A stretch of 63,989 nucleotides of DNA, counting the filler, from Basidiobolus ranarum (taxonomy: Eukaryota): NCBI GenBank assembly GCA_040143965.1. It is 6 parts of 6 records of this genome, joined end to end, with 100 filler letters (N's around TTAATTAATTAA, not from the genome) between each part and the next. Parts side by side here need not be neighbours in the genome. Positions count along the whole stretch, not along the records: positions 43,481 to 54,224 come from JASJQH010007545.1; 5 more parts are not named here. One strand, 5' to 3'. Positions within the stretch are counted from its first letter, which is position 1; each line of letters opens with the position of its first letter. The notes below the pieces were generated by a model. The model made no database searches, was not told the DNA's origin, and was given only the letters and a program-made list of their open reading frames with translations. A program made the translations under genes and the position numbers. Below are positions 1 through 63,989 of the stretch, one piece after another.

Positions 1-167
1 TTTCTAACCGAGCAAGTTGGAGAAATGAGGATTTTACGAATAAGAAATATGGAAAAGGTCATATACAGAATTACTCGTTGGGATGTAGTTGCAAGGTTTT
101 TAAAAAAGCAAACAAAATAAACTAAATTAGTCACTCTAGATGTTGGTATGGAAATATGGCTAGCTCT

Positions 168-1998
168 CTAGCTTAGGAGCGCCTGTGTACACTCTATAAC
201 TTTCTCTGGCAAGATCCCTTGTCCAACAAAATATTCTTGAAGATTCATATACAGATCCAATTGGTCATGAATCGACAGATTATTGATGACATCTTGTAGA
301 ATGTTAATGGAACTGCTTGCTACGCTCTAGAATTTCCACCAGTTAGGGAATATTCTCAAGAAAAAATCCAAACACTTCCGTTCACTAACCTTAATAAAGC
401 TTTGGTAGTAGATATAGGCGAAGAATCCCATAAGAAATTGGCAATCCATACGATCAGTAATTCCACCATGTCCTGGAATGGAATCTCCAAAGTCCTAAAA
501 TCCAATTCATTTCTATTTGAATACACAATACGCCAGATCGATTTAGCTTGTGTAACAAACCTTGATGTTAAACGCACGCTTCAACCCACTAGCAAAGAAG
601 CCACCAAATGGAGCAATCAAAGAAGCAAAGGAGGCCATCACAAAAGCATGCAACTGAAGGGGAGCGATATAGACATGACGAATCTCTGTACGGAACTAAA
701 TGGCGTCGTTAGAAATGAACTGAGAATACCACATAAAAGCCTAGAAAAGAGCAAATACCAAGTGATAGAGCAGACGGAACATCCATGGCTTGAGTTTATA
801 CTCGACGGGAATGAATGCTGGATTTAGCTCACATTCAGCACCACTGAATGCGCTGGTTGAGAGATTATCTGCAGGACAACACATATACTTGGATTTGATC
901 AAAATAATGGAAAACTACCAATAAGAAAGCAGAAAGAGATCAGTTAATGAACGATTCAAACATCAAAAACAGCACCCAATCCGATTACCATAAAAGCAAA
1001 GATAACTGTGGAGATCCAACCACCAATGAATCCTTCAACGGTTTTTTTAGGACTTAGCTTGATCAAAGGAGTACGGCCAAAGAAGAAGCCGAAAATATAT
1101 GCGAATATGTCATTACAGATGACCAACGCAACAGGAAGGAAAAACCAAATCATTCCCTCGAATATGTTGTTAATGATAAAGTGACTTTGGAAGCAAACAA
1201 GTAGGAGCGCCATATGTGTCCACGCAAATTGCTTGAATTGAAATTTGTAATGTCCTTTCTTGAGGTTGGTAACGAACCAAACAAATCCTAAAGAATAGTA
1301 TTTTAATCGATCTGTCGTGAAAAAGATTGGACCAAGCATTCTTACCAAAGCAATAAAGCATGAAAGAAATGAATCGATGATAGGTGGCAAGTGGTAACAG
1401 GAACGCATCAACTAGTACCGATTTCTTGAAGTAATAGATAATCGATTCTCCATAGAGGAAGTAATTCGTTGTCAATAGAGAATACCTATTAAGATTGATT
1501 CTTTTGTTAGCCTAATGTACTTTTGGATATAGTATATTCAACAAAGATACTTACCAGTATAAGGCACGGAACCAAGGAAGTTTTCTTTCTTTGTTTGGCT
1601 CATGGGACAGGCTGATGACTTCTTTGAACACAAGGTTTTGTAGTAGCATAACGAACATTACCACATACAAATGACCAGACGCGATAATCATGAAAAAACC
1701 TCCAATCATAATTAAAGTCCAAGTGGTTCTTACCCACCAGTTCTTCCATTTTTTCTCAACAGCTTGATCTGCTAACAAAACAGGCTCTTCTTCCTAAAGT
1801 TCAGGTTAATGATGAATATCCTTGTCATTCGTAACAAAAAATGGGATTTCTCTATTCTAAGGAAGTTTAGAAAAACGTGTATACCTCTTTCTTAGAGTTA
1901 CCATTAGTGTGTTTAGCATCACTTACTTCTGGGTTAGAAGAACCGTTTTCAGCGCGAAGATTTTCAGAACTTCTGTGATTCTTACGACGCTTTACCAT
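168..1998 (-). CDS. CDS1: Phosphatidate cytidylyltransferase (CDP-diacylglycerol synthase), multi-exon
   Basis: Spliced exons give [36 protein letters not shown] and [19 protein letters not shown] (CTP_transf_1 signature). ATG at 1998; last exon [11 protein letters not shown]...QALLS ends at TAG 168-170. Confidence 0.93.
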
Positions 1999-2467
1999 TC
2001 TTTAGGTGTTATACAAAAGTAAATCTCCTGGAGAGGGAAATGGTCAACCTCGAAAATCACGATAAATATAACACAAGCTAAATCAAATTTATCTTCACGG
2101 AGTGATCGGATATTAAGATCAATATGTTCCTCGCTTTTATCATATGAAATTTTTCATACGTAGCACCCAGATAAACATTAAAATGTACATTAGTTAACTC
2201 TACAAACTCCTGCCTAGTTTGAGGCATTTCCTTATTACTGAACATAGAAGTGTATGGACTATACGAAATCATGACGTTATATGAGCCAGCAAAAGGGCCG
2301 TTAATTCTAAGTTATTTAAATCTATAATATTTCTGAAACTAATATAGCATTTCGTTCAAATTAGGAAATTCTCTTGAAAAAAGATCCCAATATTAGAAAA
2401 AAAACTTTCCACTATAAATGGATTGCTACTAGCGTAACGAAACCAGTTGTTTGTTCTTGTTACAAAT

Positions 2468-4102
2468 ATGTCGGAGAACGTTGAAAAGGTCGCTGAACAG
2501 CTTGACAAAGTTATATTGGATGAGGAAGGTAAGCCCCTCTCCAAGAAGGCTTTAAAAAAACTCGAAAAAGAACAAGAGAAAGAGAAGAGAAAGCAGGAAA
2601 CTGCTGCCAGACTCGCTGCTGAGAAATCTGCCAGAGATGCCAACGCCACTGACTGTTCTAAGGGAAAGTATGGTAAATTACCTTTGAACCAATCCCAAGA
2701 AAGAACCTACCAACGTAGAGAGCGCATCGAAGACATCACAGCCGAACGTGCTGGTGAAACTATTCACTTTAGAGCTCGCGTCCAGACTGCTCGTGCAACC
2801 GGTTCCAAGCTTTGTTTCTATATGCTTAGACAGCGTAACTCCACCATTCAAGGTCTCGTTTCTGCCGATGATGAACAAATTAGCAAACAAATGGTCAAAT
2901 TTGCCACCTCCATACCTGCTGAATCCATCGTTTTAGTTGAAGCTAAAATTGTCAAGGCTGCCGAAGCTGTCAAGAGCTGCACTGTTCAAGATGTCGAACT
3001 TAGCATTCAACAATTATGGATCGTCAGCGAGGCTGTTGCCAGACTTCCATTCACCTTAGAAGATGCCTCTAGACCTGAAGAAATCTTTGCCAAGGAAGGA
3101 GCTCAATTCAGTCGTGTCAATCTTGATACCAGACTCGATAACCGTATTATTGATCTCCGTACCATCACCAATCAAGCCATTTTCCGCATTCAATCAGGTG
3201 TATGCCGACTTTTCCGTGAATTCTTGACTAAACAAGAGTTTGTCGAAATCCACACTCCTAAGATTATCAGTGCCGCCTCTGAGGGTGGAGCCAACGTATT
3301 CAAGGTCTCCTACTTCAAAGGAGAAGCCTTCCTTGCTCAATCTCCCCAGCTTTACAAGCAGATGTGCGTGTGTGGTGATTTCGAGAGAGTATTCGAGATT
3401 GGTTCCGTTTTCAGAGCTGAAAACTCCAACACTCATAGACACATGACTGAATTCATCGGTTTAGATTTGGAGATGGCATTTGAGGAGCATTACCATGAGG
3501 TCATGTACCTTATTGGTGACCTTTTCACTTACATTTTCGATGGTCTCAAGACTCAATACCGTGCTGAGATCGAAACCATCAGACGTCAATATCCATTTGA
3601 GGAGATCGAGTATCCCCCCAAGCCACTCAGACTTGAGTTCAAGGATGCCGTTGCTTTACTCCGTGAAAATGGTGTAGAAATGGGTGAATTTGAAGATCTT
3701 ACCACTGAGAACGAGCGTTTCCTCGGAAAGTTGGTCAAGGAGAAGTATGGCACCGACTTCTATATGTTGGACAAATTCCCATTGGCCGTTCGTCCATTCT
3801 ACACCATGCCTGATCCTTCCCGACCTGGATATTCCAACTCTTATGATTTCTTTATCCGTGGTGAAGAGATCATGTCTGGTGCCCAACGTATTCACGACCC
3901 TGAGTACCTTGAGGAAAGAGCCAGTGCCGCTGGTGTTGACCTCGATACCATCAGATCCTACATTGACTCATTCCGTCATGGAGCCTCCCCCCATGCTGGT
4001 GGTGGTGTCGGTATGGAGCGTGTTATTATGTTGTATCTCAACTTGGGTAACATTCGTAAATCATGCATGTTCCCTCGTGACCCCAAGCGTCTTGAGCCAT
4101 AA
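2468..4102 (+). CDS. DPS1: Cytoplasmic aspartyl-tRNA synthetase, intronless
   Basis: MSENVEKV start; OB-fold domain, [28 protein letters not shown] (motif 2), [11 protein letters not shown] (motif 3), [11 protein letters not shown]-terminus. Divergent from CDS1. Confidence 0.97.
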
Positions 4103-4633
4103 ATCCCCTCTGCCCTTACCTCTGTCCCTGTGTTATATAAATCAACGTTTTCTGATTTGTTATTTTGGAATTAATAAAAATGTTCATTATCAGAAAATTG
4201 GATTAACAATTCGTCATTTTGACATCATTCATGATTATCTGAGTAGAGTGAGCAAATGTATATGCTATATGTAGCTGCTACTTCATGAGTTGTAAACATT
4301 AGATCGATATTATCCGTTTTACCATACGAATTTTCGAGAAACATGGTGAATAGACGCGTTTCAGTGCACGTGATCTGTGAGGAGTAAGGTGACTGGAAAA
4401 TCTAGGGAATGAAAAAAAATTACACCCATATCTAGATGAGTAAGGGATCAAAGTAGCAGGTGTAAAAAGCTCGATAATTCGAAGTTTAAACATTGTGGTT
4501 CTTTCGATTTTTTTCTTCACCACTTAGTACCGTACATAACCGATTTTGATCGTAGCGCTATTATTTTACTTTCCTATATTTTAAATTAGTTTCCTTTTTC
4601 TTTTTCTATTACCCTTTGACTTGAAGAAACGAA

Positions 4634-5716
4634 ATGAGTACTCAATTATTTGTTGGTCGTTTACCCAGTGAAACTCGTTCCTCTGAACTTGAAGATATTT
4701 TTTACAAGTACGGAAAGATCGTTAGATGCGATGTTAAGGTAAGTTCATACCACTTACTTATCGAAACAATCAACTGAACTAATTTTGGGAAATATTCTTT
4801 TTGGTATTCAATAGAGAGGTACCACTCACTGTAAAGTATCCCTATAAAATATTTTTGTAACCTTAGACTTTGACATTAACACTTTATTTGTTTACAGGTT
4901 ATGGTTTTGTAGAATATGACGATAGACGCGATGCTGAAGATGCGCTTCGTGGATGTGATGGAATGCGTTTCAACGGTGCACGTATAGTAGTTGAATTCGC
5001 TAAAGGCGCTGTTCGTCGTTCTACCGAGAACGAATGCTTCCGCTGTGGACGCGAAGGTACACACAAGTTTTTTCTACTTATTTTTAAACACATTTTACTA
5101 AATTACCTTATCATATAGGACATTGGGCTCGTGATTGTCGCAATTCAAGAAGAGGTTCCAGAAGTCCTAGGTAAGTTATTCAAATTTAGTAAGCCATAAA
5201 GCTCCAAGTACTTAATATTTCAATTGTAGAAGAGGCAGCCGTTCTAGATCAAGATCACCTAGAAGAGATCGCAGACGTCCTCGTTCTGAATCTCGTTCCC
5301 GTTCAAGATCACCTCGTCGTAGCAGTAGAAGATCATCCAGACGTGGTGACTCTCGTTCCCCCAAGCGTGATGATTCCCGTTCTCGCTCCAACTCTCCCAA
5401 ACCTAGGGAGGATCGCTCTCGTTCCCGTACTCCTAGACGTGAAGAGAATTCCCGCTCTCGTAGTCGTTCACCTAAACGTTTAGACTCTCGTTCACCCTCA
5501 CCTAGACGTAATGGTGAACGCTCTCGCTCCCCCAAACGGGATTACTCCCGTTCACCATCACCCAAGCGTGACGAGGAACGCTCACGTAGCCGTAGCCGTA
5601 CTCAATCACCCAGACGTGATGTAGAACGTTCTCGTTCCCCTAGACCAGATGATCGTGAAGTTTCACCAGATGCTCGTCCCGCATCTCGTAGCCCATCTCG
5701 GTCACCTAGAGATTAG
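4634..5716 (+). CDS. SR splicing factor, RRM + CCHC zinc knuckle + RS domain (SRSF7/9G8/RSZ-like)
   Basis: Exons 4634-4738, micro-exon from 4815, 4898-5056, 5119-5170, 5230-5716. QLFVGRL (RNP2), GYGFVEY (RNP1), CFRCGREGHWARDC knuckle, long RS/SP repeats, TAG at 5714-5716. Confidence 0.9.
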
Positions 5717-6395
5717 TTAAGTCTATCTCAATCATTAATTTTCTTCACCAAAATTAAGCTATTGTATGATGGATAAAATTTAACATGAAAAGAAAAAGAA
5801 CCATTTTTAGGAAGCATCATCCTTCCGCATTTAACATCTTCTGCCAATGGATCACTTGGCCATTCGAGCTTCCCATACTCTACTCTCCTCTACTCTACTC
5901 TACACATAAACATCTACTACTAACACTTTCAATCAATCAATAGTTGATTTGAAGGAATCTTTTTATTTTGACTTTATGATTCAATATTTCTTAGGGTTAG
6001 CCCATTACTTTACCCTCTTTTCTTTTCTTTTTTTTATTTACATAGTTTCGCACCCCTCAGTTAGCATTTAGACGAGGATCTCTTGGTTATATATCTAGTG
6101 TATGCAGAAGGAAAGAGTTAAAGAATGTGAGGCATTTTCTCCTCGAATTTCTAAATTTATCAGTAAATAAAGTGTTTCTTCTTTTTTTCCCAACAAAATC
6201 CACAATGAATTCCCGAGAATGTTAGTTCTATATTATTTATTATTGAAAAAGGGACTATATATCTAAAAGAACAACTGTGAATGCCATATTTATATGGTTT
6301 AAATCAAAAAGAGAACGAAACGAAAGGGAGACAACATGATGTAATGTAATAATAGGCTTGGTAATATACATTGGATGTTCAATCTTTCCCTAGAA

Positions 6396-9300
6396 TTATT
6401 CGGTTTTGGGTTTTTTCGCGTACCTACCGGAGGCTTGGGCAGCCATACGTTTTTGTTCCAGTCCTTCTTTCTTGAAATACTCTCTTCTATCTCTCTTTTG
6501 ACGATCGTTGTATTTCTCCTCATCCTTGGCCACCTTCTTTTTGTGCACTTCTTTACGTTCAGCTTGTTTAATCTTACGCTTACGATCCTTATCCTTCTTG
6601 AGGGTTTGGATTTGTTGCATAAGTGAATAAATTCGCTTCTCATGTGGTTCAAGTACGACTGCTCTTCTTTGAAGTAGTCCAGGTCGTTTTTGTTTGGTCA
6701 ACTGCTTAGGTTTGGACGAGAATGGTAGTTCGGATTGTAATTGTCTAGGAACCTTGAGAGGATTGAATTTACGAGTTTCTCGGTGAATATCCTTATAATG
6801 TGAATCAGGATTCGATGGAGTGGCAACATTTTGAGCGTGTCTAATTTCCGCAACCAATCTCATTCCTTGCCAGGTCTTCTTGGAAGAAAGTAGAAGTGAA
6901 GTGACTGGATTGTAGAATTTACGTGGTTTGATTGGATACCAAGCACGTAAGAACACGATGTCACTCATCAACACCTTATCTTCAAAGGTGGCACGGAAAT
7001 GTCCATCAGGTTTGTTCAATGGCTTTTTAACTTGACCACGAATGCCAGACACTGTCCGTATATGAGCTCCTTCAAATTTGGCCACTTCGAGTCCAGATGT
7101 GAACATATCTTTGATGAAGGCGGAGTTCTTGTGCACCTTGTAAGGAACACCTGTCAACTTCAACTTCTTCACGATTTCTACCGAATGGTCAATATCAAGA
7201 ACCACTCCAGTTGCGCAGATTCGGAAGTTGGGTGTATTCTTTGAGACTGATTGAATACAACAGAAACCAGTATTGGGTGGAGTGATAGGTCCATAGAAAG
7301 TGGCAAGACAATGCATATGCTCTGGTGTATACTTCAACATTCTGTTGCGAGTACGATCATCCAAAGAGTAGACTGGCATGGACTGGAAACGTCTCCAACC
7401 AAGAGAAAAGATCAACGGATCGTTGGTCTTGAGAATCTTTCTATGCCAACGATGACGTTTGATACGTACCTGGATGTAACCAAAGTTCTCTTCATTCGAC
7501 AACAAACCACCAACAATGACTGGGTAAGCAGGATCGAAGTATTGTACGAACTCACATGGCATACTTTTGAAAACCATACGTACATAAGTACCTGCACGGA
7601 AACCTTCTACCTGAGCACGAGTCAAAGGATCGTCATCTTCAAACTCATCACGATTAAGTTGAAGTTGTTTGGCAATGGCTTCTTTAGCTTCATCATAGAA
7701 ATCACCCTTCTCCTCATCTTCATCACCATCATACTCCGCATTGAACTTCTTCTTTAGGTCTTCCTTCTTTTTGGCAATCGCTTCTCTCTCCAATTCCTGA
7801 GGTGTTTTTTCCTCCTCCTCAACCTCAGGTGCTTGTACAACCTCTCCAGTTTCCAAATCCTCAAAATCGCCATATACCTCTTCTTCAGCGGCAGGGTTTT
7901 GAGAGTCCTCCTCTTGATTCTCATCATCGAGGCTACCGGTAATGAATTTATTGCGAATTGAATCTAAAACATCATCATCGTCCCACTGATCAAGGTCATC
8001 TTCAGGGACAAGACTAGTTTTACAAGTATCAGTCAGTGCAGATTCACTAGATTTTGTTGAAGCCTTTCTGACGGTGAACAAATCATCGTCACTATTTTCC
8101 TGATCACTCTGGTTATCATCATCGCTGACTTCTCCATTGTAAATAAGTTCAGGATCTTTATCACCATAAACGAGTTGCATCAGGTTAGTTCTTCTCTTTT
8201 CGTAGAATGAGCTTCTGGCTTTTTCAACCAAGTCCGTTTTCCATCTTAGAGAACCGTCAAATTCATCAATATCTGAATCCTCCTCATGACTTAATTCTCC
8301 CAAGTCACTATCACTTTCAGCGAATGCTACCTCTTCCTCCTTATCATCATCAGAGTCGGGATGCTTCTTAGTCCCAGTGTAGTCCTTAACAGCAGCACGT
8401 CTACTTTGACCCTGATCGTCAGAGTCATATACCTCCTCATCATCCTCTTCTTCCTCATCGTCATCTTCGGCGTCATCCGAGTTATCTTCTTCGTCACCGT
8501 CACCAAACACGGCTCTTCTTCTAACTCTACCACTTTCATCTTCCTCCAACGATTCGGTAGGGCCATTGCTAGTTACAGCATCAGCCTTCAAAGGAGCAGA
8601 ATCTTTGAAGATTCGTAACTCACTCTGCTTCAATTGATCTTCCAAGGTATCTTCAGCATCCTGCATGTTCATCACCATCTTTTCTCCGGGACCTGATTCG
8701 ATCTCGACCTCTTCTTGCTCCTCACCATCTTCACCGACAGCGTACTGACTCTTTTTGGTGAAGTTTCCGGGGATATTAATATAGACAGCATCCTTATCAT
8801 ACATGATGCCACCCACATCTGACATGGGTGCATAAATAAGTTTTTGCTTCTCACTCAAACTCTTACGGACTTTCTCGGGTAATGGACAAGGATCAGTCAA
8901 GATATCAATCTCCTCCACAACATGATCACCAGAACCAGGTATATGAACCTTCATGCCAGGTTTAAAGTTTGTACCTCTAAGGTAACCATAAAGAGTAACA
9001 TCACGATCGATCTTTGGATTTTGACGAACTTCTTCAGGATCGGTAATATCTTCAATACGATCAGCCAACAAATATGGATGAGTATTTCTCCAAATTAAAG
9101 GACGGAATTTCATGACTGATATGAATCTTGATAAATTTAAGATCTCTGTATTTGGATATCTTCCATTGAGTACACCTGAAAGGTAAAATAATTTCGCTCC
9201 TTGATAAATTTCAGTCCAGAAACGATTCTTCAATCTTTTCTTGGTTTTACGTAATTTCTTGTTATCCCGAAATTTATCCAAGTGTGTTAATACACCCATG

Positions 9301-10102
9301 ATTTTAGGGAAACCATGGGCTTGAAGAACATTAAGGAATTCGAAAGTTTCCTAGATTTCATTCAGCCAGAGAGGTCATATAGATTAGGATAACGTTGCAT
9401 CAACTAACGTGCTAAATCACATACCATTTCAAAACCAAAGGATGCATCGATGAGAAGTAATACCAAATCTGCCACTTTAGCGACATCAATCATAGCATTC
9501 ATATCGTTTGTACATTCGATAAAAGTCAATCTACGTTTCTTTCCGGAGATCACGGTAATAGGTCCTTTGATTTCGGATAAGTTATGTTTGGTATATTTCT
9601 TAACCAGTGATTTGATCAATGTACTCTTTCCGGACTAAAGGGGAACTATTTAATATATGTTGTACAATAATGATATCAATTAATTTCACTCAAGTGAAAA
9701 ACTTACCCCAGGTGGTCCAACTATTGCAACTACCACGGGTGGTGCTTCAATTGGTGTACGATCAACTAAAGGTACGTGTAACTTCTTTTGGTCACGGTCA
9801 GCATTTCTACGAATAATTTTCTCCGCTTTACGGCCAGAAAAAGATGCGAAAGCCTAGAATGATAAATAAACCAAAAGAAATGAGTTTGATATGTATTTTA
9901 AACAACCAAATGGATCAGAGTGGACATGAGTGATGGTACAGATATGGGTATGTATAAATGAAATATTTGATAGGGGAATAGTGATATGAACATCATCGGG
10001 TCTTACTTTAGGGTTACTTTTTTCGTCACTTTGACGACGAGCCTTCTTAGATTTTGGACCGGCTTGACGTGCTCTATGAGATTTATTTTCACGTTGCTCC
10101 AT
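6396..10102 (-). CDS. BMS1: Ribosome biogenesis GTPase Bms1, multi-exon
   Basis: [17 protein letters not shown] start, P-loop exon (GPPG..GKST), [50 protein letters not shown]; 967-aa terminal exon. Confidence 0.96.
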
Positions 10103-10636
10103 ATTGATACTAACGTTTCAAGAGCGAACCGATAACATGTCTAATGAATGAATGATTTTTAGTATATACTAAGAAAATCAAGACTAAATTTTTTTTTCTT
10201 TTCTTGGTACAAATAATTTGAAAGTGAATAATTTCGAGTTAGGAAAAAAAAAACCTCCCTTTCATTATTTATCTATTTGGTTTAAAAATGATTTGGAAAT
10301 TTATTCATCTTTTTTATTTGTACTGGTGAATGAATGCTACGAAATTTGTATTTTAGCATTATGATAATAAACAGCACTCTTCACGTGATGTCAAGATATT
10401 CAATTATCAAGTAAACTAAACAACGATTTATTAACTCAACTATTACCACCGCAAAGGTTCCACCCTTTCGAACTTTACTCAATGGAAATATTAATTGTAC
10501 CATTAATGTTTATTGATGTGTATGCTTTCCTATGGTTGGTATAAAAGTCTACTATTTAAAGCATACCATATGTTAAGTATCTTGGATGATGAAAATTCAT
10601 ATCATCCATTGAAAGATCAATTTACGAATTAGCCAC

Positions 10637-10662
10637 AACCCTAACCCTAAATAGTACACGTG
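10637..10662. promoter_or_regulatory. Telobox (AACCCTAACCCTAA) plus CACGTG E-box in the BMS1 upstream/divergent promoter
   Basis: AACCCTAACCCTAA at 10637-10650 and CACGTG at 10657-10662; a second TCACGTGA at 10381-10388. Function is inferred. Confidence 0.45.
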
Positions 10663-10753
10663 ATCCAACAATAATCTGGAATTGTATGAAGAAAATAAAA
10701 ACTCTAACATAGGCGCAGAAACCCCCTCTTTCACCGCTTGATATACTTCCAAA

Positions 10754-10795
10754 ATGGGTGAGTGTTATTTGTATATCAATAAAGATGGATGAACC
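10754..10795 (+). CDS. Probable first micro-exon (ATG G) and intron start of a gene truncated by the contig end
   Basis: Pyrimidine-rich leader ccccctctttc, then AAA-ATG-G followed by a consensus donor GTGAGT (10758-10763). Layout typical of ribosomal-protein genes; product cannot be identified. Confidence 0.4.
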
Positions 10796-10895
10796 NNNNN
10801 NNNNNNNNNNNNNNNNNNNNNNNNNNNNNNNNNNNNNNNTTAATTAATTAANNNNNNNNNNNNNNNNNNNNNNNNNNNNNNNNNNNNNNNNNNNN
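10796..10895. other. Artificial contig linker
   Basis: N44-TTAATTAATTAA-N44, stops in all six frames. Confidence 0.99.
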
Positions 10896-12231
10896 GGAGT
10901 GTGACCAGAAGATCCTCCACTACGAATGTTTCTATTTCAAAATCTCCATGTTCATGCTGACGACGTGCTGAGATTGGATCCCAAGGTTCATTGGGGTCCC
11001 ACCATACACCCTGTCGGTCCACATTACCACGAACCCCTTTCAAGGTACAGTCTTTAACCAAGCTCTTACCTGGTACGCAAACATTAGCAAAATATCTTCA
11101 GAAGATGCATATACGAAAGAAATACCATCTAGCCAGCGCATGAATGACAAAGTGACTTCGATTTGTTCTACAGTAACATCAAACATTGTAAGGTTATTAT
11201 CCACCTCAACTTGGCATTCATCGTCATCTTCCTCGTCATGACGTAGCTGTCTACCGGCAGCGTCCTCTGGGATTGAATGAGATTGCTCCGACTCTTGCTT
11301 AGATTCGTTGGGAACTTTAGTAATGATAGGTCCTTGGGAGATACTAACATTACGAAAACTAATTCGTCCCTCTTTCCAGTTAGGTACGATTGCTGACTCG
11401 AAACGAACAGTCATTCCAGTTTGACTCGTCAAGTATTCACTGACACGGTAAGCAATAAACTCTGCCCAAAAACACAGTTAATATGAATGTGTGGGAAAGG
11501 AAGAGTGAGTATAATGTCTTACCTTGAACTTGCAGACTGTTAGCTAAAGCTAATACAACACTAACAAATGTGGTGGTCCCAACCGCAATAAATAACGTGT
11601 GACTAAGAAAAATCCACGAAAAGAGTGCAAAGATATCGTCTGCAGTCCATGGTCTTACTTGGCGCATCAGCGCATATTGAATGTGAATCTTTAAACGGGG
11701 GAGAAAGCCATTCGCCCTAGATAGCAGTTCCTTTTTGGTGGGTTTGATGGGTACAAGTTTGGTAGCATCTTTAGTCACGTTAGATAAAGTGTGTGTGAAG
11801 CGGCGTGAAATAGAGAGTAACTCTTGATAGTGTTGTACTTGGGAATAAGATGGACGAGTAGAGAAAGAAAAACTGGGCTTGGTTAACCTATACTGAGGAC
11901 CTTGGTGTTGAAAAAATTTCTGTACGTGCTTGTAAAAGAAATGGGTCAAGTTGCTCTTGATTATGGTACACTTAGCTCCACATTGCTTGCTAGCTGAAGA
12001 AGAAGCAGATGAAGTACTTCCGTTTACCATGGCTGCACCAACACTATTCACTGCCTCACCGCCACAGGAAAGTATAGGTGAATTATTGTAAGCAAATAAA
12101 CTTGGCCCGAGTCCTCGAGTAAGATACTGACGGGAAGTTACATTACTTCTGAGATAGCGATTAGGGAAAGGATAAACCAGGTGTTGTGGAAAAGAAGATC
12201 GAAATATACGAATATGATACATTAGCAACAT
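10896..12231 (-). CDS. MDM31: Mitochondrial distribution and morphology protein Mdm31/32, 3'-truncated by contig edge
   Basis: ELLSRANGFLPRLKIHIQYALMRQVRPWTADDIFALFSW, GTTTFVS, FESAIVPNWKEGRISFRNV, LKGVRGNVDR; basic N-terminal presequence. Start codon uncertain (12231 or 12222). Confidence 0.9.
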
Positions 12232-12741
12232 AACATGCTGGGCAAGAAATGGACTATATATGTGGCGTTGTGAACAGATATTTAAATAGAATAGGTACAA
12301 AGGGAGATATGAAGATGGTGGAGCCTCTATTGTATCTCTTGTCAATAGTTCGTTTTGAAAGAGAAAGTCATTTTAAAATCAAGAGATTTTCTGACTACAC
12401 ATCATGCAATTCAACAATTTGACTCGACAAAAAGTTTTGCGGAAATCGGGTAAGAAATCACCTCGGATTCACACTGATTTGTGTCAGCCTCATTCATCAC
12501 ATTCAATTACATGCATTGAGTGTTTAACAGTTTGCTTAGGTCAATATGTGAATGGATTTCTGTTTAAATCTATTGAGATGATCAGTTTTCTTGATCAGTA
12601 AATAGCAGATGTTACTGCAATTTCAAGCACTGTATGTTACTAGTAAATTCGACGAATCATTCCTTCTGATGAAGAGATATATCTTATAAAGGTTTATACT
12701 TAGATATTGTCTTTCTCTAAATATTATTATAATCTTTCACC

Positions 12742-13337
12742 ATGCTAAAGCCTAAAGTAGTTAGTCAAGTACTGCGTCAAGCAACCACCGGTGGTGTTGA
12801 AGCTACTCTGTAAGAAAGCGAAATTTACCTGCTTCAGCTCCCTTTTTATTAAATTCACTTTGTTTTGAATCGGCATTTTTTATCTCCTAGATTACTCAAC
12901 TCAGAAGGTTCTTTGCTAGCTTTTGCAGCAAACAGTGATAGAGAGGCTAAGGTTTACGCAGCCATCGCTTCTAATGTATGGTCTACGTACGAAAGATGCG
13001 GAAAAGCCATCTACGAAAACGAAGAGTTGAAGTTGATGCTTATCGAATGTGAGGTTAGTCGTATTCCAGTAAGACTCATTCTTGAACAATATTGTTGATA
13101 ATACCTTTATACTTCAGGAAGGAAAGGTTGCTATTACTACAGTAAGCAATATGGTGTTATGCTTGGTAGGTCAAGGGTCCATCGAGTTTGGTCTCCTACG
13201 TGCTAAAGTAAGCATCAATATATTGTTTAATATTTTAAGAATAATATTAGAATTTAACAAATATCTTGTTTTAGGCAAACGCACTAACCAAGCATCTTGA
13301 AGAGCCTTTGAAGCGTGTTAATTATCAGTCAGCTTAG
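12742..13337 (+). CDS. LAMTOR2: Ragulator subunit LAMTOR2 (roadblock domain), 4 exons
   Basis: MLKPKVVSQVLRQATTGGVEATL|LLNSEGSLLAF...AAIASNVWSTY...CE|EGKVAIT...FGLLRAK|ANALTKHLEEPLKRV; TAG at 13335-13337. Confidence 0.9.
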
Positions 13338-13640
13338 AATATTATCTAACCCTATATACCACATAAATCCCTTTGTATGTTCTTCCCACTGACTTCCCCT
13401 CTATTAAAAGTTACCAGAATCAAGTAACCTTTAGCTCGAATTCTTTTAGTAGCTCTTGCGTTGGATTTTCCATCTCCTACAAGTCATTGAAAATAGATTT
13501 GGAGCACATGTAAATTCTTTGTCTAAAATCCATTGAAATATTTATGAAGTGAATTTAATTGAATTTATTATGAGTGATGTTATTTGTTCAATGTAATGAA
13601 TGCGTTATGCTCAATGTCACTTTCAGCCGCTTAAAATTAA

Positions 13641-14678
13641 TTAAGCTCTGTAACCGTAGATACGAAGACGCTTGAAACCACCATCGGGGTGAAGGGTGGC
13701 ACGTACATGGGTGAATACTTGATCTTTAGGAGTCAAGTCCCATTCGTGTTCAGTATCGGCAGCAGTCTTCTGCTTAGGAGAAATAGTGGTCCAGAAGCCC
13801 TCTTGTTTAGAAGCAGGATCATCTTCGGGGTTCTCCTCTTGGGAAGAGCAAGCTTCCAAAGAAGCCTGGGCAGGGAAGTTACCACGGAAGTGAAGAGTAT
13901 CGAAAATAGATCTCTCAAGACGACCGGGAGCTCCAAGTTTGACAATGACATAGTCAACGTGTCCAGGGGTGCGGGAACGCTTGGTTTCCCAACCATCACC
14001 CATGTTTTCACCACGAGTAGGAAGGATAACATTGGAAGCGGGAGAGAAATGATCATTGGAGGAATGGACAACACGAGCACCATTGCCAACATAAGCCAAG
14101 TCGATGAGTTCGCTCTTGTCCTCGGGGTACAAAGGAACAATGGTACCGTAGACTCTGAAACGAGCAATACCACCATCTGGGTATTGGTTAATACGAACAA
14201 AGTTGTATGGGGTGTTATCAGGGTTGTTAAGGACGAAGAAATGCTTGGAGGTAGGGTCTAATTCAACCTTGGGAAGAATCTCCTTCCATTGATAGTTAAT
14301 CTCGCCACCTTTTTCGAGTTCTTCCTTTGAAACAAAGGCAGCCTCAACTGAGGCAACAGGAGCGTGGTTACCAGTGAAATGAGCAGTATCGATGTCAAAA
14401 CCTGCAATGGTGCCGGAGAAGCCGAGTTGAATGATGGCCCAATCGTGAGCAGGGTTATGGCGACGAGTTTCCCAACCATCGAACCAGGCACCAGTTTCGA
14501 TGAACTTGTTGGCTTCACGAACTGATGGCTTGGGGTTCAACATGTTAGAGGCGGCGGCGAAGAATTCATCAGAAACGGCGACAATCTTGGAGCCCAATTT
14601 GCAGTTGGCAAGGTCGACATAGTTGGCAAGAGGAGTGCTCTTGAAGTTATCGATAGGAAGTTGAGTGTAAGAAGCCAT
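13641..14678 (-). CDS. DAL2: Allantoicase, intronless
   Basis: Two allantoicase repeats: SDEFFA...DGWETRRH...IDTAHFTGN...PDGGIARFRVYG and GDGWETKRSR...DTLHFRGN...PDGGFKRLRIYG. Confidence 0.96.
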   Translation of the reverse strand: MASYTQLPIDNFKSTPLANYVDLANCKLGSKIVAVSDEFFAAASNMLNPKPSVREANKFIETGAWFDGWETRRHNPAHDWAIIQLGFSGTIAGFDIDTAHFTGNHAPVASVEAAFVSKEELEKGGEINYQWKEILPKVELDPTSKHFFVLNNPDNTPYNFVRINQYPDGGIARFRVYGTIVPLYPEDKSELIDLAYVGNGARVVHSSNDHFSPASNVILPTRGENMGDGWETKRSRTPGHVDYVIVKLGAPGRLERSIFDTLHFRGNFPAQASLEACSSQEENPEDDPASKQEGFWTTISPKQKTAADTEHEWDLTPKDQVFTHVRATLHPDGGFKRLRIYGYRA

Positions 14679-15403
14679 TTTGATTTTGTTTAGTTGGTAG
14701 TTTCAGATATTTGAACCTGAGCATTGCTAGTCTACCATGGCAAGTTTTTATAGTTTTGAACCTTCGAAAAACAGTATAGGTGGCCGTTACACATGAATCT
14801 AAAAATCTTAGATGAATGGCAACTGTAGTTGAGCAAATTGAAAGATTATCATAATCTACTCAATATTTATCATCGAACTTCCCATTATTAAAATACTTGA
14901 TATGTACAGCAAAAGCTCGATAAACTGAAGTCGATCTCGATATTTTCTATCAACTTAGGGTGGTGCGTGCATATATCTGAGATTATCTTTTGTTTATCTG
15001 TATTCTACGTCATTAAAGTTCATTATGATGCTGAATATTTGTTGCTTAAGTGATACAGACTTGTGTTTATAAGTACGCTTAGGATAAATGACAAGTCTAT
15101 GTATGTGAACAACCCTTTGCTCTAACTTACATATATATATAAGCCCTGTAAAGCTGAATTCTGAAAACACCTTGAATCAGGTGTATCATAGCGATCTATA
15201 GGAATTATATCTTTCGCAGAGCCTTCATAACTTGGAACCTTTACTCCATTCGCACTGGGAAAAATCTTCATAGGAAAGAAACTGTAGCAATGTGTTAGAA
15301 CGTTTACCATGAACTTAAGTGAATACTACGCATAGTGCATGATTTATTTTTTTTCTTTGGATTAACACTGTACACACTTCCATAGAATCAAATATGCTGC
15401 AGC

Positions 15404-16136
15404 TGTTAAAGCATTTGGGAGCCTGTTGGAAGTGGTTTGGAGAATTAGAGAAATTGATGGTTACACTTGTTGATTTACTGAATATTCAGTTGACATTTAT
15501 AGTTTTGTCAAGATGTAAACAAAGTAACCTGTAGAATGTGTTAAGGAAGGTCCCAGGAACATGTGTGCAAAGTTTGGGGCTTCTTTGAAAAATCTACATA
15601 TATTCAAATTTTTAAGTAAATTCCTCTTTAGAATAGTTCATGATAACTTAGTTCAATATAGAATAACTCAATGCTAAACTATACATGACTATATAGATGT
15701 TTAAGCATCATACAGCGTAGTATTGGCTCTACTCACTGATCAAGTAGTTGATGCCAATTAATAGCATTGATATTGCAAGATTCTAGGTATAATGGAAGCA
15801 TAATGGATATTGGGAGTGTTGAAATTAGCATTGCCTAAACACCTATATAGTCATATATAGCTTAGTACTTAGTTATCTTATAATGAACTAAGATATTATC
15901 AATTTTTCTCATAAGGAATTTACTTAGAAGTTCTCAGATATATAGATTTTTCAAAGAAGCCCCAAACTTTGCACACATGTTCCTGGGACCTTCCTTAACA
16001 TATTCTACACGTTAGTTTGTTTACATCTTGACAAAACTATAAATGTCAACAGAATACTCAATAAATCAATAAGTGAAAACCACCAATTCCTCTAATTCTC
16101 CAAACCACTTCCAACAGGCTCCCAAATACTTTAACA
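15404..16136. mobile_element. Non-autonomous foldback element/MITE with ~300-bp terminal inverted repeats
   Basis: Left arm TGTTAAAGCATTTGGGAGCCTGTTGGAAGTGG... (15404-~15707) is the near reverse complement of the right arm ...CCACTTCCAACAGGCTCCCAAATACTTTAACA (~15832-16136). No ORF. Second copy at 54115-54224. Confidence 0.85.
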
Positions 16137-17463
16137 GGGAGAACTTGAGGTGTTAAGCAGGAGAATTTACAAAATGGCCCTATAAAGAATCTGAGAGATA
16201 TTTTTCAATCAGCATCAAGTAAAGTATTTATACTGTTTAATACTAATACAGAAAATAAATAACGGGCTTGTTCTTGGAAAATCAGTGAGTTGAGTGATTT
16301 ATCCCAGGGTCAGTTTGGATGACTTGTAATTTCATGATCAGCATAGCCAAATCATGAATAATTCACAAATGCACTGCTTGTACATTCCTATTTACAACTA
16401 AGTAACATTGAAGTGAAAAATTCTAACTAACTTATATCAAAGCTTGGGTAGTTTTGGACGGGTTTGAAAATGTCAGTCTTTTCTGACCATTTCCGACATT
16501 TATCAAATATATACAAAATACAGGTGACAGTTTAGACTTTCGAAATTTTGGTTAAACATTTCATATACTAAACAAGACATATGAATAGTTAGGTAGTTAA
16601 TTCTAAAATTTAAACCAATTGCTCAGTATGTGCATGAGACTGTGCAACACTTGCCTCGTTTGACATAAATTTCTTGTTTGATTGCAATTGTACATATCCA
16701 TAAGCATTAGAAAGCTGCAGGAATCTAGTATCTATAAATGCAATAGTATCAATAAATATGGCATGCTTGGATTAGTTGGAAGAGCAACCTAGAAAATACA
16801 TGTAAAATCGATATAAGATAAAAGCAAATGTACAATAATAATATATATAATTCACTCGAAGACTTTATAGCTGCTAATAGAATTACTTATCATATTCACA
16901 AGAGCTATGAATGTTGAAATATAGTGAATTTCATCATGCAAGCATTCTATGGTAGTAAAGTTACCATAAGCTTTGATCAATGAACATGTGACATATTAAT
17001 AATTCATTTACATGTTGCTAACATCCCTACTTCATTTTAGTCAGATAAAGATTTCAATTAAAGTTCAGGACTTGAAACGAAGATCAGCCAGTTTTATAAA
17101 TAGAAATTATTAATCACATTCAATGAGTATTGATCGTGTAACATCCATATCCAAATGCATACTGAGGTCTGTGTTAAACATGGTGCTTAGAAGTGGTCAA
17201 TACTAGAAGTAATGAAGAATCACTAACTGTATTAGTGTTACCGCTCATTAAACTAAATGTGGAATGGATCAACACCTCCGTATAAAATCAGATTCATATA
17301 TAAGATAAATATTACAATTGAATTTAATATCAGTTCATGAGATTATGTGTAAAATGTAAAGAAAGGGAAGGGAAGGAAAGCATGAAAGTGGGTATAATAA
17401 ATATATCGGTAAAATGATAGTCGATAATTAGGGTATAAGTGGTCCTCTAAGTGGTGATCTCTT

Positions 17464-19125
17464 TTACAAAAAGACATCGGAGGTGGAGGATGCGGATGCA
17501 GGTTGTTCAATGCCTGTCAATCCCAATTGTGCATCATTCCAAATAGGCTCAACCTTTTTGGCAACGGAACATCCAACTCCAGCACGACCACCGTTTGCGG
17601 CCCAATCTCTGACATACTTGATGTCATTCTTCACCCAGATCTCGGAGAGTGCATCTACAAGCTTATCAGTCATGGCTTGGGTGTGACCAGGAGTAGGAGT
17701 GATACGAAGACGCTCTTCACCGACGGGAACGGTAGGATAATTGATGCATTGGACGTAAATGTCGTAGTCGGTAAGTAATTGATCACTTGCTTTTTTACAA
17801 AGCTCGGCATCACCAACTAGGAGTGGGACGATATGAGAAGGGTTGGGCACAACTGGGATGTCAAGTTCAGCGAGACGGGATTTTAATAATCGAGTGTTGA
17901 GTTGTTGCATACGACGTTCTTGGTTGGAATTCTTCAAGTAATTCACTGCTGTCATAGAGCCACCAGCAATGGTAGGAGGAATGGAAGTGGTGAAGATGAA
18001 GCCTGGAGCATAAGAACGAATCATATCAACAAAATTGGCTGAACCTGCGATGTACCCGCCAACAACTCCGTAAGCTTTGCCGAGGGTACCTGTGAAAATG
18101 TCAATTCTGTCCATGATAGAACCAATTTGACGTTCTGAGCTAGAAGCATTACGATCCCAATCGAGATGCTCAGCGACACCAGCACCACGAGGTCCATACA
18201 TACCAACAGCATGTACTTCATCCAAGAAGGTAATGGCACCATATTTGTCAGCCAAGTCACAGATTTCGGAGATCTTACCGATAGTTCCACTCATGGAGTA
18301 CACACTTTCGAAGGCAATAATCTTGGGGCATTTTGGATCAACAGATTGAAGAAGTTGTTCAAGGTGCTCCATATCGTTGTGTTTGAAGATCTTCTTCTCG
18401 GTATTGGAATGACGGATACCTTCAATCATGGAAGCGTGATTAAGTGAATCAGAGAAGATGACACATCCTGGCATCTTGCTACCAAGTGTACTTAATGTGG
18501 CGTCATTAGCAACGTAGCAGGAAGAGAAAACAAGGGCAGCATCTTTACGATGAAGATCGGCTAACTCAGCCTCTAGGCCCAAGTGGAGAGCAGCATTACC
18601 AGCAATATTTCTGGTACCACCGGCACCGGCACCATACATATCGATGGTGTCTTTCATACTCTCCATAACCATAGGGCTTCCACTCATGCCCAAATAATCG
18701 TTACTGCACCAGACAGTCACTCTGGCATCGAAATCCGCAGTATGTGCTTTAGGGTACTCCTTAGCAATACGATTGATGTTGTTGAAATAACGATAGCTCT
18801 TGTCCTTTAGTTTCTTGTCCAACTCACCACGATAGAAACCTTCGTAATTGAAGGCATCGGAATGGATTTCATGACTAGCAGGAACTACAGGTTGAGGCGA
18901 GGATTGGAACATATCCTTGGCATTCGTGCTAACAACTGAGGCTGAGTGGGGGTTTGTGGGAGTACTTTGAAAGCTGTTGGCAGTGGTGGAGAATGGAGCG
19001 GCGGAAATGTTTTTGGTCAAGGAACGAGGCTTAGTGACCGAGCTTGAAAGATTTCTCAAAGCATTGAGAGAGGAATGTTTCAATGAAGGATAGGATTTGG
19101 TAACTTGTCTCAAAAGGCTTTCCAT
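17464..19125 (-). CDS. HEM1: 5-aminolevulinate synthase, mitochondrial, intronless
   Basis: [50 protein letters not shown] (PLP lysine), [21 protein letters not shown]. Confidence 0.97.
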
Positions 19126-19620
19126 TGCAAGATGATGGTTTGAAGATTTGCAAATAAGTGAAATAGAAAATCCTATATCTAATTGAGATGAATAGTTAAT
19201 GCATTATAGCGGGGTGACAGAGACTTATTTATAAGATTCTGTGATCGGAATTATGGGGTAGACTAACCAATTGATCAGAGAGTCAATTGGCCAATGGACT
19301 ATCTTTGTTGCTACATTTCAAATCATATTGAATCGAGATAGGGTTAGGGGTGAAGTTAGGGTTAGGGGCTTTGGGTATAGAGTAGCGCATTCTTCTACAC
19401 TTCCTCACACCAATCATCACCTCCATTGTTGATCGTTACCGGTTTCTATGTAGAGCAGCCTAGAACTACCACGTTCCATCAATTTAGGTATTCCGGAAGC
19501 TGTGCCACCCGATTTGGTCAGGCAGAGGTTGGTGCATAGTTGCTAAAAAAAAAGATGAATTGTAAGCACTGACATTGACGAATTAACAAGGATGTGCGGT
19601 CATGTGTAAACCTCAGTGGA

Positions 19621-19716
19621 TTTCCAAAATGGCATAATAAATTTAATGTGAAAATACACCTCGCTTTCCAAAATGGCATGATAAATTTAATGTGAAAATC
19701 CACCTCGCTTTCCAAA
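19621..19716. repeat. 44-bp tandem duplication (2.2 copies)
   Basis: TTTCCAAAATGGCAT(A/G)ATAAATTTAATGTGAAAAT(A/C)CACCTCGC at 19621 and 19665, partial third copy at 19709. Confidence 0.9.
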
Positions 19717-21496
19717 GAATTATTTGGTACGCGCATATGAGGAACCCTTCGTAACAATAAATCATGAACGAAACTGGAGATGCGTCAGTACCAAACGATA
19801 GAAATTTTGCTTGGCCGAACGATAACAATGTTACATAGTGTGTTAGGTGCAAAAGATATTACAACACTTTCATTTGTCATCCAGTTAGCAACTTGATTTC
19901 ATAGCCAATTTAATAAATATGGACTCCACTTAGTGTGCCACTTGCATACCCTGTATGTCACCACAAACCACCTCTTGTGAGCATAAGCTGTTACTTAATA
20001 TTTCATCTGTCATCCGAGCTCATTCGAAGTAAGAATTCTGAAGGGCAACAATTGTACCTGGTTGCTGCGTGTCACAGTTATCTTTAGATATGCCATTCGA
20101 TTAATCGATTATCGTTTAATCCATTGATCAGTTCTGGAACCAGAACGATCGGGCCAGAATCTATCCGTACCCGACAATGGGACTCCGCGCATTTATCGCG
20201 CGGCTATAGTATTCACATTTAGTAATACCCTGGGGTATTTCTCCATTTGTAGGTTGATCCCAAGAGAAATGCTTTGAAAGCATCCATTAAGGTATTTTCG
20301 CCTACATACTAACCACTGCACGGGCTAAGTACAATGATTGCCAAATTGGAAGCTATATATTAAATTCAGTTATATATTCCGTGTCCCGAAGAAGTGTGAA
20401 GCATGTAGAATGTCACTGGGAAGTGTCAGGGTTTGTTTACTAGAAAAATGGCCGGGGTTACTATGTTTAGATAGTCGGTCATTTGCATCTATATTCTGAA
20501 GACTGTGATGATTTTCAATGCTATACTTTCGACATATATAGCAACACCATTGATTGAAATATACTAAAAACGGTTAGCTACGGGCCTTTGACGCCTTTTA
20601 ATGTATTTTGTTATACTCGACGTTCATTTAAGCTTGGTATTTGTAAGCTTCGACTACGGAAGTTCATGTATTCAACCATCTGTTCAGTATAATTTAGGGT
20701 AGAGTCAGGCGCAGGGACAGGCGCTTAATAGTTGTTTTTTTCAGCTTTACATCAAATATCTAGGGTTTAGATTTGGTATCAAATGAAAGGGGATAATTTC
20801 CATTTCCCCGTCCCTGGATTCCTGTATCAACTGAATAGAAGTGTATTAAAGACTGTACTAAGAGATGCCTATTAGAGACACTCACATATTGAGCCAGATA
20901 ATGCCCAATTCTTCACAATCTGCTATTCCCAAGGTTGATCAGTTTCTATCCATGGTAATACAAGGTCAAGCCACCCCTGACCTGATAAATCAAGATTTAC
21001 CAGATAGCTCAGGTATTGACATTTTCTACTTTCAAATAGACTGTCAAACAGAATGCCCATGTTATATAGATATAGATATATACACAATCAAAGTGTTATT
21101 CCAAGCTATAATGAGGCAACTAAATACAATACTTAGTGATATATATATGTATAACACCAAACTTATATTTTCTTCGTAAAATAGATAGAACACTGAATGC
21201 ATCGCCATAATCATCAATAGTTACTCAATATCAGTAACTGTAATAAAAGAAGTCAAACAAAAACATATTTCAAGCCCAAGTATAAATACGAACGGCGTTA
21301 TACAAAGTCAACGGTACAACTGATCAATATTACTTATGCCAACCTTGTACATTTAACTGTTGCTGAAATTGAATCAGCTAGCGCTGCATATGTAGACAAT
21401 ATCAACATGGCTCTAGCAAATTAAGTTTGGTTTATTCTTATTTGAAGAGTGGTGCTTTATTGTAGAATAAGTAGGAGCACGTTTCGAGTGTATCCT

Positions 21497-21668
21497 TTAT
21501 TTGTCGGAAGTAGGGGCAGGGTTCATTCTGCGCTTACCACCAATAAGGTTGGTAACGTTGACGAAACGACGGTTGTATTGAATTCTCTTCTTGGCACGAC
21601 CAGTCTTCTTCTTCTTCTCTTGGGCCTCGACCTTAGGGCATTGAGACTTAACCTTACCAGCACGAGCG
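21497..21668 (-). CDS. RPS30: 40S ribosomal protein S30 (eS30), 5'-truncated
   Basis: [38 protein letters not shown]...[14 protein letters not shown]; not in the ORF track on this strand. Confidence 0.93.
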
Positions 21669-21768
21669 NNNNNNNNNNNNNNNNNNNNNNNNNNNNNNNN
21701 NNNNNNNNNNNNTTAATTAATTAANNNNNNNNNNNNNNNNNNNNNNNNNNNNNNNNNNNNNNNNNNNN
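21669..21768. other. Artificial contig linker
   Basis: N44-TTAATTAATTAA-N44. Confidence 0.99.
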
Positions 21769-24700
21769 CTACTTAATACAATACTCTTTAACTTCTATAA
21801 ATATTTTCTACATTTTATTAGCTTTAGGTAACTTATCTAATCATTCCCCTTTGCAGATACTGTGGGTAATATAGCATGTTTGCAGGTGAGGCTAAGGATA
21901 TAATTCTATGCTTACCACAAGAATCCTCAACATTTTATATTGAGTTCCAGCTCGCTCTAAACCTCTCATGACATGTATGTGATGAATTATATTATCGTAT
22001 TCATTTGATGATTGGTAATTGCTTTCTCTACATTGGCATCGTTTATGAGATTAGAATTTTTACTAAAGCACTTTCAGTTATCTAAAAAGTACTCAACACT
22101 TTTATCTTCAGACTTGTATGCTCTGGAATCCATGGGCCTTTCTTAATGCCACATCTTGACCCACTCTCATTCAATGTAGAATAGTTGTACTCTGATCAAG
22201 ACTGAAGGAGCTCTGTCTTGCTCTACAACAATTGAGCAGGTTGTAAGCCCCAAATTACTTGATGAGCTCAATGCTAGATTTACCGGAAGCAATTTTCCTT
22301 GTAAATCCACGAACTTGAAAGCATATTTGTACTTAACTATATATCACTTGCCGGGATACTCGTAATTAAGTTACGTGCGTCGGTTGCTTGGTTTTGGCAG
22401 ATAATTCCAGTAAACTGACCTATGAATTCCTTGAGACCAAATATTACCCATGTATCCGTCAGTGGTTACTTGTCTCGAGTGGACTGGAATGTGGAAATAA
22501 GATCCAAGATGACTAATCAAAGCTAAGTTTGTTAATTAACCTTAGTCAAATTGTGAAAATCATCCAAGGTCTACCTAATTGCCATAGGTTTAGTGCCTTT
22601 TTACCTGTAACATATATATATATTATGTGCAATTTGAGGGATACCCAGCTGTGTTATGGTACCTCGATGCGCACTGCAACATTCCTAAATGCAGCCTATA
22701 TACCTGGCAGCTAACAAATGCTTTTCATGCAAGCTGCGGCCTCAATCGCTTTATTTACGCTTGGAAACGATACAAGGCAGCGTCAACAACAAACATTACC
22801 CATCTCATAAATTGTCAGAGGAGTAACCGCTAAGGTCTCCGCTTTTGCATGTAATTGATTCAAGATTTCATAGCAGAAATGAAAAAGCCAGTTTCATGCA
22901 TACGTTGAAACTTCAACCATCAGGATATCCACTTAGTTTGTGAAATAACTGCTAACAACCATGTAAACGCTAATACGAGACTAAGACTAAGAATAATGTA
23001 TAGCCTTACTAGAGAAATTCTAGCGATTCTGATGTCACTTTTCACGTTTGTTCTTAAGTGCGATAATTTCACACTCTTGGTGCAAAATACACACCTGTAC
23101 ATGCACTCACTGGTTAATCGTGATATCAGACGAGTTATTAGCAATACTATAGACCAGACCAACCTCAATCTTTCCTATCTATACTGCATAAGTGTCTATA
23201 TTTCTTTTGCCAACAAACTCATCAGGCAGGGATTATCTAGTATATCAATTAACTTCAACTTTGGATCAGGTGGCCGTGGTTGCTTCTTGGCATGTACCGA
23301 ATGCTGGACCAGCTGGATGCTTTTGGACTGAGGGGTTTATTCAACATTGAGTGGTGGCCACTTGGTGATGTGTTTCACCAGGTTTTGTAGCAGTAACCAT
23401 GCGAAACGCCACAATCCACTCTCAGATGTTCTTTAGTCAGACCCCAACTCAAACCGATGCTGGTGTGTGTGGGATTCTAGTGTGACCTAGTTGGAAATTT
23501 GCCACATATGTGATGTTTACACAGAATCGAGTGAAGATTGTTAATCGGATGTGATTTTAAGAGCATTTAGAACATTATGGTTAAACAATCTCCCTTCATC
23601 GGTATTAAGTAATGACGTCAAACATCATGAATTCATCTAGATCTACTAATGTATGGGATTGGCCTAGGAATAAGCTTCAACTATTCAGATTTAGAATGGT
23701 GTTACGGATTCAATCACTACTCGAAACATACACCCCGGCTCTGATTGGAATACATATGGGTCGAAACGATGCATGAACATATGTAACATATTTAGGCGCC
23801 CCAACAAATCCATTGCAATCGCTGATTTGAGCTCAGAGAATTGGTCCTACGTTAGGAAACAGAATTGTGTTAGTGAAGCACGAGAAAACCTAAATACTTT
23901 ATTCTGCTTAAGCACACGGAGTTTCAGTGTACGTATGTGCACTCAGATCAAGATGCCTCCAGTCGAACGTGGCGGTTGGTGTGTACACTGAGAGCAACAG
24001 AGGCTTCTTGAATTCACCAAAGTGCTCTCCAAATAACTCTCCTTATCTGCAAGTAAACAATATTAGAAAGGAATCCCGGAATAGCTCCGAGTTCATCGAT
24101 TATTCACTCCTGGACTACAAAAAGGATGGGTAGCCCTAAGGAATTCTAACGGTGTTTCCATCTGCACAGGATGCATCTGAAAAACTGTTTGGAATGTCAG
24201 TTGGAAGCCCATATACGAGTTAATGTAGTCTGTGTAAAAAGCAGCTAGGTTGTGGAACTAAACATCTCTAAACGATGGTGCAGATAATAGCCTTAAGTTG
24301 GTGCATATGTTTTATTGTTGTACATGGAATATCGGTGATTATCCCTCAGGATCAACAATTCAGTGATACTTTACAGTACTCGCTACTATATCTGATTAAT
24401 AGAAATCGCCTTATTTCACACAATGATGTGACAATGGCCGAGGTACGATCAAGCGTGACTTATGCCAACTTGTGCTCCTCTGCCATTTGCCGCGTCCGGC
24501 CTTGAAACATTTTACTAAACATCACGACGACTGTGTATGGCCCGATACTTGTGCCCGCCCTTTCTTACTATGAGAAGCTTCTCTAGCCAAGTGTGTGCAT
24601 ACACCAGAAAGTTGCAGCGTTAGCCCATGGGTCACTTAGCTCAAGAAGTCCAATTTGGCTATGAATTACCATTTGAATCGATACATTCCTAAATGGCACG

Positions 24701-25321
24701 GATCTGACACCAACCCAAATTTAGGTAGGAGGTAATTTAAATTTTCCAACAAACGTCTGAAGCGATATATGGGATCACTGGACTCCAACCCTATCTAGGA
24801 ATCATAATTACCTCTTGTACTGGGCCCCGATTGGCCTGTTTTGCTGCAGCCCTGATGCTGTATTGATTGGCCTGCTCCATGTTATGGATTGTTGGAGGTG
24901 GATCAATTCGATATTTTCCATGGAAACCCTTATTATTCATCACAAACAATGCTATATTTTTCAGCTCCAATTGGCGGGAGCGCCATTCTTTGGCTGGTAA
25001 ACTTTGCTGGAATAACTCGCTAAAATTGATTCACCACTTGTGTAATGGATCCTATTGAATTAAGGTTATATGACATATGAAGCACTGATTGAAAGTGAAC
25101 TACAGTATAAACCTGAAAGTGCAGCCAATGAACATTCAGCATGTCCTTTTGTTAGGTTGAATATGCCTTGGCCGTTCATTATTTATATGCTCTGTTTTCC
25201 CCTGGTTTTCGATTCATTCCTTTTCTTTTCCTTCCATTTCTTTGGGTTAAGAGCAGAATCCATATCTCCAAGATCAGTTATTCAAATCCACACCCTTTCC
25301 CTTCACTAAGGCTCCCTCATC

Positions 25322-27832
25322 ATGCCTCCTTCTACTCTCTTTCGTTCGGAAGAGATGTCTCTTATTCAGCTCTTCATTCCTAGTGAGGTCTCTCGTTTGA
25401 CCGTTTCTCACTTGGGTGAAAGGGGTCTTGTCCAATTCCGTGATCTTAACCCCAGCTTAAGCTCCTTCCAACGCTCTTTTACCGCTGAAATCAAAAAGCT
25501 GGATGATCTGGAAAGACAGATTCGTATTCTATCAGAAGAAGCTGAGAAGCATGACATCCCTATTCCTACATGCGAATTCGATAGTCCAGAAGTTTCCCGT
25601 CCTCAAACCATTAGAGAGATCGATGAGCTCTACGAACTTTTAAACACTAACGAACAGAAAATTCTGCAATTGAACTCTTCTTATAATCTGTTACAAAAGC
25701 AATACTTTCAAATGATCGAACAACACTTGGTTCTTCAAGAGACAGGTGTATTCTTTCAGGAGGTTCAATCGGAAGAATCTAATATCGTTCGTTCATCACT
25801 CGATGCTACTCAAACTAGCGCTTTACTCCCAACTGATGTAGAAGCCGGGATCACTGATCCTTCCGCTCGTTCCTCCGCCGTAGGGTTCGTTGCTGGTGTT
25901 ATGTCCCGTCAGAAGATCAACACTTTCGAGAGAATTCTATGGAGAAGTCTACGTGGTAACTTATACATGAAGCAAAGTGAGATCGAGGAGCCTCTATGGG
26001 ATCCTCAGTCTGATGAAGCCGTTGAAAAGAATGTATTCATCATCTTTTCTCACGGAAAAGAGCTCCTAGGTAAAATCAGAAAGACTGCTGAGGCTATGGG
26101 CGCTTCATTATACTCAATCGATGATACTCCTGAAGAGAGACGTGCTCACGCCCTTCGCATTTCCGCTAGAATTGAGGATATCAAGAACATCATGGATAAC
26201 AATAACCAAACTCGTCGTATGGAGCTTGAAAAAGTCTCTAACGATCTCTCCTCTTGGTTCACCATTGTGAAGAAGGAAAAAGCCCTCTATCACGTTATGA
26301 ATTTATTCAATTATGATCAGAATCGTAAATGCTTGATTGCTGAAGGTTGGTGCCCTACTAATGATCTTGCAGCTTTACAATCTGCTCTTAAGGATTCCTC
26401 AGAAAATGCGGGAGCTTCCGTATATCCCATCATGACTGAGTTGAAAACCAAAAAAACCCCTCCCACTTATCATAGAGTCAATAAGTTTTCCGCTGGCTTC
26501 CAAGGTATCGTAGATGCATACGGTGTCGCTAAATATGGAGAAGTTAATCCTGGTCTCTTTACTGTGATCACTTTCCCCTTCTTGTTTGCTGTAATGTTTG
26601 GTGATTTTGGACATGGTGTTATTCTCAGTATTATTGCCGGTTACATGTGCTACAAAGAAAAGGTTCTGAAGAAGCTGGATGGTGGTGAAATGTTTGACAT
26701 GTTGTTTGGTGGACGTTATATCATCCTTTTAATGGGCCTGTTTTCCATTTACACTGGTCTGATTTACAATGATATCTTCTCTCGTGGTATGCCCATCTTC
26801 AAATCTGGATGGAATTGGCCCGTCCCAACACAGGAAAAAGAGATAATTGATGCTACATTCAACGGTAGCACTTATCCCTTTGGACTTGATCCTTCATGGC
26901 ATCACACTGATAATTTCCTGCTCTTCACCAACTCCTACAAGATGAAGATGTCCATTCTCTTTGGTGTGCTTCAAATGTCTTGTGGTGTCATTCTAACAGT
27001 TTTCAACCATGTTCACTTCAAAGATACCTATGCCATCTGGGCCGAGTTCGTTCCTCAAATTCTATTTTTACTCTGTATTTTCGGCTATTTGAGTGTTACC
27101 ATTATCTTCAAATGGTTAACCAACTGGTCCTCTAGCCCAGTCTCCCCTCCCAGTTTATTGAATATGCTTATCTATATGTTCCTCAGCCCTGGATCTGTGG
27201 ACCCCAAGGACCAACTCTATGCCGGTCAAGGTACTGTTCAGCTCGCTCTCATTGGTGTCGCAGTGATTTGTATTCCCTGGATGCTCTTAGCCAAGCCTTT
27301 CATCCTTAAGAGAAGACATAGAAATATGGTCCACGCCAATCCAATTGAGCCACCAAAATTGGATGATCCTCCTAAGATCACCGATGGACAAGCTAGCGAG
27401 GAAGAGGTTAACCAGGTATTCACCGAAGAGATGGAAGAAGAAGAAGAGTTTGACTTTTCCGAGATCATGATTCATCAAATCATCCACACGATTGAATATT
27501 GTCTTAATTGTATCTCGAATACCGCTTCCTACCTCCGTCTATGGGCTCTTTCTCTTGCCCCCGCCCAGCTTTCCGCAGTCCTTTGGGAAATGATTTTGCA
27601 GCTCTGCTACTCCATGGAATATCCTCTGAATATCGTTAGTATTTTCGTCGGATTTGCCATCTGGTTTATCCTCACCCTAGGTATCTTGTTGGTCATGGAA
27701 GGGCTCTCTGCTTTCCTTCACGCCTTGCGTCTTCACTGGGTCGAATTTAATGGTAAATTCTACCAAGGTACTGGCCACAAGTTCGATCCGTTCTCGTTCA
27801 AAACATTATTTTCAGGTTCTGAGGATGACTAA
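25322..27832 (+). CDS. VPH1: V-ATPase V0 subunit a, intronless
   Basis: LFRSEEMSLIQL, GLVQFRDLN, FERILWRSLRGN, TFPFLFAVMFGDFGHG, NSYKMKMSI, SNTASYLRLWALSLA, MEGLSAFLHALRLHWVEF. Confidence 0.96.
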   Translation: MPPSTLFRSEEMSLIQLFIPSEVSRLTVSHLGERGLVQFRDLNPSLSSFQRSFTAEIKKLDDLERQIRILSEEAEKHDIPIPTCEFDSPEVSRPQTIREIDELYELLNTNEQKILQLNSSYNLLQKQYFQMIEQHLVLQETGVFFQEVQSEESNIVRSSLDATQTSALLPTDVEAGITDPSARSSAVGFVAGVMSRQKINTFERILWRSLRGNLYMKQSEIEEPLWDPQSDEAVEKNVFIIFSHGKELLGKIRKTAEAMGASLYSIDDTPEERRAHALRISARIEDIKNIMDNNNQTRRMELEKVSNDLSSWFTIVKKEKALYHVMNLFNYDQNRKCLIAEGWCPTNDLAALQSALKDSSENAGASVYPIMTELKTKKTPPTYHRVNKFSAGFQGIVDAYGVAKYGEVNPGLFTVITFPFLFAVMFGDFGHGVILSIIAGYMCYKEKVLKKLDGGEMFDMLFGGRYIILLMGLFSIYTGLIYNDIFSRGMPIFKSGWNWPVPTQEKEIIDATFNGSTYPFGLDPSWHHTDNFLLFTNSYKMKMSILFGVLQMSCGVILTVFNHVHFKDTYAIWAEFVPQILFLLCIFGYLSVTIIFKWLTNWSSSPVSPPSLLNMLIYMFLSPGSVDPKDQLYAGQGTVQLALIGVAVICIPWMLLAKPFILKRRHRNMVHANPIEPPKLDDPPKITDGQASEEEVNQVFTEEMEEEEEFDFSEIMIHQIIHTIEYCLNCISNTASYLRLWALSLAPAQLSAVLWEMILQLCYSMEYPLNIVSIFVGFAIWFILTLGILLVMEGLSAFLHALRLHWVEFNGKFYQGTGHKFDPFSFKTLFSGSEDD

Positions 27833-30800
27833 GTAAGTCATCTAGGAAGAATTCATCAGTGTTACGTACCCGCATCCCGACCATCTCCCGGACTTAATAG
27901 TTTTTTGTTGTTTCCATCATAATCCCTAGATGGCCTATCTAGGCCCACTAGTTTACCACTTTATACCTAGTTCGAAATTCTTCCTGATGGCCCTTTTTAC
28001 AATGAATTCAAAATATTGGTCAACTAGACCATCCATAATGAAATAAAAATCAGAGTCTCATCTTGAGTACTCGCAACCCACACACACATTACACAGCTCA
28101 TGGTTGAGATTTTGCAGTGGAGAACCTTCCAAAGAATATGTCCGCTGCAGTGTGCGGAGACTTCTTGTTTCGTTGTGAGGTTATTATCATTAATGATTCC
28201 GCCAATCAGATCCATGAAAACTGAATTGAAACCAAGTGAGCATTAACCTATTATTACCAATTGAAGGACAATGGCCAAAAATGCTGACAATCACATCGAG
28301 GCTTACTGATGAGTTTCAAACAATGTCCCATTTCCAGCAACAAGCTTCTATTTAGCATTTCTCTCGTGAATGATCAAACCCCCTTATGGTGCTGACTTGT
28401 GGATCGTCAGTAGAAAGTGCTTTCGATATGGATAGCAATTGGTCAGAATAATGAAAAATAGCAGCCCTTCCAGCGTCCTTCACAAACCTCGGGATTTGAT
28501 CAGTCATGCGGTTCGGTGCCCATAGTTAATGGATTTAGGAGATTGTGATGCAACTGGTGGTTACACCAGACCTTCTTTCAACTCTATTTCTTAACATTGG
28601 AACGGTGTTGTCTCACATATGTATGCAGTGTAACGTCGTTCACTAAATTGAATATTCTTCTCGTACACTCAAATTACCATTTAATTTGATAGTAAGCATG
28701 ATGAGTGTGCCCAACTAAACCCAGGTTAATCGGAGGCAGTCTGTCATGGTCGATGTGAGAACGTGAACCTTTGGTAAGATTAAGCTGATTGTAGCAAGTA
28801 AGATAGGTTTTGGGTACGAGTGGAGATTAATAGATTGATTCCAGGTTTTTGTCCATCTGGTATCTTCATTACCAAGAAACACCTTATAAACCAGTAAATT
28901 GAACGCATTATCAATGCCTTTGCTATCCCTTCAATGATATGAGGAGTACTATGACCGGTTCTTGTGCTTGTTGTAGTGTCTCTGATGCTTCGTAGCCATG
29001 GAATGGGCACTAACCATTAGGAAATGGATGACTAAGTTCAGTGCGTACTTCTACCTGTCGTCGCACTAACCGTCGGGAATCGTATCACCTTATCTGTGTG
29101 GCCACGGAATCATCCACAACCAACCAAATAATCCCTGAACAGACGAGGCTCTCCATGCAGAACCCATAACAATCACTTCCCCATCGTTTCATCAGAAAGT
29201 TTAAAATCAGGTATGAAGGGATTGAATGCTTAAGACATTCATTCCATCAAACAAATTGATTATCATCAAGAAATCGTAGAGCGTGACCGGATTGATCATT
29301 CCAAATGGACAAACTCGATGTTTGGGGCAAGATCCTTTTGCCATATGTCTCAAGCCACCATTCTTACTTGAGTGGGATCTTCTGAGTTCATCCAATTGGT
29401 CAGCTTTCGTATATTAAGTTGGCAACTTGGCGATCAGGAATTGGCATCAATGTTTGGGAACTGCTAAGCAACAAGCACATCGATCTATGCCATCTATGAA
29501 ATGTTTCAACATGTCTCGATACATTCAAGTATAAACTTGGATACTTACATGTTTCAATCGGGTGAATGCTACGAGAATACTGACCCTGTGGTAACCTTTT
29601 CTATTGCTTGAAATATTCATACGATGGTTTGTGAGTGGCGCTTCTACTGATAATGGGAAGTCATGCCTGTAGCCTTACTTGGCTACTCTACATTCCTTGC
29701 TTCGATGATGCCTTATGGGGATGTAGAATGCAAAGGTTTCCCACCCGATATTGAATTTACATCGTTGTCTGCTCACTCGCTAAATATTAACTCCAATCAC
29801 TGCTATTGGGTAAGCAACGATGAAGCTGGGGATAGTATCGCTGTTAATCAGAATGGCCATATGTTAGCTCAGGCATCTTATGCTACCCATCTGAGGCATT
29901 ATTATGGCTCAAATTAGTTGATGGTAGTGTGCACCTCAACAGGATTTTGGTGAATGCGATCAAGCATGTAGGAATCTAGAGCCTGGTATGCTAAAAATGA
30001 TACCAAATGGGTGCAACTATATGGAATTTAATTACTCGTTGGTCATCTCTGGATATATTTCGGATAGAGTGGATGCTGTTACGCTATCAAGCCACCAAAA
30101 TTAATATGAAATAGAACCCACTGCCTTGAAGAGCAAACACCTCTAGAACATTAGTATGTGCTACTTGCGATCAAGTACGTTGTATCCGTATGCTCGCTTA
30201 TACATATGTGCATAAAGTACTCTTATAAAATCATCTGCATATACCCTTTTGATGATTACTCATAGTTGAACCACATCCAAGATCGAGCCATTGGCTGAAG
30301 TGAAGATATGTTGATTGTTCATATTGTTCCATTCACCAGTCCACCACTTTCTTAAGGTAAATATCTGCTCTGAACCCTGGCTATATATTGACTGCATATA
30401 GTGACACTTATCGCTGTAGCTAGAATGCGATCAATCAAGTTACTCCCACTCTGGCATAAGATTCAATATAATATACACCACCTCGGCTAGGCCATGCTGA
30501 CAATCTTCCTTAGGGACAATAAAATACATCCATTAACATACAACTGCAGACTGTTGCAGAAACATGGGAATCTACAGCCGCTCCCCCGTCATTCGTAGTT
30601 AATACCCGCTGAAAATAGTTGCATATTAAGTTAAATAATTTGCATCCTTCCTAGAAAATGGAAAAATTGTGAACCAACGATATAGTGAGTTATAAACGTT
30701 CTGTACTCCACTGAGCACTTTGGTACCTATGGATTATTTAATTTCTAAATCTTCTTCCACTTTCTCATGAGCTTTGAAATGAATGACAGTACAACTATTC

Positions 30801-32531
30801 TCTCATATAGGCTTGAAGGTTTCCGCAATGTCAATATGCTTTGCTTTTGCATACCATATCATAAGTAACGATAAGCATCTGTTTGCTACCAACTCCTGAT
30901 CAAATATTAAATTGTTCAACTGATTTTGATAAATATCTCGAAAGTAAGCCAAGGTAAATATACCAATAACTAATGACTGATTTACAATAAAGAGTCGAAT
31001 TTCACACAATAGAATTGATATTGTTGAAATCATGCTGTTCACTACCCACGAGCTCAGAATCTACAAACTTACCCTTTATTCCACAAAAAGCTTCCTTCGC
31101 TTTATTAGCATCTTGGCCAATATTACTACTATAGTATTTCTTCATTTCCCACCAAGTATGATATATTTATGGTTAAAGTATTGCACCAAGAATCAATTAG
31201 TAGAGTTCAGCTAGTTATCCAAATAATCCCGTGATTCCTCATCTTGCTCCAACTACAGTGCTGAGCATAACGATATTGTTTCGTATTATCTCGAAAAGCG
31301 TGATTGCTTTTATTCTGTTCAATAGGTAGATGCTCCTGAAATGCTTATTATCCTTATTTGTATTTGCACATTGCTGAGGTAATGGCATCCTTGTTCTTAA
31401 ATCTTTGGGCGAAAAAACAGCATAGCATCCACAAGAATAAGAGGTTTGTCATGTGGAATATATCTCTTAAGGTCTTCCATCTCATCTAACAAAGTTATAT
31501 CAATACTACCTTATAGTTCAACCTAGATCTATGGCGTAGAATGCTAATGATTTTGGAGATATTCTTTTGAGTGACATGAAACTCTGTGGATGGATGAATT
31601 TCGAGAATTTAAAAGTCTGATGCAAGTAGGCATTAGTGTTTAGTTCATGAGTTTGATCAGATTTTGCCTCGGCAGTTTGTATATAACCATGTAGTGAGGA
31701 ATAGTCATTTTTCCAATATAAACATAAACAAGTCAATCATCTATAAATATCTGCGGCCATAAACAAACACCTCTAAATAACGGTTGTATTTCAGATCCCA
31801 CTGTTTACCAAAATATATTGTCTATGGATCTAACTTTACTACTAATCTTGGAAACTATAACTTTAGAATTAATGCTGCTCATCTATAATTTTCTAATTCA
31901 CTAGGGCCTCTGAAATTACTAATAAACGCCCTTTACTCAATATATTAGTTTAAGCTCAATTTTCACACTTTTTGACTCTGTCATTAATATTAAACAGTGT
32001 AATTGGGGAAATTTGAGTTTGATGACTTAGAAAAAGGAGTTGTGACTAAGCAATGCCCTAATCATTCATTCAGTAGAAGTAACCTATTCATATATTTTGG
32101 AAAATGCAAAATAAAAACAATTCAATCGATTGTGAAGATCTGAGAGAGTTAAATGAGAAATCTTGGAGACAAGAGTACAATGTTGAATTTTAAGGTACAA
32201 CATTGATAATTTCAATATGTATTCAATATAAGTTCTTATCTTTGGCGGAGTATTCTGTGGCTATACATTGCTAACTGACTTTGTTGGTTAATCAATCTTT
32301 ATTCAACATCATAGTTAACTTTAGTCATGATACATATATCAGAAACAGAAAGCAACATATCTATAGCCCTTATATTCTAAATAGGAATATCTCTATATCT
32401 ATATAACAAGTATGTCTTAATACCCCCACTTATCTATTCTATCTTATTACACAAACTCCTGAATATCTCAAACAATTGATTTACTTTTCTACTATATAAG
32501 TCACCATATACTCTTAAGAATAAACTAACTA

Positions 32532-32631
32532 NNNNNNNNNNNNNNNNNNNNNNNNNNNNNNNNNNNNNNNNNNNNTTAATTAATTAANNNNNNNNNNNNN
32601 NNNNNNNNNNNNNNNNNNNNNNNNNNNNNNN
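32532..32631. other. Artificial contig linker
   Basis: N44-TTAATTAATTAA-N44. Confidence 0.99.
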
Positions 32632-33001
32632 GCAACTCGCCTCTGGCTTATTATTGGTCACTGGTCCTTACAAGGTCAACGGAGTTCCTCTCAGACGTGT
32701 TAACCAAGCCTATGTTATCGCCACCTCTACCAAGGTTGACTTGAGCAATGTTACCGTTGACGAGAAGTTCGATGATGCCTACTTCAAGAAGGAGAAGACT
32801 GCCAAGTCTACCAAGACTGAAGAAGAATTCTTCGATGAGAAGCAACCCAAGAAGGTCATCTCTGAATCTCGTGCCGCTGACCAAAAGTTGGTTGACAAAG
32901 AGATTTTGGCTGCCGTTAGTCAAGTCGCTCACCTTCGTTCATACTTGAATGCTTCCTTCACTCTTCGTAAGGGTCAAGCTCCTCACGCCATGAACTTCTA
33001 A
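32632..33001 (+). CDS. RPL6: 60S ribosomal protein L6 (eL6), 5'-truncated
   Basis: [36 protein letters not shown]...[19 protein letters not shown]. Confidence 0.95.
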
Positions 33002-33433
33002 ATTTCTTTGTTATCAAATTAAATGATATTTACTAGAAATCAGCTTGTTTGATTCTTCATGTTCTCCTTTTTCTATGAAATAAATGCCAAGCCAATCTTG
33101 AAATCCAACTACATGAATCCCATAGACTAGTTACTAATGTATATATGTAACTCTACTCAACCAAATCCTCAGCGGAACTGTTCTGTATTGTCACACGTAT
33201 GTATATATATTTTATCGAATTGATTTATTTAAAAATTTTCCTTTACCAAGTAAAAGTCTAATAGAAATAAATGGTCTAACCAAGTTGAATGTGATCAACA
33301 CCAAGATACTGCTAAAACGACGGGGAGTGAGTATAATGTGGAATGAGGATCACTTGTAATTTACAATTCTCAGAGTACCAGTATTGAGGAAAACATAAAC
33401 GAAATAGAATGTCTGATAACAATCAACACGCGC

Positions 33434-33957
33434 TTAAGCTTCGATTTCGAGACCTTTAACAGTCTTGAAGCACTCATCATACATTTCCTTGTAGTCTTCG
33501 AGATCTTCCTTGCCGGTCTTGCCACCAGGAACGATCATGATAACAGAGGTAGGTCTCTTTGTGGAAGCAGCAGTTCCCAACTCTTCCTTGGATTGAACAA
33601 AGCAGTAAGGGACGGAAGCATCCTCGCACATGACAGGGATGTGACTAAGAACATCCATAGGTGAGACGTTTCCAGCGAAGACAACCAAACTATCGAAAGA
33701 GATTGTTGAGTAAGAGATCAGACAGAGAATAAATACGAATAAAAAACTAACCCCTTCTCGCCCTTGCGAAGTCCTTTGACGACTTCTTTGACACCACGCT
33801 TGACGTGCTTCTTCTTTGAGGCCTTCTTCACGGTCTTCAAAAGCTTCTTGGAGAGCTTCTTCTCAGCCATGGGTTTGGCGATGGGGGAAATAGCATCTGG
33901 GTGAACAAACACATCTTCACTGGCTTCGACACTCTTTGATTTCTTTTCTTTAGCCAT
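33434..33957 (-). CDS. NHP2: H/ACA snoRNP subunit Nhp2 (L7Ae family)
   Basis: ISPIAKPMAEKKLSKK...KRGVKEVVKGLRKGEKG|LVVFAGNVSPMDVLSHIPVMCED...STKRPTS; intron 33690-33751. Confidence 0.94.
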
Positions 33958-34313
33958 GATCGTGGATTTGTCGATTACTTGAATGAACAACGTAAATGGT
34001 ACTAAAATTCAGTATTTTAGAAAAAATAAGAATTGACTGAAAAAACCCAAATAGAAAAAAAAAGAGTAAAATGATTCTTTTTTTTTTTCATTCAAGAAAA
34101 TTTCCTTTAATTCAAACTAACGAATATTAGTTTAAAAATTACCTAAATTATTACAACCGAAATTCTCTAAAAAAAGAAAAAAAAAGGATCTTTTGGTGGA
34201 CTATTTCGTGAATCTATATGACAATATGAAATTGATTATTTACTTGCTATTGATCCATAGTTAGTGGTAGTCCTTTGTTGAGTTCTTGAATAGATTCCAG
34301 TAAACTTTGAAAG

Positions 34314-35529
34314 ATGGTAAAAGGTAAAAGTGTAAAGAATTCTGCCTCTGCTAAAAAAAAGCAGCTTGTTGAGGAAAAAACCGCTCAACAAAAGCAGGAT
34401 TTCGCATCCATTTATAACCTTGAGGAGGAAGAGGAAGAGAGTGATGCCTCGATTGACGACAATGAAAGTAAATCCAAGCAAATTCCTTCTCGTAAAAACG
34501 TAAACACCGATTCTGAGTCAGAAGAATGGAGTGAAAATGAAGAGAGTGATATTGAAGAAGAGGCTCAGGATATCGAACTCGAACTTGAGAACGCCAGTGG
34601 AAGCGAAGTCGATGAAGAAGGAGAAGAAGAAGAGGAGGAAGATGCTGATGGCCAAGAAGGTGAATCAGGCTCAAATGAATCCTCACATACCAGTCCTATT
34701 TCTACAGAAGTGCCTTCCAAAAAAATCAACAAGAAAAAGGTCGTGAAGCCCATTAGCAAGGAGGAGTTGGAGCTGTTCCAAAAGGCTGCAGATAAGACAG
34801 GTCTTGTTTATCTTTCTACCATCCCGCCCTTTATGAAGCCTCAAAAAATTCGACATTTGCTTAGCAAGTTTGGAGAAATTGGTCGTATTTACCTAGCCCC
34901 CGAAGGTATTTTATTATATCACTCTGGGACCTTGCAACTAAGCACGTATTAATTCTTAAACCTTACAGACCACAAGATCTATCAAAGAAGAAAGAAGTAT
35001 GGCGGTAATAAGAAAAAGAAGTTTACTGAGGGCTGGGCTGAGTTTAAGGACAAGAAGTTTGCTAAAATTGCAGCATTTTCTCTCAACGGAAACATCATAG
35101 GTAAGGCAGTCTTTTACTACTCGCGTAATTCCAATTGCTAACGTGGTTTGTACCCTAACCATAAGGTGGAAAGAAGGGCAGTTACTATTATGATGACATC
35201 TGGAACATCAAATATCTACCCAAATTCAAATGGAATCATCTAACCGAAAGAATTGGTATGTTGTTACACGTTAGCTGGGTCACTTTGTTAGTAGCTAACT
35301 TTCCTCCTTTCTAGCCTATGAAAAAGCCATTAGAGAACAAAAACTTCGTGCGGAGATTTCACAGGCTCGCAAGGAAAACAAAATGTATGTTGATAATGTG
35401 GAGAAGGCTAAGGTTATTAAAGGTATCCAAGACAAGAAGAAGCGCAAGCTTGATGAAGGGGATGTCGTGCCTATCAAGAGAACCTTCAAACAACGCGAGA
35501 TGAAAACCAAGGAAGTTCTTGAAGACTAG
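34314..35529 (+). CDS. ESF2: Pre-rRNA processing protein Esf2/ABT1, 4 exons
   Basis: Acidic N-terminus; [76 protein letters not shown] at 35527-35529. Confidence 0.93.
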
Positions 35530-36036
35530 ACCATGACAACTGCCAGTCACCGTACTACACTTGCTCACTTAGATCCAAATGTACTATAAATTCTATTTGT
35601 TACCAGTCATTATTTTTGTCACCAGTCATCTAGTCACTATTCATAGATTTTACTTCAGATAACCCTAACCCTAAATAAACAGTATTGTAATCCGATAAAT
35701 CTCATTGTAACTGCAATGCAATTCCTTAACCCTAACCCTAAGTAAGTAGCCATTTAAACAATATTACAAGTAATCAGGTAAGTAATCAGGAAATGCCGAA
35801 AAGATTCATTTTATTCTATAGCAATGAATCGATAATGGAATCGATCGTCAATATACACAGTTGACAGTTTAAAAATTCGGAGCTCTCTTAAGTGAAAAGA
35901 ATACCAGAAGAAGTTTTATATCAAGGGAAGTTAAAAATGTTCACAATAGACCAGGCTGAAAGACAATAGTGCATGATCGTAGTTTAAGTGATCGAAATAT
36001 ATGTTCTAACGTGGAATATCCTGTGTGAATAGATAT

Positions 36037-36687
36037 TTAGAAGCGACCACGACCACGGGGAGTGAACCCACCGCGACCACGAGGGGTAAAACCGCTGCCA
36101 CCGCGTCCACCACGGGGAGTGAAACCTCCTCCACGACCACCACGAGGGGTGAAGCCGCCACCACGTCCACCGCGAGGAGTAAAACCACCGCGCCCACCGC
36201 GTGGGGTGAAACCACCACGTCCACCACTGCCGCCACGTTTGGCAACTAAGTAATTGATATTAAGTAAAAGGGATAATGAGAGCAAAATTAAATATATGAA
36301 ATGCTAACCTTTAGCTCCGGTAGTCTTGGGCTTAGGTAAGAAACGTTCGAGAGGTAAAAGCTTATCTCCACCAATGAAGACCTTATCTTCGGGCTTGAAA
36401 GAGGAGGCTACAATACCATCTTGTAACTTGACGGTGAAATAAACTTCAGTAATGGGACCAAGGATCTCATCCACTTTGCCGATTTGAGTCTTGTTCTCCA
36501 AATAGATAGGGGCGTTGAAATAAGGGATCTTGGGGTTGATTGATTTACAAACCATATCACCTTCACAATCATGAATGAAAGAGCCCATTTCGAACACTTG
36601 GTCAGGAGGGCCCATAGGTCCACCATAACCACCACGACCACCACGAGCTCCCCCTCTACCACCACGGCTGAATCCTCCACGAGACAT
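36037..36687 (-). CDS. GAR1: H/ACA snoRNP subunit Gar1
   Basis: RGG N-terminus, [12 protein letters not shown]...[26 protein letters not shown]...[12 protein letters not shown]; intron 36246-36308; C-terminal FTPRGGRGG repeats. Confidence 0.96.
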
Positions 36688-37070
36688 GCTATATATTTCT
36701 AGGGTTTTGTTAAAAGTATGTCCAAAACGTGCGAAGAGTAAAGAAATGACTTGGTGTGTGACTATGTCAACTTGGACTACGAAAAAAAAAGACCAAGATG
36801 AAAAAAAAAATCCTAATTCACTCGAAAAAGTGTTTATTGGATTACTTGCAAAAAAGCTATTAAGAATTCAATCAATCTTAAAAAAAAAGGGCTTATTTGC
36901 TCACAGGAAGTCACTGCAGATTAAAATCACTATTGGATACACCAAAGAAATCGCGCTGTATCGTATAGACGTTTCCTACTATAATATACAAATCCATTTT
37001 ATTCTCAAGTGAGGACTCTCTAGCGAACACACAATAGGTATATTGAATCGAAAGGGAATGGAGGTCACCT

Positions 37071-40000
37071 TCATCTCCGAACAAGTGTATCTAGTTCCAC
37101 TTCAGAGTCACTAAAATAATGTCCAGAGTTGGAATCACCTGACATACCACGGTGGAATTCTGGCCTCGAAGGAAGCAATGGATCTTTTACAGGCTTACTG
37201 TGAACAGCCCGAAGAACGTCTTTTTTGGTCAATAGCCCAATTAGTTTTCCGTTGAGCTCAACCAGTATGGCTCGGGGACTGTCGATCAAAAGTAGATTTA
37301 GGATCACTGGATCTCACATAAAACTAGATAATATCAAATACCCCATTTTTTTGAACAAATCCATGGCAGTTTCTAAGGGGAGCTTCGGATGCACCGTAAA
37401 CGGTGTCTTGGATGCACAGAATATGTTACTAAAACCAGCCACCACAGTTAATTAAGCTAGTGTACTTGGGGAATACCTGATCAATCCATGGGCCAAAGTC
37501 GATAAATGACGATGAATTACCCTCAACGGTGGGGGTGTTCTGGTCCTCGGTACTAAAGAAGCAATAAGCAGACGGGCTGATCGCTCTAGTCCTCTTTGCT
37601 TTATCTGCAATAAAACATCAATCTATTTGTTTCAAAGAACGGAACCAAGAACAAACTCAATACCAATGGCATATTTCAGTTCAGAGCGGGATATGAATCC
37701 AGTCAACTTCATGTTTTTGCGATCCTCAACAACCGGAAAGCCACTGTAGCCACATTCGTCCAGTATTTGCTCTACAATATCGAGAAGCTGAGCGGTTAGT
37801 TATATATCAGTTATATATCACGAAAACACCCCCCTGGTTACCAATATTTTCAAGTCTCATGCCAGTGGAGGTAAATACTGTTTGATCTCGAACCATAACT
37901 TGTGACACTATAAGTTCAAGAAGGTCCATATTAGATGTATGTTCTGCAATATGCTCGCTTGTCGGGTCTACCTGAGATACCAAACAGATGGTCTTCTTTG
38001 TCAAGAAAGGGGAAGCCGTTGAGTTTGATCATTTGATCAGCAGTGTTGGAAGTCAAGGATTATGGCACATGAAGATGATAAAATTTGGCATGAATTTTTT
38101 CCAAGAAAAAGGATATATTCCACCAGTCATAAACAGATCTCCAACAGCCTTGGTGACCATTACTGTAATCTATAATAACAAACTTCAATTACCCGTCTGT
38201 AAATGAATTGGTGATTTAGCCAAGCCCTAGCACGTACCATTGTTGGCAAAATATAGTTTAAGGCTCCCGTCAACTCGAACATAATGACAACCAGTGACAC
38301 TGGCCGACGTTTGAAACGTGAGTGTTTTAATTGAGACGTGAGAGTCAGAATGATTTACCTGTCATTTTTGTTACACCACTGTCAATCCAAAGCTGTTAAT
38401 AATATAATCCCAAGATAAATGATTGAATAGTTTCAAGTTACCAAAGTGCTGCAGCTGCACCAAGGAATGAATAAGTACCGGGCGTGATGCACTAGTAAAT
38501 GAAGAACACATTCTGAGTATATATGCTACAGTTGTTGGTAAGTGAGCTTAGTCTTACTGGAACATCAGTCGGACAGGTCGAAAATATAGGCCAGGATGGG
38601 TAATTGCTGAAAAGCAGTGTTATTCAGGCAATAACAAAGATGACTAAGATACACTATACATACTGATGTAAAGCTTGAACGCCCATTCCTACAAAGCGTC
38701 CAAAACAAGCTCCAATTGCCATAGACGGAACAAAAATACCACATGGCACCTTGGGTTTTCTAAAGTTAGCACATAACATACTACGAAGGACCGGAGAAGT
38801 CAATAAGTACGAACTTTAGCACCATAAGATATTATACAAAGACCAATGCGAAGAACTGTAGCCCAAAAAAGCAAATTCATAACACTGGCTGTCTGTGGAC
38901 GTCTGTAAAGAATAGAACGTTACATCGAATCCAACATAGTGTATGAGCTGAATCAAGATTACTTGCAAAGTCCATAATAATCTCCTTCTTCGCATTCTTT
39001 AAATAGAATAGACATCATTTCGCTCATATCAATTCTACAACAATTGAAATAATCAGCTCGGTGGTCAGTACGTACCAAATCAGCGTGAGGGTTTACCTTA
39101 AGAAAATATTGAAGTAGCCGATAACCGCTGTAATAAATGCTAAAAATGTCGCTTCTTGCACACCATAGTCGCGCAAATATTTACGACGGTAAGTTGCAAC
39201 AATCAGGTTCATTTTTGTGAGAAATGCCCCATAAAGTCCCTGTGAAGTTACATTGTATAAGCTCGACTTGGTTGAACATATGGATTGCTAGTTTAAATAC
39301 GGTTGAACTTACTCCAAAAACTCCGAGAAAAATGAACGAAAATATTTCGAAAAATTGCCAGTCGCGATTATACGTCACTTCGAAAATTACGAGTTTGCCA
39401 GTACGGAATGGATTAATGGCCTTAGTGTTTGACATAGGTGATCACTTTAGTATGCTTAAAAGGTGTGCTAACTAATACCGATGCTTACCTGTAACGTAAC
39501 TGTGGCAACAAGTGCGCAGAAAAATGTTCTCCAAAGAGTCTTTAGAGGGAAAAAAGTGCTTATTTCCTACACAAATCAAATCAGGAGATAAGTGACAGAT
39601 CGCTTATTTAACCAACTGATAAGATGTACTACTTCTAGAGAGAATAATACTCCTCCGATAGGTGAACCAAAAGCAACAGCAACACCAGCTGCAGAAGCTG
39701 CTGATAAGATTTCCCTTTTTCTAGCTACAAACTATTGGTTTAACTGAAGACGGAAGAAACATATGAGCTGAGCCACCAACCTTTGTTGTCTTTAAACTTG
39801 CTAAAATTTCTTGATATAACATTTCCAACACAACAGGCAATGTGAACGGCTGGTCCCTCTTTACCAACGCTTATACCCGATGCAACCACCATAGCCTAAC
39901 GTTTGGTGTGTTAATTATCTTGCTACGATTCTTTCACAACATGTTCTTAATATGTAGCTTACCACTCCCAGACTTTTTATAATCAATGTCCATAAACCTA

Positions 40001-41017
40001 AGAAGCCCTTGATAACAAACCCACCTATATGAGAATTGTAAGGCACGATCTAAACAAGTATGAGGCACCACAGAAAGGATCAAACCTAGAATAACTTTGA
40101 TCTCAGAAATTCCGGAACCAGCAGCGTAAGGTGCGTACGATTTCACTAAGAATGCAGCAACAAATGCAAAGAGAGACTGGATATTTGTCTTTAGTTAGAA
40201 TTCATAATATAAAGAGATATTTAGATATTACCGCAAAAAGAATATAAAAGACCAAGTTGATGAAAAGCATATCTCGCGGAAAATTTAATCTCATACTCCA
40301 GTCATACCAATCGTCACAAGATCCAACTGTACAAGTTAGAATAAGTTATATTATTAGGCATCGCCAAGTATATGATAATATAGCTTACTTTCATTTTCCA
40401 CTTCCCAGCAACAGAACTTTTGATTAAGCCACCATCCCGTGGAGCAATATCCCAACTTGACGTCGCTTAACCACTCTGAAATAATATTAATGAGAGCTGC
40501 GTTCAAACCGACGGTACATCCTGGAACAATGAATACACGGTAATATCAAATTTTACCGTTGAAAACAAGTCAGCACCGATAATTGGCAGAATGAGTTTGT
40601 TATTACGTTTTCTCTCTATACACATACCAACAAGTAAAGCTACTATCCACGCTTGACCAGCTTCATAAGAAAGCCATAACCAAGATTTCCAAGAACTATC
40701 CAAACTATTCATCAATTTATGTCGACGAGAACGCTCCATATTAGCATCTTGTATCCAGTCTGAAGGGCGTGGATTAGTTATCAATACGTCTAAAAATTCT
40801 TCTAAACATTCATACCAACTGTAGCAAAGTCCTCATAGCGAGATATGGCCTCAATAGCCTCATCGTCTTCTGGCTCTCGGGATAGAGTGGTTGGATTCAA
40901 GCCACTTGAACTATTTCTAATTTGAGGTCAGCTTGTAAATAGACAGTACATTGTCTCAAAGGAGTACCAAGATGTTATTTGCAAATTCCTATGATATACG
41001 TACTCATTGGACTCCAT
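37071..41017 (-). CDS. GEF1: CLC chloride/proton antiporter (ClC-3/Gef1-like) with CBS domains, many short introns
   Basis: [18 protein letters not shown] (gating Glu), [51 protein letters not shown]-terminal CBS (GLLTKKDVL). Start at 41017 tentative. Confidence 0.9.
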
Positions 41018-41476
41018 TTCGAATTAAAATAGTTCTCACTTTCTAGACAAGCCTAATAGTAAGCCAAACAGTAGTTGAATGAAATTGAAGGTAGACTAAT
41101 GGTAAAACATACCGTTTTTACTCATTAAGTTTGCTAACTATAATGTCAGATGAATTTAGACAGTAAATTTAATCAGATTAACTAACTTTTTGAATAATTC
41201 TTGTGACCTGCTTCGTTGAGCCGTGTTGCTATGTTGCATGCATAAATGCTGATGGAACAGCTAACCCCTCAATTTTCAACATATTTAAACAGGCTGATCA
41301 GTGCTCTTCAGGCTATTTCTCCTCCATTGTTCAAAATCAAAGCTATATCAGATATTACTTGATTTAAATCAACTTTTTTTTTGGCGAATGAGAGTTTGGG
41401 TCATCACTACAGACAAAATATCACCTATTACTCTTATTCCCTTAATATCTTCTTTCTATTCATAGTTATTGTAAAG

Positions 41477-43380
41477 ATGACTGAAGAGTATAACCCAGAC
41501 TCCGCTCCATACGACCCAGAAGATTTTTCGTATGGAGGAGGTGATTACCGTTCTTTTGATGATATAAACTACGAAGATGACCACCAAGGCGGTCAAGATG
41601 AAGGTATGCTTTCAATTTTTTTGGATCTATATTTGTAGTTTTTAACTTTTGTATAGGTCACAATAATCACTTGGATTCTCATGGGTAATATTAGCTAGTA
41701 CAGTAGAAATAGCCTTAACACTCTGAGGACTTACTTCATCGTTAATCTAGGCAACGTCAATTTTCACCTTCTGAATACCATGACCATGACCGTGAAGATG
41801 AGTTTCCATTTGGATCAAAACTCTTCATCGGAAATTTAGCTTCAGAAAGAACGTCTAAACACGAACTTCACAAGATATTTTCAGTTTATGGCGAAATAGT
41901 CGACATCATGATCAAAAGATCTTTTGGAACTGTTCAGTTTGCGACTACAGAGGCTTGTAACGATGCAATTTCAAATGAAAATGGCAGACCCATACAAGGG
42001 TTAAGAATTGGTTGGTAGTTATGTGCATACATCATGGATGTAACTATTTTGCTTAAATTCCTCTTTAACCTAGACTTAAGAATATTTGAACCACACCGTC
42101 GACCCGGAAGACACGATGATCGCCGAGGTGGACATTCCTCTAGAAGAGGTGGGTTTGATGGTCCTTCATTCCGGGGAAGAGGTAGAGGTAGAGGAACTCG
42201 TGCCAGAGGCCGTGGTGGAAGAGCAAGAGGTAGGGGTCGAGGTTTCGACCAACCCCCCTACTATAAAGATCGCTATGAAGACCACGGTTCTAATTACGAT
42301 TCCAAACCTTTCAGAGGTAGGGGTGGGCCAGGACGTGGGCGTGATAGCTATAGGCAGCGACCTTATGACAGAGATTATGACCCACGTCATTATCGTGGAG
42401 AAGATAGACCTTATGGTCGAGAGCCCTATCATGAGGAGTATGAAGATTCATCTCATGACGGCGGTTATCAGCATTATCCTCGTCAAGACCCTTCTTTTCA
42501 TTCTGGATATTCTGACTCATCATATAATCCTCAAAGCCGGCCACCTACAGGTCCTGCTGCTTCAGCAGGTCCCCCTGGTGCTCACCCAGAAGGTGGCTCA
42601 GAGGAATCTGAGTTTCTACTTCCTAGGCGTTATGGCGATCAGATACCATTCTGCCAAATTATCGTTTTAGACCAGATTGATAGGTATATACACTATTTAT
42701 TCTGTATATTAATAACTTGAATCACTTATTTATTGTATTTAACCTGTTATAGACAGTTCATTTGGCACGTGGAGAATAGCCTTCGTGGAAGCTCTATATC
42801 CGTCGACACGTTGTTTATTTCGCCAAAAATATCACTTAGATCGGTGATTCGACAAATGATACTAGAAGGGGTACACGCTGTAATTTTTATCGAGAAGCAG
42901 CATCAAGTAATGCAGAAGGTTTCGCTCCAGGTTTTCGATCAAAAATCTAGAGTGGGAGATAATGTTAAATTTGATGGTAATAGCTATACCTAGTCTTCAT
43001 AATGCTTTGTAAAATTGATTTGTCAGTATAACTCAACTTTTCATTATTGTCAATTTAGCTTATGACAATGTTAGTGTTGATGAGGCTTTAGCCGTTATGA
43101 TGCGTCATAAAGAGACACTCAGTGGGCAAGCTGGTCCAAAGAATCCGCAGGAAAGTCAGCCTGCCTCCGGCCACTCCACAGCAGAAAGCGCTGGACAATA
43201 TCCTCCCTCACAACCACAACAACCAATGCAACAACTACCATCAGCGCAGCCAACACAGCCCCAAAATCCTATACAGAATCTTGCGGGTAATGCGCTCTTA
43301 AATCCTTTACTTGGAACTGGTGGAAATATTGATTTCGGTGCCATTGCTAGTCTTTTGCAGACATTACAACAGCAACAGCA
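41477..43380 (+). CDS. Nab3-like RRM protein with RGG region and NCOA5-like domain, 3'-truncated
   Basis: SKLFIGNLASERTSKHELHKIFSVYGEIVDIMIKRSFGTVQF (Nab3-type RRM), RGRG tract, LPRRYGDQIPFCQIIVLDQIDRQFIWHVE...QMILEGVHAVIFI, Q/P-rich tail running into the linker. Confidence 0.8.
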
Positions 43381-43480
43381 NNNNNNNNNNNNNNNNNNNN
43401 NNNNNNNNNNNNNNNNNNNNNNNNTTAATTAATTAANNNNNNNNNNNNNNNNNNNNNNNNNNNNNNNNNNNNNNNNNNNN
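43381..43480. other. Artificial contig linker
   Basis: N44-TTAATTAATTAA-N44. Confidence 0.99.
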
Positions 43481-43489
43481 ATTACAACA

Positions 43490-44161
43490 ATGGCCAAAGG
43501 CCTCAGCACTCGTCGCTGCTGTGGCTTCGTGCATCTTCGCACTGGCTGGCTCATCGTTACTTCCTATCAAATGGTACAATCTACATGTATTCTTACTACT
43601 GCTACAGTAAACTCATACTGACTCGTTGTCCTTTAGATTGGGGGCCTACTTTTAACTATAATGGCTATAATTCTGGTGGGTATTCTACGGTCCACTCAAA
43701 CTACATCTTTTGAGGGCTACAGCACACAGAGTATCCAAATGGCCTCCTATATTTTGCTTGGAATATCTATAATCAGTGCCATTGTCGGTTTGTTAGGTGT
43801 TGTGGGCACCTACAAGGTATGTAGATGAGACTCTAAATATCAAAAGTAGCTCGAATCTAACTATTATTCAGAGTAAACCAGGGGTACTTCTCGCCTACCT
43901 GATAATCGACGCTGTATGCATTGCTGGATGGTTTGTTGGAGTTATTGCAACATTCCGGGATCGTAATGCACTCTGGGGCATCCAGTTCAGCGTAATGGTA
44001 AGCAATCCGACAATGCTTGGTCATTGTAAATGATGTTGATACTAAAGACATTCTTCCTGTAGCTTCTATTACAAATCTATTTCTTCCTGCCTGTCCATCA
44101 GTATCGCCGAGAAATCTTGAACATCTCCAAATATGTGTGCGAGATTACTCTGAAATGCTAA
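43490..44161 (+). CDS. Small four-TM membrane protein, LAPTM/tetraspanin-like, 4 exons
   Basis: Splicing three phase-0 GT-AG introns gives MAKGLSTRRCCGFVHLRTGWLIVTSYQM|IGGLLLTIMAIILVGIL...AIVGLLGVVGTYK|SKPGVLLAYLIIDAVCIAGWFVGV...FSVM|LLLQIYFFLPVHQYRRE...LKC*. Confidence 0.8.
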
Positions 44162-46240
44162 TCGGCCAGTTGCACATACTAAACTCCATTATTATTATGC
44201 CTCCAAAACATCCTTTTCATGTAAAATACTGCTTTGTCCACTCCAAACCCGCATTAATTTCCAATAAATATTGGTTTCACTATTTCTCTGATCACCGTGA
44301 TTCTTGTGGAAATTCGTTTCACCTCTGATACGCTACATCAGATTGAGCCTCTCAGCGGTGGCGAATCACCATCCACTTCCACACTTAATTCATTCTCTTC
44401 GTCTGTCCCATAAGTCATCATTATCTAAAACAAGTAGCTTATTTTCTGGGTTATAACCTTGGTCGGATCTAGTTATGGTCTAAGCAACTTCTCCCAGAAT
44501 TTAGCGAGTCAGGTTCTCAACGATTTTCCGTGAATCATGAGCTAGGCAAGTTTCAATCAATGAACTTGGAATCCCCATATATTACTCCAATCCCAAACCT
44601 CATTCAAGGATTCATAAATGACAAATTGGGGATTTTCAATTACAATCTTCAAGACAATTAACACACGATAGTAACGAATAACCAGACGGAAGCTTTGTGG
44701 CACTGAATTTACCTCCAGTTGAAACCGAATCATCCAACGGTGTGGTTGCTCTCATGGGTCGTTATGTTCCAATAGAAATGGGTACGAATACTTTTCATCG
44801 ACTTGGATATTGTGTGCTAAATGCAGTTAAATCATTAAGCACCTCCTTTTCAATGGGATATGGCTGATATCTAGTGGAATGGTGCCACTTAGGCTCAGAA
44901 TATTTACCCATATGTTTAAAGTTGGGCGAATATTTGAGTGGCTGCGAAACTCCTAGATGAGATTATAATGGATCGAGCTGCTGGATAATCCCATAAATGT
45001 ATCATTAGAGGTGCAGTGTGATAACTGGCTGTAATGATGACCAAATGGTCTAGTAATTATGATTCTCATGCTTTCATCCCCCAAGAGTGAGGTGGATTTT
45101 GTGCAAGTACTCTATGCACAAGGCCACTATGAGGTAAGACATGATTTTAAATTACTGGACATTGGCTATGAAACCTGGTGAGAGTTTTCCGAGTTAGTTG
45201 TGTGTCGAAATACACATAGGTAGGGGTTTTTTCATTACTCCATAAGAATCTCATCGCATCCTTTATCACCATATATACCAACACTGGCTTTAGATGAAAC
45301 ATGGAGGTGGCAGGAGAAGCACTTCGGTATGTGAATACTGTGCCAAAGTAAGAGTGGACCAAGACTTTATTGAGCTAAGATGAGCTGGATGAAATGTAAT
45401 CTACACTACAAACTAGTTCAACATATAAAGTACTTTCTGATCTTGGCATATTTTGCAAACATTTCTTTATTTCTTTGGCATCCTTCACCAATTGCAGATA
45501 ATCTAAAAGTAGCTAGTACCAGGACTTGTACCACTCAAATACTTGAGAACTATCAGATTTGTTGCAAATTTTCAGTCAGTTTATTGGTACCAAACAGACA
45601 AAGTCTAGTCATCTATACATTTAGTTACTATGCTAGTAGCACCTCTATTGTAGTTGAGTTTTTACAACTCTATACAAAAAATCTCTTTGAATTTTCGTTT
45701 TCAAGAACTACATTCTTCCTATACATTCTACTTGAATATGGAAACTCCAATTCTGACTGCTATGAATAATGTATTCTAATCGAAGTTTTCTTGCAGTCGT
45801 ATTCGGCCAAACTAAAGATATGATCGTGTGTTAGTCACATTATTGGAAATAAACTAGTTTCTTGGGTATTCACTATCAACTCAAGTGACAATTGATATAT
45901 ATTGCAGGGCCAAAGTATAATTAATAGGTTGTATGACACAATCACATGTTTCCGAGCATGAAGTGTGCAATATCACTACCAACTTTGGGAGGGAATAATG
46001 CATCCATGTCCGATTCTCCACCATCAGAAGATCCTCCTAACATGTGTCCAAAAATACCGGTTCTTGGTGAGTTTTCCTTGAGGTTAAGGATTGGTGAAAT
46101 GAAAGTATGATGCCCATTAATGCATCTAATAGAGTTGGTTCTATTGTGACTATATCAAAATAAATGAGATGGATGAGAATTTATTCATCATTAAACCCAT
46201 AAATCCATAAAGTTGGGAATATCCCGGAACGAGTTCAGTA

Positions 46241-47989
46241 TCAAGTACGCTTCATAACTAGTTTTAGCACCTGATTCTGAGTAACCTGGCCTGTATAGGT
46301 AATTAATAGTTTACTTCCCTCTTGTCTCCACATGATAACATTTTCTGGAACTGTCGAGATGGTATATCCATTGGGATAATTGATTCGCTTCGAAAAGTTG
46401 ATCTCGGTGGGTGCCATGATCTTTGGATTGGCAACCCATTCTAGTGTAAATGATCCATTGGAATCATCAAAATGCATGGATTTGGCAATACCAGCTACGG
46501 CCGAGGCGTAAGTACGAGCATTCAATGGTTCCATATCAGGGCGAACTTCCCCACTGACAGAATCGAATAACGAGGACCCAGCATTGCCGTCATGTTCAAA
46601 TGATTTATACACCCATCCAGTCCAAGAATGAAGGAATTGATCCGAAACTTGAACTGAATGGAGTATGTCATCGCGTTGAGCCTGATTACCATGCCACATG
46701 GTGAACTCAGTTAGCATTCCCCCACAACTCAAACGATTCATATCCTTGACTCGGTTTTTATATGTCTCCTCAATAGAGACCAATTGAGGTGGCTTGTAGT
46801 AATGCCAAGAGAGTACAGTTTTCTCTGCGTTTGCTGCACCCCCTGGGACATTATTGAATCCTGAAAGAATATTCCAAGTAACTCCTTCGAAGAATATCAG
46901 CGTTTCATTATCAACTTTACGAATTTCCTGGTTGCATTTGTTCCACAATGGTTCAAGGACCTTTTTATCAGCAACCCCTGGGACCAACAGAGTAGGATCT
47001 GCCCAGGTGTCTCCAGCCCAAGGTTCTGTATTATATCCAGAACTATTGATCAGTTTAATATCAACAGAAAAAATCTTGCAAATCTTACCATTCATCAAGT
47101 TATATCCTAAAATATTGGAGTATTTTCCAAATTCTATTGCCAATTTCTTCCAGTAAGCGGCGAATGAATCTCCTAAACCATCATAATTGTTGTATAATCT
47201 GGAAAAGGGACTTTAGTTAATATGATCAACAAGAACCAAGAAAAATTCAATTATGCACCTTCCAAATGCATTTCCCACGGCCATCGTAAGGTAGCTCAAG
47301 TCCCATCGAATGGTACCACATTGACCAGGTAAGGGAATACCTCTCGCATCTGTTTTGAACGGTTGAAGCTTCTGTGGGAAAGGAAACTTTTTGATTCGTG
47401 AAACCCAGTCAGGCTTAGCAAACCACTGCGAAAGAGATCAGTTAATAGTGTTTCCAGCTCTCGCATCGAAGGAAAATACTTACTTCTGGTGCCCCTTCAC
47501 CACAAAACTGTGGAGCAAGTACATCTTGATGCATATCAATAAGAACATAGATGTTGTACTTGGCACAAAATTGTATAATCTTATGAGCTACATCAATATA
47601 CTTTTGATCGTAAACACCGCGAACTGGCTCAACACCAGCCCAGAGAACACCTTTTCAATTAAAGTTTATAAATAAATGTCTGACAATAAAGCATACTCGA
47701 AATATTTCCTACCAAGACGTATAGAGTTGATTCCTAATTCAGAGAGTAGCCGTGCATCCTCCTCACTAAAGGATTTAGCCGCGTCAAAGTGATCAATGAC
47801 GGGATGGTAAGGAGGATCCTTAAAGACAACATTAGTTCCATGGAAGAAACGAGCACGACCGGCGCTATCAATAAATTGATGAGTAGCTTTGTCGGACTTT
47901 ACAACACGATAGTTCTCAATCGCATTGGCGCGTTGGAATACGCTACAGGCAAGTATTGTCGTTAGCAGTAGTTTGGATAGGAGGCTCAT
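46241..47989 (-). CDS. Secreted GH5 endoglycoceramidase-like glycoside hydrolase, multi-exon
   Basis: Signal peptide MSLLSKLLLTTILACSVFQRANA; FIDSAGRARFFHGTNVVFK, LIDMHQDVL, LGYNLMN|EPWAGD (acid/base NEP), MLTEF (nucleophile), RTYASAVAG, GH5 C-terminal beta-sandwich. Confidence 0.88.
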
Positions 47990-49117
47990 GTGAGAAACTG
48001 AAAGAACGGTTTGTAGGTAGCTCCAAGCTCTGGATGTACGCTTTTATGCTCAAAGAACTCCTACTTATTTCCCACGTGCGGAAGATGCTGGACCTCTTGT
48101 AATGCGGTATTAGCAAAGCGAGCAAGTTTAAAGAGATGCTGCAGCTATAAAAAAGCCAAAGCGGCCAGGATCATCCAGAAATGCCCCAAGAATGAACTCG
48201 TACACCACAGTAAAGTTACATAATATCATGTCAAACCACTATCCAACGGTAATCATAGGTTCCCTTCTAGGCCGTACATATTGGTTGAGGTAATTCTCTC
48301 TTTAACATTCCATATTTAGTGTGGAATGACTTCTTGGGGAACATCAACGTTTTTGTGATAGTTGCATAAAGATGTTACAATTTGCATAAACTAGCACATT
48401 GTTGTAAGTACTTGGGGTGGATTACCAGCGTTGAGGATAATTTGAAATGAACACAGGCACCTATACATATGTTGAAAATAGAGAAAAATAGCAATAAGGA
48501 TACGTGGCTATAGTACTAGGGACGTCTGGAGAAAATTGGAGAGTTTTGCACAAGTTTGAAAATTTTGTCCTCTCTCAACATTTCTGGGATATATATCTGT
48601 TATAGCTTACAAGATGTTCAGTAAATGGAAGTTAAACAGGGTATTTGAATATCTTGGTGCCCAATTCTATTTAGCTTATCTTCTAATCCAGAATAATATT
48701 ACAACATACATCGCTTTGAATTTGTGAAAAATGACATATCAACATTTTGGTGCTTGATTCTGATATCTCAGCATAGGAGTAGACAAATTGGCCCTTACAG
48801 AGATTCTTCATAAGTACTTGTGATTTTAATAGATTTACGAAAACGCTACTCATGCATTCATCATATAATATAAGCACCTGATGAGTAATAGATGCTGCCC
48901 TCATCTACACATCAATGTGCTGAAAACCAAATTGAAGTGTTCATTCCATGTAGCAGAGCCATCCTTTCATCTACATATTATTGTTGCTATTCTATAATCA
49001 AAAGAACTTCAAAACCTGATGATGCTATATTTAGTTATTACACCAATCACACATAAAAGGCCTTTGCACCAAATCACTCGCAGAATTATAGACCTGTGAT
49101 ATATTTTACATGGGTAG

Positions 49118-50011
49118 ATGTTTCAAATACAACATGTGAGTAAGTCAACTAATTTTATACCTAATTCTATGCATCTGAGTAAAGATTCTCTGCAGAAGAA
49201 AGCCATTCAATATGTGGCTTCGAAGACTCAGAGTGGGGTACCAGTAGACCGAGATATCCGAATAACAGTTCACTTTCATCCAGACACACTATATCAAGGT
49301 CGCTTCTTGATAGAGGAGTTAGCCGATAGAGGTGAGTACCTATCTCAATTTGAAACGGGTACAAGCAATGGCGGCTTGACTGCTATAGTCGGCGGAGAGA
49401 GATGGCAGTGGGAAAGTTGCATCTTTGGAGGTATATACGATTCCGCTCCTGCCTTAGAACGTCCAAAATATGGTTCGCTAAACTTTAGGAAACGTAGCCT
49501 TGGGGGTTCTCCTCGTTTCGGCTCAGCTTTTTTTCAACTTAAAGAAGCTACTCTTGACCGAGCGACCTTTTGTTACCCTGATAGTTATTATTCCCCAGAA
49601 AATTTTTCTGTGGCTCAGAGTTCGTATCTCATAGATATAGCAAGAGCAGATCGTAAGGATATCCTTGATGACTACATTGAAGCACAAATTCATGGCCCAT
49701 TGTCGATTGCTAATGATGTTGAAATCCTGGTACTTGACCCTTGCTATAAAAATACAAGAGTAGAAGAGGTGGCGAGCCAATTGCCTTGCAAAGTTGAATG
49801 GCATTCAGGTTTCATTTTGTTGTCAGAAGTGATTGTTCAACATCAAAATTATCGCGGTGAAGAGTACGTACAACTTGGTTTAGCATTAATGAAAGATGGA
49901 ATGTTAACTGCAAAAGACATTGGTGAAGCAGCCGCTACAGGAAAATACAGCGCCCAAGATTTAAAAAAAGTATGGCACTATGTCGCCCGATGGGGTGGAA
50001 ATTACTCTTAA
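49118..50011 (+). CDS. DUF3626-family protein, intronless, bacterial-type
   Basis: ITVHFHPD, YLSQFETGTSNGGLTA..GGERW.WE, ERPKYGSLN, GGSPRFGS, RATFCYPDS, LDDYIEAQIHG, LVLDP, LKKVWHY, recognised from memory of DUF3626. True start may be the later Met (MHLSK, ~49169). Confidence 0.8.
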   Translation: MFQIQHVSKSTNFIPNSMHLSKDSLQKKAIQYVASKTQSGVPVDRDIRITVHFHPDTLYQGRFLIEELADRGEYLSQFETGTSNGGLTAIVGGERWQWESCIFGGIYDSAPALERPKYGSLNFRKRSLGGSPRFGSAFFQLKEATLDRATFCYPDSYYSPENFSVAQSSYLIDIARADRKDILDDYIEAQIHGPLSIANDVEILVLDPCYKNTRVEEVASQLPCKVEWHSGFILLSEVIVQHQNYRGEEYVQLGLALMKDGMLTAKDIGEAAATGKYSAQDLKKVWHYVARWGGNYS

Positions 50012-51618
50012 GTGCTGTAGGTTTGAAGTATTAATTTATTAGTAATATCTGTGGAATGTCATTTTAGGTATTCAATATTGTTGGGGTAATTGAATTGAAT
50101 GTCAAATAAAAGCCTTATATAATTATTTCACTTAATTCATGCTTCAATGAGTCAATACTGTTAGGAATACTCTGAGAAAAACTTCCACAAGATAGATATC
50201 CTTCACCAAAAGGAAGTTAACACTACCATTTATGCTGAACTTTGGAACACATTACTAACGTAACCGTAGACAAGACTGGAAACATATTACAGGTTGAAAG
50301 CAATGAAAAGTTAAGCTGAGAGTCACTAAATACTGGGTAATCAGAAGTTACTGACGCTCCACCATATTGATACTAGAATGACTACAGTTACGTGACTGAC
50401 TCAGCAGGTGCTTATTTCCCTAGATACTTACAAATATTGTGGAGACAAGTAGAGCCAGAAAGATACGGAGACTTTCATCCAAAATGTCGTAGTTAAAAGT
50501 AGTTCTCGTGTCATTCCTATAGCCATTCTACACTACTAAGTTTGGATCTTACTGACTTCGCTACCGAAAACCACCTTCCTATTCACTCTCATCTTGATTA
50601 TTTATCGATATTGGTGATGATGACAGCATCAAGTCTTTGTTGATGTAGAATATATTCCAGGTATTACACATTCCCAATTTCTTCCTAAATTTTCAATCAT
50701 ATAATCGTTCTTGCATTAGAACAAAAATGGTAAGTTTTGTTTTTGTGCTCAGGCTCTAAAATAGAAACCCACTCATAATAAATTGTAGGCAGATATGAAA
50801 TGCCATTTACCCGAGAAAACTCCAGTCCCGAAAATGGCAAGCACTATCTCAAGCAAAAGCTTTCCTATGTATTTTCTGTACGACACTAGATTGTAAACCA
50901 GACTTGGGAACGTCGTACATACAATAGATAAACAGAGTGTGTGATAGTTAGCTCTGTAAAAGAAAAGATATGACAGACAGTTGCTAGCTGGTAAGATATC
51001 AGTTATAGTATGCTGAGATATAGTTGAGAATTCCTCGGAAATGAATATATGTTATATATACTAGAATTGGCTTATTGATGTATTTATGGACAGACCACCA
51101 TGGGTAGAAAGGGTGGAAAGTGATAGTGAAGGCGCATGACTTTGCATTAAAACGATGCAATATTCCATAAAAGCGGTAAGAGTGGTGTATATATAGTGAT
51201 TTGTATCCCATTCTACTATTAAGACAAAGCAAGTTAGTGTCACAAATTATTTCAAATAGGCATGGCCAAAGTGGTAAAGAGTAGCGAATTTTAATCAATT
51301 TACTGATGAATTCAGTTAACTTCGCTTGAACTCAATACTAAACATACCATAGACCCTTAGTTTACCACAAATACTTGCTAAACTCTGCATCCAACTAAAA
51401 AACACCTCAGGAATTGGTAGGTTTGATATGCACACACCGGTTACACCAAATGTGTACCTGCAGCTATGTTCTACAGCAACTATAGACGCTATGTAACGAA
51501 CATGTGTACTAGTAATTTAATTTTATAAAATCCACTTACCACTTTTCGGATGCCACTGCGGATCCAAGGTATAAATACAACTCTAGCACGTTAATATTCT
51601 TAACACTCGAATATCTCA

Positions 51619-53111
51619 ATGACTATTACTTCTCGCCCTCACGTGATAATCTTTCCATATCCTGCTCTGGGTCACATCACTCCAGCTCTTCATTTAGCAT
51701 CCGCCTTATTTTCTACTTTTGACATCACATTTGTGACAACAACCTTTTACCTAGCTCGTACACAACAGATACTTGCTAAGGATCATTCACAGCTGATCTC
51801 TGATGTCAATGTTGTGGGCCTAAGTGAAGGTCTTCCAGGAGGTGAAGGTAGCACTGATAACCTTCCCAGACTAGCTGAAGCTACCGAGGGGCCTGTTTTA
51901 TCTCAAGGTTTTGATAACTTGGTGGTGGAATTATTGGAAAAGAAGCAACTGATAGCTATTATCACAGACACCTTCCTTGGTTGGGTTCAGGATATCGCCA
52001 ATCGTTATAGTCTACCCAGATTTCTCTTTTATACTCCTCCTGCCTCTGTTCTCTCTTTGATGTTTCAGTTGGAAGGATTTCAGAAGGATGGGCTCCTTTC
52101 CCCCTCCTCAGAAAAGCTCATCACTATCCCTGGCTTTCCAAAAGAACTTCAACTCTCTGACTTGCCATCTCATTTACAGGACTCTTCAAAGTTCATGTTT
52201 GGCTACTTTTTGAGGCACGCATCACGTGTCAAGGAAGCGGCGGGAATTCTTTGTAATACGGTATATGATCTGGAAAAGAATGTAATTGACGCTTTAAGAT
52301 CTGGTGAGATTTCCCAGGCCAAAAATGTACCAATTTGGACAGCAGGACCAATGATATCGGCAACCTTCTTTGAAGACCAAGTTGAAAAGAAACCATCTAC
52401 CAGTACTCCATTGAATGATACAGAAGTTGTCTCTGAAGAACAACAATGTTTGACCTGGTTAGATACCCAAGAAGAAGTAAGTATTATATTCCAAAGAGTA
52501 ATCGCTCATCAGAATTCCAAGTAACCCAACTATTCTTCTAGGATTCAGTTGTGTATATTTCATTTGGTAGTATCGCTGTTCTTTCCGAACAGCAGATTCA
52601 TCATCTAGCACAGGCACTTCTCTCTACAAATAAGCGTTTCCTCTGGGTTTTACGTCAACCTGAAGGCTGCACCTCAGCGCTTCCTGAAAACTTCCTTAAC
52701 GATACAAAGGAACAAGGACTCATAGTCAGCTGGTCACCTCAACCTAAGGTTCTCGCACATCCTGCTGTTCGTGTATTTCTTACCCACTGTGGTTGGGGTT
52801 CGACTATCGAGGCCATTTCTCTAGGGAAACCACTGATTGCATGGCCATGCTTTGCGGAGCAGAAGATCAATACAAGATTTCTTGTGGATGGTCTCCATGC
52901 TGCAATAGAAGTCAAGAAAGATACAAATGGGATGGCCGATACAACAGTGATAATTGATGTCATCGAAAGATTCTATTCCGATGAAGGACAGGTGATAGTA
53001 AATAACATGGAACAGCTTAGGACGGTAGTACAAAAAGCGGTAAAAGAAGATGGATCTTCAAAACAAGGCCTAAAAGATTTCATGAATGCCATTTTGAAGT
53101 ACAGTGTATAA
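51619..53111 (+). CDS. Family GT1 UDP-glycosyltransferase with plant-type PSPG box (475 aa, one intron 52477-52541)
   Basis: HVIIFPYPALGHITP (catalytic His), IITDTFLGW, CLTWLDTQEE|DSVVYISFGS, RFLWVLR, WSPQPKVLAHPAVRVFLTHCGWGSTIEAISLGKPLIAWPCFAEQ, AVKEDGSS. Confidence 0.93.
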
Positions 53112-54114
53112 TCTAATTTTAATAATTGATTACATATGAACAAATCTTGGACATTTCAATGTTTATATTAATTAAACTACTACCTGTGCATTCACCTTGA
53201 CACTCTTGAACTAGATCATTTCCCCTACATCGTGATATAAAAGTACTATTCACCCCCTCCCATCTGCCGAAAATGTTTGTTATAGATCTCTATCTGTCCA
53301 GCAGAAGTCAGAGCGTAAGTATCCATCTCAAAGCCTCTAATTAATATCGTATCAAATATATAATGGTATCATAACTATATTGATGATATAGTGTCATTAT
53401 ATACAGATATTAAGACTCGATAAATATCTTAACCTATGTATAATCTAATAGTAATATTATTAGTCTTATAATAGGATAGGTGTAGGTCAGATATCATTTC
53501 TAAAATAATGATTTTAATTTTGAAATACATTAATCTACACTATGATAGGCAGATGTAGGGGGAGCAAGACTACAATGATCTTGGGGTACATGTTCAATAT
53601 TAATCTCTATACTTAGTCACCTCGCAACATCATGAAACTAACATATTGAAGGTTTTCAATATTGTATTCTTTTTTTATGGTATTGTGACCATAACTTATG
53701 ATTCAGACAGGATATGTACTTAAAGTCTTCCTTCAGGTGACTCCTGCAGTACATACCTAAAAAATAGAATTAGATACCAGAGTTGCTCTGATATTGTAAT
53801 CTCACAAGACAAACATTTACAGTCATATATCAATGAACCATGTGCATTGATCTATTTTGACTGCGTTTAATATAATCTGTGTTAATGATTTTTACTTCTT
53901 CTACTTAGTTCTAAGAAATTTGGTCAGTTAGACGAGCTAACTCCTGATGTATCAGATAACGGCTTATTTTCATTCAATTCCATCAGCAGGTATGTTTGGG
54001 TTGTTCAATAATCTCCTATGGATATCTAAATTTCTTTAGGATACGTTCTGCTATACAACCTATTATATTTAAAGTCCCATGAAATCTGGAATCTTTAGCA
54101 ATATTGCTTGTACT

Positions 54115-54224
54115 TGTTAAAGTATTTGGGAGCCTGTTGGAAGTGGTTTGGAGAATTAGAGGAATTGGTGGTTTTCACTTATTGATTTATTGAGTAGAAA
54201 GTTGACATTTATAGTTTTGTCAAG
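54115..54224. mobile_element. Terminal arm of the same foldback/MITE family, cut by contig end
   Basis: TGTTAAAGTATTTGGGAGCCTGTTGGAAGTGGTTTGGAGAATTAGAGGAATTGGTGGTTTTCAC... is near-identical to the reverse complement of ~16027-16136. Confidence 0.88.
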
Positions 54225-54324
54225 NNNNNNNNNNNNNNNNNNNNNNNNNNNNNNNNNNNNNNNNNNNNTTAATTAATTAANNNNNNNNNNNNNNNNNNNN
54301 NNNNNNNNNNNNNNNNNNNNNNNN
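54225..54324. other. Artificial contig linker
   Basis: N44-TTAATTAATTAA-N44. Confidence 0.99.
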
Positions 54325-54821
54325 AAGAACACAGGTAAAATGAATTGATTGTTTGATTTAATGATGAAGAATAAGACCCCAACTAAGGAGGTCTCTACAA
54401 AAATTACTTTCCCGACTTCGTTGAAGTCGTGAAAGTGGGGTATTGGTAGTAGTTTTCAATCAGCAATAACCCAACCTCAGTTGAAACTTCACAGGTGTGG
54501 GTATACCAATGCACAAGGATAACTATTCCGAGCGCTACGAATGGCTATTATATAATGGGATTCTGGATTTGGGATAAATAATATTTTACTGATGTGAACG
54601 AAAATAATTATACGTAGCATGGCCCAACTATATACACTCCCGAGAAATCCACATATGAAATCTAATTGATCCTAAATTTTTTTAGCATGGATTGGATACT
54701 CAAGAGACTGTTTAGTTTTTTTTTCTTCAAATTGGTTAATCCATTATATTCATCCAAGCTATCTATTAGCCTTTCTATCAAGGGTTAAGTGTTTTCTTAA
54801 TTTTCTTCTCCACGTCGATTA

Positions 54822-54833
54822 GAAAATTTTCAG
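54822..54833. promoter_or_regulatory. RRPE-like element upstream of DBP9
   Basis: GAAAATTTTCA (reverse complement TGAAAATTTTC) ~65 nt before the DBP9 ATG; resembles the yeast RRPE of ribosome-biogenesis genes but could arise by chance in AT-rich DNA. Confidence 0.35.
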
Positions 54834-54895
54834 TGTATATTTATTTCCTTTATTCATTTAAACCGTACTTTTAAAGTGTATACATATCACAAATC

Positions 54896-56990
54896 ATGGC
54901 CGAAAATGCTCTAATAGATCACGAACAGGGCTTTGCTTCTTTCGACCTTGATGACCGCTTGTTAAGAGCCATTTCCAAAGTTGGTTTTAGCAATCCCACT
55001 TTGATTCAATCCAAAGCAATTCCACTCGCTCTTTCCGGTAAGGATATATTGGCCAGAGCCAGAACTGGTTCCGGAAAGACTGCTGCCTATTGTTTGCCAA
55101 CTCTTGAAAAGCTTTTGAAGAAAAAGGAGGTTTGTATTCTTCTTCGAGTCGACTCCATATATGCTCTTTCACATACTCGAGAAAGCACGTCTAATATTAA
55201 TTTTTTATTGGCATAGTCACTTGCTCCCGCTGATCCAGACTTTGTCGCCACCAGGGCTTTAATTTTGGTTCCTACGAGAGAACTGGCCGAGCAGGTTACT
55301 GACCATATCAAAAAGCTCATTTCATATTGTTCCAAGGAAGTCAGCGTTGTAAATATCGCTGGCAATATTCCTGTTCAACTTCAAAAGTTAGTTTCACCTT
55401 CATATCTACTGCAACATTGTCTTTTACTTACCAAAGTCACTGCCTTTTGCTTATCTAAATAGGCCCATCCTTGCTGAGAAACCAGATATTATCGTAGCAA
55501 CTCCTAGTCGTGTATTGGCTCACTTGGAAACAAACGTAAGAACTTAATCTACGAACAAAGATTTGAAGAATCATCAATTGCTAACAGATGCTTTATTTTA
55601 TTAGAGCTTGAACCTTAAAGAGACTTTGGAAACTCTGGTCATCGATGAAGCCGATCTTGTTCTATCATTCGGTTATGAGGAGGATGTCCGAAAGATACTT
55701 ACTCACCTTCCAAAGATCTATCAATCTTTCCTTATGTCGGCAACATTAACCAAAGATGTGGAAAGTCTTAAAGCACTTATACTTAGAAACCCCGCCATAT
55801 TAAAATTGGAAGAAGAGAAGGATGATATCGACAACTTGACCCAATACTGCGTCAAGTGTAGCGAGAATGATAAATACTTATTGATCTATGTGATTCTCAA
55901 GTTGAGATTGATCAAAGGAAAATGCGTTCTTTTCGTGAATGATATTGAACGTTGTTATCGACTAAAGCTCTTCTTGGAACAGTTCTCCATTAAGTCATGC
56001 ACCCTAAACTCGGAACTTCCATTGAACTCCAGATATCACATAGTTCAAGAATTCAACAAAGGTATCTACGACTATATCATCGCAACTGATGAGAGTGCTC
56101 TTCAAGGTGAAAAAGATTCTGACGATGAAGAGTCTGAACCTGAGGAAGATGTGGTTGCTGATGATAAAGACACCCCCGAAGAGGAAGAAGATAACGAGAG
56201 TGCCAAAAAGAAGACCTCCAAGCGTAAGAAGGCACACCGCCCTGATAAAGAGTATGGTGTATCTAGAGGTGTAGATTTCCAAAATGTTGCTGCCGTGATC
56301 AACTTCGATTTCCCCAAATCTGCCAAATCCTATACTCACAGAGTAGGCCGTACTGCACGTGGTGGTCAAAAGGGTATGAGTTTATCTTTCGTAGTGACTA
56401 AAGAAGAGGGCAAGAAAAATACCACCGACGATGAGACCGTGTTTGCTAGAGTTGAAAAGCAACAAGAAAGTGATGGAGCTACCATTAAGCCCTATTTGTT
56501 CGATATGAAACAGGTGGAGGGCTTCAAATACAGAATCGAAGATGCTCTTCGTGCTGTTACTCGTGTTGCGGTCAAAGAAGCTCGTATCAAAGAGCTCAAG
56601 CATGAAATCTTACACTCAGACAAGTTAAAGGCTCACTTCGAAGATAAACCTAAAGATTTGGCCTATCTGCGTCACGACAAACCGCTGCATCCTAGTCGCG
56701 TACAAAGCCATTTGAAGCACGTCCCTGAGTACTTGATGCCAAAAATAGCTGGACCTGCTGCTGGTGACAACGCCAACACTTCCCTTGGCCATATACCATT
56801 TAAAAAGAATGACGGCAAAAGAAGAGGTGGTAAACAAAAGTTCTCAGGAAATAAGGTAAATAATTGGTTTGATTTCAAATAATCCAGCGTGTTCATCACT
56901 AACTAACGTATCATTCTAATTTGACAGAAACGCAAGTCTGATCCATTGAAAACCTTCAGTGCTGGCTCGGGCAAAAAGCATAGACGTTAA
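54896..56990 (+). CDS. DBP9: DEAD-box RNA helicase Dbp9/DDX56, multi-exon
   Basis: [72 protein letters not shown]; last exon [10 protein letters not shown] ends at TAA 56988-56990. Confidence 0.95.
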
Positions 56991-57894
56991 TTTCACCACA
57001 TTTTGAAAGATTAATATTGAATTCCATTTCCATTATCACCAACACTGATGACTTTATCCTTTGCGTACCCCTCCACTATCCCCAACACTGATCCTTGCGT
57101 ACTCATTTCTTTTTTGTAATAGACCTGTGACTTAGTTTGTGTAGACCAATTTCTTATTACCATTTACCATGATAAATTTTAATGTACAACTAAAGGCTTA
57201 CTTGGACTTGGTGTTAATATGTTGAGGGATGCAATATGAACCGAAATGATACATAGGGTTAGGGTTAGTGCATGCTGTATAGTACAACTAAACTCCACTA
57301 GTACACGATAACAACCCGATTCACAAGAATAGCTTAGTCGATCAATACATATATAGTAGCTAGAGTTAACTTTATATTGCGACTGGTTGGCGATTATCTT
57401 CATTTCAGCTTAATGCATGGACCTCGGAAATATTAACACAAGCAAGGACCATTTGTGAAGCACATGGCAAACAACGTCTCAAATGCCTGTCATATATAAT
57501 TTTCTGGATCTCTCTTTATTTCCATTATATTTTTATTGCACTTAGATTGTATTTACTTTCTTCATTTTCCGACATTCTCCTATACTGTCGAAGCACATTT
57601 CAGGCCTGGAGTACATGCACTACTTGTGTAGACATTCTTCCATTATTCTCCTTGACTCCTTGCATACTTCCTTGTTAAACTCCTTCCCGATATCTAGATA
57701 CTTTCTCTCTCTGATCCTCCTCTTCAGCTGTCTTCTTGCTTCTATCTGAACAGGTAGATCATTGCTATCAAGTAATACTACTATACTCCTCGTTGATATT
57801 TGGGACACTAAAGGCATTGCCAGACTGCTCTTAATAGTATTGTTATATATCTATATATCCAGTTCGTTAGCCTTGACTTGTTGAAACACGTATT

Positions 57895-59207
57895 ATGATT
57901 TTAAAGCGCCCTTTTCGGGCTTGCGATCTCTATTTCCTAACTTTTGTATATTTCATATTATCCCTTATTAAGACTTCCAAAGCTGATTTATTTGGTCCCA
58001 GTCAGCCAATTATTCGTCAAGAATCGGTGTATTATTTAACGAACGCTACAGTCGTTCGGCTGGACAAAACTACACCTTCCTTCGAATATTCAGTGAATAT
58101 CAAACAGATTCCCTCAACCCCTAATCCGCCCAAGGACGGCCTTCAGGGTTTACTCTATCTTCAAAATGACCCCTGCCTTTCACCGGATAGTAGTGGAAAC
58201 TCCACCGCTTTGCTATCGAGCAATCTCACCCCCATTTCACACGTGGCTTTACTTCCGCTGTCCAATTGTTCCATTGAATGGAAGATAATGCGCGCACAAA
58301 ATGACAAAGCAGTGGCAGCTATTCTATTCAGAGAGTCACAGGAACAACTGAATTTAGAGTCATTGAATCTTCCTTCGCCAGTGGTCATTCCTATCTTTGT
58401 AGTAGATCCTGAAGTAGGAAACCAATTGTTGAACGATTTGATGAGACCTAGCGTTATTTCAAATGGAAACACACCAGGTGGCGGTTGGATAAAGAAGCTA
58501 AGGGTGACTCTATACCCCTACGAACATTTCTTCCCTGGAATTTGGGAATTTACTTTGATAATCGTAGTTGTTCTACTAATATTATCTTTGGCTACTTCAG
58601 GTAAGAGAGTATATAGTCTGGTGCAGGAAAAAATGGTTATTAACAAAGTTTGCGTTTAGTGGCAATGCACTGTCACTTATATCGACTTCGTCGGAATTAT
58701 AGACAAAGGAATGAGCCTACCGAAAATACTGAAATGATGGTGATACATAAGAGTTACTTGGAGAATCTCCCGGTACATATCTTTGATAGTGAACAGCAAA
58801 AGGCTAAGAAGCGATATTCTCATATGAATCACCAAGGAGTTCCAATCTCTCAACTCAAACAAACAAACTCTCCTCACACGACAATTGTCATACCACCACC
58901 ACCTCTTTACCTCAAGAATGATGCAACCTCGCCAAGGACTTCGTATATTTCGGTGGAATCTAGCCCAGTCTGTGCAATATGTCTAGATGATTTTGTAGAT
59001 GGAGATGAAATTCGACAACTTCCTTGCCTACACGACTATCACGTCGCATGCATTGATCCATGGCTTACCACTAAATCAGGGACTTGTCCAATGTGCAAAT
59101 CCCGGGTCTCGCCACAAACAACATCAACTCCTCAGGAAGAGCCTTCGACAGGCGAGTATCAATGGTTCAGTTCCATTACATCCATATGTGGCCCATGTAC
59201 GGGTTGA
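57895..59207 (+). CDS. PA-TM-RING-H2 E3 ubiquitin ligase (RNF13/167-like)
   Basis: Signal peptide, PA-like domain (VALLPLSNCSIEWKIMRAQNDKAVAAILF), TM helix, intron 58601-58659, CAICLDDFVDGDEIRQLPCLHDYHVACIDPWLTTKSGTCPMCK. Confidence 0.88.
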
Positions 59208-59503
59208 GTTCTATATGGCGAGATTCCAAATTCCATCTGGATTTATTGGTGATTCCAGTGAATCCACTCATTTGTACAGGTTAAAAATCCTTTATTCCCC
59301 CTCCCCCGTTTTTTTACCATTTTCTTCTGCACTCATGAATCTGGATGCACGCGTTCTACAACCAACTTCACATATCCAAAGGCTATTTTTGCCACGGTAG
59401 TAAGAGCTTCTCCATAAGAAATGAGTTACAACTAACAAGTAAATAAAAGACGAAGTACGACATGATTTTATTTAGTTCCAAAGATTTGACTAAACTAAGA
59501 AAT

Positions 59504-59934
59504 TTAGTTTTCTTCAACAACTTCAGTTTGAAGACCCTTGTAGGAGGTAACGGGAACGAAAGTCACATAGGTGTAAAGCTTCTCCTTAGCATCTTCGTCA
59601 TCATTACGTCTACGAGAGAGACGAACACGAATACGACGTTGAACGTTACGGATACCGTGACTCCAGACTTGCTTGTTGACAGAGGGATCCAAACGAACAT
59701 CGGCAGTACCCATATGCTTGGCAGCAAAAGCCTTGATGGCCTTTACAGCGGTAGGAGCCTTCTTCTTGAATTGACTATATAATAAACCAACGATCAGGAC
59801 ATGCTTCACTCGAAGTTCTAAGCAATGCAAGAAACTTACCGATCATGGATGAGTTTGTGAAGGTGAACGGTGTACTCTCTGGTCACAACATCAGAGAGGG
59901 TGGAGCGTTTGGTACCTTTTTGTTCCTTGGCCAT
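59504..59934 (-). CDS. RPL31: 60S ribosomal protein L31 (eL31)
   Basis: [27 protein letters not shown]...[18 protein letters not shown]...[20 protein letters not shown]; intron 59775-59839; probable 5'-UTR intron ~59937-60023. Confidence 0.95.
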
Positions 59935-60691
59935 TGCTAAATTTCATCAAAGATAAACCCAAATGGTTAGATGGATTGATTCACATGATTGATGGATGTA
60001 CTAGATAGAAATCCAATTCTTACCAAAAACCACTGATTCAAAGGTCTATGAACAAACAGTGAAAGAGAAGGAAACCCTCTGAACTCGTGCTTGCCTAGTA
60101 ATTCAATTTCCCCTGGCCCTACCCCCTTCCTCACTTTGGGCCCAAATAATAAAAAAAATTGGTTCTCGATCAAAATTTTCAACTCATTCCATTTATATAT
60201 ATACTTCTATATAGGATCAGTAATAATCACGGAGTCTGTTTCTTAATTGGTTGATCTCGAGAGATTTTTTTTAGTGTAAATCTACGTATGAATGCATGTA
60301 TGCATTTATATTTCCTAATTTTGGAATATATACTAAGCAGTGGAGATTTCTTAAGCAACATATCTTATAACTTGATTTTGAAAAAGTCCACGTCCCAAGC
60401 AGTATTAACAATTCTTAGTTAGCCAGAATATTTACGGCAAGTGTGCTAATATGGTGGATTATATCGATTTTATGAGAATATATAAACATCCATTTGCGTA
60501 GGAAATGGAGAGGAAATAATGTAGTATCGATATTAAAATGGCTCCAAATATAGGCGAGGCTATTCACAAGAGAATCATGGTGGTTGGGAGATATATGAAG
60601 GAACGAATCGACAAATCAATAATCGAAAGTCATTACAATGAAAACAAAACTAATAAGAATAAGACAAGGGTTCTAAGAAAATCACTCGGCT

Positions 60692-63600
60692 TTAGTACTC
60701 ACTCTGGTCACTTCCCAAAGTGGCTTCGTCAACTGAGTCTAAAGGCGGAGAGATTACTCCATTGCGAGTTGCGCGTTCAGCACGAGACCGGATAACTTTG
60801 CCGCTGTTAGCGGTCACGCTTTGATAAGCTTCTAAATCTCTTTCCAAACGCATCACCTTTATCTTGTACTGATCACGGACTTTACACAAGGTAAGATTCT
60901 CCTTCCTCAAGATGATGTTTTCTTCTTTGAGTTGGGTGATATGCTTGATCTTTTGCTTAGAGTTGGTATGGCCTAATAGTTTGGCATTTTGTCCATTGAT
61001 CTTGGCTAATTCATCGAAAGCCATTGAGTGCTTCTGGGCAAGGAATTGTGATTGAAGTTGCATTTGCTCTTCCATTTCCATACGAGCATTATCTGCAACG
61101 TTTGCCTTATTTCGTAATGTATCCACTTCCAAAATGAGTCTCTCAACTTCAGCTTCAGCAGTGTTAGCAATGTGGGCAAGACGTTTACGTTCGGACAACC
61201 AAGTTGTCATATCCTGGTCGAGACGACGGTTCAAGCTATCAATTTCTCTCTCTTGGCGATCAAGTTCGCGTTCGTTTTGCTCCAACTGTTGTTGTAAGAA
61301 TTGAGTTGAGGCCTTGACATGGGCTTCCGATTGCTCATTCATTTGAGCAAGCTTGGCTTCTAACTCTTGAATACGTTTGGCTTGCTCTTCATTAGTAGCA
61401 ATAGCAATAGCTTGACTTTGTTCGGCCTCTTCTTTCAGTGTTTGACGTTCTTCCTCGAATTCCAGACGCATTTTAGAAAGCAATGAGAGGGCCAGGTTGG
61501 ATTCTAATTGATCTCTGATTTGGGAAACGTCTGAAAGTTGGCTAGTGATGTGAATTAGACTATCAGATATTTCTTTCTCGATTTGAATCTCTTCAAAGTT
61601 TGAATGAATATCTTGTCGTAAATGAGTCACTTCACCATCAAGTAAATGGAATTCCTCACTCAATCTTTCTATCTCTTGAACATCGTCAGATTCATAGGTC
61701 TGTGATGAGAGTTGGAAATTTTCAAACAAATCGTTGAGCTGTTGGACTTGCTGTTCGCTGGCTTCTAGTTGCTCTCTAAGAATTTCGGCTTCGTTTCCAA
61801 GAAGATGGATTTGCAAATCACTTTCGGTAGCTTTCAATGTGAGATCTTGAATTGTTTCCATTTGAAGCTTTTCAAGTTCCTTTTGTTGGATGTATTTGCT
61901 CTTGGCATCCGACACAAGTAGTTCAATTTGCTGATCACGAGCTTGAATTTCACCCTCCAAATAACTTTGTGTCTCAATCAGCTCTTCACCGATTTGTTCC
62001 AATTCTTGTTCGAGTCTAGCAATCTCCTGAGTACTTGACTCACGATATTCTTCGAATTCACGATTAGCAACTTGAATGGCTTCATTCAAGTTAGCTACGG
62101 CATTAGCATTGGAGTCCTGTTCTTCTTTGAGCTCAATACCGACACGTTCTATGGTGCGATTCAGTTCGGCGATTTCAGCAGCCGTAGAGTCTCGGTGCTC
62201 ATCGAATTCTTGGCTGATACGTTCAATTTCAGTGTTGAGACCTTCTATTTGATGGTCACTGGATTCACGTTGTTGTGCAAGCTCTGTGTTGACCTGTTCG
62301 ATAGTACTATTCAACTCGGAGATCTCAATTGATTTTGTGTCACGGTATTCTTCGAATTCCTGGTTGACACTCTTGATCTTCATGTTCAAATCGACGATCT
62401 CCGTTGAGCTTGATAAACGTAGACCTTCTAGATCACGACTAATCTGTTCAACAGAACTTTCCAAACCCTCAACTTCTTCTTGGAGGGATGAAATAGTGGC
62501 CCGTTTCTCCTCAAGTTCATTGTTGAGATCACCGATTTGGTTGTCACTGGATTCACGTAGTTGAGCAAGTTCGGTGTCCAACTGTTCAATGTGGCCATTC
62601 AACTCGGAGATCTCAATAGTCTTAGTGTCACGATATTCTTCATATTCCTTGTTGACACTGTTGATCTTCGCGTTCAAGTCGGCAATTTCTTTCGAGCTAG
62701 ATTCACCATGTTCCTTTAGATCATGGTTAATTTGTTCAACTGTGCTTTCCAATTCTTCTATTTCTTCTTGAAGAGATGAAATGGTAGCCTGTTTTTCTTC
62801 GAGTTCATGATTAAGGTCGCCAATTTGACTATCGCTTGTTTCACGTAGTTGAGCAAGTTCGAAGTTCGCCTGTTCAATAGCACTATTCAGTTCTGAAATC
62901 TCAGTTGATTTAGTGTTTCGATATTCATCGAATTTCTTGTTAACACTTTTGATTTTCTTGTTCAAGCTGTTAACTTCTTTCGAGTTGGACTGTTGATGCT
63001 CTTCGAGGTCACGGTTGATCTTTTCAACAGAATTCTCCAATTCTTCAACTTCTTCCTGAAGGGATGAGATTGTAGCCTGCTTTTCTTCAAGCTTAACATT
63101 AAGTTGATCAATTTGGCTGTCACTGGATTCACGTAGTTGTGCAAGTTCGGAGTTAACCTGTTCAATAGTACCATTCAACTCGGAGATCTCAATTGATTTA
63201 GTGTCACGGTATTCTTCGTATTCCGTGTTGACACTCTTGATCTTCATGTTCAAGTCCATCATCTCCTTCGAGCTTGATTCACGAAGTTCTTTCAGAACAT
63301 GGTTAATCTGTTCAACCGTGCTTTCCAATTGCTCAACTTGCTCTTGGAGGGATGTGATAGTAGCCTGGTTTTCTTCAAGTTCAGCGTTAAGACTATCAAT
63401 GGAGTCCTGAAGTTCTTTGGTCTGCTTGGAGTGTTGATCGTTGGTTTCTTGCAACTCTTTCTTGAGTGAACGGATTTTCTTCTTCTTTGCTGAGATACTT
63501 TCATCAAATTCCTCTGTTTTCTTGATCAAAGTCTCTCGTGCATCAGTCAAATCAGTTTCTAAATCTTGGATAGTCTTTTGAATTGCTTGACTTTCCTTGT

Positions 63601-63820
63601 TGAAAGATTTGGTAGATTTCTCTAGTTTTTGGTTAGCTTCTTCGATGGTAGCTTGAAGATCCGACACGGTAAGTTGTAAATCATCGATCTCTTGCTCATG
63701 ATTTTCACGCATGGACTCAAGCTCTTGGGCTTGTTCTGTGAGTAGAGCTTCCTTCTCAGCAGTCCATTTTTGTCCAGATTCCAAATGGATTTTAGTTTCT
63801 TCCTCCAATTTGGACTTCAA
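60692..63820 (-). CDS. Long coiled-coil protein with C-terminal HMMR/KIF15-like motif, probably 5'-incomplete
   Basis: Over 1000 aa of E/Q-rich coiled coil ending in LLGHTNSKQKIKHITQLKEENIIL. The ORF begins at a TTG, so upstream exon(s) are likely. Confidence 0.75.
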   Translation of the reverse strand: MKSKLEEETKIHLESGQKWTAEKEALLTEQAQELESMRENHEQEIDDLQLTVSDLQATIEEANQKLEKSTKSFNKESQAIQKTIQDLETDLTDARETLIKKTEEFDESISAKKKKIRSLKKELQETNDQHSKQTKELQDSIDSLNAELEENQATITSLQEQVEQLESTVEQINHVLKELRESSSKEMMDLNMKIKSVNTEYEEYRDTKSIEISELNGTIEQVNSELAQLRESSDSQIDQLNVKLEEKQATISSLQEEVEELENSVEKINRDLEEHQQSNSKEVNSLNKKIKSVNKKFDEYRNTKSTEISELNSAIEQANFELAQLRETSDSQIGDLNHELEEKQATISSLQEEIEELESTVEQINHDLKEHGESSSKEIADLNAKINSVNKEYEEYRDTKTIEISELNGHIEQLDTELAQLRESSDNQIGDLNNELEEKRATISSLQEEVEGLESSVEQISRDLEGLRLSSSTEIVDLNMKIKSVNQEFEEYRDTKSIEISELNSTIEQVNTELAQQRESSDHQIEGLNTEIERISQEFDEHRDSTAAEIAELNRTIERVGIELKEEQDSNANAVANLNEAIQVANREFEEYRESSTQEIARLEQELEQIGEELIETQSYLEGEIQARDQQIELLVSDAKSKYIQQKELEKLQMETIQDLTLKATESDLQIHLLGNEAEILREQLEASEQQVQQLNDLFENFQLSSQTYESDDVQEIERLSEEFHLLDGEVTHLRQDIHSNFEEIQIEKEISDSLIHITSQLSDVSQIRDQLESNLALSLLSKMRLEFEEERQTLKEEAEQSQAIAIATNEEQAKRIQELEAKLAQMNEQSEAHVKASTQFLQQQLEQNERELDRQEREIDSLNRRLDQDMTTWLSERKRLAHIANTAEAEVERLILEVDTLRNKANVADNARMEMEEQMQLQSQFLAQKHSMAFDELAKINGQNAKLLGHTNSKQKIKHITQLKEENIILRKENLTLCKVRDQYKIKVMRLERDLEAYQSVTANSGKVIRSRAERATRNGVISPPLDSVDEATLGSDQSEY
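62233..63385 (-). repeat. Intragenic tandem repeat, 288-nt (96-aa) unit, about 4 copies
   Basis: TCAACTCGGAGATCTCAAT recurs at 62311, 62599 and 63175 (variant ~62887), spacing 288 nt. Boundaries approximate. Confidence 0.9.
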
Positions 63821-63989
63821 CTCATTGCTGTTGGAATGGCTTGCTGGCCAATAATTTTAATCTACTTAAATCTTCCTACTTCTGAACGGTATAAGAGTCA
63901 TAATGTTTTGATACTATCCATCATATCTGGACCTAAATCACCAGTGCTTATAGATAGCTTCTTGGAGCCTTTGATTGCGGAATTTGAAC

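Follow-up and report, generated by a model that had tools for sequence, protein, structure and literature searches.

A DUF3626/SopF-family gene of probable bacterial origin, encoding a protein with a predicted ADP-ribosyltransferase fold, in the fungus Basidiobolus ranarum

SopF, a T3SS1 effector of Salmonella enterica, is an ADP-ribosyltransferase (ART) with solved structures (PDB 7DN8 and 7DN9); it is injected by a T3SS, is dependent on host ARF GTPases, and has an I-Y-E triad, with Ile in the place where the H-Y-E triad has His (PMC10333799). The protein is 374 amino acids (aa) long, with an extended helical portion at its N-terminus, a region for membrane association at its C-terminus, and Pfam domain DUF3626 spanning residues 178–338 (PMC6682159). 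ADP-ribosylation is lost with the substitutions Y224A, Y240A, and E325A (PMC11937434). The SopF target is Gln124 of ATP6V0C. Since SopF carries DUF3626, the family is not wholly uncharacterised, and SopF is its sole studied member.

A second group of relevant proteins comprises the DarT toxins (PDB 7OMW and 7YK3), which belong to the H-Y-E branch of the ART fold. DarT modifies thymidine in single-stranded DNA and is not known to occur without its macrodomain antitoxin, DarG. Here, we describe a stand-alone DUF3626 protein encoded by Basidiobolus ranarum and compare it with these systems.

The window—the whole stretch of DNA analysed, 63,989 nucleotides with filler—consists of six contigs joined by N44-TTAATTAATTAA-N44 spacers and is not contiguous. 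Genes beyond the spacers belong to other contigs, and physical linkage to the DUF3626 gene is limited to positions 43481..54224. The gene and its surroundings are as follows:

43481..54224, no strand: contig physically carrying the DUF3626 gene, 10,744 bp, delimited by N-run coordinates and spacer sequence
46244..47989, minus strand: GH5 endoglycoceramidase-like gene K7432_010095 (Basidiobolus ranarum), 5 exons and 4 introns of ~58–63 nt
49118..50011, plus strand: intronless open reading frame (ORF; 297 codons and a stop) for the DUF3626/SopF-family protein with a predicted ART fold, hereafter P0001 (translation, Pfam, AlphaFold, Foldseek)
49169..50011, plus strand: likelier true coding region, from Met18 (280 aa), judged from N-terminal pLDDT and homologue alignment
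51619..53111, plus strand: UDP-glycosyltransferase (UGT) gene with one intron, 52477..52541 (65 nt, canonical GTAAGT...TAG)

A preliminary description of this DNA had reported a single-exon ORF of ~280–297 aa with five motifs. All five are present in the translation: HFHPD at residues 52–56, SQFETGTSNGG at 76–86, RPKYGSLN at 115–122, TFCYPDS at 150–156, and YIEAQIHG at 186–193; the range of lengths is apt, given the two candidate starts, Met1 and Met18. At the base composition of the window, the chance of 297 stop-free codons is ~3e-9. Met18 is the likelier start because residues 1–20 of the AlphaFold model have pLDDT <50 and because the alignment with the orthologue of Basidiobolus meristosporus (P0002) and with bacterial homologues does not start before about residue 18–24 of P0001. 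An in-frame 60-nt intron (GTGAGT...CAG, 49136..49195) was also considered; it is unlikely, since its splicing would remove an S-x-Q segment that is aligned in bacterial homologues and in the B. meristosporus model. The gene is single-copy within the window, without paralogues by tblastn.

The gene sits between two intron-bearing genes. The product of K7432_010095 contains the Pfam domains Cellulase and Glyco_hydro_5_C; its protein (P0271), the named homologues of which are all fungal, maps exactly onto the five exon blocks and is recorded in the database on the same 10,744-bp contig as P0001. On the other side, the second exon of the UGT gene matches Pfam UDPGT (E 1.1e-22), and the frame change and the intron are directly visible in the sequence. 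An intronless gene flanked by intron-bearing ones, as in the preliminary description, is thus supported.

P0001 matches Pfam PF12294 (DUF3626) well above the gathering threshold of 27 bits, scoring 195.4 bits (E 1.5e-57) in two stretches; the family assignment made in the preliminary description is thereby confirmed. Its view of the family as mainly bacterial also stands, whereas ‘uncharacterised’ has to be given up in light of SopF. NCBIfam provides no family name for P0001. Homologues number 3587 at E <= 1e-3, a search of 50%-identity representatives yields 1490 clusters at the same threshold, and the family occurs in at least 584 GTDB species genomes among those scanned. Across phyla, 30 close homologues have a mean column identity of 65%.

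P0001 aligns collinearly and at full length with a clade of short, stand-alone forms, within which it is placed with support of 100/100 to 97/93. The soil-bacterial members of this clade (from Archangium minus [P0003/L001], Kutzneria, Sorangium, Streptomyces, and Cupriavidus) are, like P0001, ~275–300 aa long with the same domain layout, and are 52–61% identical to it over >82% of the query; they differ in having a bacterial host and a GC content of ~0.63–0.70 at their loci, whereas the P0001 gene resides in a eukaryote and has a GC content of 0.41. The long form (~350–370 aa), which is the core of the Pfam model, matches that model end to end at 290–440 bits, compared to 195 bits for P0001. 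It has, in addition, an N-terminal helical segment of ~40 aa and two insertions, one of ~45–60 aa ahead of the strand that bears the catalytic Glu and one of ~13 aa within the C-terminal region. The two forms have 34 invariant residues in common, among them H54, Y118, F134, E188, H192, and the W286-H287 pair. A search for fused forms found only three longer proteins, carrying Myb plus ATP-grasp, CotH plus a T9SS tail, and GNAT domains, and these domains point to no common function. In the open literature searched, neither DUF3626 nor PF12294 is tied to fungi, nor Basidiobolus to ADP-ribosyltransferases, and no paper on a SopF-like family or on SopF homologues was found there; the supplements of PMC11291939 contain neither 367022 nor DUF3626 nor PF12294.

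The AlphaFold2 model of P0001 (pLDDT 87.9, pTM 0.85) has as its best Foldseek matches in the PDB the two SopF entries, 7dn9_A (E 4.8e-9) and 7dn8_A (E 5.0e-8), which are the only matches at E <= 0.001. DarT follows (7yk3_C, E 2.0e-3; 7omw, E 2.5e-3), this second group ranging from E 2e-3 to 4e-2 with 9–12% identity and without a match at the sequence level; CopC/OspC3, Tpt1, MTX, cholera toxin, and pierisin are weaker still, and no non-ART entry is better than E 0.79. The model superimposes on SopF with a TM-score of 0.45–0.46, an rmsd of 9.1 Å, and 17% identity, and SopF is also recovered by a sequence profile of the 30 homologues (E 9.6e-8). By its predicted structure, P0001 has an ART fold of the H-Y-E, or diphtheria-toxin-like, branch. 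The guess of an ART-like fold in the preliminary description was correct; since SopF is already established as an ART, it rediscovers a known feature of one member. The putative functional elements within the ORF are the following:

49277..49279, plus strand: codon of His54 (FHPD), proposed as the His of the NAD-binding H-Y-E triad, by invariance and strand position
49469..49471, plus strand: codon of Tyr118 (RPKYG), aligned with SopF Tyr224 (phmmer and hmmsearch, both with 7dn8)
49517..49519, plus strand: codon of Phe134 (PRFGS), aligned with SopF Tyr240, a nicotinamide-contacting aromatic (phmmer and hmmsearch, both with 7dn8)
49679..49681, plus strand: codon of Glu188 (YIEAQIHG), proposed catalytic glutamate, aligned with SopF Glu325 (phmmer and hmmsearch, both with 7dn8)
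49745..50008, plus strand: C-terminal, mostly helical region (~residues 210–297), possible substrate-recognition module, by secondary structure and pLDDT >90

Tyr118, Phe134, and Glu188 are invariant in 30/30 close homologues and in 20/20 short plus long forms, and all three lie on predicted strands of the model (Glu188 on strand 187–191). A primer table in PMC11937434 puts SopF Y224 in the very motif that aligns with Tyr118. His54 is equally invariant (30/30 and 20/20) and ends a predicted strand (49–53). Because the alignment with SopF, which has no His there, scores below zero in that segment, we assign His54 only a putative role in contacting NAD+. The arrangement of His, Tyr, and Glu strands proposed in the preliminary description is supported, with Tyr118 and Glu188 aligned to SopF and His54 as its putative first element. 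The NAD-bound SopF entry, 7dn9, has Asp at the position aligned with Glu188.

P0001 also departs from the effector architecture of SopF: it has ~47 residues before the first strand, a different C-terminus, and a fungal host, and in SopF, unlike in P0001, large insertions separate the TFC..D strand from that of the catalytic Glu. Nothing suggests that the fungal enzyme has the same target. The C-terminal helical region is conserved in short and long DUF3626 forms, with W286, H287, R246, and G269 invariant across both, and may possibly serve in substrate recognition.

We consider it probable that P0001, the product of a gene of bacterial origin, is a stand-alone DUF3626/SopF-family enzyme of the cytosol that carries out NAD+-dependent mono-ADP-ribosylation. 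Its use of NAD+ and its activity in the fungus are putative. In the proposed mechanism, His54, Tyr118, and Phe134 would hold NAD+, Glu188 would activate the N-ribose so that ADP-ribose can pass to an acceptor, and the conserved C-terminal helical region would probably select that acceptor. Given that no immunity or antitoxin gene is a conserved neighbour of the bacterial homologues in the 80 loci searched, we favour an enzyme harmless to its own cell—with a regulatory, foreign, or small-molecule target—over a classical self-toxic toxin. With its putative canonical H-Y-E site, strong conservation, and lack of a partner gene in the loci searched, and being fixed and apparently kept under selection in a fungus, the short form offers a clean, non-pathogen entry point to what DUF3626 enzymes modify.

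The preliminary description had instead proposed transfer of a conflict enzyme. On this reading, P0001 would be a toxin or defence ART directed against bacteria, viruses, or competitors, or killing its own infected cell. Related folds do serve in conflict systems, examples being SopF, delivered by a T3SS, and the DarT toxins, and DUF3626-like domains of similar predicted fold (identity 16–24%) occur in phage virion, RHS, and giant-virus proteins. BFVD contains 13 matches at E <= 0.001, headed by Bodo saltans virus (1.7e-13); Bacillus phage CP-51 (3.2e-11) and a Nodularia phage ‘DUF3626 domain-containing protein’ also match, and phrog_8314 matches P0001 at E 4e-5. Structural matches in the Atlas (TM 0.55–0.58 over about residues 5–232 of P0001) include phage Mu-F-type minor capsid proteins (with PF12294 in 12% of one cluster) and RHS-repeat proteins. 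Where it is not viral, the domain in these proteins is joined to delivery modules, for example Mu-F, RHS, or ParB-like ones, whereas P0001 is stand-alone and its C-terminal helical region (232–297) is outside the alignments. Among 50,697 phage records searched with tblastn, the single match is a weak one (E 4e-6) to Exiguobacterium phage vB_EalM-132, which covers 58% of the query at 27% identity. A conflict role would also accord with the CotH plus DUF3626 protein with a T9SS tail (P0386), and with the accessory, mobile nature of the gene in bacteria: bacterial phyla are intermixed on the DUF3626 tree, and transposase, integrase, or TniB genes account for 6/150 immediate bacterial neighbours.

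The neighbourhoods speak against this reading. In 80 bacterial loci, with genes called by a custom GC3 filter and a 70-aa minimum by which small partners could be missed, clustering of 437 neighbours within three genes revealed no conserved neighbour; the largest homologous cluster, a Trypsin_2 protein, has 5 members in 5 Streptomyces loci and looks like synteny, not a system. Domain scans covered 150 of 155 immediate bacterial neighbours and found no macro, ARH, PARG, or NUDIX domain, and none of 30 ORFs scanned on the fungal contig is a macrodomain or other antitoxin candidate; the antitoxin adjacency typical of DarTG is accordingly not seen at the bacterial or the fungal loci. PADLOC-DB 2.0 returned 0 families at E <= 0.1 for three proteins (P0001, P0003, and P0206), and the 297-aa protein has no visible signal peptide or toxin-delivery domain. 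The very high conservation across phyla (65%) is, moreover, unlike that of fast-evolving arms-race toxins. For the short stand-alone clade, the label ‘conflict enzyme’ thus goes beyond the evidence, and we regard such a role as possible yet doubtful.

ART folds also support NAD+ hydrolysis, RNA 2′-phosphotransfer, and ADP-riboxanation, and the fold alone therefore does not fix the chemistry of P0001. The protein could act as an NAD+ glycohydrolase, in Tpt1- or DarT-like modification of RNA or DNA ends, or in ADP-riboxanation. The structural matches after SopF are indeed DarT (2e-3), the ADP-riboxanases CopC/OspC3, and the RNA 2′-phosphotransferase Tpt1 (E 0.37), and the invariant residues R95, R115, R133, and R148 could bind a phosphate-rich acceptor. 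However, among relatives recognisable by sequence, only SopF has known chemistry, and it ADP-ribosylates protein (Gln); the DarT matches are weak (TMq 0.33–0.42, at the low identity given above); and the obligatory macrodomain partner of DarT is absent among the neighbours scanned. Chemistry other than protein mono-ADP-ribosylation appears unlikely.

The rifampin ADP-ribosyltransferase Arr exemplifies inactivation of a small molecule by ADP-ribosylation. By analogy, the short, partner-less DUF3626 clade might consist of self-harmless ARTs that tag or inactivate an antibiotic, a polyamine, or another xenobiotic, a speculative proposal that we rate as rather improbable. Lack of an immunity partner in the loci searched, high cross-phylum conservation, and an accessory, mobile gene are hints in this direction, none of them decisive. 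Further hints, which come without background frequencies, are the GNAT genes (4/150) and the one amine-oxidase gene among the immediate bacterial neighbours, fusions of DUF3626 to GNAT (P0126 and P0387) and amine oxidase (P0142), an erythromycin-esterase gene adjoining the Archangium copy, and the fungal UGT neighbour. Were the proposal true, a myxobacterium-like donor would have supplied a gut- and soil-dwelling fungus with a gene for detoxification or resistance.

Whatever the acceptor, descent of the Basidiobolus gene from bacteria is supported, as the preliminary description had suggested. Among the best 120 of the 3587 homologues, the only named eukaryote is B. meristosporus (82% identity, orthologue on a 168-kb scaffold), with bacteria following at <=61%. 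In a careful tree with 61 rows, the Basidiobolus pair is monophyletic (100/100) and nested within bacteria as sister to Archangium minus (99/90), and next joined by a Phycisphaerales metagenome-assembled genome (97/93); a quick tree agrees on this placement. The donor was likely myxobacterial, A. minus being the nearest sampled relative; however, the fungal rows are compositionally deviant and the fungal stem branch is long (0.48), so that the support values overstate the certainty with which the exact donor is identified.

The common ancestor of B. ranarum and B. meristosporus would have taken up the gene from a bacterium, after which the gene would have gained fungal base composition and stayed under purifying selection. 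The ORF has a GC content of 0.414 and a GC3 of 0.32, close to the GC content of the window (0.39), compared to 0.63–0.70 for six bacterial loci. Each fungal protein keeps 77/82 columns that are invariant in 28 bacterial sequences, and the two differ from one another at 5/82 invariant versus 48/197 other columns (Fisher p = 2e-4). This four-fold sparing, a site-specific constraint between two species, suggests at the level of sequence comparison that the gene is kept under purifying selection. Four marks of bacterial transfer applied to Basidiobolus in PMC7466969 are found here: bacterial best matches, fungal genes on the scaffold, absence of introns, and fungal-like composition. According to that source, bacterial genes make up 2–5% of Basidiobolus gene models, 61% of them intronless (PMC7466969). 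With bacterial genes so common, transfer itself is not unusual for the genus, and this is plausibly a fairly ordinary case, which adds one concrete, well-supported example to the many bacterial genes already known from Basidiobolus and reveals no new kind of system.

That the locus is not a working fungal gene but bacterial contamination, a chimera of the assembly, or the decaying remnant of a transfer could be argued from the shortness of the contig (10.7 kb) and from annotated residues 1–17 having no counterpart in homologues, but is highly improbable given the fungal composition, the spliceosomal-intron genes on both sides, the orthologue in a second species, the intact ORF, and the spared invariant sites. 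Changes on the fungal stem lineage affect three otherwise invariant positions: R57T, L239I/M, and F292W.

The reading frame that the preliminary description had reported is real and lies on the plus strand; it encodes the protein P0001 and occurs once in the window, at whose base composition 297 stop-free codons would arise by chance with a probability of ~3e-9. Translation recovers all five motifs quoted for it: HFHPD (residues 52–56), SQFETGTSNGG (76–86), RPKYGSLN (115–122), TFCYPDS (150–156), and YIEAQIHG (186–193). The features to which we refer are as follows:

49118..50011, plus strand: DUF3626 ORF, open reading to stop, 297 aa (ORF list, translation)
49136..49195, plus strand: intron-like stretch GTGAGT...CAG at the 5' end of the ORF, 60 nt, in frame, the size of local introns
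46244..47989, minus strand: GH5 endoglycoceramidase-like gene, five exons and four introns of ~58–63 nt
51619..53111, plus strand: UDP-glycosyltransferase (UGT) gene on the other side of the DUF3626 ORF (Pfam UDPGT, E 1.1e-22)
52477..52541, plus strand: UGT intron, 65 nt, canonical GTAAGT...TAG
10796–10895, 21669–21768, 32532–32631, 43381–43480, and 54225–54324: artificial spacers, N44-TTAATTAATTAA-N44

The likelier start of the ORF is Met18 (49169), giving 280 aa, because the N-terminal 17–20 residues are modelled at pLDDT <50 (AlphaFold2) and the alignments of the Basidiobolus meristosporus orthologue and of bacterial homologues to P0001 begin at about residue 18–24. The intron-like stretch was judged unlikely to be an intron; it is probably a chance occurrence, since part of the homology with the bacterial proteins would be lost if it were spliced out.

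The six pieces of the window (10795, 10773, 10763, 10749, and 10744 bp, and a cut sixth of 9665 bp) appear to be contigs of a single assembly sorted by length, and adjacency across a spacer is therefore not physical; the spacers on either side of the gene limit its physical context to 43481..54224 (10,744 bp). Within that contig, which P0001 and the adjoining GH5 protein also share in the protein database, the ORF 46244..47212 (minus strand) matches K7432_010095 [Basidiobolus ranarum], a protein of 501 aa that maps exactly to five blocks from 47989 to 46244, with four gaps of 58–63 nt, one of them a clear GTAAGT...CAG intron. The other named matches of this GH5 protein are all fungal endoglycoceramidase or GH5 proteins (Mucoromycota, Ascomycota, chytrids). 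The DUF3626 ORF has a GC content of 0.414 and a GC3 of 0.32 (window GC, 0.39); GC is 0.63–0.70 in the six bacterial DUF3626 loci compared. Bacterial contamination as the source of the ORF is very unlikely because the ORF is fungal in composition and lies, intronless as had been claimed, between the intron-bearing GH5 and UGT genes. Beyond 54325, on another contig and unlinked to the DUF3626 gene, are DEAD-box helicase, RING-finger, and ribosomal-protein genes. Judging from translations only, other contigs appear to carry ordinary eukaryotic genes: an intron-split DEAD-box helicase, a PA/RING-H2 protein, and an eL31-like ribosomal-protein ORF at 54875..59842, and an RRM protein whose tail is RGG/RG-rich at 41746..43380 (plus strand).

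P0001 belongs to PF12294 (DUF3626), as had been proposed from its motifs, with a Pfam score of 195.4 bits (cut-off 27; E 1.5e-57) divided between two stretches; no NCBIfam model matches it. The family has a short form of ~280 aa, to whose stand-alone clade P0001 belongs, and a long form of ~350–370 aa that covers the Pfam model from one end to the other. A word-indexed search returned 3587 homologues at E <= 1e-3, an exhaustive search of 50%-identity representatives returned 1490 clusters at E <= 1e-3 (628 at <= 1e-10 and 176 at <= 1e-30), and among GTDB species genomes at least 584 of at least 589 motif matches were confirmed.

The AlphaFold2 model of P0001, based on a 30-sequence alignment (pLDDT 87.9, pTM 0.85), bears out the earlier suggestion of an ADP-ribosyltransferase (ART) fold. 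Its best Foldseek matches in the PDB are SopF (7dn9_A, E 4.8e-9, and 7dn8_A, E 5.0e-8; both with TM ~0.46 and 17% identity), then DarT (E 2.0e-3 to 4.2e-2), followed by CopC/OspC3, Tpt1, mosquitocidal toxin, cholera toxin, and pierisin, all of them ART folds. SopF is also matched by the sequence profile alone (E 9.6e-8) and by the single sequence of P0001 (E 0.01). To call the family uncharacterised, as had been done, was an overstatement, since SopF is described as a T3SS1 effector of 374 aa whose DUF3626 spans residues 178–338 (PMC6682159) and as an ADP-ribosyltransferase whose triad is I-Y-E, whose target is Gln124 of ATP6V0C, and which depends on ARF GTPases, 7DN8 and 7DN9 being the SopF–ARF1 complexes without and with NAD, respectively (PMC10333799).

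P0001 holds an intact ART domain of the SopF family, in which the H-Y-E site is probably complete. Residues E188, Y118, and F134 align to E325, Y224, and Y240 of SopF, which fall within the aligning motifs in a published primer table and whose replacement by alanine is reported to largely abolish activity, E325 contacting the N-ribose and Y224 and Y240 the nicotinamide (PMC11937434). Together with H54, these residues are invariant in all 30 close homologues and throughout a mixed set of 20 short-form and long-form proteins, and each lies on or beside a predicted strand. H54 would be the first member of the site; the segment holding it aligns to SopF without significance. The family consensus reads as the canonical H-Y-E site, which would make SopF the member that departs at the first position. 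We infer that P0001 binds NAD+ and transfers ADP-ribose, and NAD+-dependent ADP-ribosyl transfer is its probable chemistry; another chemistry on the ART fold is improbable.

The best match of P0001 is the B. meristosporus orthologue, K493DRAFT_367022 (82% identity, on a 168-kb scaffold). Among the best 120 of the 3587 homologues, it is followed by bacterial or metagenomic proteins at <= 61% identity, and every named one is bacterial (Archangium, Kutzneria, Ramlibacter, Sorangium, Microbispora, Streptomyces, Kitasatospora, Nonomuraea, Amycolatopsis, and others). A quick tree of 65 rows included 42 of the 80 bacterial loci collected, leaving out 37 Streptomyces loci as surplus, as well as L008, in which the match contains a stop, and adding 15 nameless representatives and six long-form outgroups; a careful tree of 61 rows removed five long-branch representatives and added the N-terminal 285 residues of a Pedospumella protein. 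Both trees place the Basidiobolus pair in one clade (100/100), sister to Archangium minus (99/90), with a Phycisphaerales MAG next outside (97/93), amid a mixed actinobacterial, myxobacterial, and betaproteobacterial radiation. This nesting supports the suggested bacteria-to-fungus transfer, which took place before B. ranarum and B. meristosporus diverged. A myxobacterium-like donor is the best reading of the trees, though not proven, because the fungal rows deviate in amino-acid composition and their stem is long (0.48; careful tree). Bacteria-derived genes are reported to make up 2–5% of Basidiobolus gene models, to lie among fungal genes, to be intronless in 61% of cases, and to be indistinguishable from fungal genes in composition (PMC7466969).

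In the 30-sequence alignment of close homologues (mean column identity 65%, unusually well conserved), 82 columns do not vary among the 28 bacterial sequences, and either Basidiobolus protein retains 77 of them. The pair differs at 5/82 of these columns versus 48/197 others (Fisher p = 2e-4); selection on the same sites thus continued within the fungal lineage.

A second eukaryotic occurrence of DUF3626 is P0385, an 818-aa EukProt model from the chrysophyte Pedospumella encystans (44% identity to P0001), in which Myb and ATP-grasp domains come after DUF3626. On the careful tree it falls with Cupriavidus sp. BIS7 (96/84), apart from Basidiobolus; it is independent of the fungal gene and could reflect a transfer of its own, the merging of gene models, or DNA from prey. 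In four of the first six bacterial loci (L001, L002, L005, and L006), the DUF3626 gene fails the GC3 filter for gene calls (locus GC + 0.12) and its neighbours pass, a hint of atypical composition and thus of recent movement. In L008 (Streptomyces achmelvichensis), an in-frame stop in the tblastn match (6001–6867) and an upstream phage-integrase-domain gene may mark a copy that has decayed within a mobile element.

That the broad fold family serves in conflicts is clear, and remote structural relatives of P0001 occur in virion proteins of the phage Mu-F type, in RHS proteins, in giant proteins of phages, and in giant viruses. Calling the gene a conflict enzyme nevertheless overstated the case: the 437 neighbours within three genes at the 80 bacterial loci include no conserved partner (largest cluster, five members), PADLOC gave no match, and the short clade, in which no secretion signal or delivery domain was seen and conservation is unusually high, has the look of an accessory enzyme harmless to the cell that makes it. 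That P0001 is a toxin or defence enzyme is rather unlikely. It is alike to SopF in fold and catalytic residues but is not its orthologue, because the two share 17% identity and differ in architecture, partners, and delivery; with no antitoxin among the bacterial neighbours scanned or the 30 ORFs scanned on the fungal contig, it is not a DarTG-type system either.

A Pfam scan of 150 of the 155 immediate bacterial neighbours detected no macro, ARH, PARG, or NUDIX domains; it found GNAT acetyltransferases in four and an amine oxidase in one (raw counts; loci L002, L020, L037, L052, and L061), transposase, integrase, or TniB genes in six, and otherwise unrelated enzymes, regulators, and transporters. 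In a few rare proteins DUF3626 is fused with GNAT (P0126, P0387) or, in P0142, with a flavin amine oxidase. A role in detoxification or on small molecules is a minority reading, quite improbable but, if true, the most interesting outcome.

The open literature searched links neither DUF3626 (PF12294) to fungi nor Basidiobolus to ADP-ribosyltransferases, and the supplements of PMC11291939 do not list the gene; the B. meristosporus orthologue may already be in a published HGT table. A metagenomic protein of 1138 aa, P0386, joins a full long-form DUF3626 to LTD, Fn3-associated, CotH kinase, and T9SS C-terminal sorting domains and is a secreted multi-domain form. Comparison with BFVD and the ESM Atlas yielded stand-alone look-alikes in protist giant viruses (Bodo saltans virus, E 1.7e-13; Yasminevirus, E 4.7e-10; more weakly, Tupanvirus, Klosneuvirus, and mimivirus), and domain-level look-alikes in phage Mu-F minor capsid proteins, RHS proteins, and a 932-aa ParB-like protein of Bacillus phage CP-51.

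Follow-up and report, generated by a model that had tools for sequence, protein, structure and literature searches.

The window analysed here, i.e., the whole stretch of 63,989 nucleotides of Basidiobolus ranarum DNA, filler included, consists of six contigs joined by runs of N and a TTAATTAATTAA spacer. A UDP-glycosyltransferase (UGT) gene lies intact on contig 5 (43481-54224, 10744 nt), where it occupies positions 51619-53111 on the plus strand and comprises two exons. Exon 1 (51619..52476, +) is an open frame from the first ATG (286 codons) and encodes residues 1-286, corresponding to the N-terminal acceptor-binding Rossmann-like domain and the linker, and exon 2 (52542..53111, +) encodes residues 287-475 (189 codons), corresponding to the C-terminal UDP-sugar-binding domain, and ends with TAA. 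The two exons are separated by a spliceosomal intron of 65 nt (52477..52541, +), read directly from the sequence, which begins with GTAAGT, ends with TTCTAG, and lies in phase 0 at the Glu286/Asp287 junction, such that the block CLTWLDTQEE/DSVVYISFGS spans the splice site. Introns of plant UGTs are described as conserved group by group and mostly in phase 1 in the accessible part of a study of that family (PMC3412749). When the 65-nt intron is taken out, the product is exactly the NCBI protein K7432_010097 [Basidiobolus ranarum] (P0003), identical over 100% of the length, and the 475-residue spliced protein proposed in the preliminary description of this DNA is thereby reproduced. The UGT gene is a real, intact B. 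ranarum gene and is probably expressed.

Three further features are located on the same contig. A glycoside hydrolase family 5 (GH5) endoglycoceramidase-like gene, K7432_010095 (46244..47989, -), is a neighbour comprising five exons and carrying the Pfam domains Cellulase and Glyco_hydro_5_C; its best named non-self matches are fungal endoglycoceramidases (45-48%), and its four introns are of the GT..AG type and measure 62, 58, 60, and 63 nt, in keeping with the earlier remark that the intron of the UGT gene resembles those of its neighbours. An intronless DUF3626 gene (49118..50011, +; Pfam DUF3626, E 1.5e-57) lies 1.6 kb upstream of the UGT gene, and its nearest Atlas clusters, among those listed, are 90-100% bacterial. 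Finally, the end of contig 5 is formed by a repeat copy of 117 nt (54108..54224, no strand assigned), which is 94% complementary, in inverted orientation, to positions 16027-16143 on contig 2. The contig 2 copy belongs to a foldback element (15403-16143) located between an allantoicase open reading frame (ORF) and an aminolevulinate-synthase-like (ALAS-like) ORF, and an MDM31/32 ORF is found on the same contig; the repeat is thus situated beside core fungal genes, as had been pointed out beforehand. Tandem Repeats Finder detected nothing on contig 5.

The similarity of the encoded protein to plant UGTs, as measured by profile and structure-database comparison, is far beyond chance. The Pfam family UDPGT (PF00201) matches exon 2 with E 1.1e-22 and the whole protein with E 3e-23, both beyond the curated cut-off, and residues 2-177 of exon 2 (protein residues 288-463) align with the structure of plant UGT72B1 (2vce) with E 1.5e-37. 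The N-terminal half (residues 5-285) also aligns with solved plant UGTs (best E 4.5e-19), the best 60 PDB matches listed for either half are all plant-type UGTs, and both domains are colinear with solved plant UGTs from end to end. Furthermore, the Atlas model of the protein has a pTM of 0.88 and TM values of 0.85-0.88 against streptophyte UGT clusters, and among the 30 nearest by features every cluster row listed is a Streptophyta UGT. Every motif of the plant UGT set quoted in the preliminary description is present in the translation, and the complete 44-residue PSPG box with Glu-Gln at its end was located at W350-Q393 (52731..52862, +). In comparison with the 75 plant-like rows of the tree set described below, the box has the majority residue at 29 of its 44 positions and matches 16 of the 19 columns conserved at 80% or more, the deviations at conserved columns being R363, G372 (Asn in 97% of the plant-like rows), and K382. 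Gly replaces this Asn in both Basidiobolus paralogs and could affect donor binding. The pair of His and Asp is established as catalytic in the UGT family. His19 (codon 51673..51675, +), in the motif PALGHITP, is the predicted catalytic base and is invariant in the alignment (99% of the 75 plant-like rows and all three fungal rows have His here), and its predicted partner, Asp117 (codon 51967..51969, +), in the motif IITDTFLGW, is shared by 89% of the plant-like rows and by all three fungal rows. In a crude hydropathy test, no 19-residue stretch reached the level usual for transmembrane segments (Kyte-Doolittle mean, maximum 1.25), and the C-terminus is hydrophilic. By these sequence criteria, the protein is a plant-type (PSPG-box) family-1 UDP-glycosyltransferase, predicted to be soluble.

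Transfer of a sugar from a UDP-sugar to a small-molecule acceptor is predicted from the family. Briefly, the protein would fold into two Rossmann-like domains, in which the C-terminal PSPG box, as in other members of the family, would hold the UDP-sugar, the terminal Glu-Gln of the box suggesting UDP-glucose as the donor, and the N-terminal domain would bind a small lipophilic acceptor. His19, aided by Asp117, would remove a proton from a hydroxyl (or an amine or thiol) of this acceptor, which would then attack C1 of the sugar with inversion to yield a beta-glucoside. Its likely role would be to conjugate phenolics of plants, other xenobiotics, or metabolites made by the fungus itself.

Relatives of the protein were identified by sequence search. 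Among the matches listed, the nearest are, in order, the paralog K7432_012893 (78%), a protein of the chytrid Blyttiomyces helicus (40%), and land-plant UGTs (27-38%). The 120 matches listed comprise three fungal proteins, 98 land-plant proteins at 27-36%, and 19 proteins without an organism name. An exhaustive search yielded 8520 matches, and within the best 150 of these no match other than the paralog and the Blyttiomyces protein falls into the fungal clade in trees, so that the fungal holders among the best 150 of 8520 are B. ranarum (two copies) and Blyttiomyces helicus only. The UGT gene is accordingly part of a small fungal lineage made up of two paralogs of Basidiobolus and a single chytrid gene (best 150 of 8520 matches), whose members share long invariant stretches, e.g., residues 79-86 and 88-93; a broad, vertically inherited fungal clade, which the preliminary description had set against the idea of transfer, was not found within the same 150 matches. 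Among the matches listed, the nearest relatives of this lineage, as far as sequence similarity indicates, are streptophyte UGTs. Bacterial and archaeal relatives were sought in 185,579 species genomes by two scans with three short motifs, in which 0 of 8 and 0 of 50 motif matches were found to encode one; of 221 plant-like rows, 146 contain the motif of the first scan. In the plasmid collection, the best bacterial matches extend over 27-43% of the protein, with identities of 26-33%, and full-length likeness to bacterial macrolide-type GT1 enzymes (MGT/OleD-like) was not found there or in the motif scans of the 185,579 genomes.

The phylogenetic position of the fungal proteins was examined in a tree set of 75 plant-like rows, three fungal proteins, and three bacterial outgroup enzymes; labelled streptophyte-alga and bryophyte UGTs, other fungal GT1s, and animal GT1s lie outside this set. 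The plant-like rows are the matches most similar to the query, many of which were assigned to plants through their clustering with named rows, and the affinities of top matches lacking names were judged from local BLAST against named rows together with the trees. Free and constrained trees under LG+G4 were obtained by fast IQ-TREE searches. The three fungal proteins form one clade (support 99), which in the best trees with the bacterial outgroup is nested within plant UGTs and is grouped with UGT72-like, UGT73/92-like, and lycophyte rows (support 98-100), with the bacterial root placed elsewhere. Minimum-variance (clock-like) rooting likewise nests the fungal clade in plant UGTs. The tree path from the protein of the window to the plant-like rows has a median of 2.48, and that between plant-like rows a median of 2.57. 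A constrained topology, in which the 75 plant-like rows form one clade and the fungi stand beside the bacterial outgroup, is not rejected by the AU test: under LG+G4 the log-likelihood is -71031.35 (AU 0.56) for the tree that keeps the fungi apart from all 75 plant-like rows versus -71035.90 (AU 0.44) for the free fast search, and under the mixture model it is -69058.98 (AU 0.495) with the fungi outside versus -69058.97 (AU 0.505) for the free tree. Since the constrained mixture-model tree is the best from an unfinished search and its fit is a lower bound, the non-rejection is only strengthened. The bacterial matches are on very long branches, and the three outgroup enzymes are distant and aligned mainly in the C-terminal half; therefore, the root is weak either way. 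Of the tree check proposed in the preliminary description, nesting within plant UGTs was observed in the best trees, and a rejection of the topology with the fungi outside was not obtained (AU about 0.5).

Plant-to-fungus transfer is probably the origin of the gene, to judge from these comparisons, and is the leading reading. After an old transfer from a land-plant or streptophyte lineage into fungi, the gene may have gained its intron, adapted its codon usage, and been duplicated. For a donor within the land-plant radiation, at least two transfers would be needed, since the holders are a chytrid and a zoopagomycete. The joint reading, i.e., a resident PSPG-type UGT that glucosylates small molecules and probably derives from an old transfer from the plant lineage into fungi, is rated slightly better than an even chance. 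The preliminary description had proposed a plant-type UGT in a fungal genome, which stands, and a plant origin, which does not stand to the same degree, the closest relative outside the genus being a chytrid protein (40%) and plant proteins reaching 27-38% among the matches listed.

The strongest competitor, in which the fungal clade is sister to plant UGTs and persists as a relic in a few early-diverging fungi after loss from most others, is unlikely, with a sizeable residual probability. It draws on the equally good fit of the constrained topology, where the fungi stand apart from the 75 plant-like rows, and on the composition of the clade, whose members come from two deeply divergent fungal phyla and retain the long invariant stretches at residues 79-86 and 88-93, as would fit old common ancestry in fungi. 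By contrast, vertical descent would demand very many losses, given three fungal members in the best 150 of 8520 matches, and the fungal-plant distances are no greater than those between plant UGT groups, which would be odd for a split preceding the streptophytes. Furthermore, the free trees and the minimum-variance rooting nest the clade beside UGT72/73-like and lycophyte rows, and long-branch attraction between bacterial and fungal sequences could alone yield the sister topology. In a stronger form of the same explanation, the fungal clade would be kin to the lineage that supplied streptophytes with UGTs. In the portion available of a survey of 10 Archaeplastida species, UGTs are described as present in streptophytes only, and a eukaryote outside Archaeplastida is raised as one possible source from which streptophytes acquired them (PMC10513242). 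That the Basidiobolus-Blyttiomyces clade is sister to all streptophyte UGTs and marks a non-plant source lineage of the streptophyte family appears doubtful, with a low probability; if it were so, transfer would have run towards plants, or the two groups would share a donor that has since been lost.

Contamination or misassembly, by which a plant or some other eukaryote present in the sample, and not Basidiobolus, would be the source of the contig or the gene, is very improbable. The assembly is fragmented, with the UGT gene on a contig of 10.7 kb and its paralog on one of 7 kb, and among the matches listed other Basidiobolus species are absent for both the UGT gene and the GH5 neighbour, two observations that would favour this explanation. 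Against this, the plant proteins among the matches listed are all at most 38% identical, which leaves no sequenced plant group as the source, and the GH5 neighbour is of fungal type with introns of 58-63 nt, close in size to that of the UGT gene. The composition of contig 5, which was to be checked according to the preliminary description, is in line with that of the five other contigs: its GC content is 0.383 versus 0.387-0.396 in the others, its mean 4-mer correlation of 0.656 falls inside the range of 0.615-0.696, and GC3 is 0.362 in the UGT gene versus 0.383 in the neighbouring gene. The 117-nt repeat (94%) connects contig 5 with another contig carrying genes typical of fungi, and the second copy of the gene, at 78%, resides on another contig of the same assembly. 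The UGT gene is resident in the fungal genome and plant contamination is unlikely, as had been argued beforehand from the host-sized intron and the shared repeat.

A bacterial origin, as with many foreign genes reported in Basidiobolus, is less probable still. Bacterial gene acquisitions by Basidiobolus are known, as stated in the consulted part of the corresponding report (PMC7466969), and the DUF3626 gene next to the UGT gene, which lacks introns, appears bacterial; by contrast, no motif match in the 185,579 bacterial and archaeal species genomes was confirmed as a relative, and the best matches of the plasmid collection are partial, divergent, and on very long branches. Convergence, in which an ordinary fungal GT1 would resemble plant UGTs in the nucleotide-sugar motif alone, a motif whose looser form is common to all UGTs, has a near-negligible probability, given that the likeness covers both domains, including the fast-evolving N-terminal half, and that the best 150 of 8520 matches group with plant UGTs that carry names. 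Contamination by plant DNA, a bacterial source, and convergence were set aside on the basis of context and composition, motif scans, and two-domain likeness, respectively.

PSPG-box UGTs are a hallmark of the chemistry of land plants, where they serve in the storage, detoxification, and regulation of phenolics, terpenoids, and hormones. The Basidiobolus gene adds a member to this already known kind of enzyme, plant-type UGTs, and the duplicated resident copy together with the chytrid relative constitutes the closest non-plant kin of the UGT family among the matches listed. In the literature searched, no published report of a plant-type UGT in Basidiobolus was found. Plant-to-fungus transfer is described as uncommon in the accessible section of a review (PMC12448838), and the entries available from the supplement of a transfer survey of 44 fungi place UDPGT xenologs in Neocallimastigomycota only, with Ruminococcus as the donor (PMC11291939). 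The fungal UGTs make it testable whether a detoxification enzyme was taken by fungi from plants and, with regard to the question raised in part of the survey cited above, from which source the streptophyte UGTs were derived (PMC10513242). The predicted soluble fungal UGT should express well in bacteria and may provide a new biocatalyst for the glucosylation of phenolics.

The fungal phenolic UGTs MhGT1, UGT58A1, UGT59A1, UGT61A1, and UGT66A1, likened here by their descriptions in the available parts of two reports, share the likely task of phenolic glycosylation and GT1 chemistry (PMC10334773, PMC12667342), whereas UGT58A1 and UGT59A1 are stated in the former to be predicted membrane proteins (PMC10334773) and the Basidiobolus protein has no such predicted segment. 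Blyttiomyces helicus BDK51DRAFT_43047 (P0005), the closest protein outside the genus among the matches listed (40-44% identity; clade support 99), shares invariant blocks with the Basidiobolus proteins, e.g., TDNLPRLA, ATEGPV, DLPSHL, and PCFAEQ, although it is 441 residues long, lacks approximately 15 linker residues, and retains Asn in HCGWN. Among the matches listed, the nearest plant-like rows (34-39%) are the lycophyte UGT O6H91_10G078300 of Diphasiastrum complanatum (P0007) and P0134, P0143, and P0154, which are also nearest by tree path (1.86-2.02) and have a G-[TL]-D element in common with the fungal GTDNLPRLA stretch of the N-terminal domain; however, they carry insertions that are absent from the fungal proteins and form no exclusive supported pair with the fungal clade. 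Land-plant UGTs in general differ from the fungal protein in full-length identity (27-38% among the matches listed), in the fungal host and fungal-sized intron of the latter, and in the near-invariant Asn of HCGWNS, where the fungal protein has Gly, with R363 and K382 atypical as well. Nonetheless, land-plant enzymes such as Arabidopsis UGT72B1 (hydroquinone glucosyltransferase, 2vce) are alike in length class and colinear domains and share with the fungal protein the catalytic His and Asp, the 44-residue PSPG box with its Glu-Gln end, the C-terminal GSS, and the absence of a predicted membrane anchor.

The genome of Basidiobolus ranarum harbors a resident, intact, and duplicated gene for a UDP-glycosyltransferase (UGT) of the plant type. 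The window does not represent a single locus but consists of six artificially joined contigs of nearly the same length (~10.7 kb each); features are not to be read across the joints (10796-10895, 21669-21768, 32532-32631, 43381-43480, and 54225-54324), each of which comprises two 44-N runs flanking a 12-base spacer (TTAATTAATTAA at the fourth joint). The UGT gene is located on the plus strand of the fifth contig (43481-54224) and consists of exon 1 (51619-52476; 286 codons counted from the first ATG), a phase 0 intron of 65 nt (52477-52541; GTAAGT...TTCTAG), and exon 2 (52542-53111; 189 codons and TAA). Splicing yields a 475-aa protein identical to NCBI K7432_010097, annotated as "hypothetical protein," and all motifs listed in a preliminary description of the gene are found in the translation.

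Exon 2 matches the Pfam family UDPGT (E 1.1e-22), and its best match among solved structures is Arabidopsis UGT72B1 (2vce; E 1.5e-37); 106 distinct PDB sequences match, and all 60 of these that were listed are plant-type UGTs. Exon 1 has no match in the Pfam library search, and its residues 5-285 align with plant UGT structures (66 matches, best E 4.5e-19), so that the likeness to plant UGTs is not confined to the nucleotide-sugar motif and extends into the variable acceptor domain. The sequence is contained in the ESM Atlas with a confident model (pTM 0.88), and every Atlas cluster listed, whether retrieved by features (from the 30 nearest) or by structure, consists of Streptophyta UGTs (TM 0.85-0.88). 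Compared with 75 plant-like sequences, i.e., matches that cluster with named plant UGTs, His19 and Asp117 occupy columns conserved at 99% (His) and 89% (Asp), respectively, and the PSPG box (W350-Q393) carries the plant majority residue at 29 of 44 positions and agrees at 16 of the 19 strongly conserved ones, the exceptions being R363, K382, and G372. Residue 372 (codon 52794-52796) is Gly in both Basidiobolus paralogs, and the same position (HCGW-N-S) is Asn in 97% of the plant-like sequences, in the chytrid relative, and in three bacterial outgroup proteins; the Gly may alter UDP-sugar binding. The enzyme would act as an inverting UDP-glucosyltransferase on small lipophilic acceptors, probably phenolics or other xenobiotics. 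TDNLPRLA and ATEGPV (residues 77-93; 51847-51897) are identical between the Basidiobolus and Blyttiomyces proteins at an overall identity of 40-44%, and only a G-[TL]-D element is common to the lycophyte sequences in this region; the two strings may represent an acceptor-site signature of the fungal proteins.

Streptophyte UGTs are the nearest relatives of these fungal proteins. Of 8000 candidates scored in a word-indexed search with the whole protein, 315 matched at E <= 1e-10, and the top three of the 120 listed are the UGT, its paralog, and a Blyttiomyces helicus (chytrid) protein at 40% identity. The other named entries are all from land plants (27-36%, n = 98), with a lycophyte (Diphasiastrum), ferns, Selaginella, and angiosperm UGT84/74/86/85/72-like proteins at the top, and 19 lack an organism name. 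Furthermore, 1.84 billion cluster representatives were searched exhaustively with HMMER, yielding 8520 matches at E <= 1e-3 (3947 of them at E <= 1e-10, 998 of them at E <= 1e-30). The best 150, listed without organism names, were examined as relatives; the best single-domain match without a name (P0134) is nearest to the Diphasiastrum protein (45%, local BLAST). Two motif scans of 185,579 bacterial and archaeal species genomes confirmed none of 8 and none of 50 motif matches as relatives; the motif of the first scan is present in 146 of 221 plant-like sequences. The best bacterial matches, from a plasmid collection, are limited to the C-terminal part of the protein (27-43% of its length, 26-33% identity), and three such proteins were used as the tree outgroup.

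The UGT lineage is monophyletic and common to Basidiobolus and a chytrid. In a FastTree phylogeny of 224 sequences (the collected proteins of 420-560 aa and three bacteria, leaving out 42 proteins outside this range and two exon fragments), both Basidiobolus proteins group with that of the chytrid (support 99), and this fungal clade lies in a clade of 54 sequences (support 98) with UGT72-like, UGT73/92-like, and lycophyte sequences, outside which the bacterial root is placed. A quick IQ-TREE search (LG+C20+F+G4, PMSF) of 81 sequences, namely 3 fungal ones, 3 bacterial ones, and 75 plant-like ones picked to cover the FastTree clades, is in agreement (fungal clade SH-aLRT 99, within a 29-sequence clade of support 100). 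The fungal clade most likely stems from a gene transfer long ago, with the streptophyte lineage as donor, after which the intron would have been gained and codon usage would have become host-like. It attaches below the point where lycophyte and seed-plant sequences diverge, and the low identity, deep attachment, gained intron, and host-like codon usage together point to an ancient event; a donor within land plants, given the presence in Chytridiomycota and Zoopagomycota, would require a second transfer. Alternatively, the fungal clade may be sister to the streptophyte UGTs as a whole. A constrained tree, with the 75 plant-like sequences forced into one clade and the fungi beside the bacteria, fits as well as the free tree: under LG+G4, its lnL of -71031.35 is slightly above that of the free fast search (-71035.90; AU 0.56 vs. 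0.44), and under the mixture model, the two differ by 0.014 lnL (AU 0.495 constrained vs. 0.505 free). Between these trees, the long bacterial branch shifts and the fungal clade stays at the base of the 29-sequence group, so whether it is "nested" depends on the root, which these data do not fix. The observation in the preliminary description is confirmed and its interpretation partly supported: it holds for a plant-type UGT in a fungal genome, and this decisive test does not support the proposed plant-to-fungus origin. Minimum-variance rooting without an outgroup separates the 29-sequence group from the other 49 sequences (variance 0.0807 vs. 0.0985 with the root on the fungal stem), and the median tree path from the Basidiobolus protein to the plant-like sequences (2.48) does not exceed that among the latter (2.57), which modestly supports an origin within the plant radiation. 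The sister-lineage alternative gains interest from PMC10513242, in which UGTs are reported only from streptophytes among 10 Archaeplastida species, those of Klebsormidium are sister to the remaining ones, and either losses or uptake from a eukaryote outside the Archaeplastida are proposed.

The next gene to the UGT, a GH5 endoglycoceramidase-like gene (K7432_010095; 46244-47989, minus strand, five exons), has best named non-self matches in Ascomycota and Mucoromycota endoglycoceramidases (45-48%), and its four GT..AG introns (62, 58, 60, and 63 nt) are of one size class with that of the UGT, as previously proposed. The GC and GC3 contents of the UGT (0.427 and 0.362) and the GH5 gene (0.428 and 0.383) are similar, and contig 5 is no compositional outlier (GC 0.383 vs. 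0.387-0.396 in the other contigs; mean tetranucleotide correlation 0.656, inside the range 0.615-0.696). Contig 2, whose ORFs include MDM31/32, allantoicase, and aminolevulinate-synthase-like ones, carries a foldback, MITE-like element (15403-16143; 258-nt inverted arms, 85% complementary), and a 117-nt copy of an arm of this element (94% match) forms the extreme end of contig 5 (54108-54224), bearing out the suggested repeat link to core fungal genes; the assembly probably breaks there because of this copy. The remaining contigs contain ordinary eukaryotic housekeeping genes, and contig 6 carries a 1054-aa ORF (60692-63856, minus strand) with weak Pfam matches to the filament-like families DUF1664, Filament, and HMMR_C and, inside it, four tandem units (62137-63300) that recur every 288 nt and share 61-80% identity. 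A paralog of the UGT (K7432_012893, 78%) is located on a separate contig, and plant proteins reach at most 38% identity among the matches listed. Plant contamination, already argued against in the preliminary description, is very unlikely because of the neighboring gene with its introns, the composition of the contig, the shared repeat, the paralog, and the low identity to plant proteins. As a caution, no protein of another Basidiobolus species occurs among the listed matches of the UGT or the GH5 gene; either such proteomes are absent from the database or the region varies within the genus. An intronless gene of 297 aa (49118-50011, plus strand; DUF3626, Pfam E 1.5e-57) lies 1.6 kb upstream of the UGT and is a second foreign-looking gene, possibly a bacterial acquisition; its nearest Atlas clusters listed are 90-100% bacterial (Actinomycetota and Pseudomonadota), and by structure the protein more weakly resembles phage Mu F-like minor capsid proteins and a cluster of RHS-repeat proteins (TM about 0.55-0.58).

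The kind of enzyme is well known. Its host and the small clade of fungal proteins are, to the extent searched, new, and literature searches turned up no report of the Basidiobolus UGT. Plant-gene transfer to fungi (Richards et al., 2009; Nikolaidis et al., 2014) is cited in a 2025 review (PMC12448838), the accessible portions of which do not mention glycosyltransferases. In the supplement of PMC11291939, UDPGT xenologs are given only for Neocallimastigomycota, with a Ruminococcus donor, and Blyttiomyces is not among the fungi covered. A hydropathy scan of the Basidiobolus UGT revealed no stretch at transmembrane level and a hydrophilic C-terminus, a profile that agrees with soluble plant UGTs and differs from UGT58A1 and UGT59A1, which are described as predicted membrane proteins in PMC10334773.
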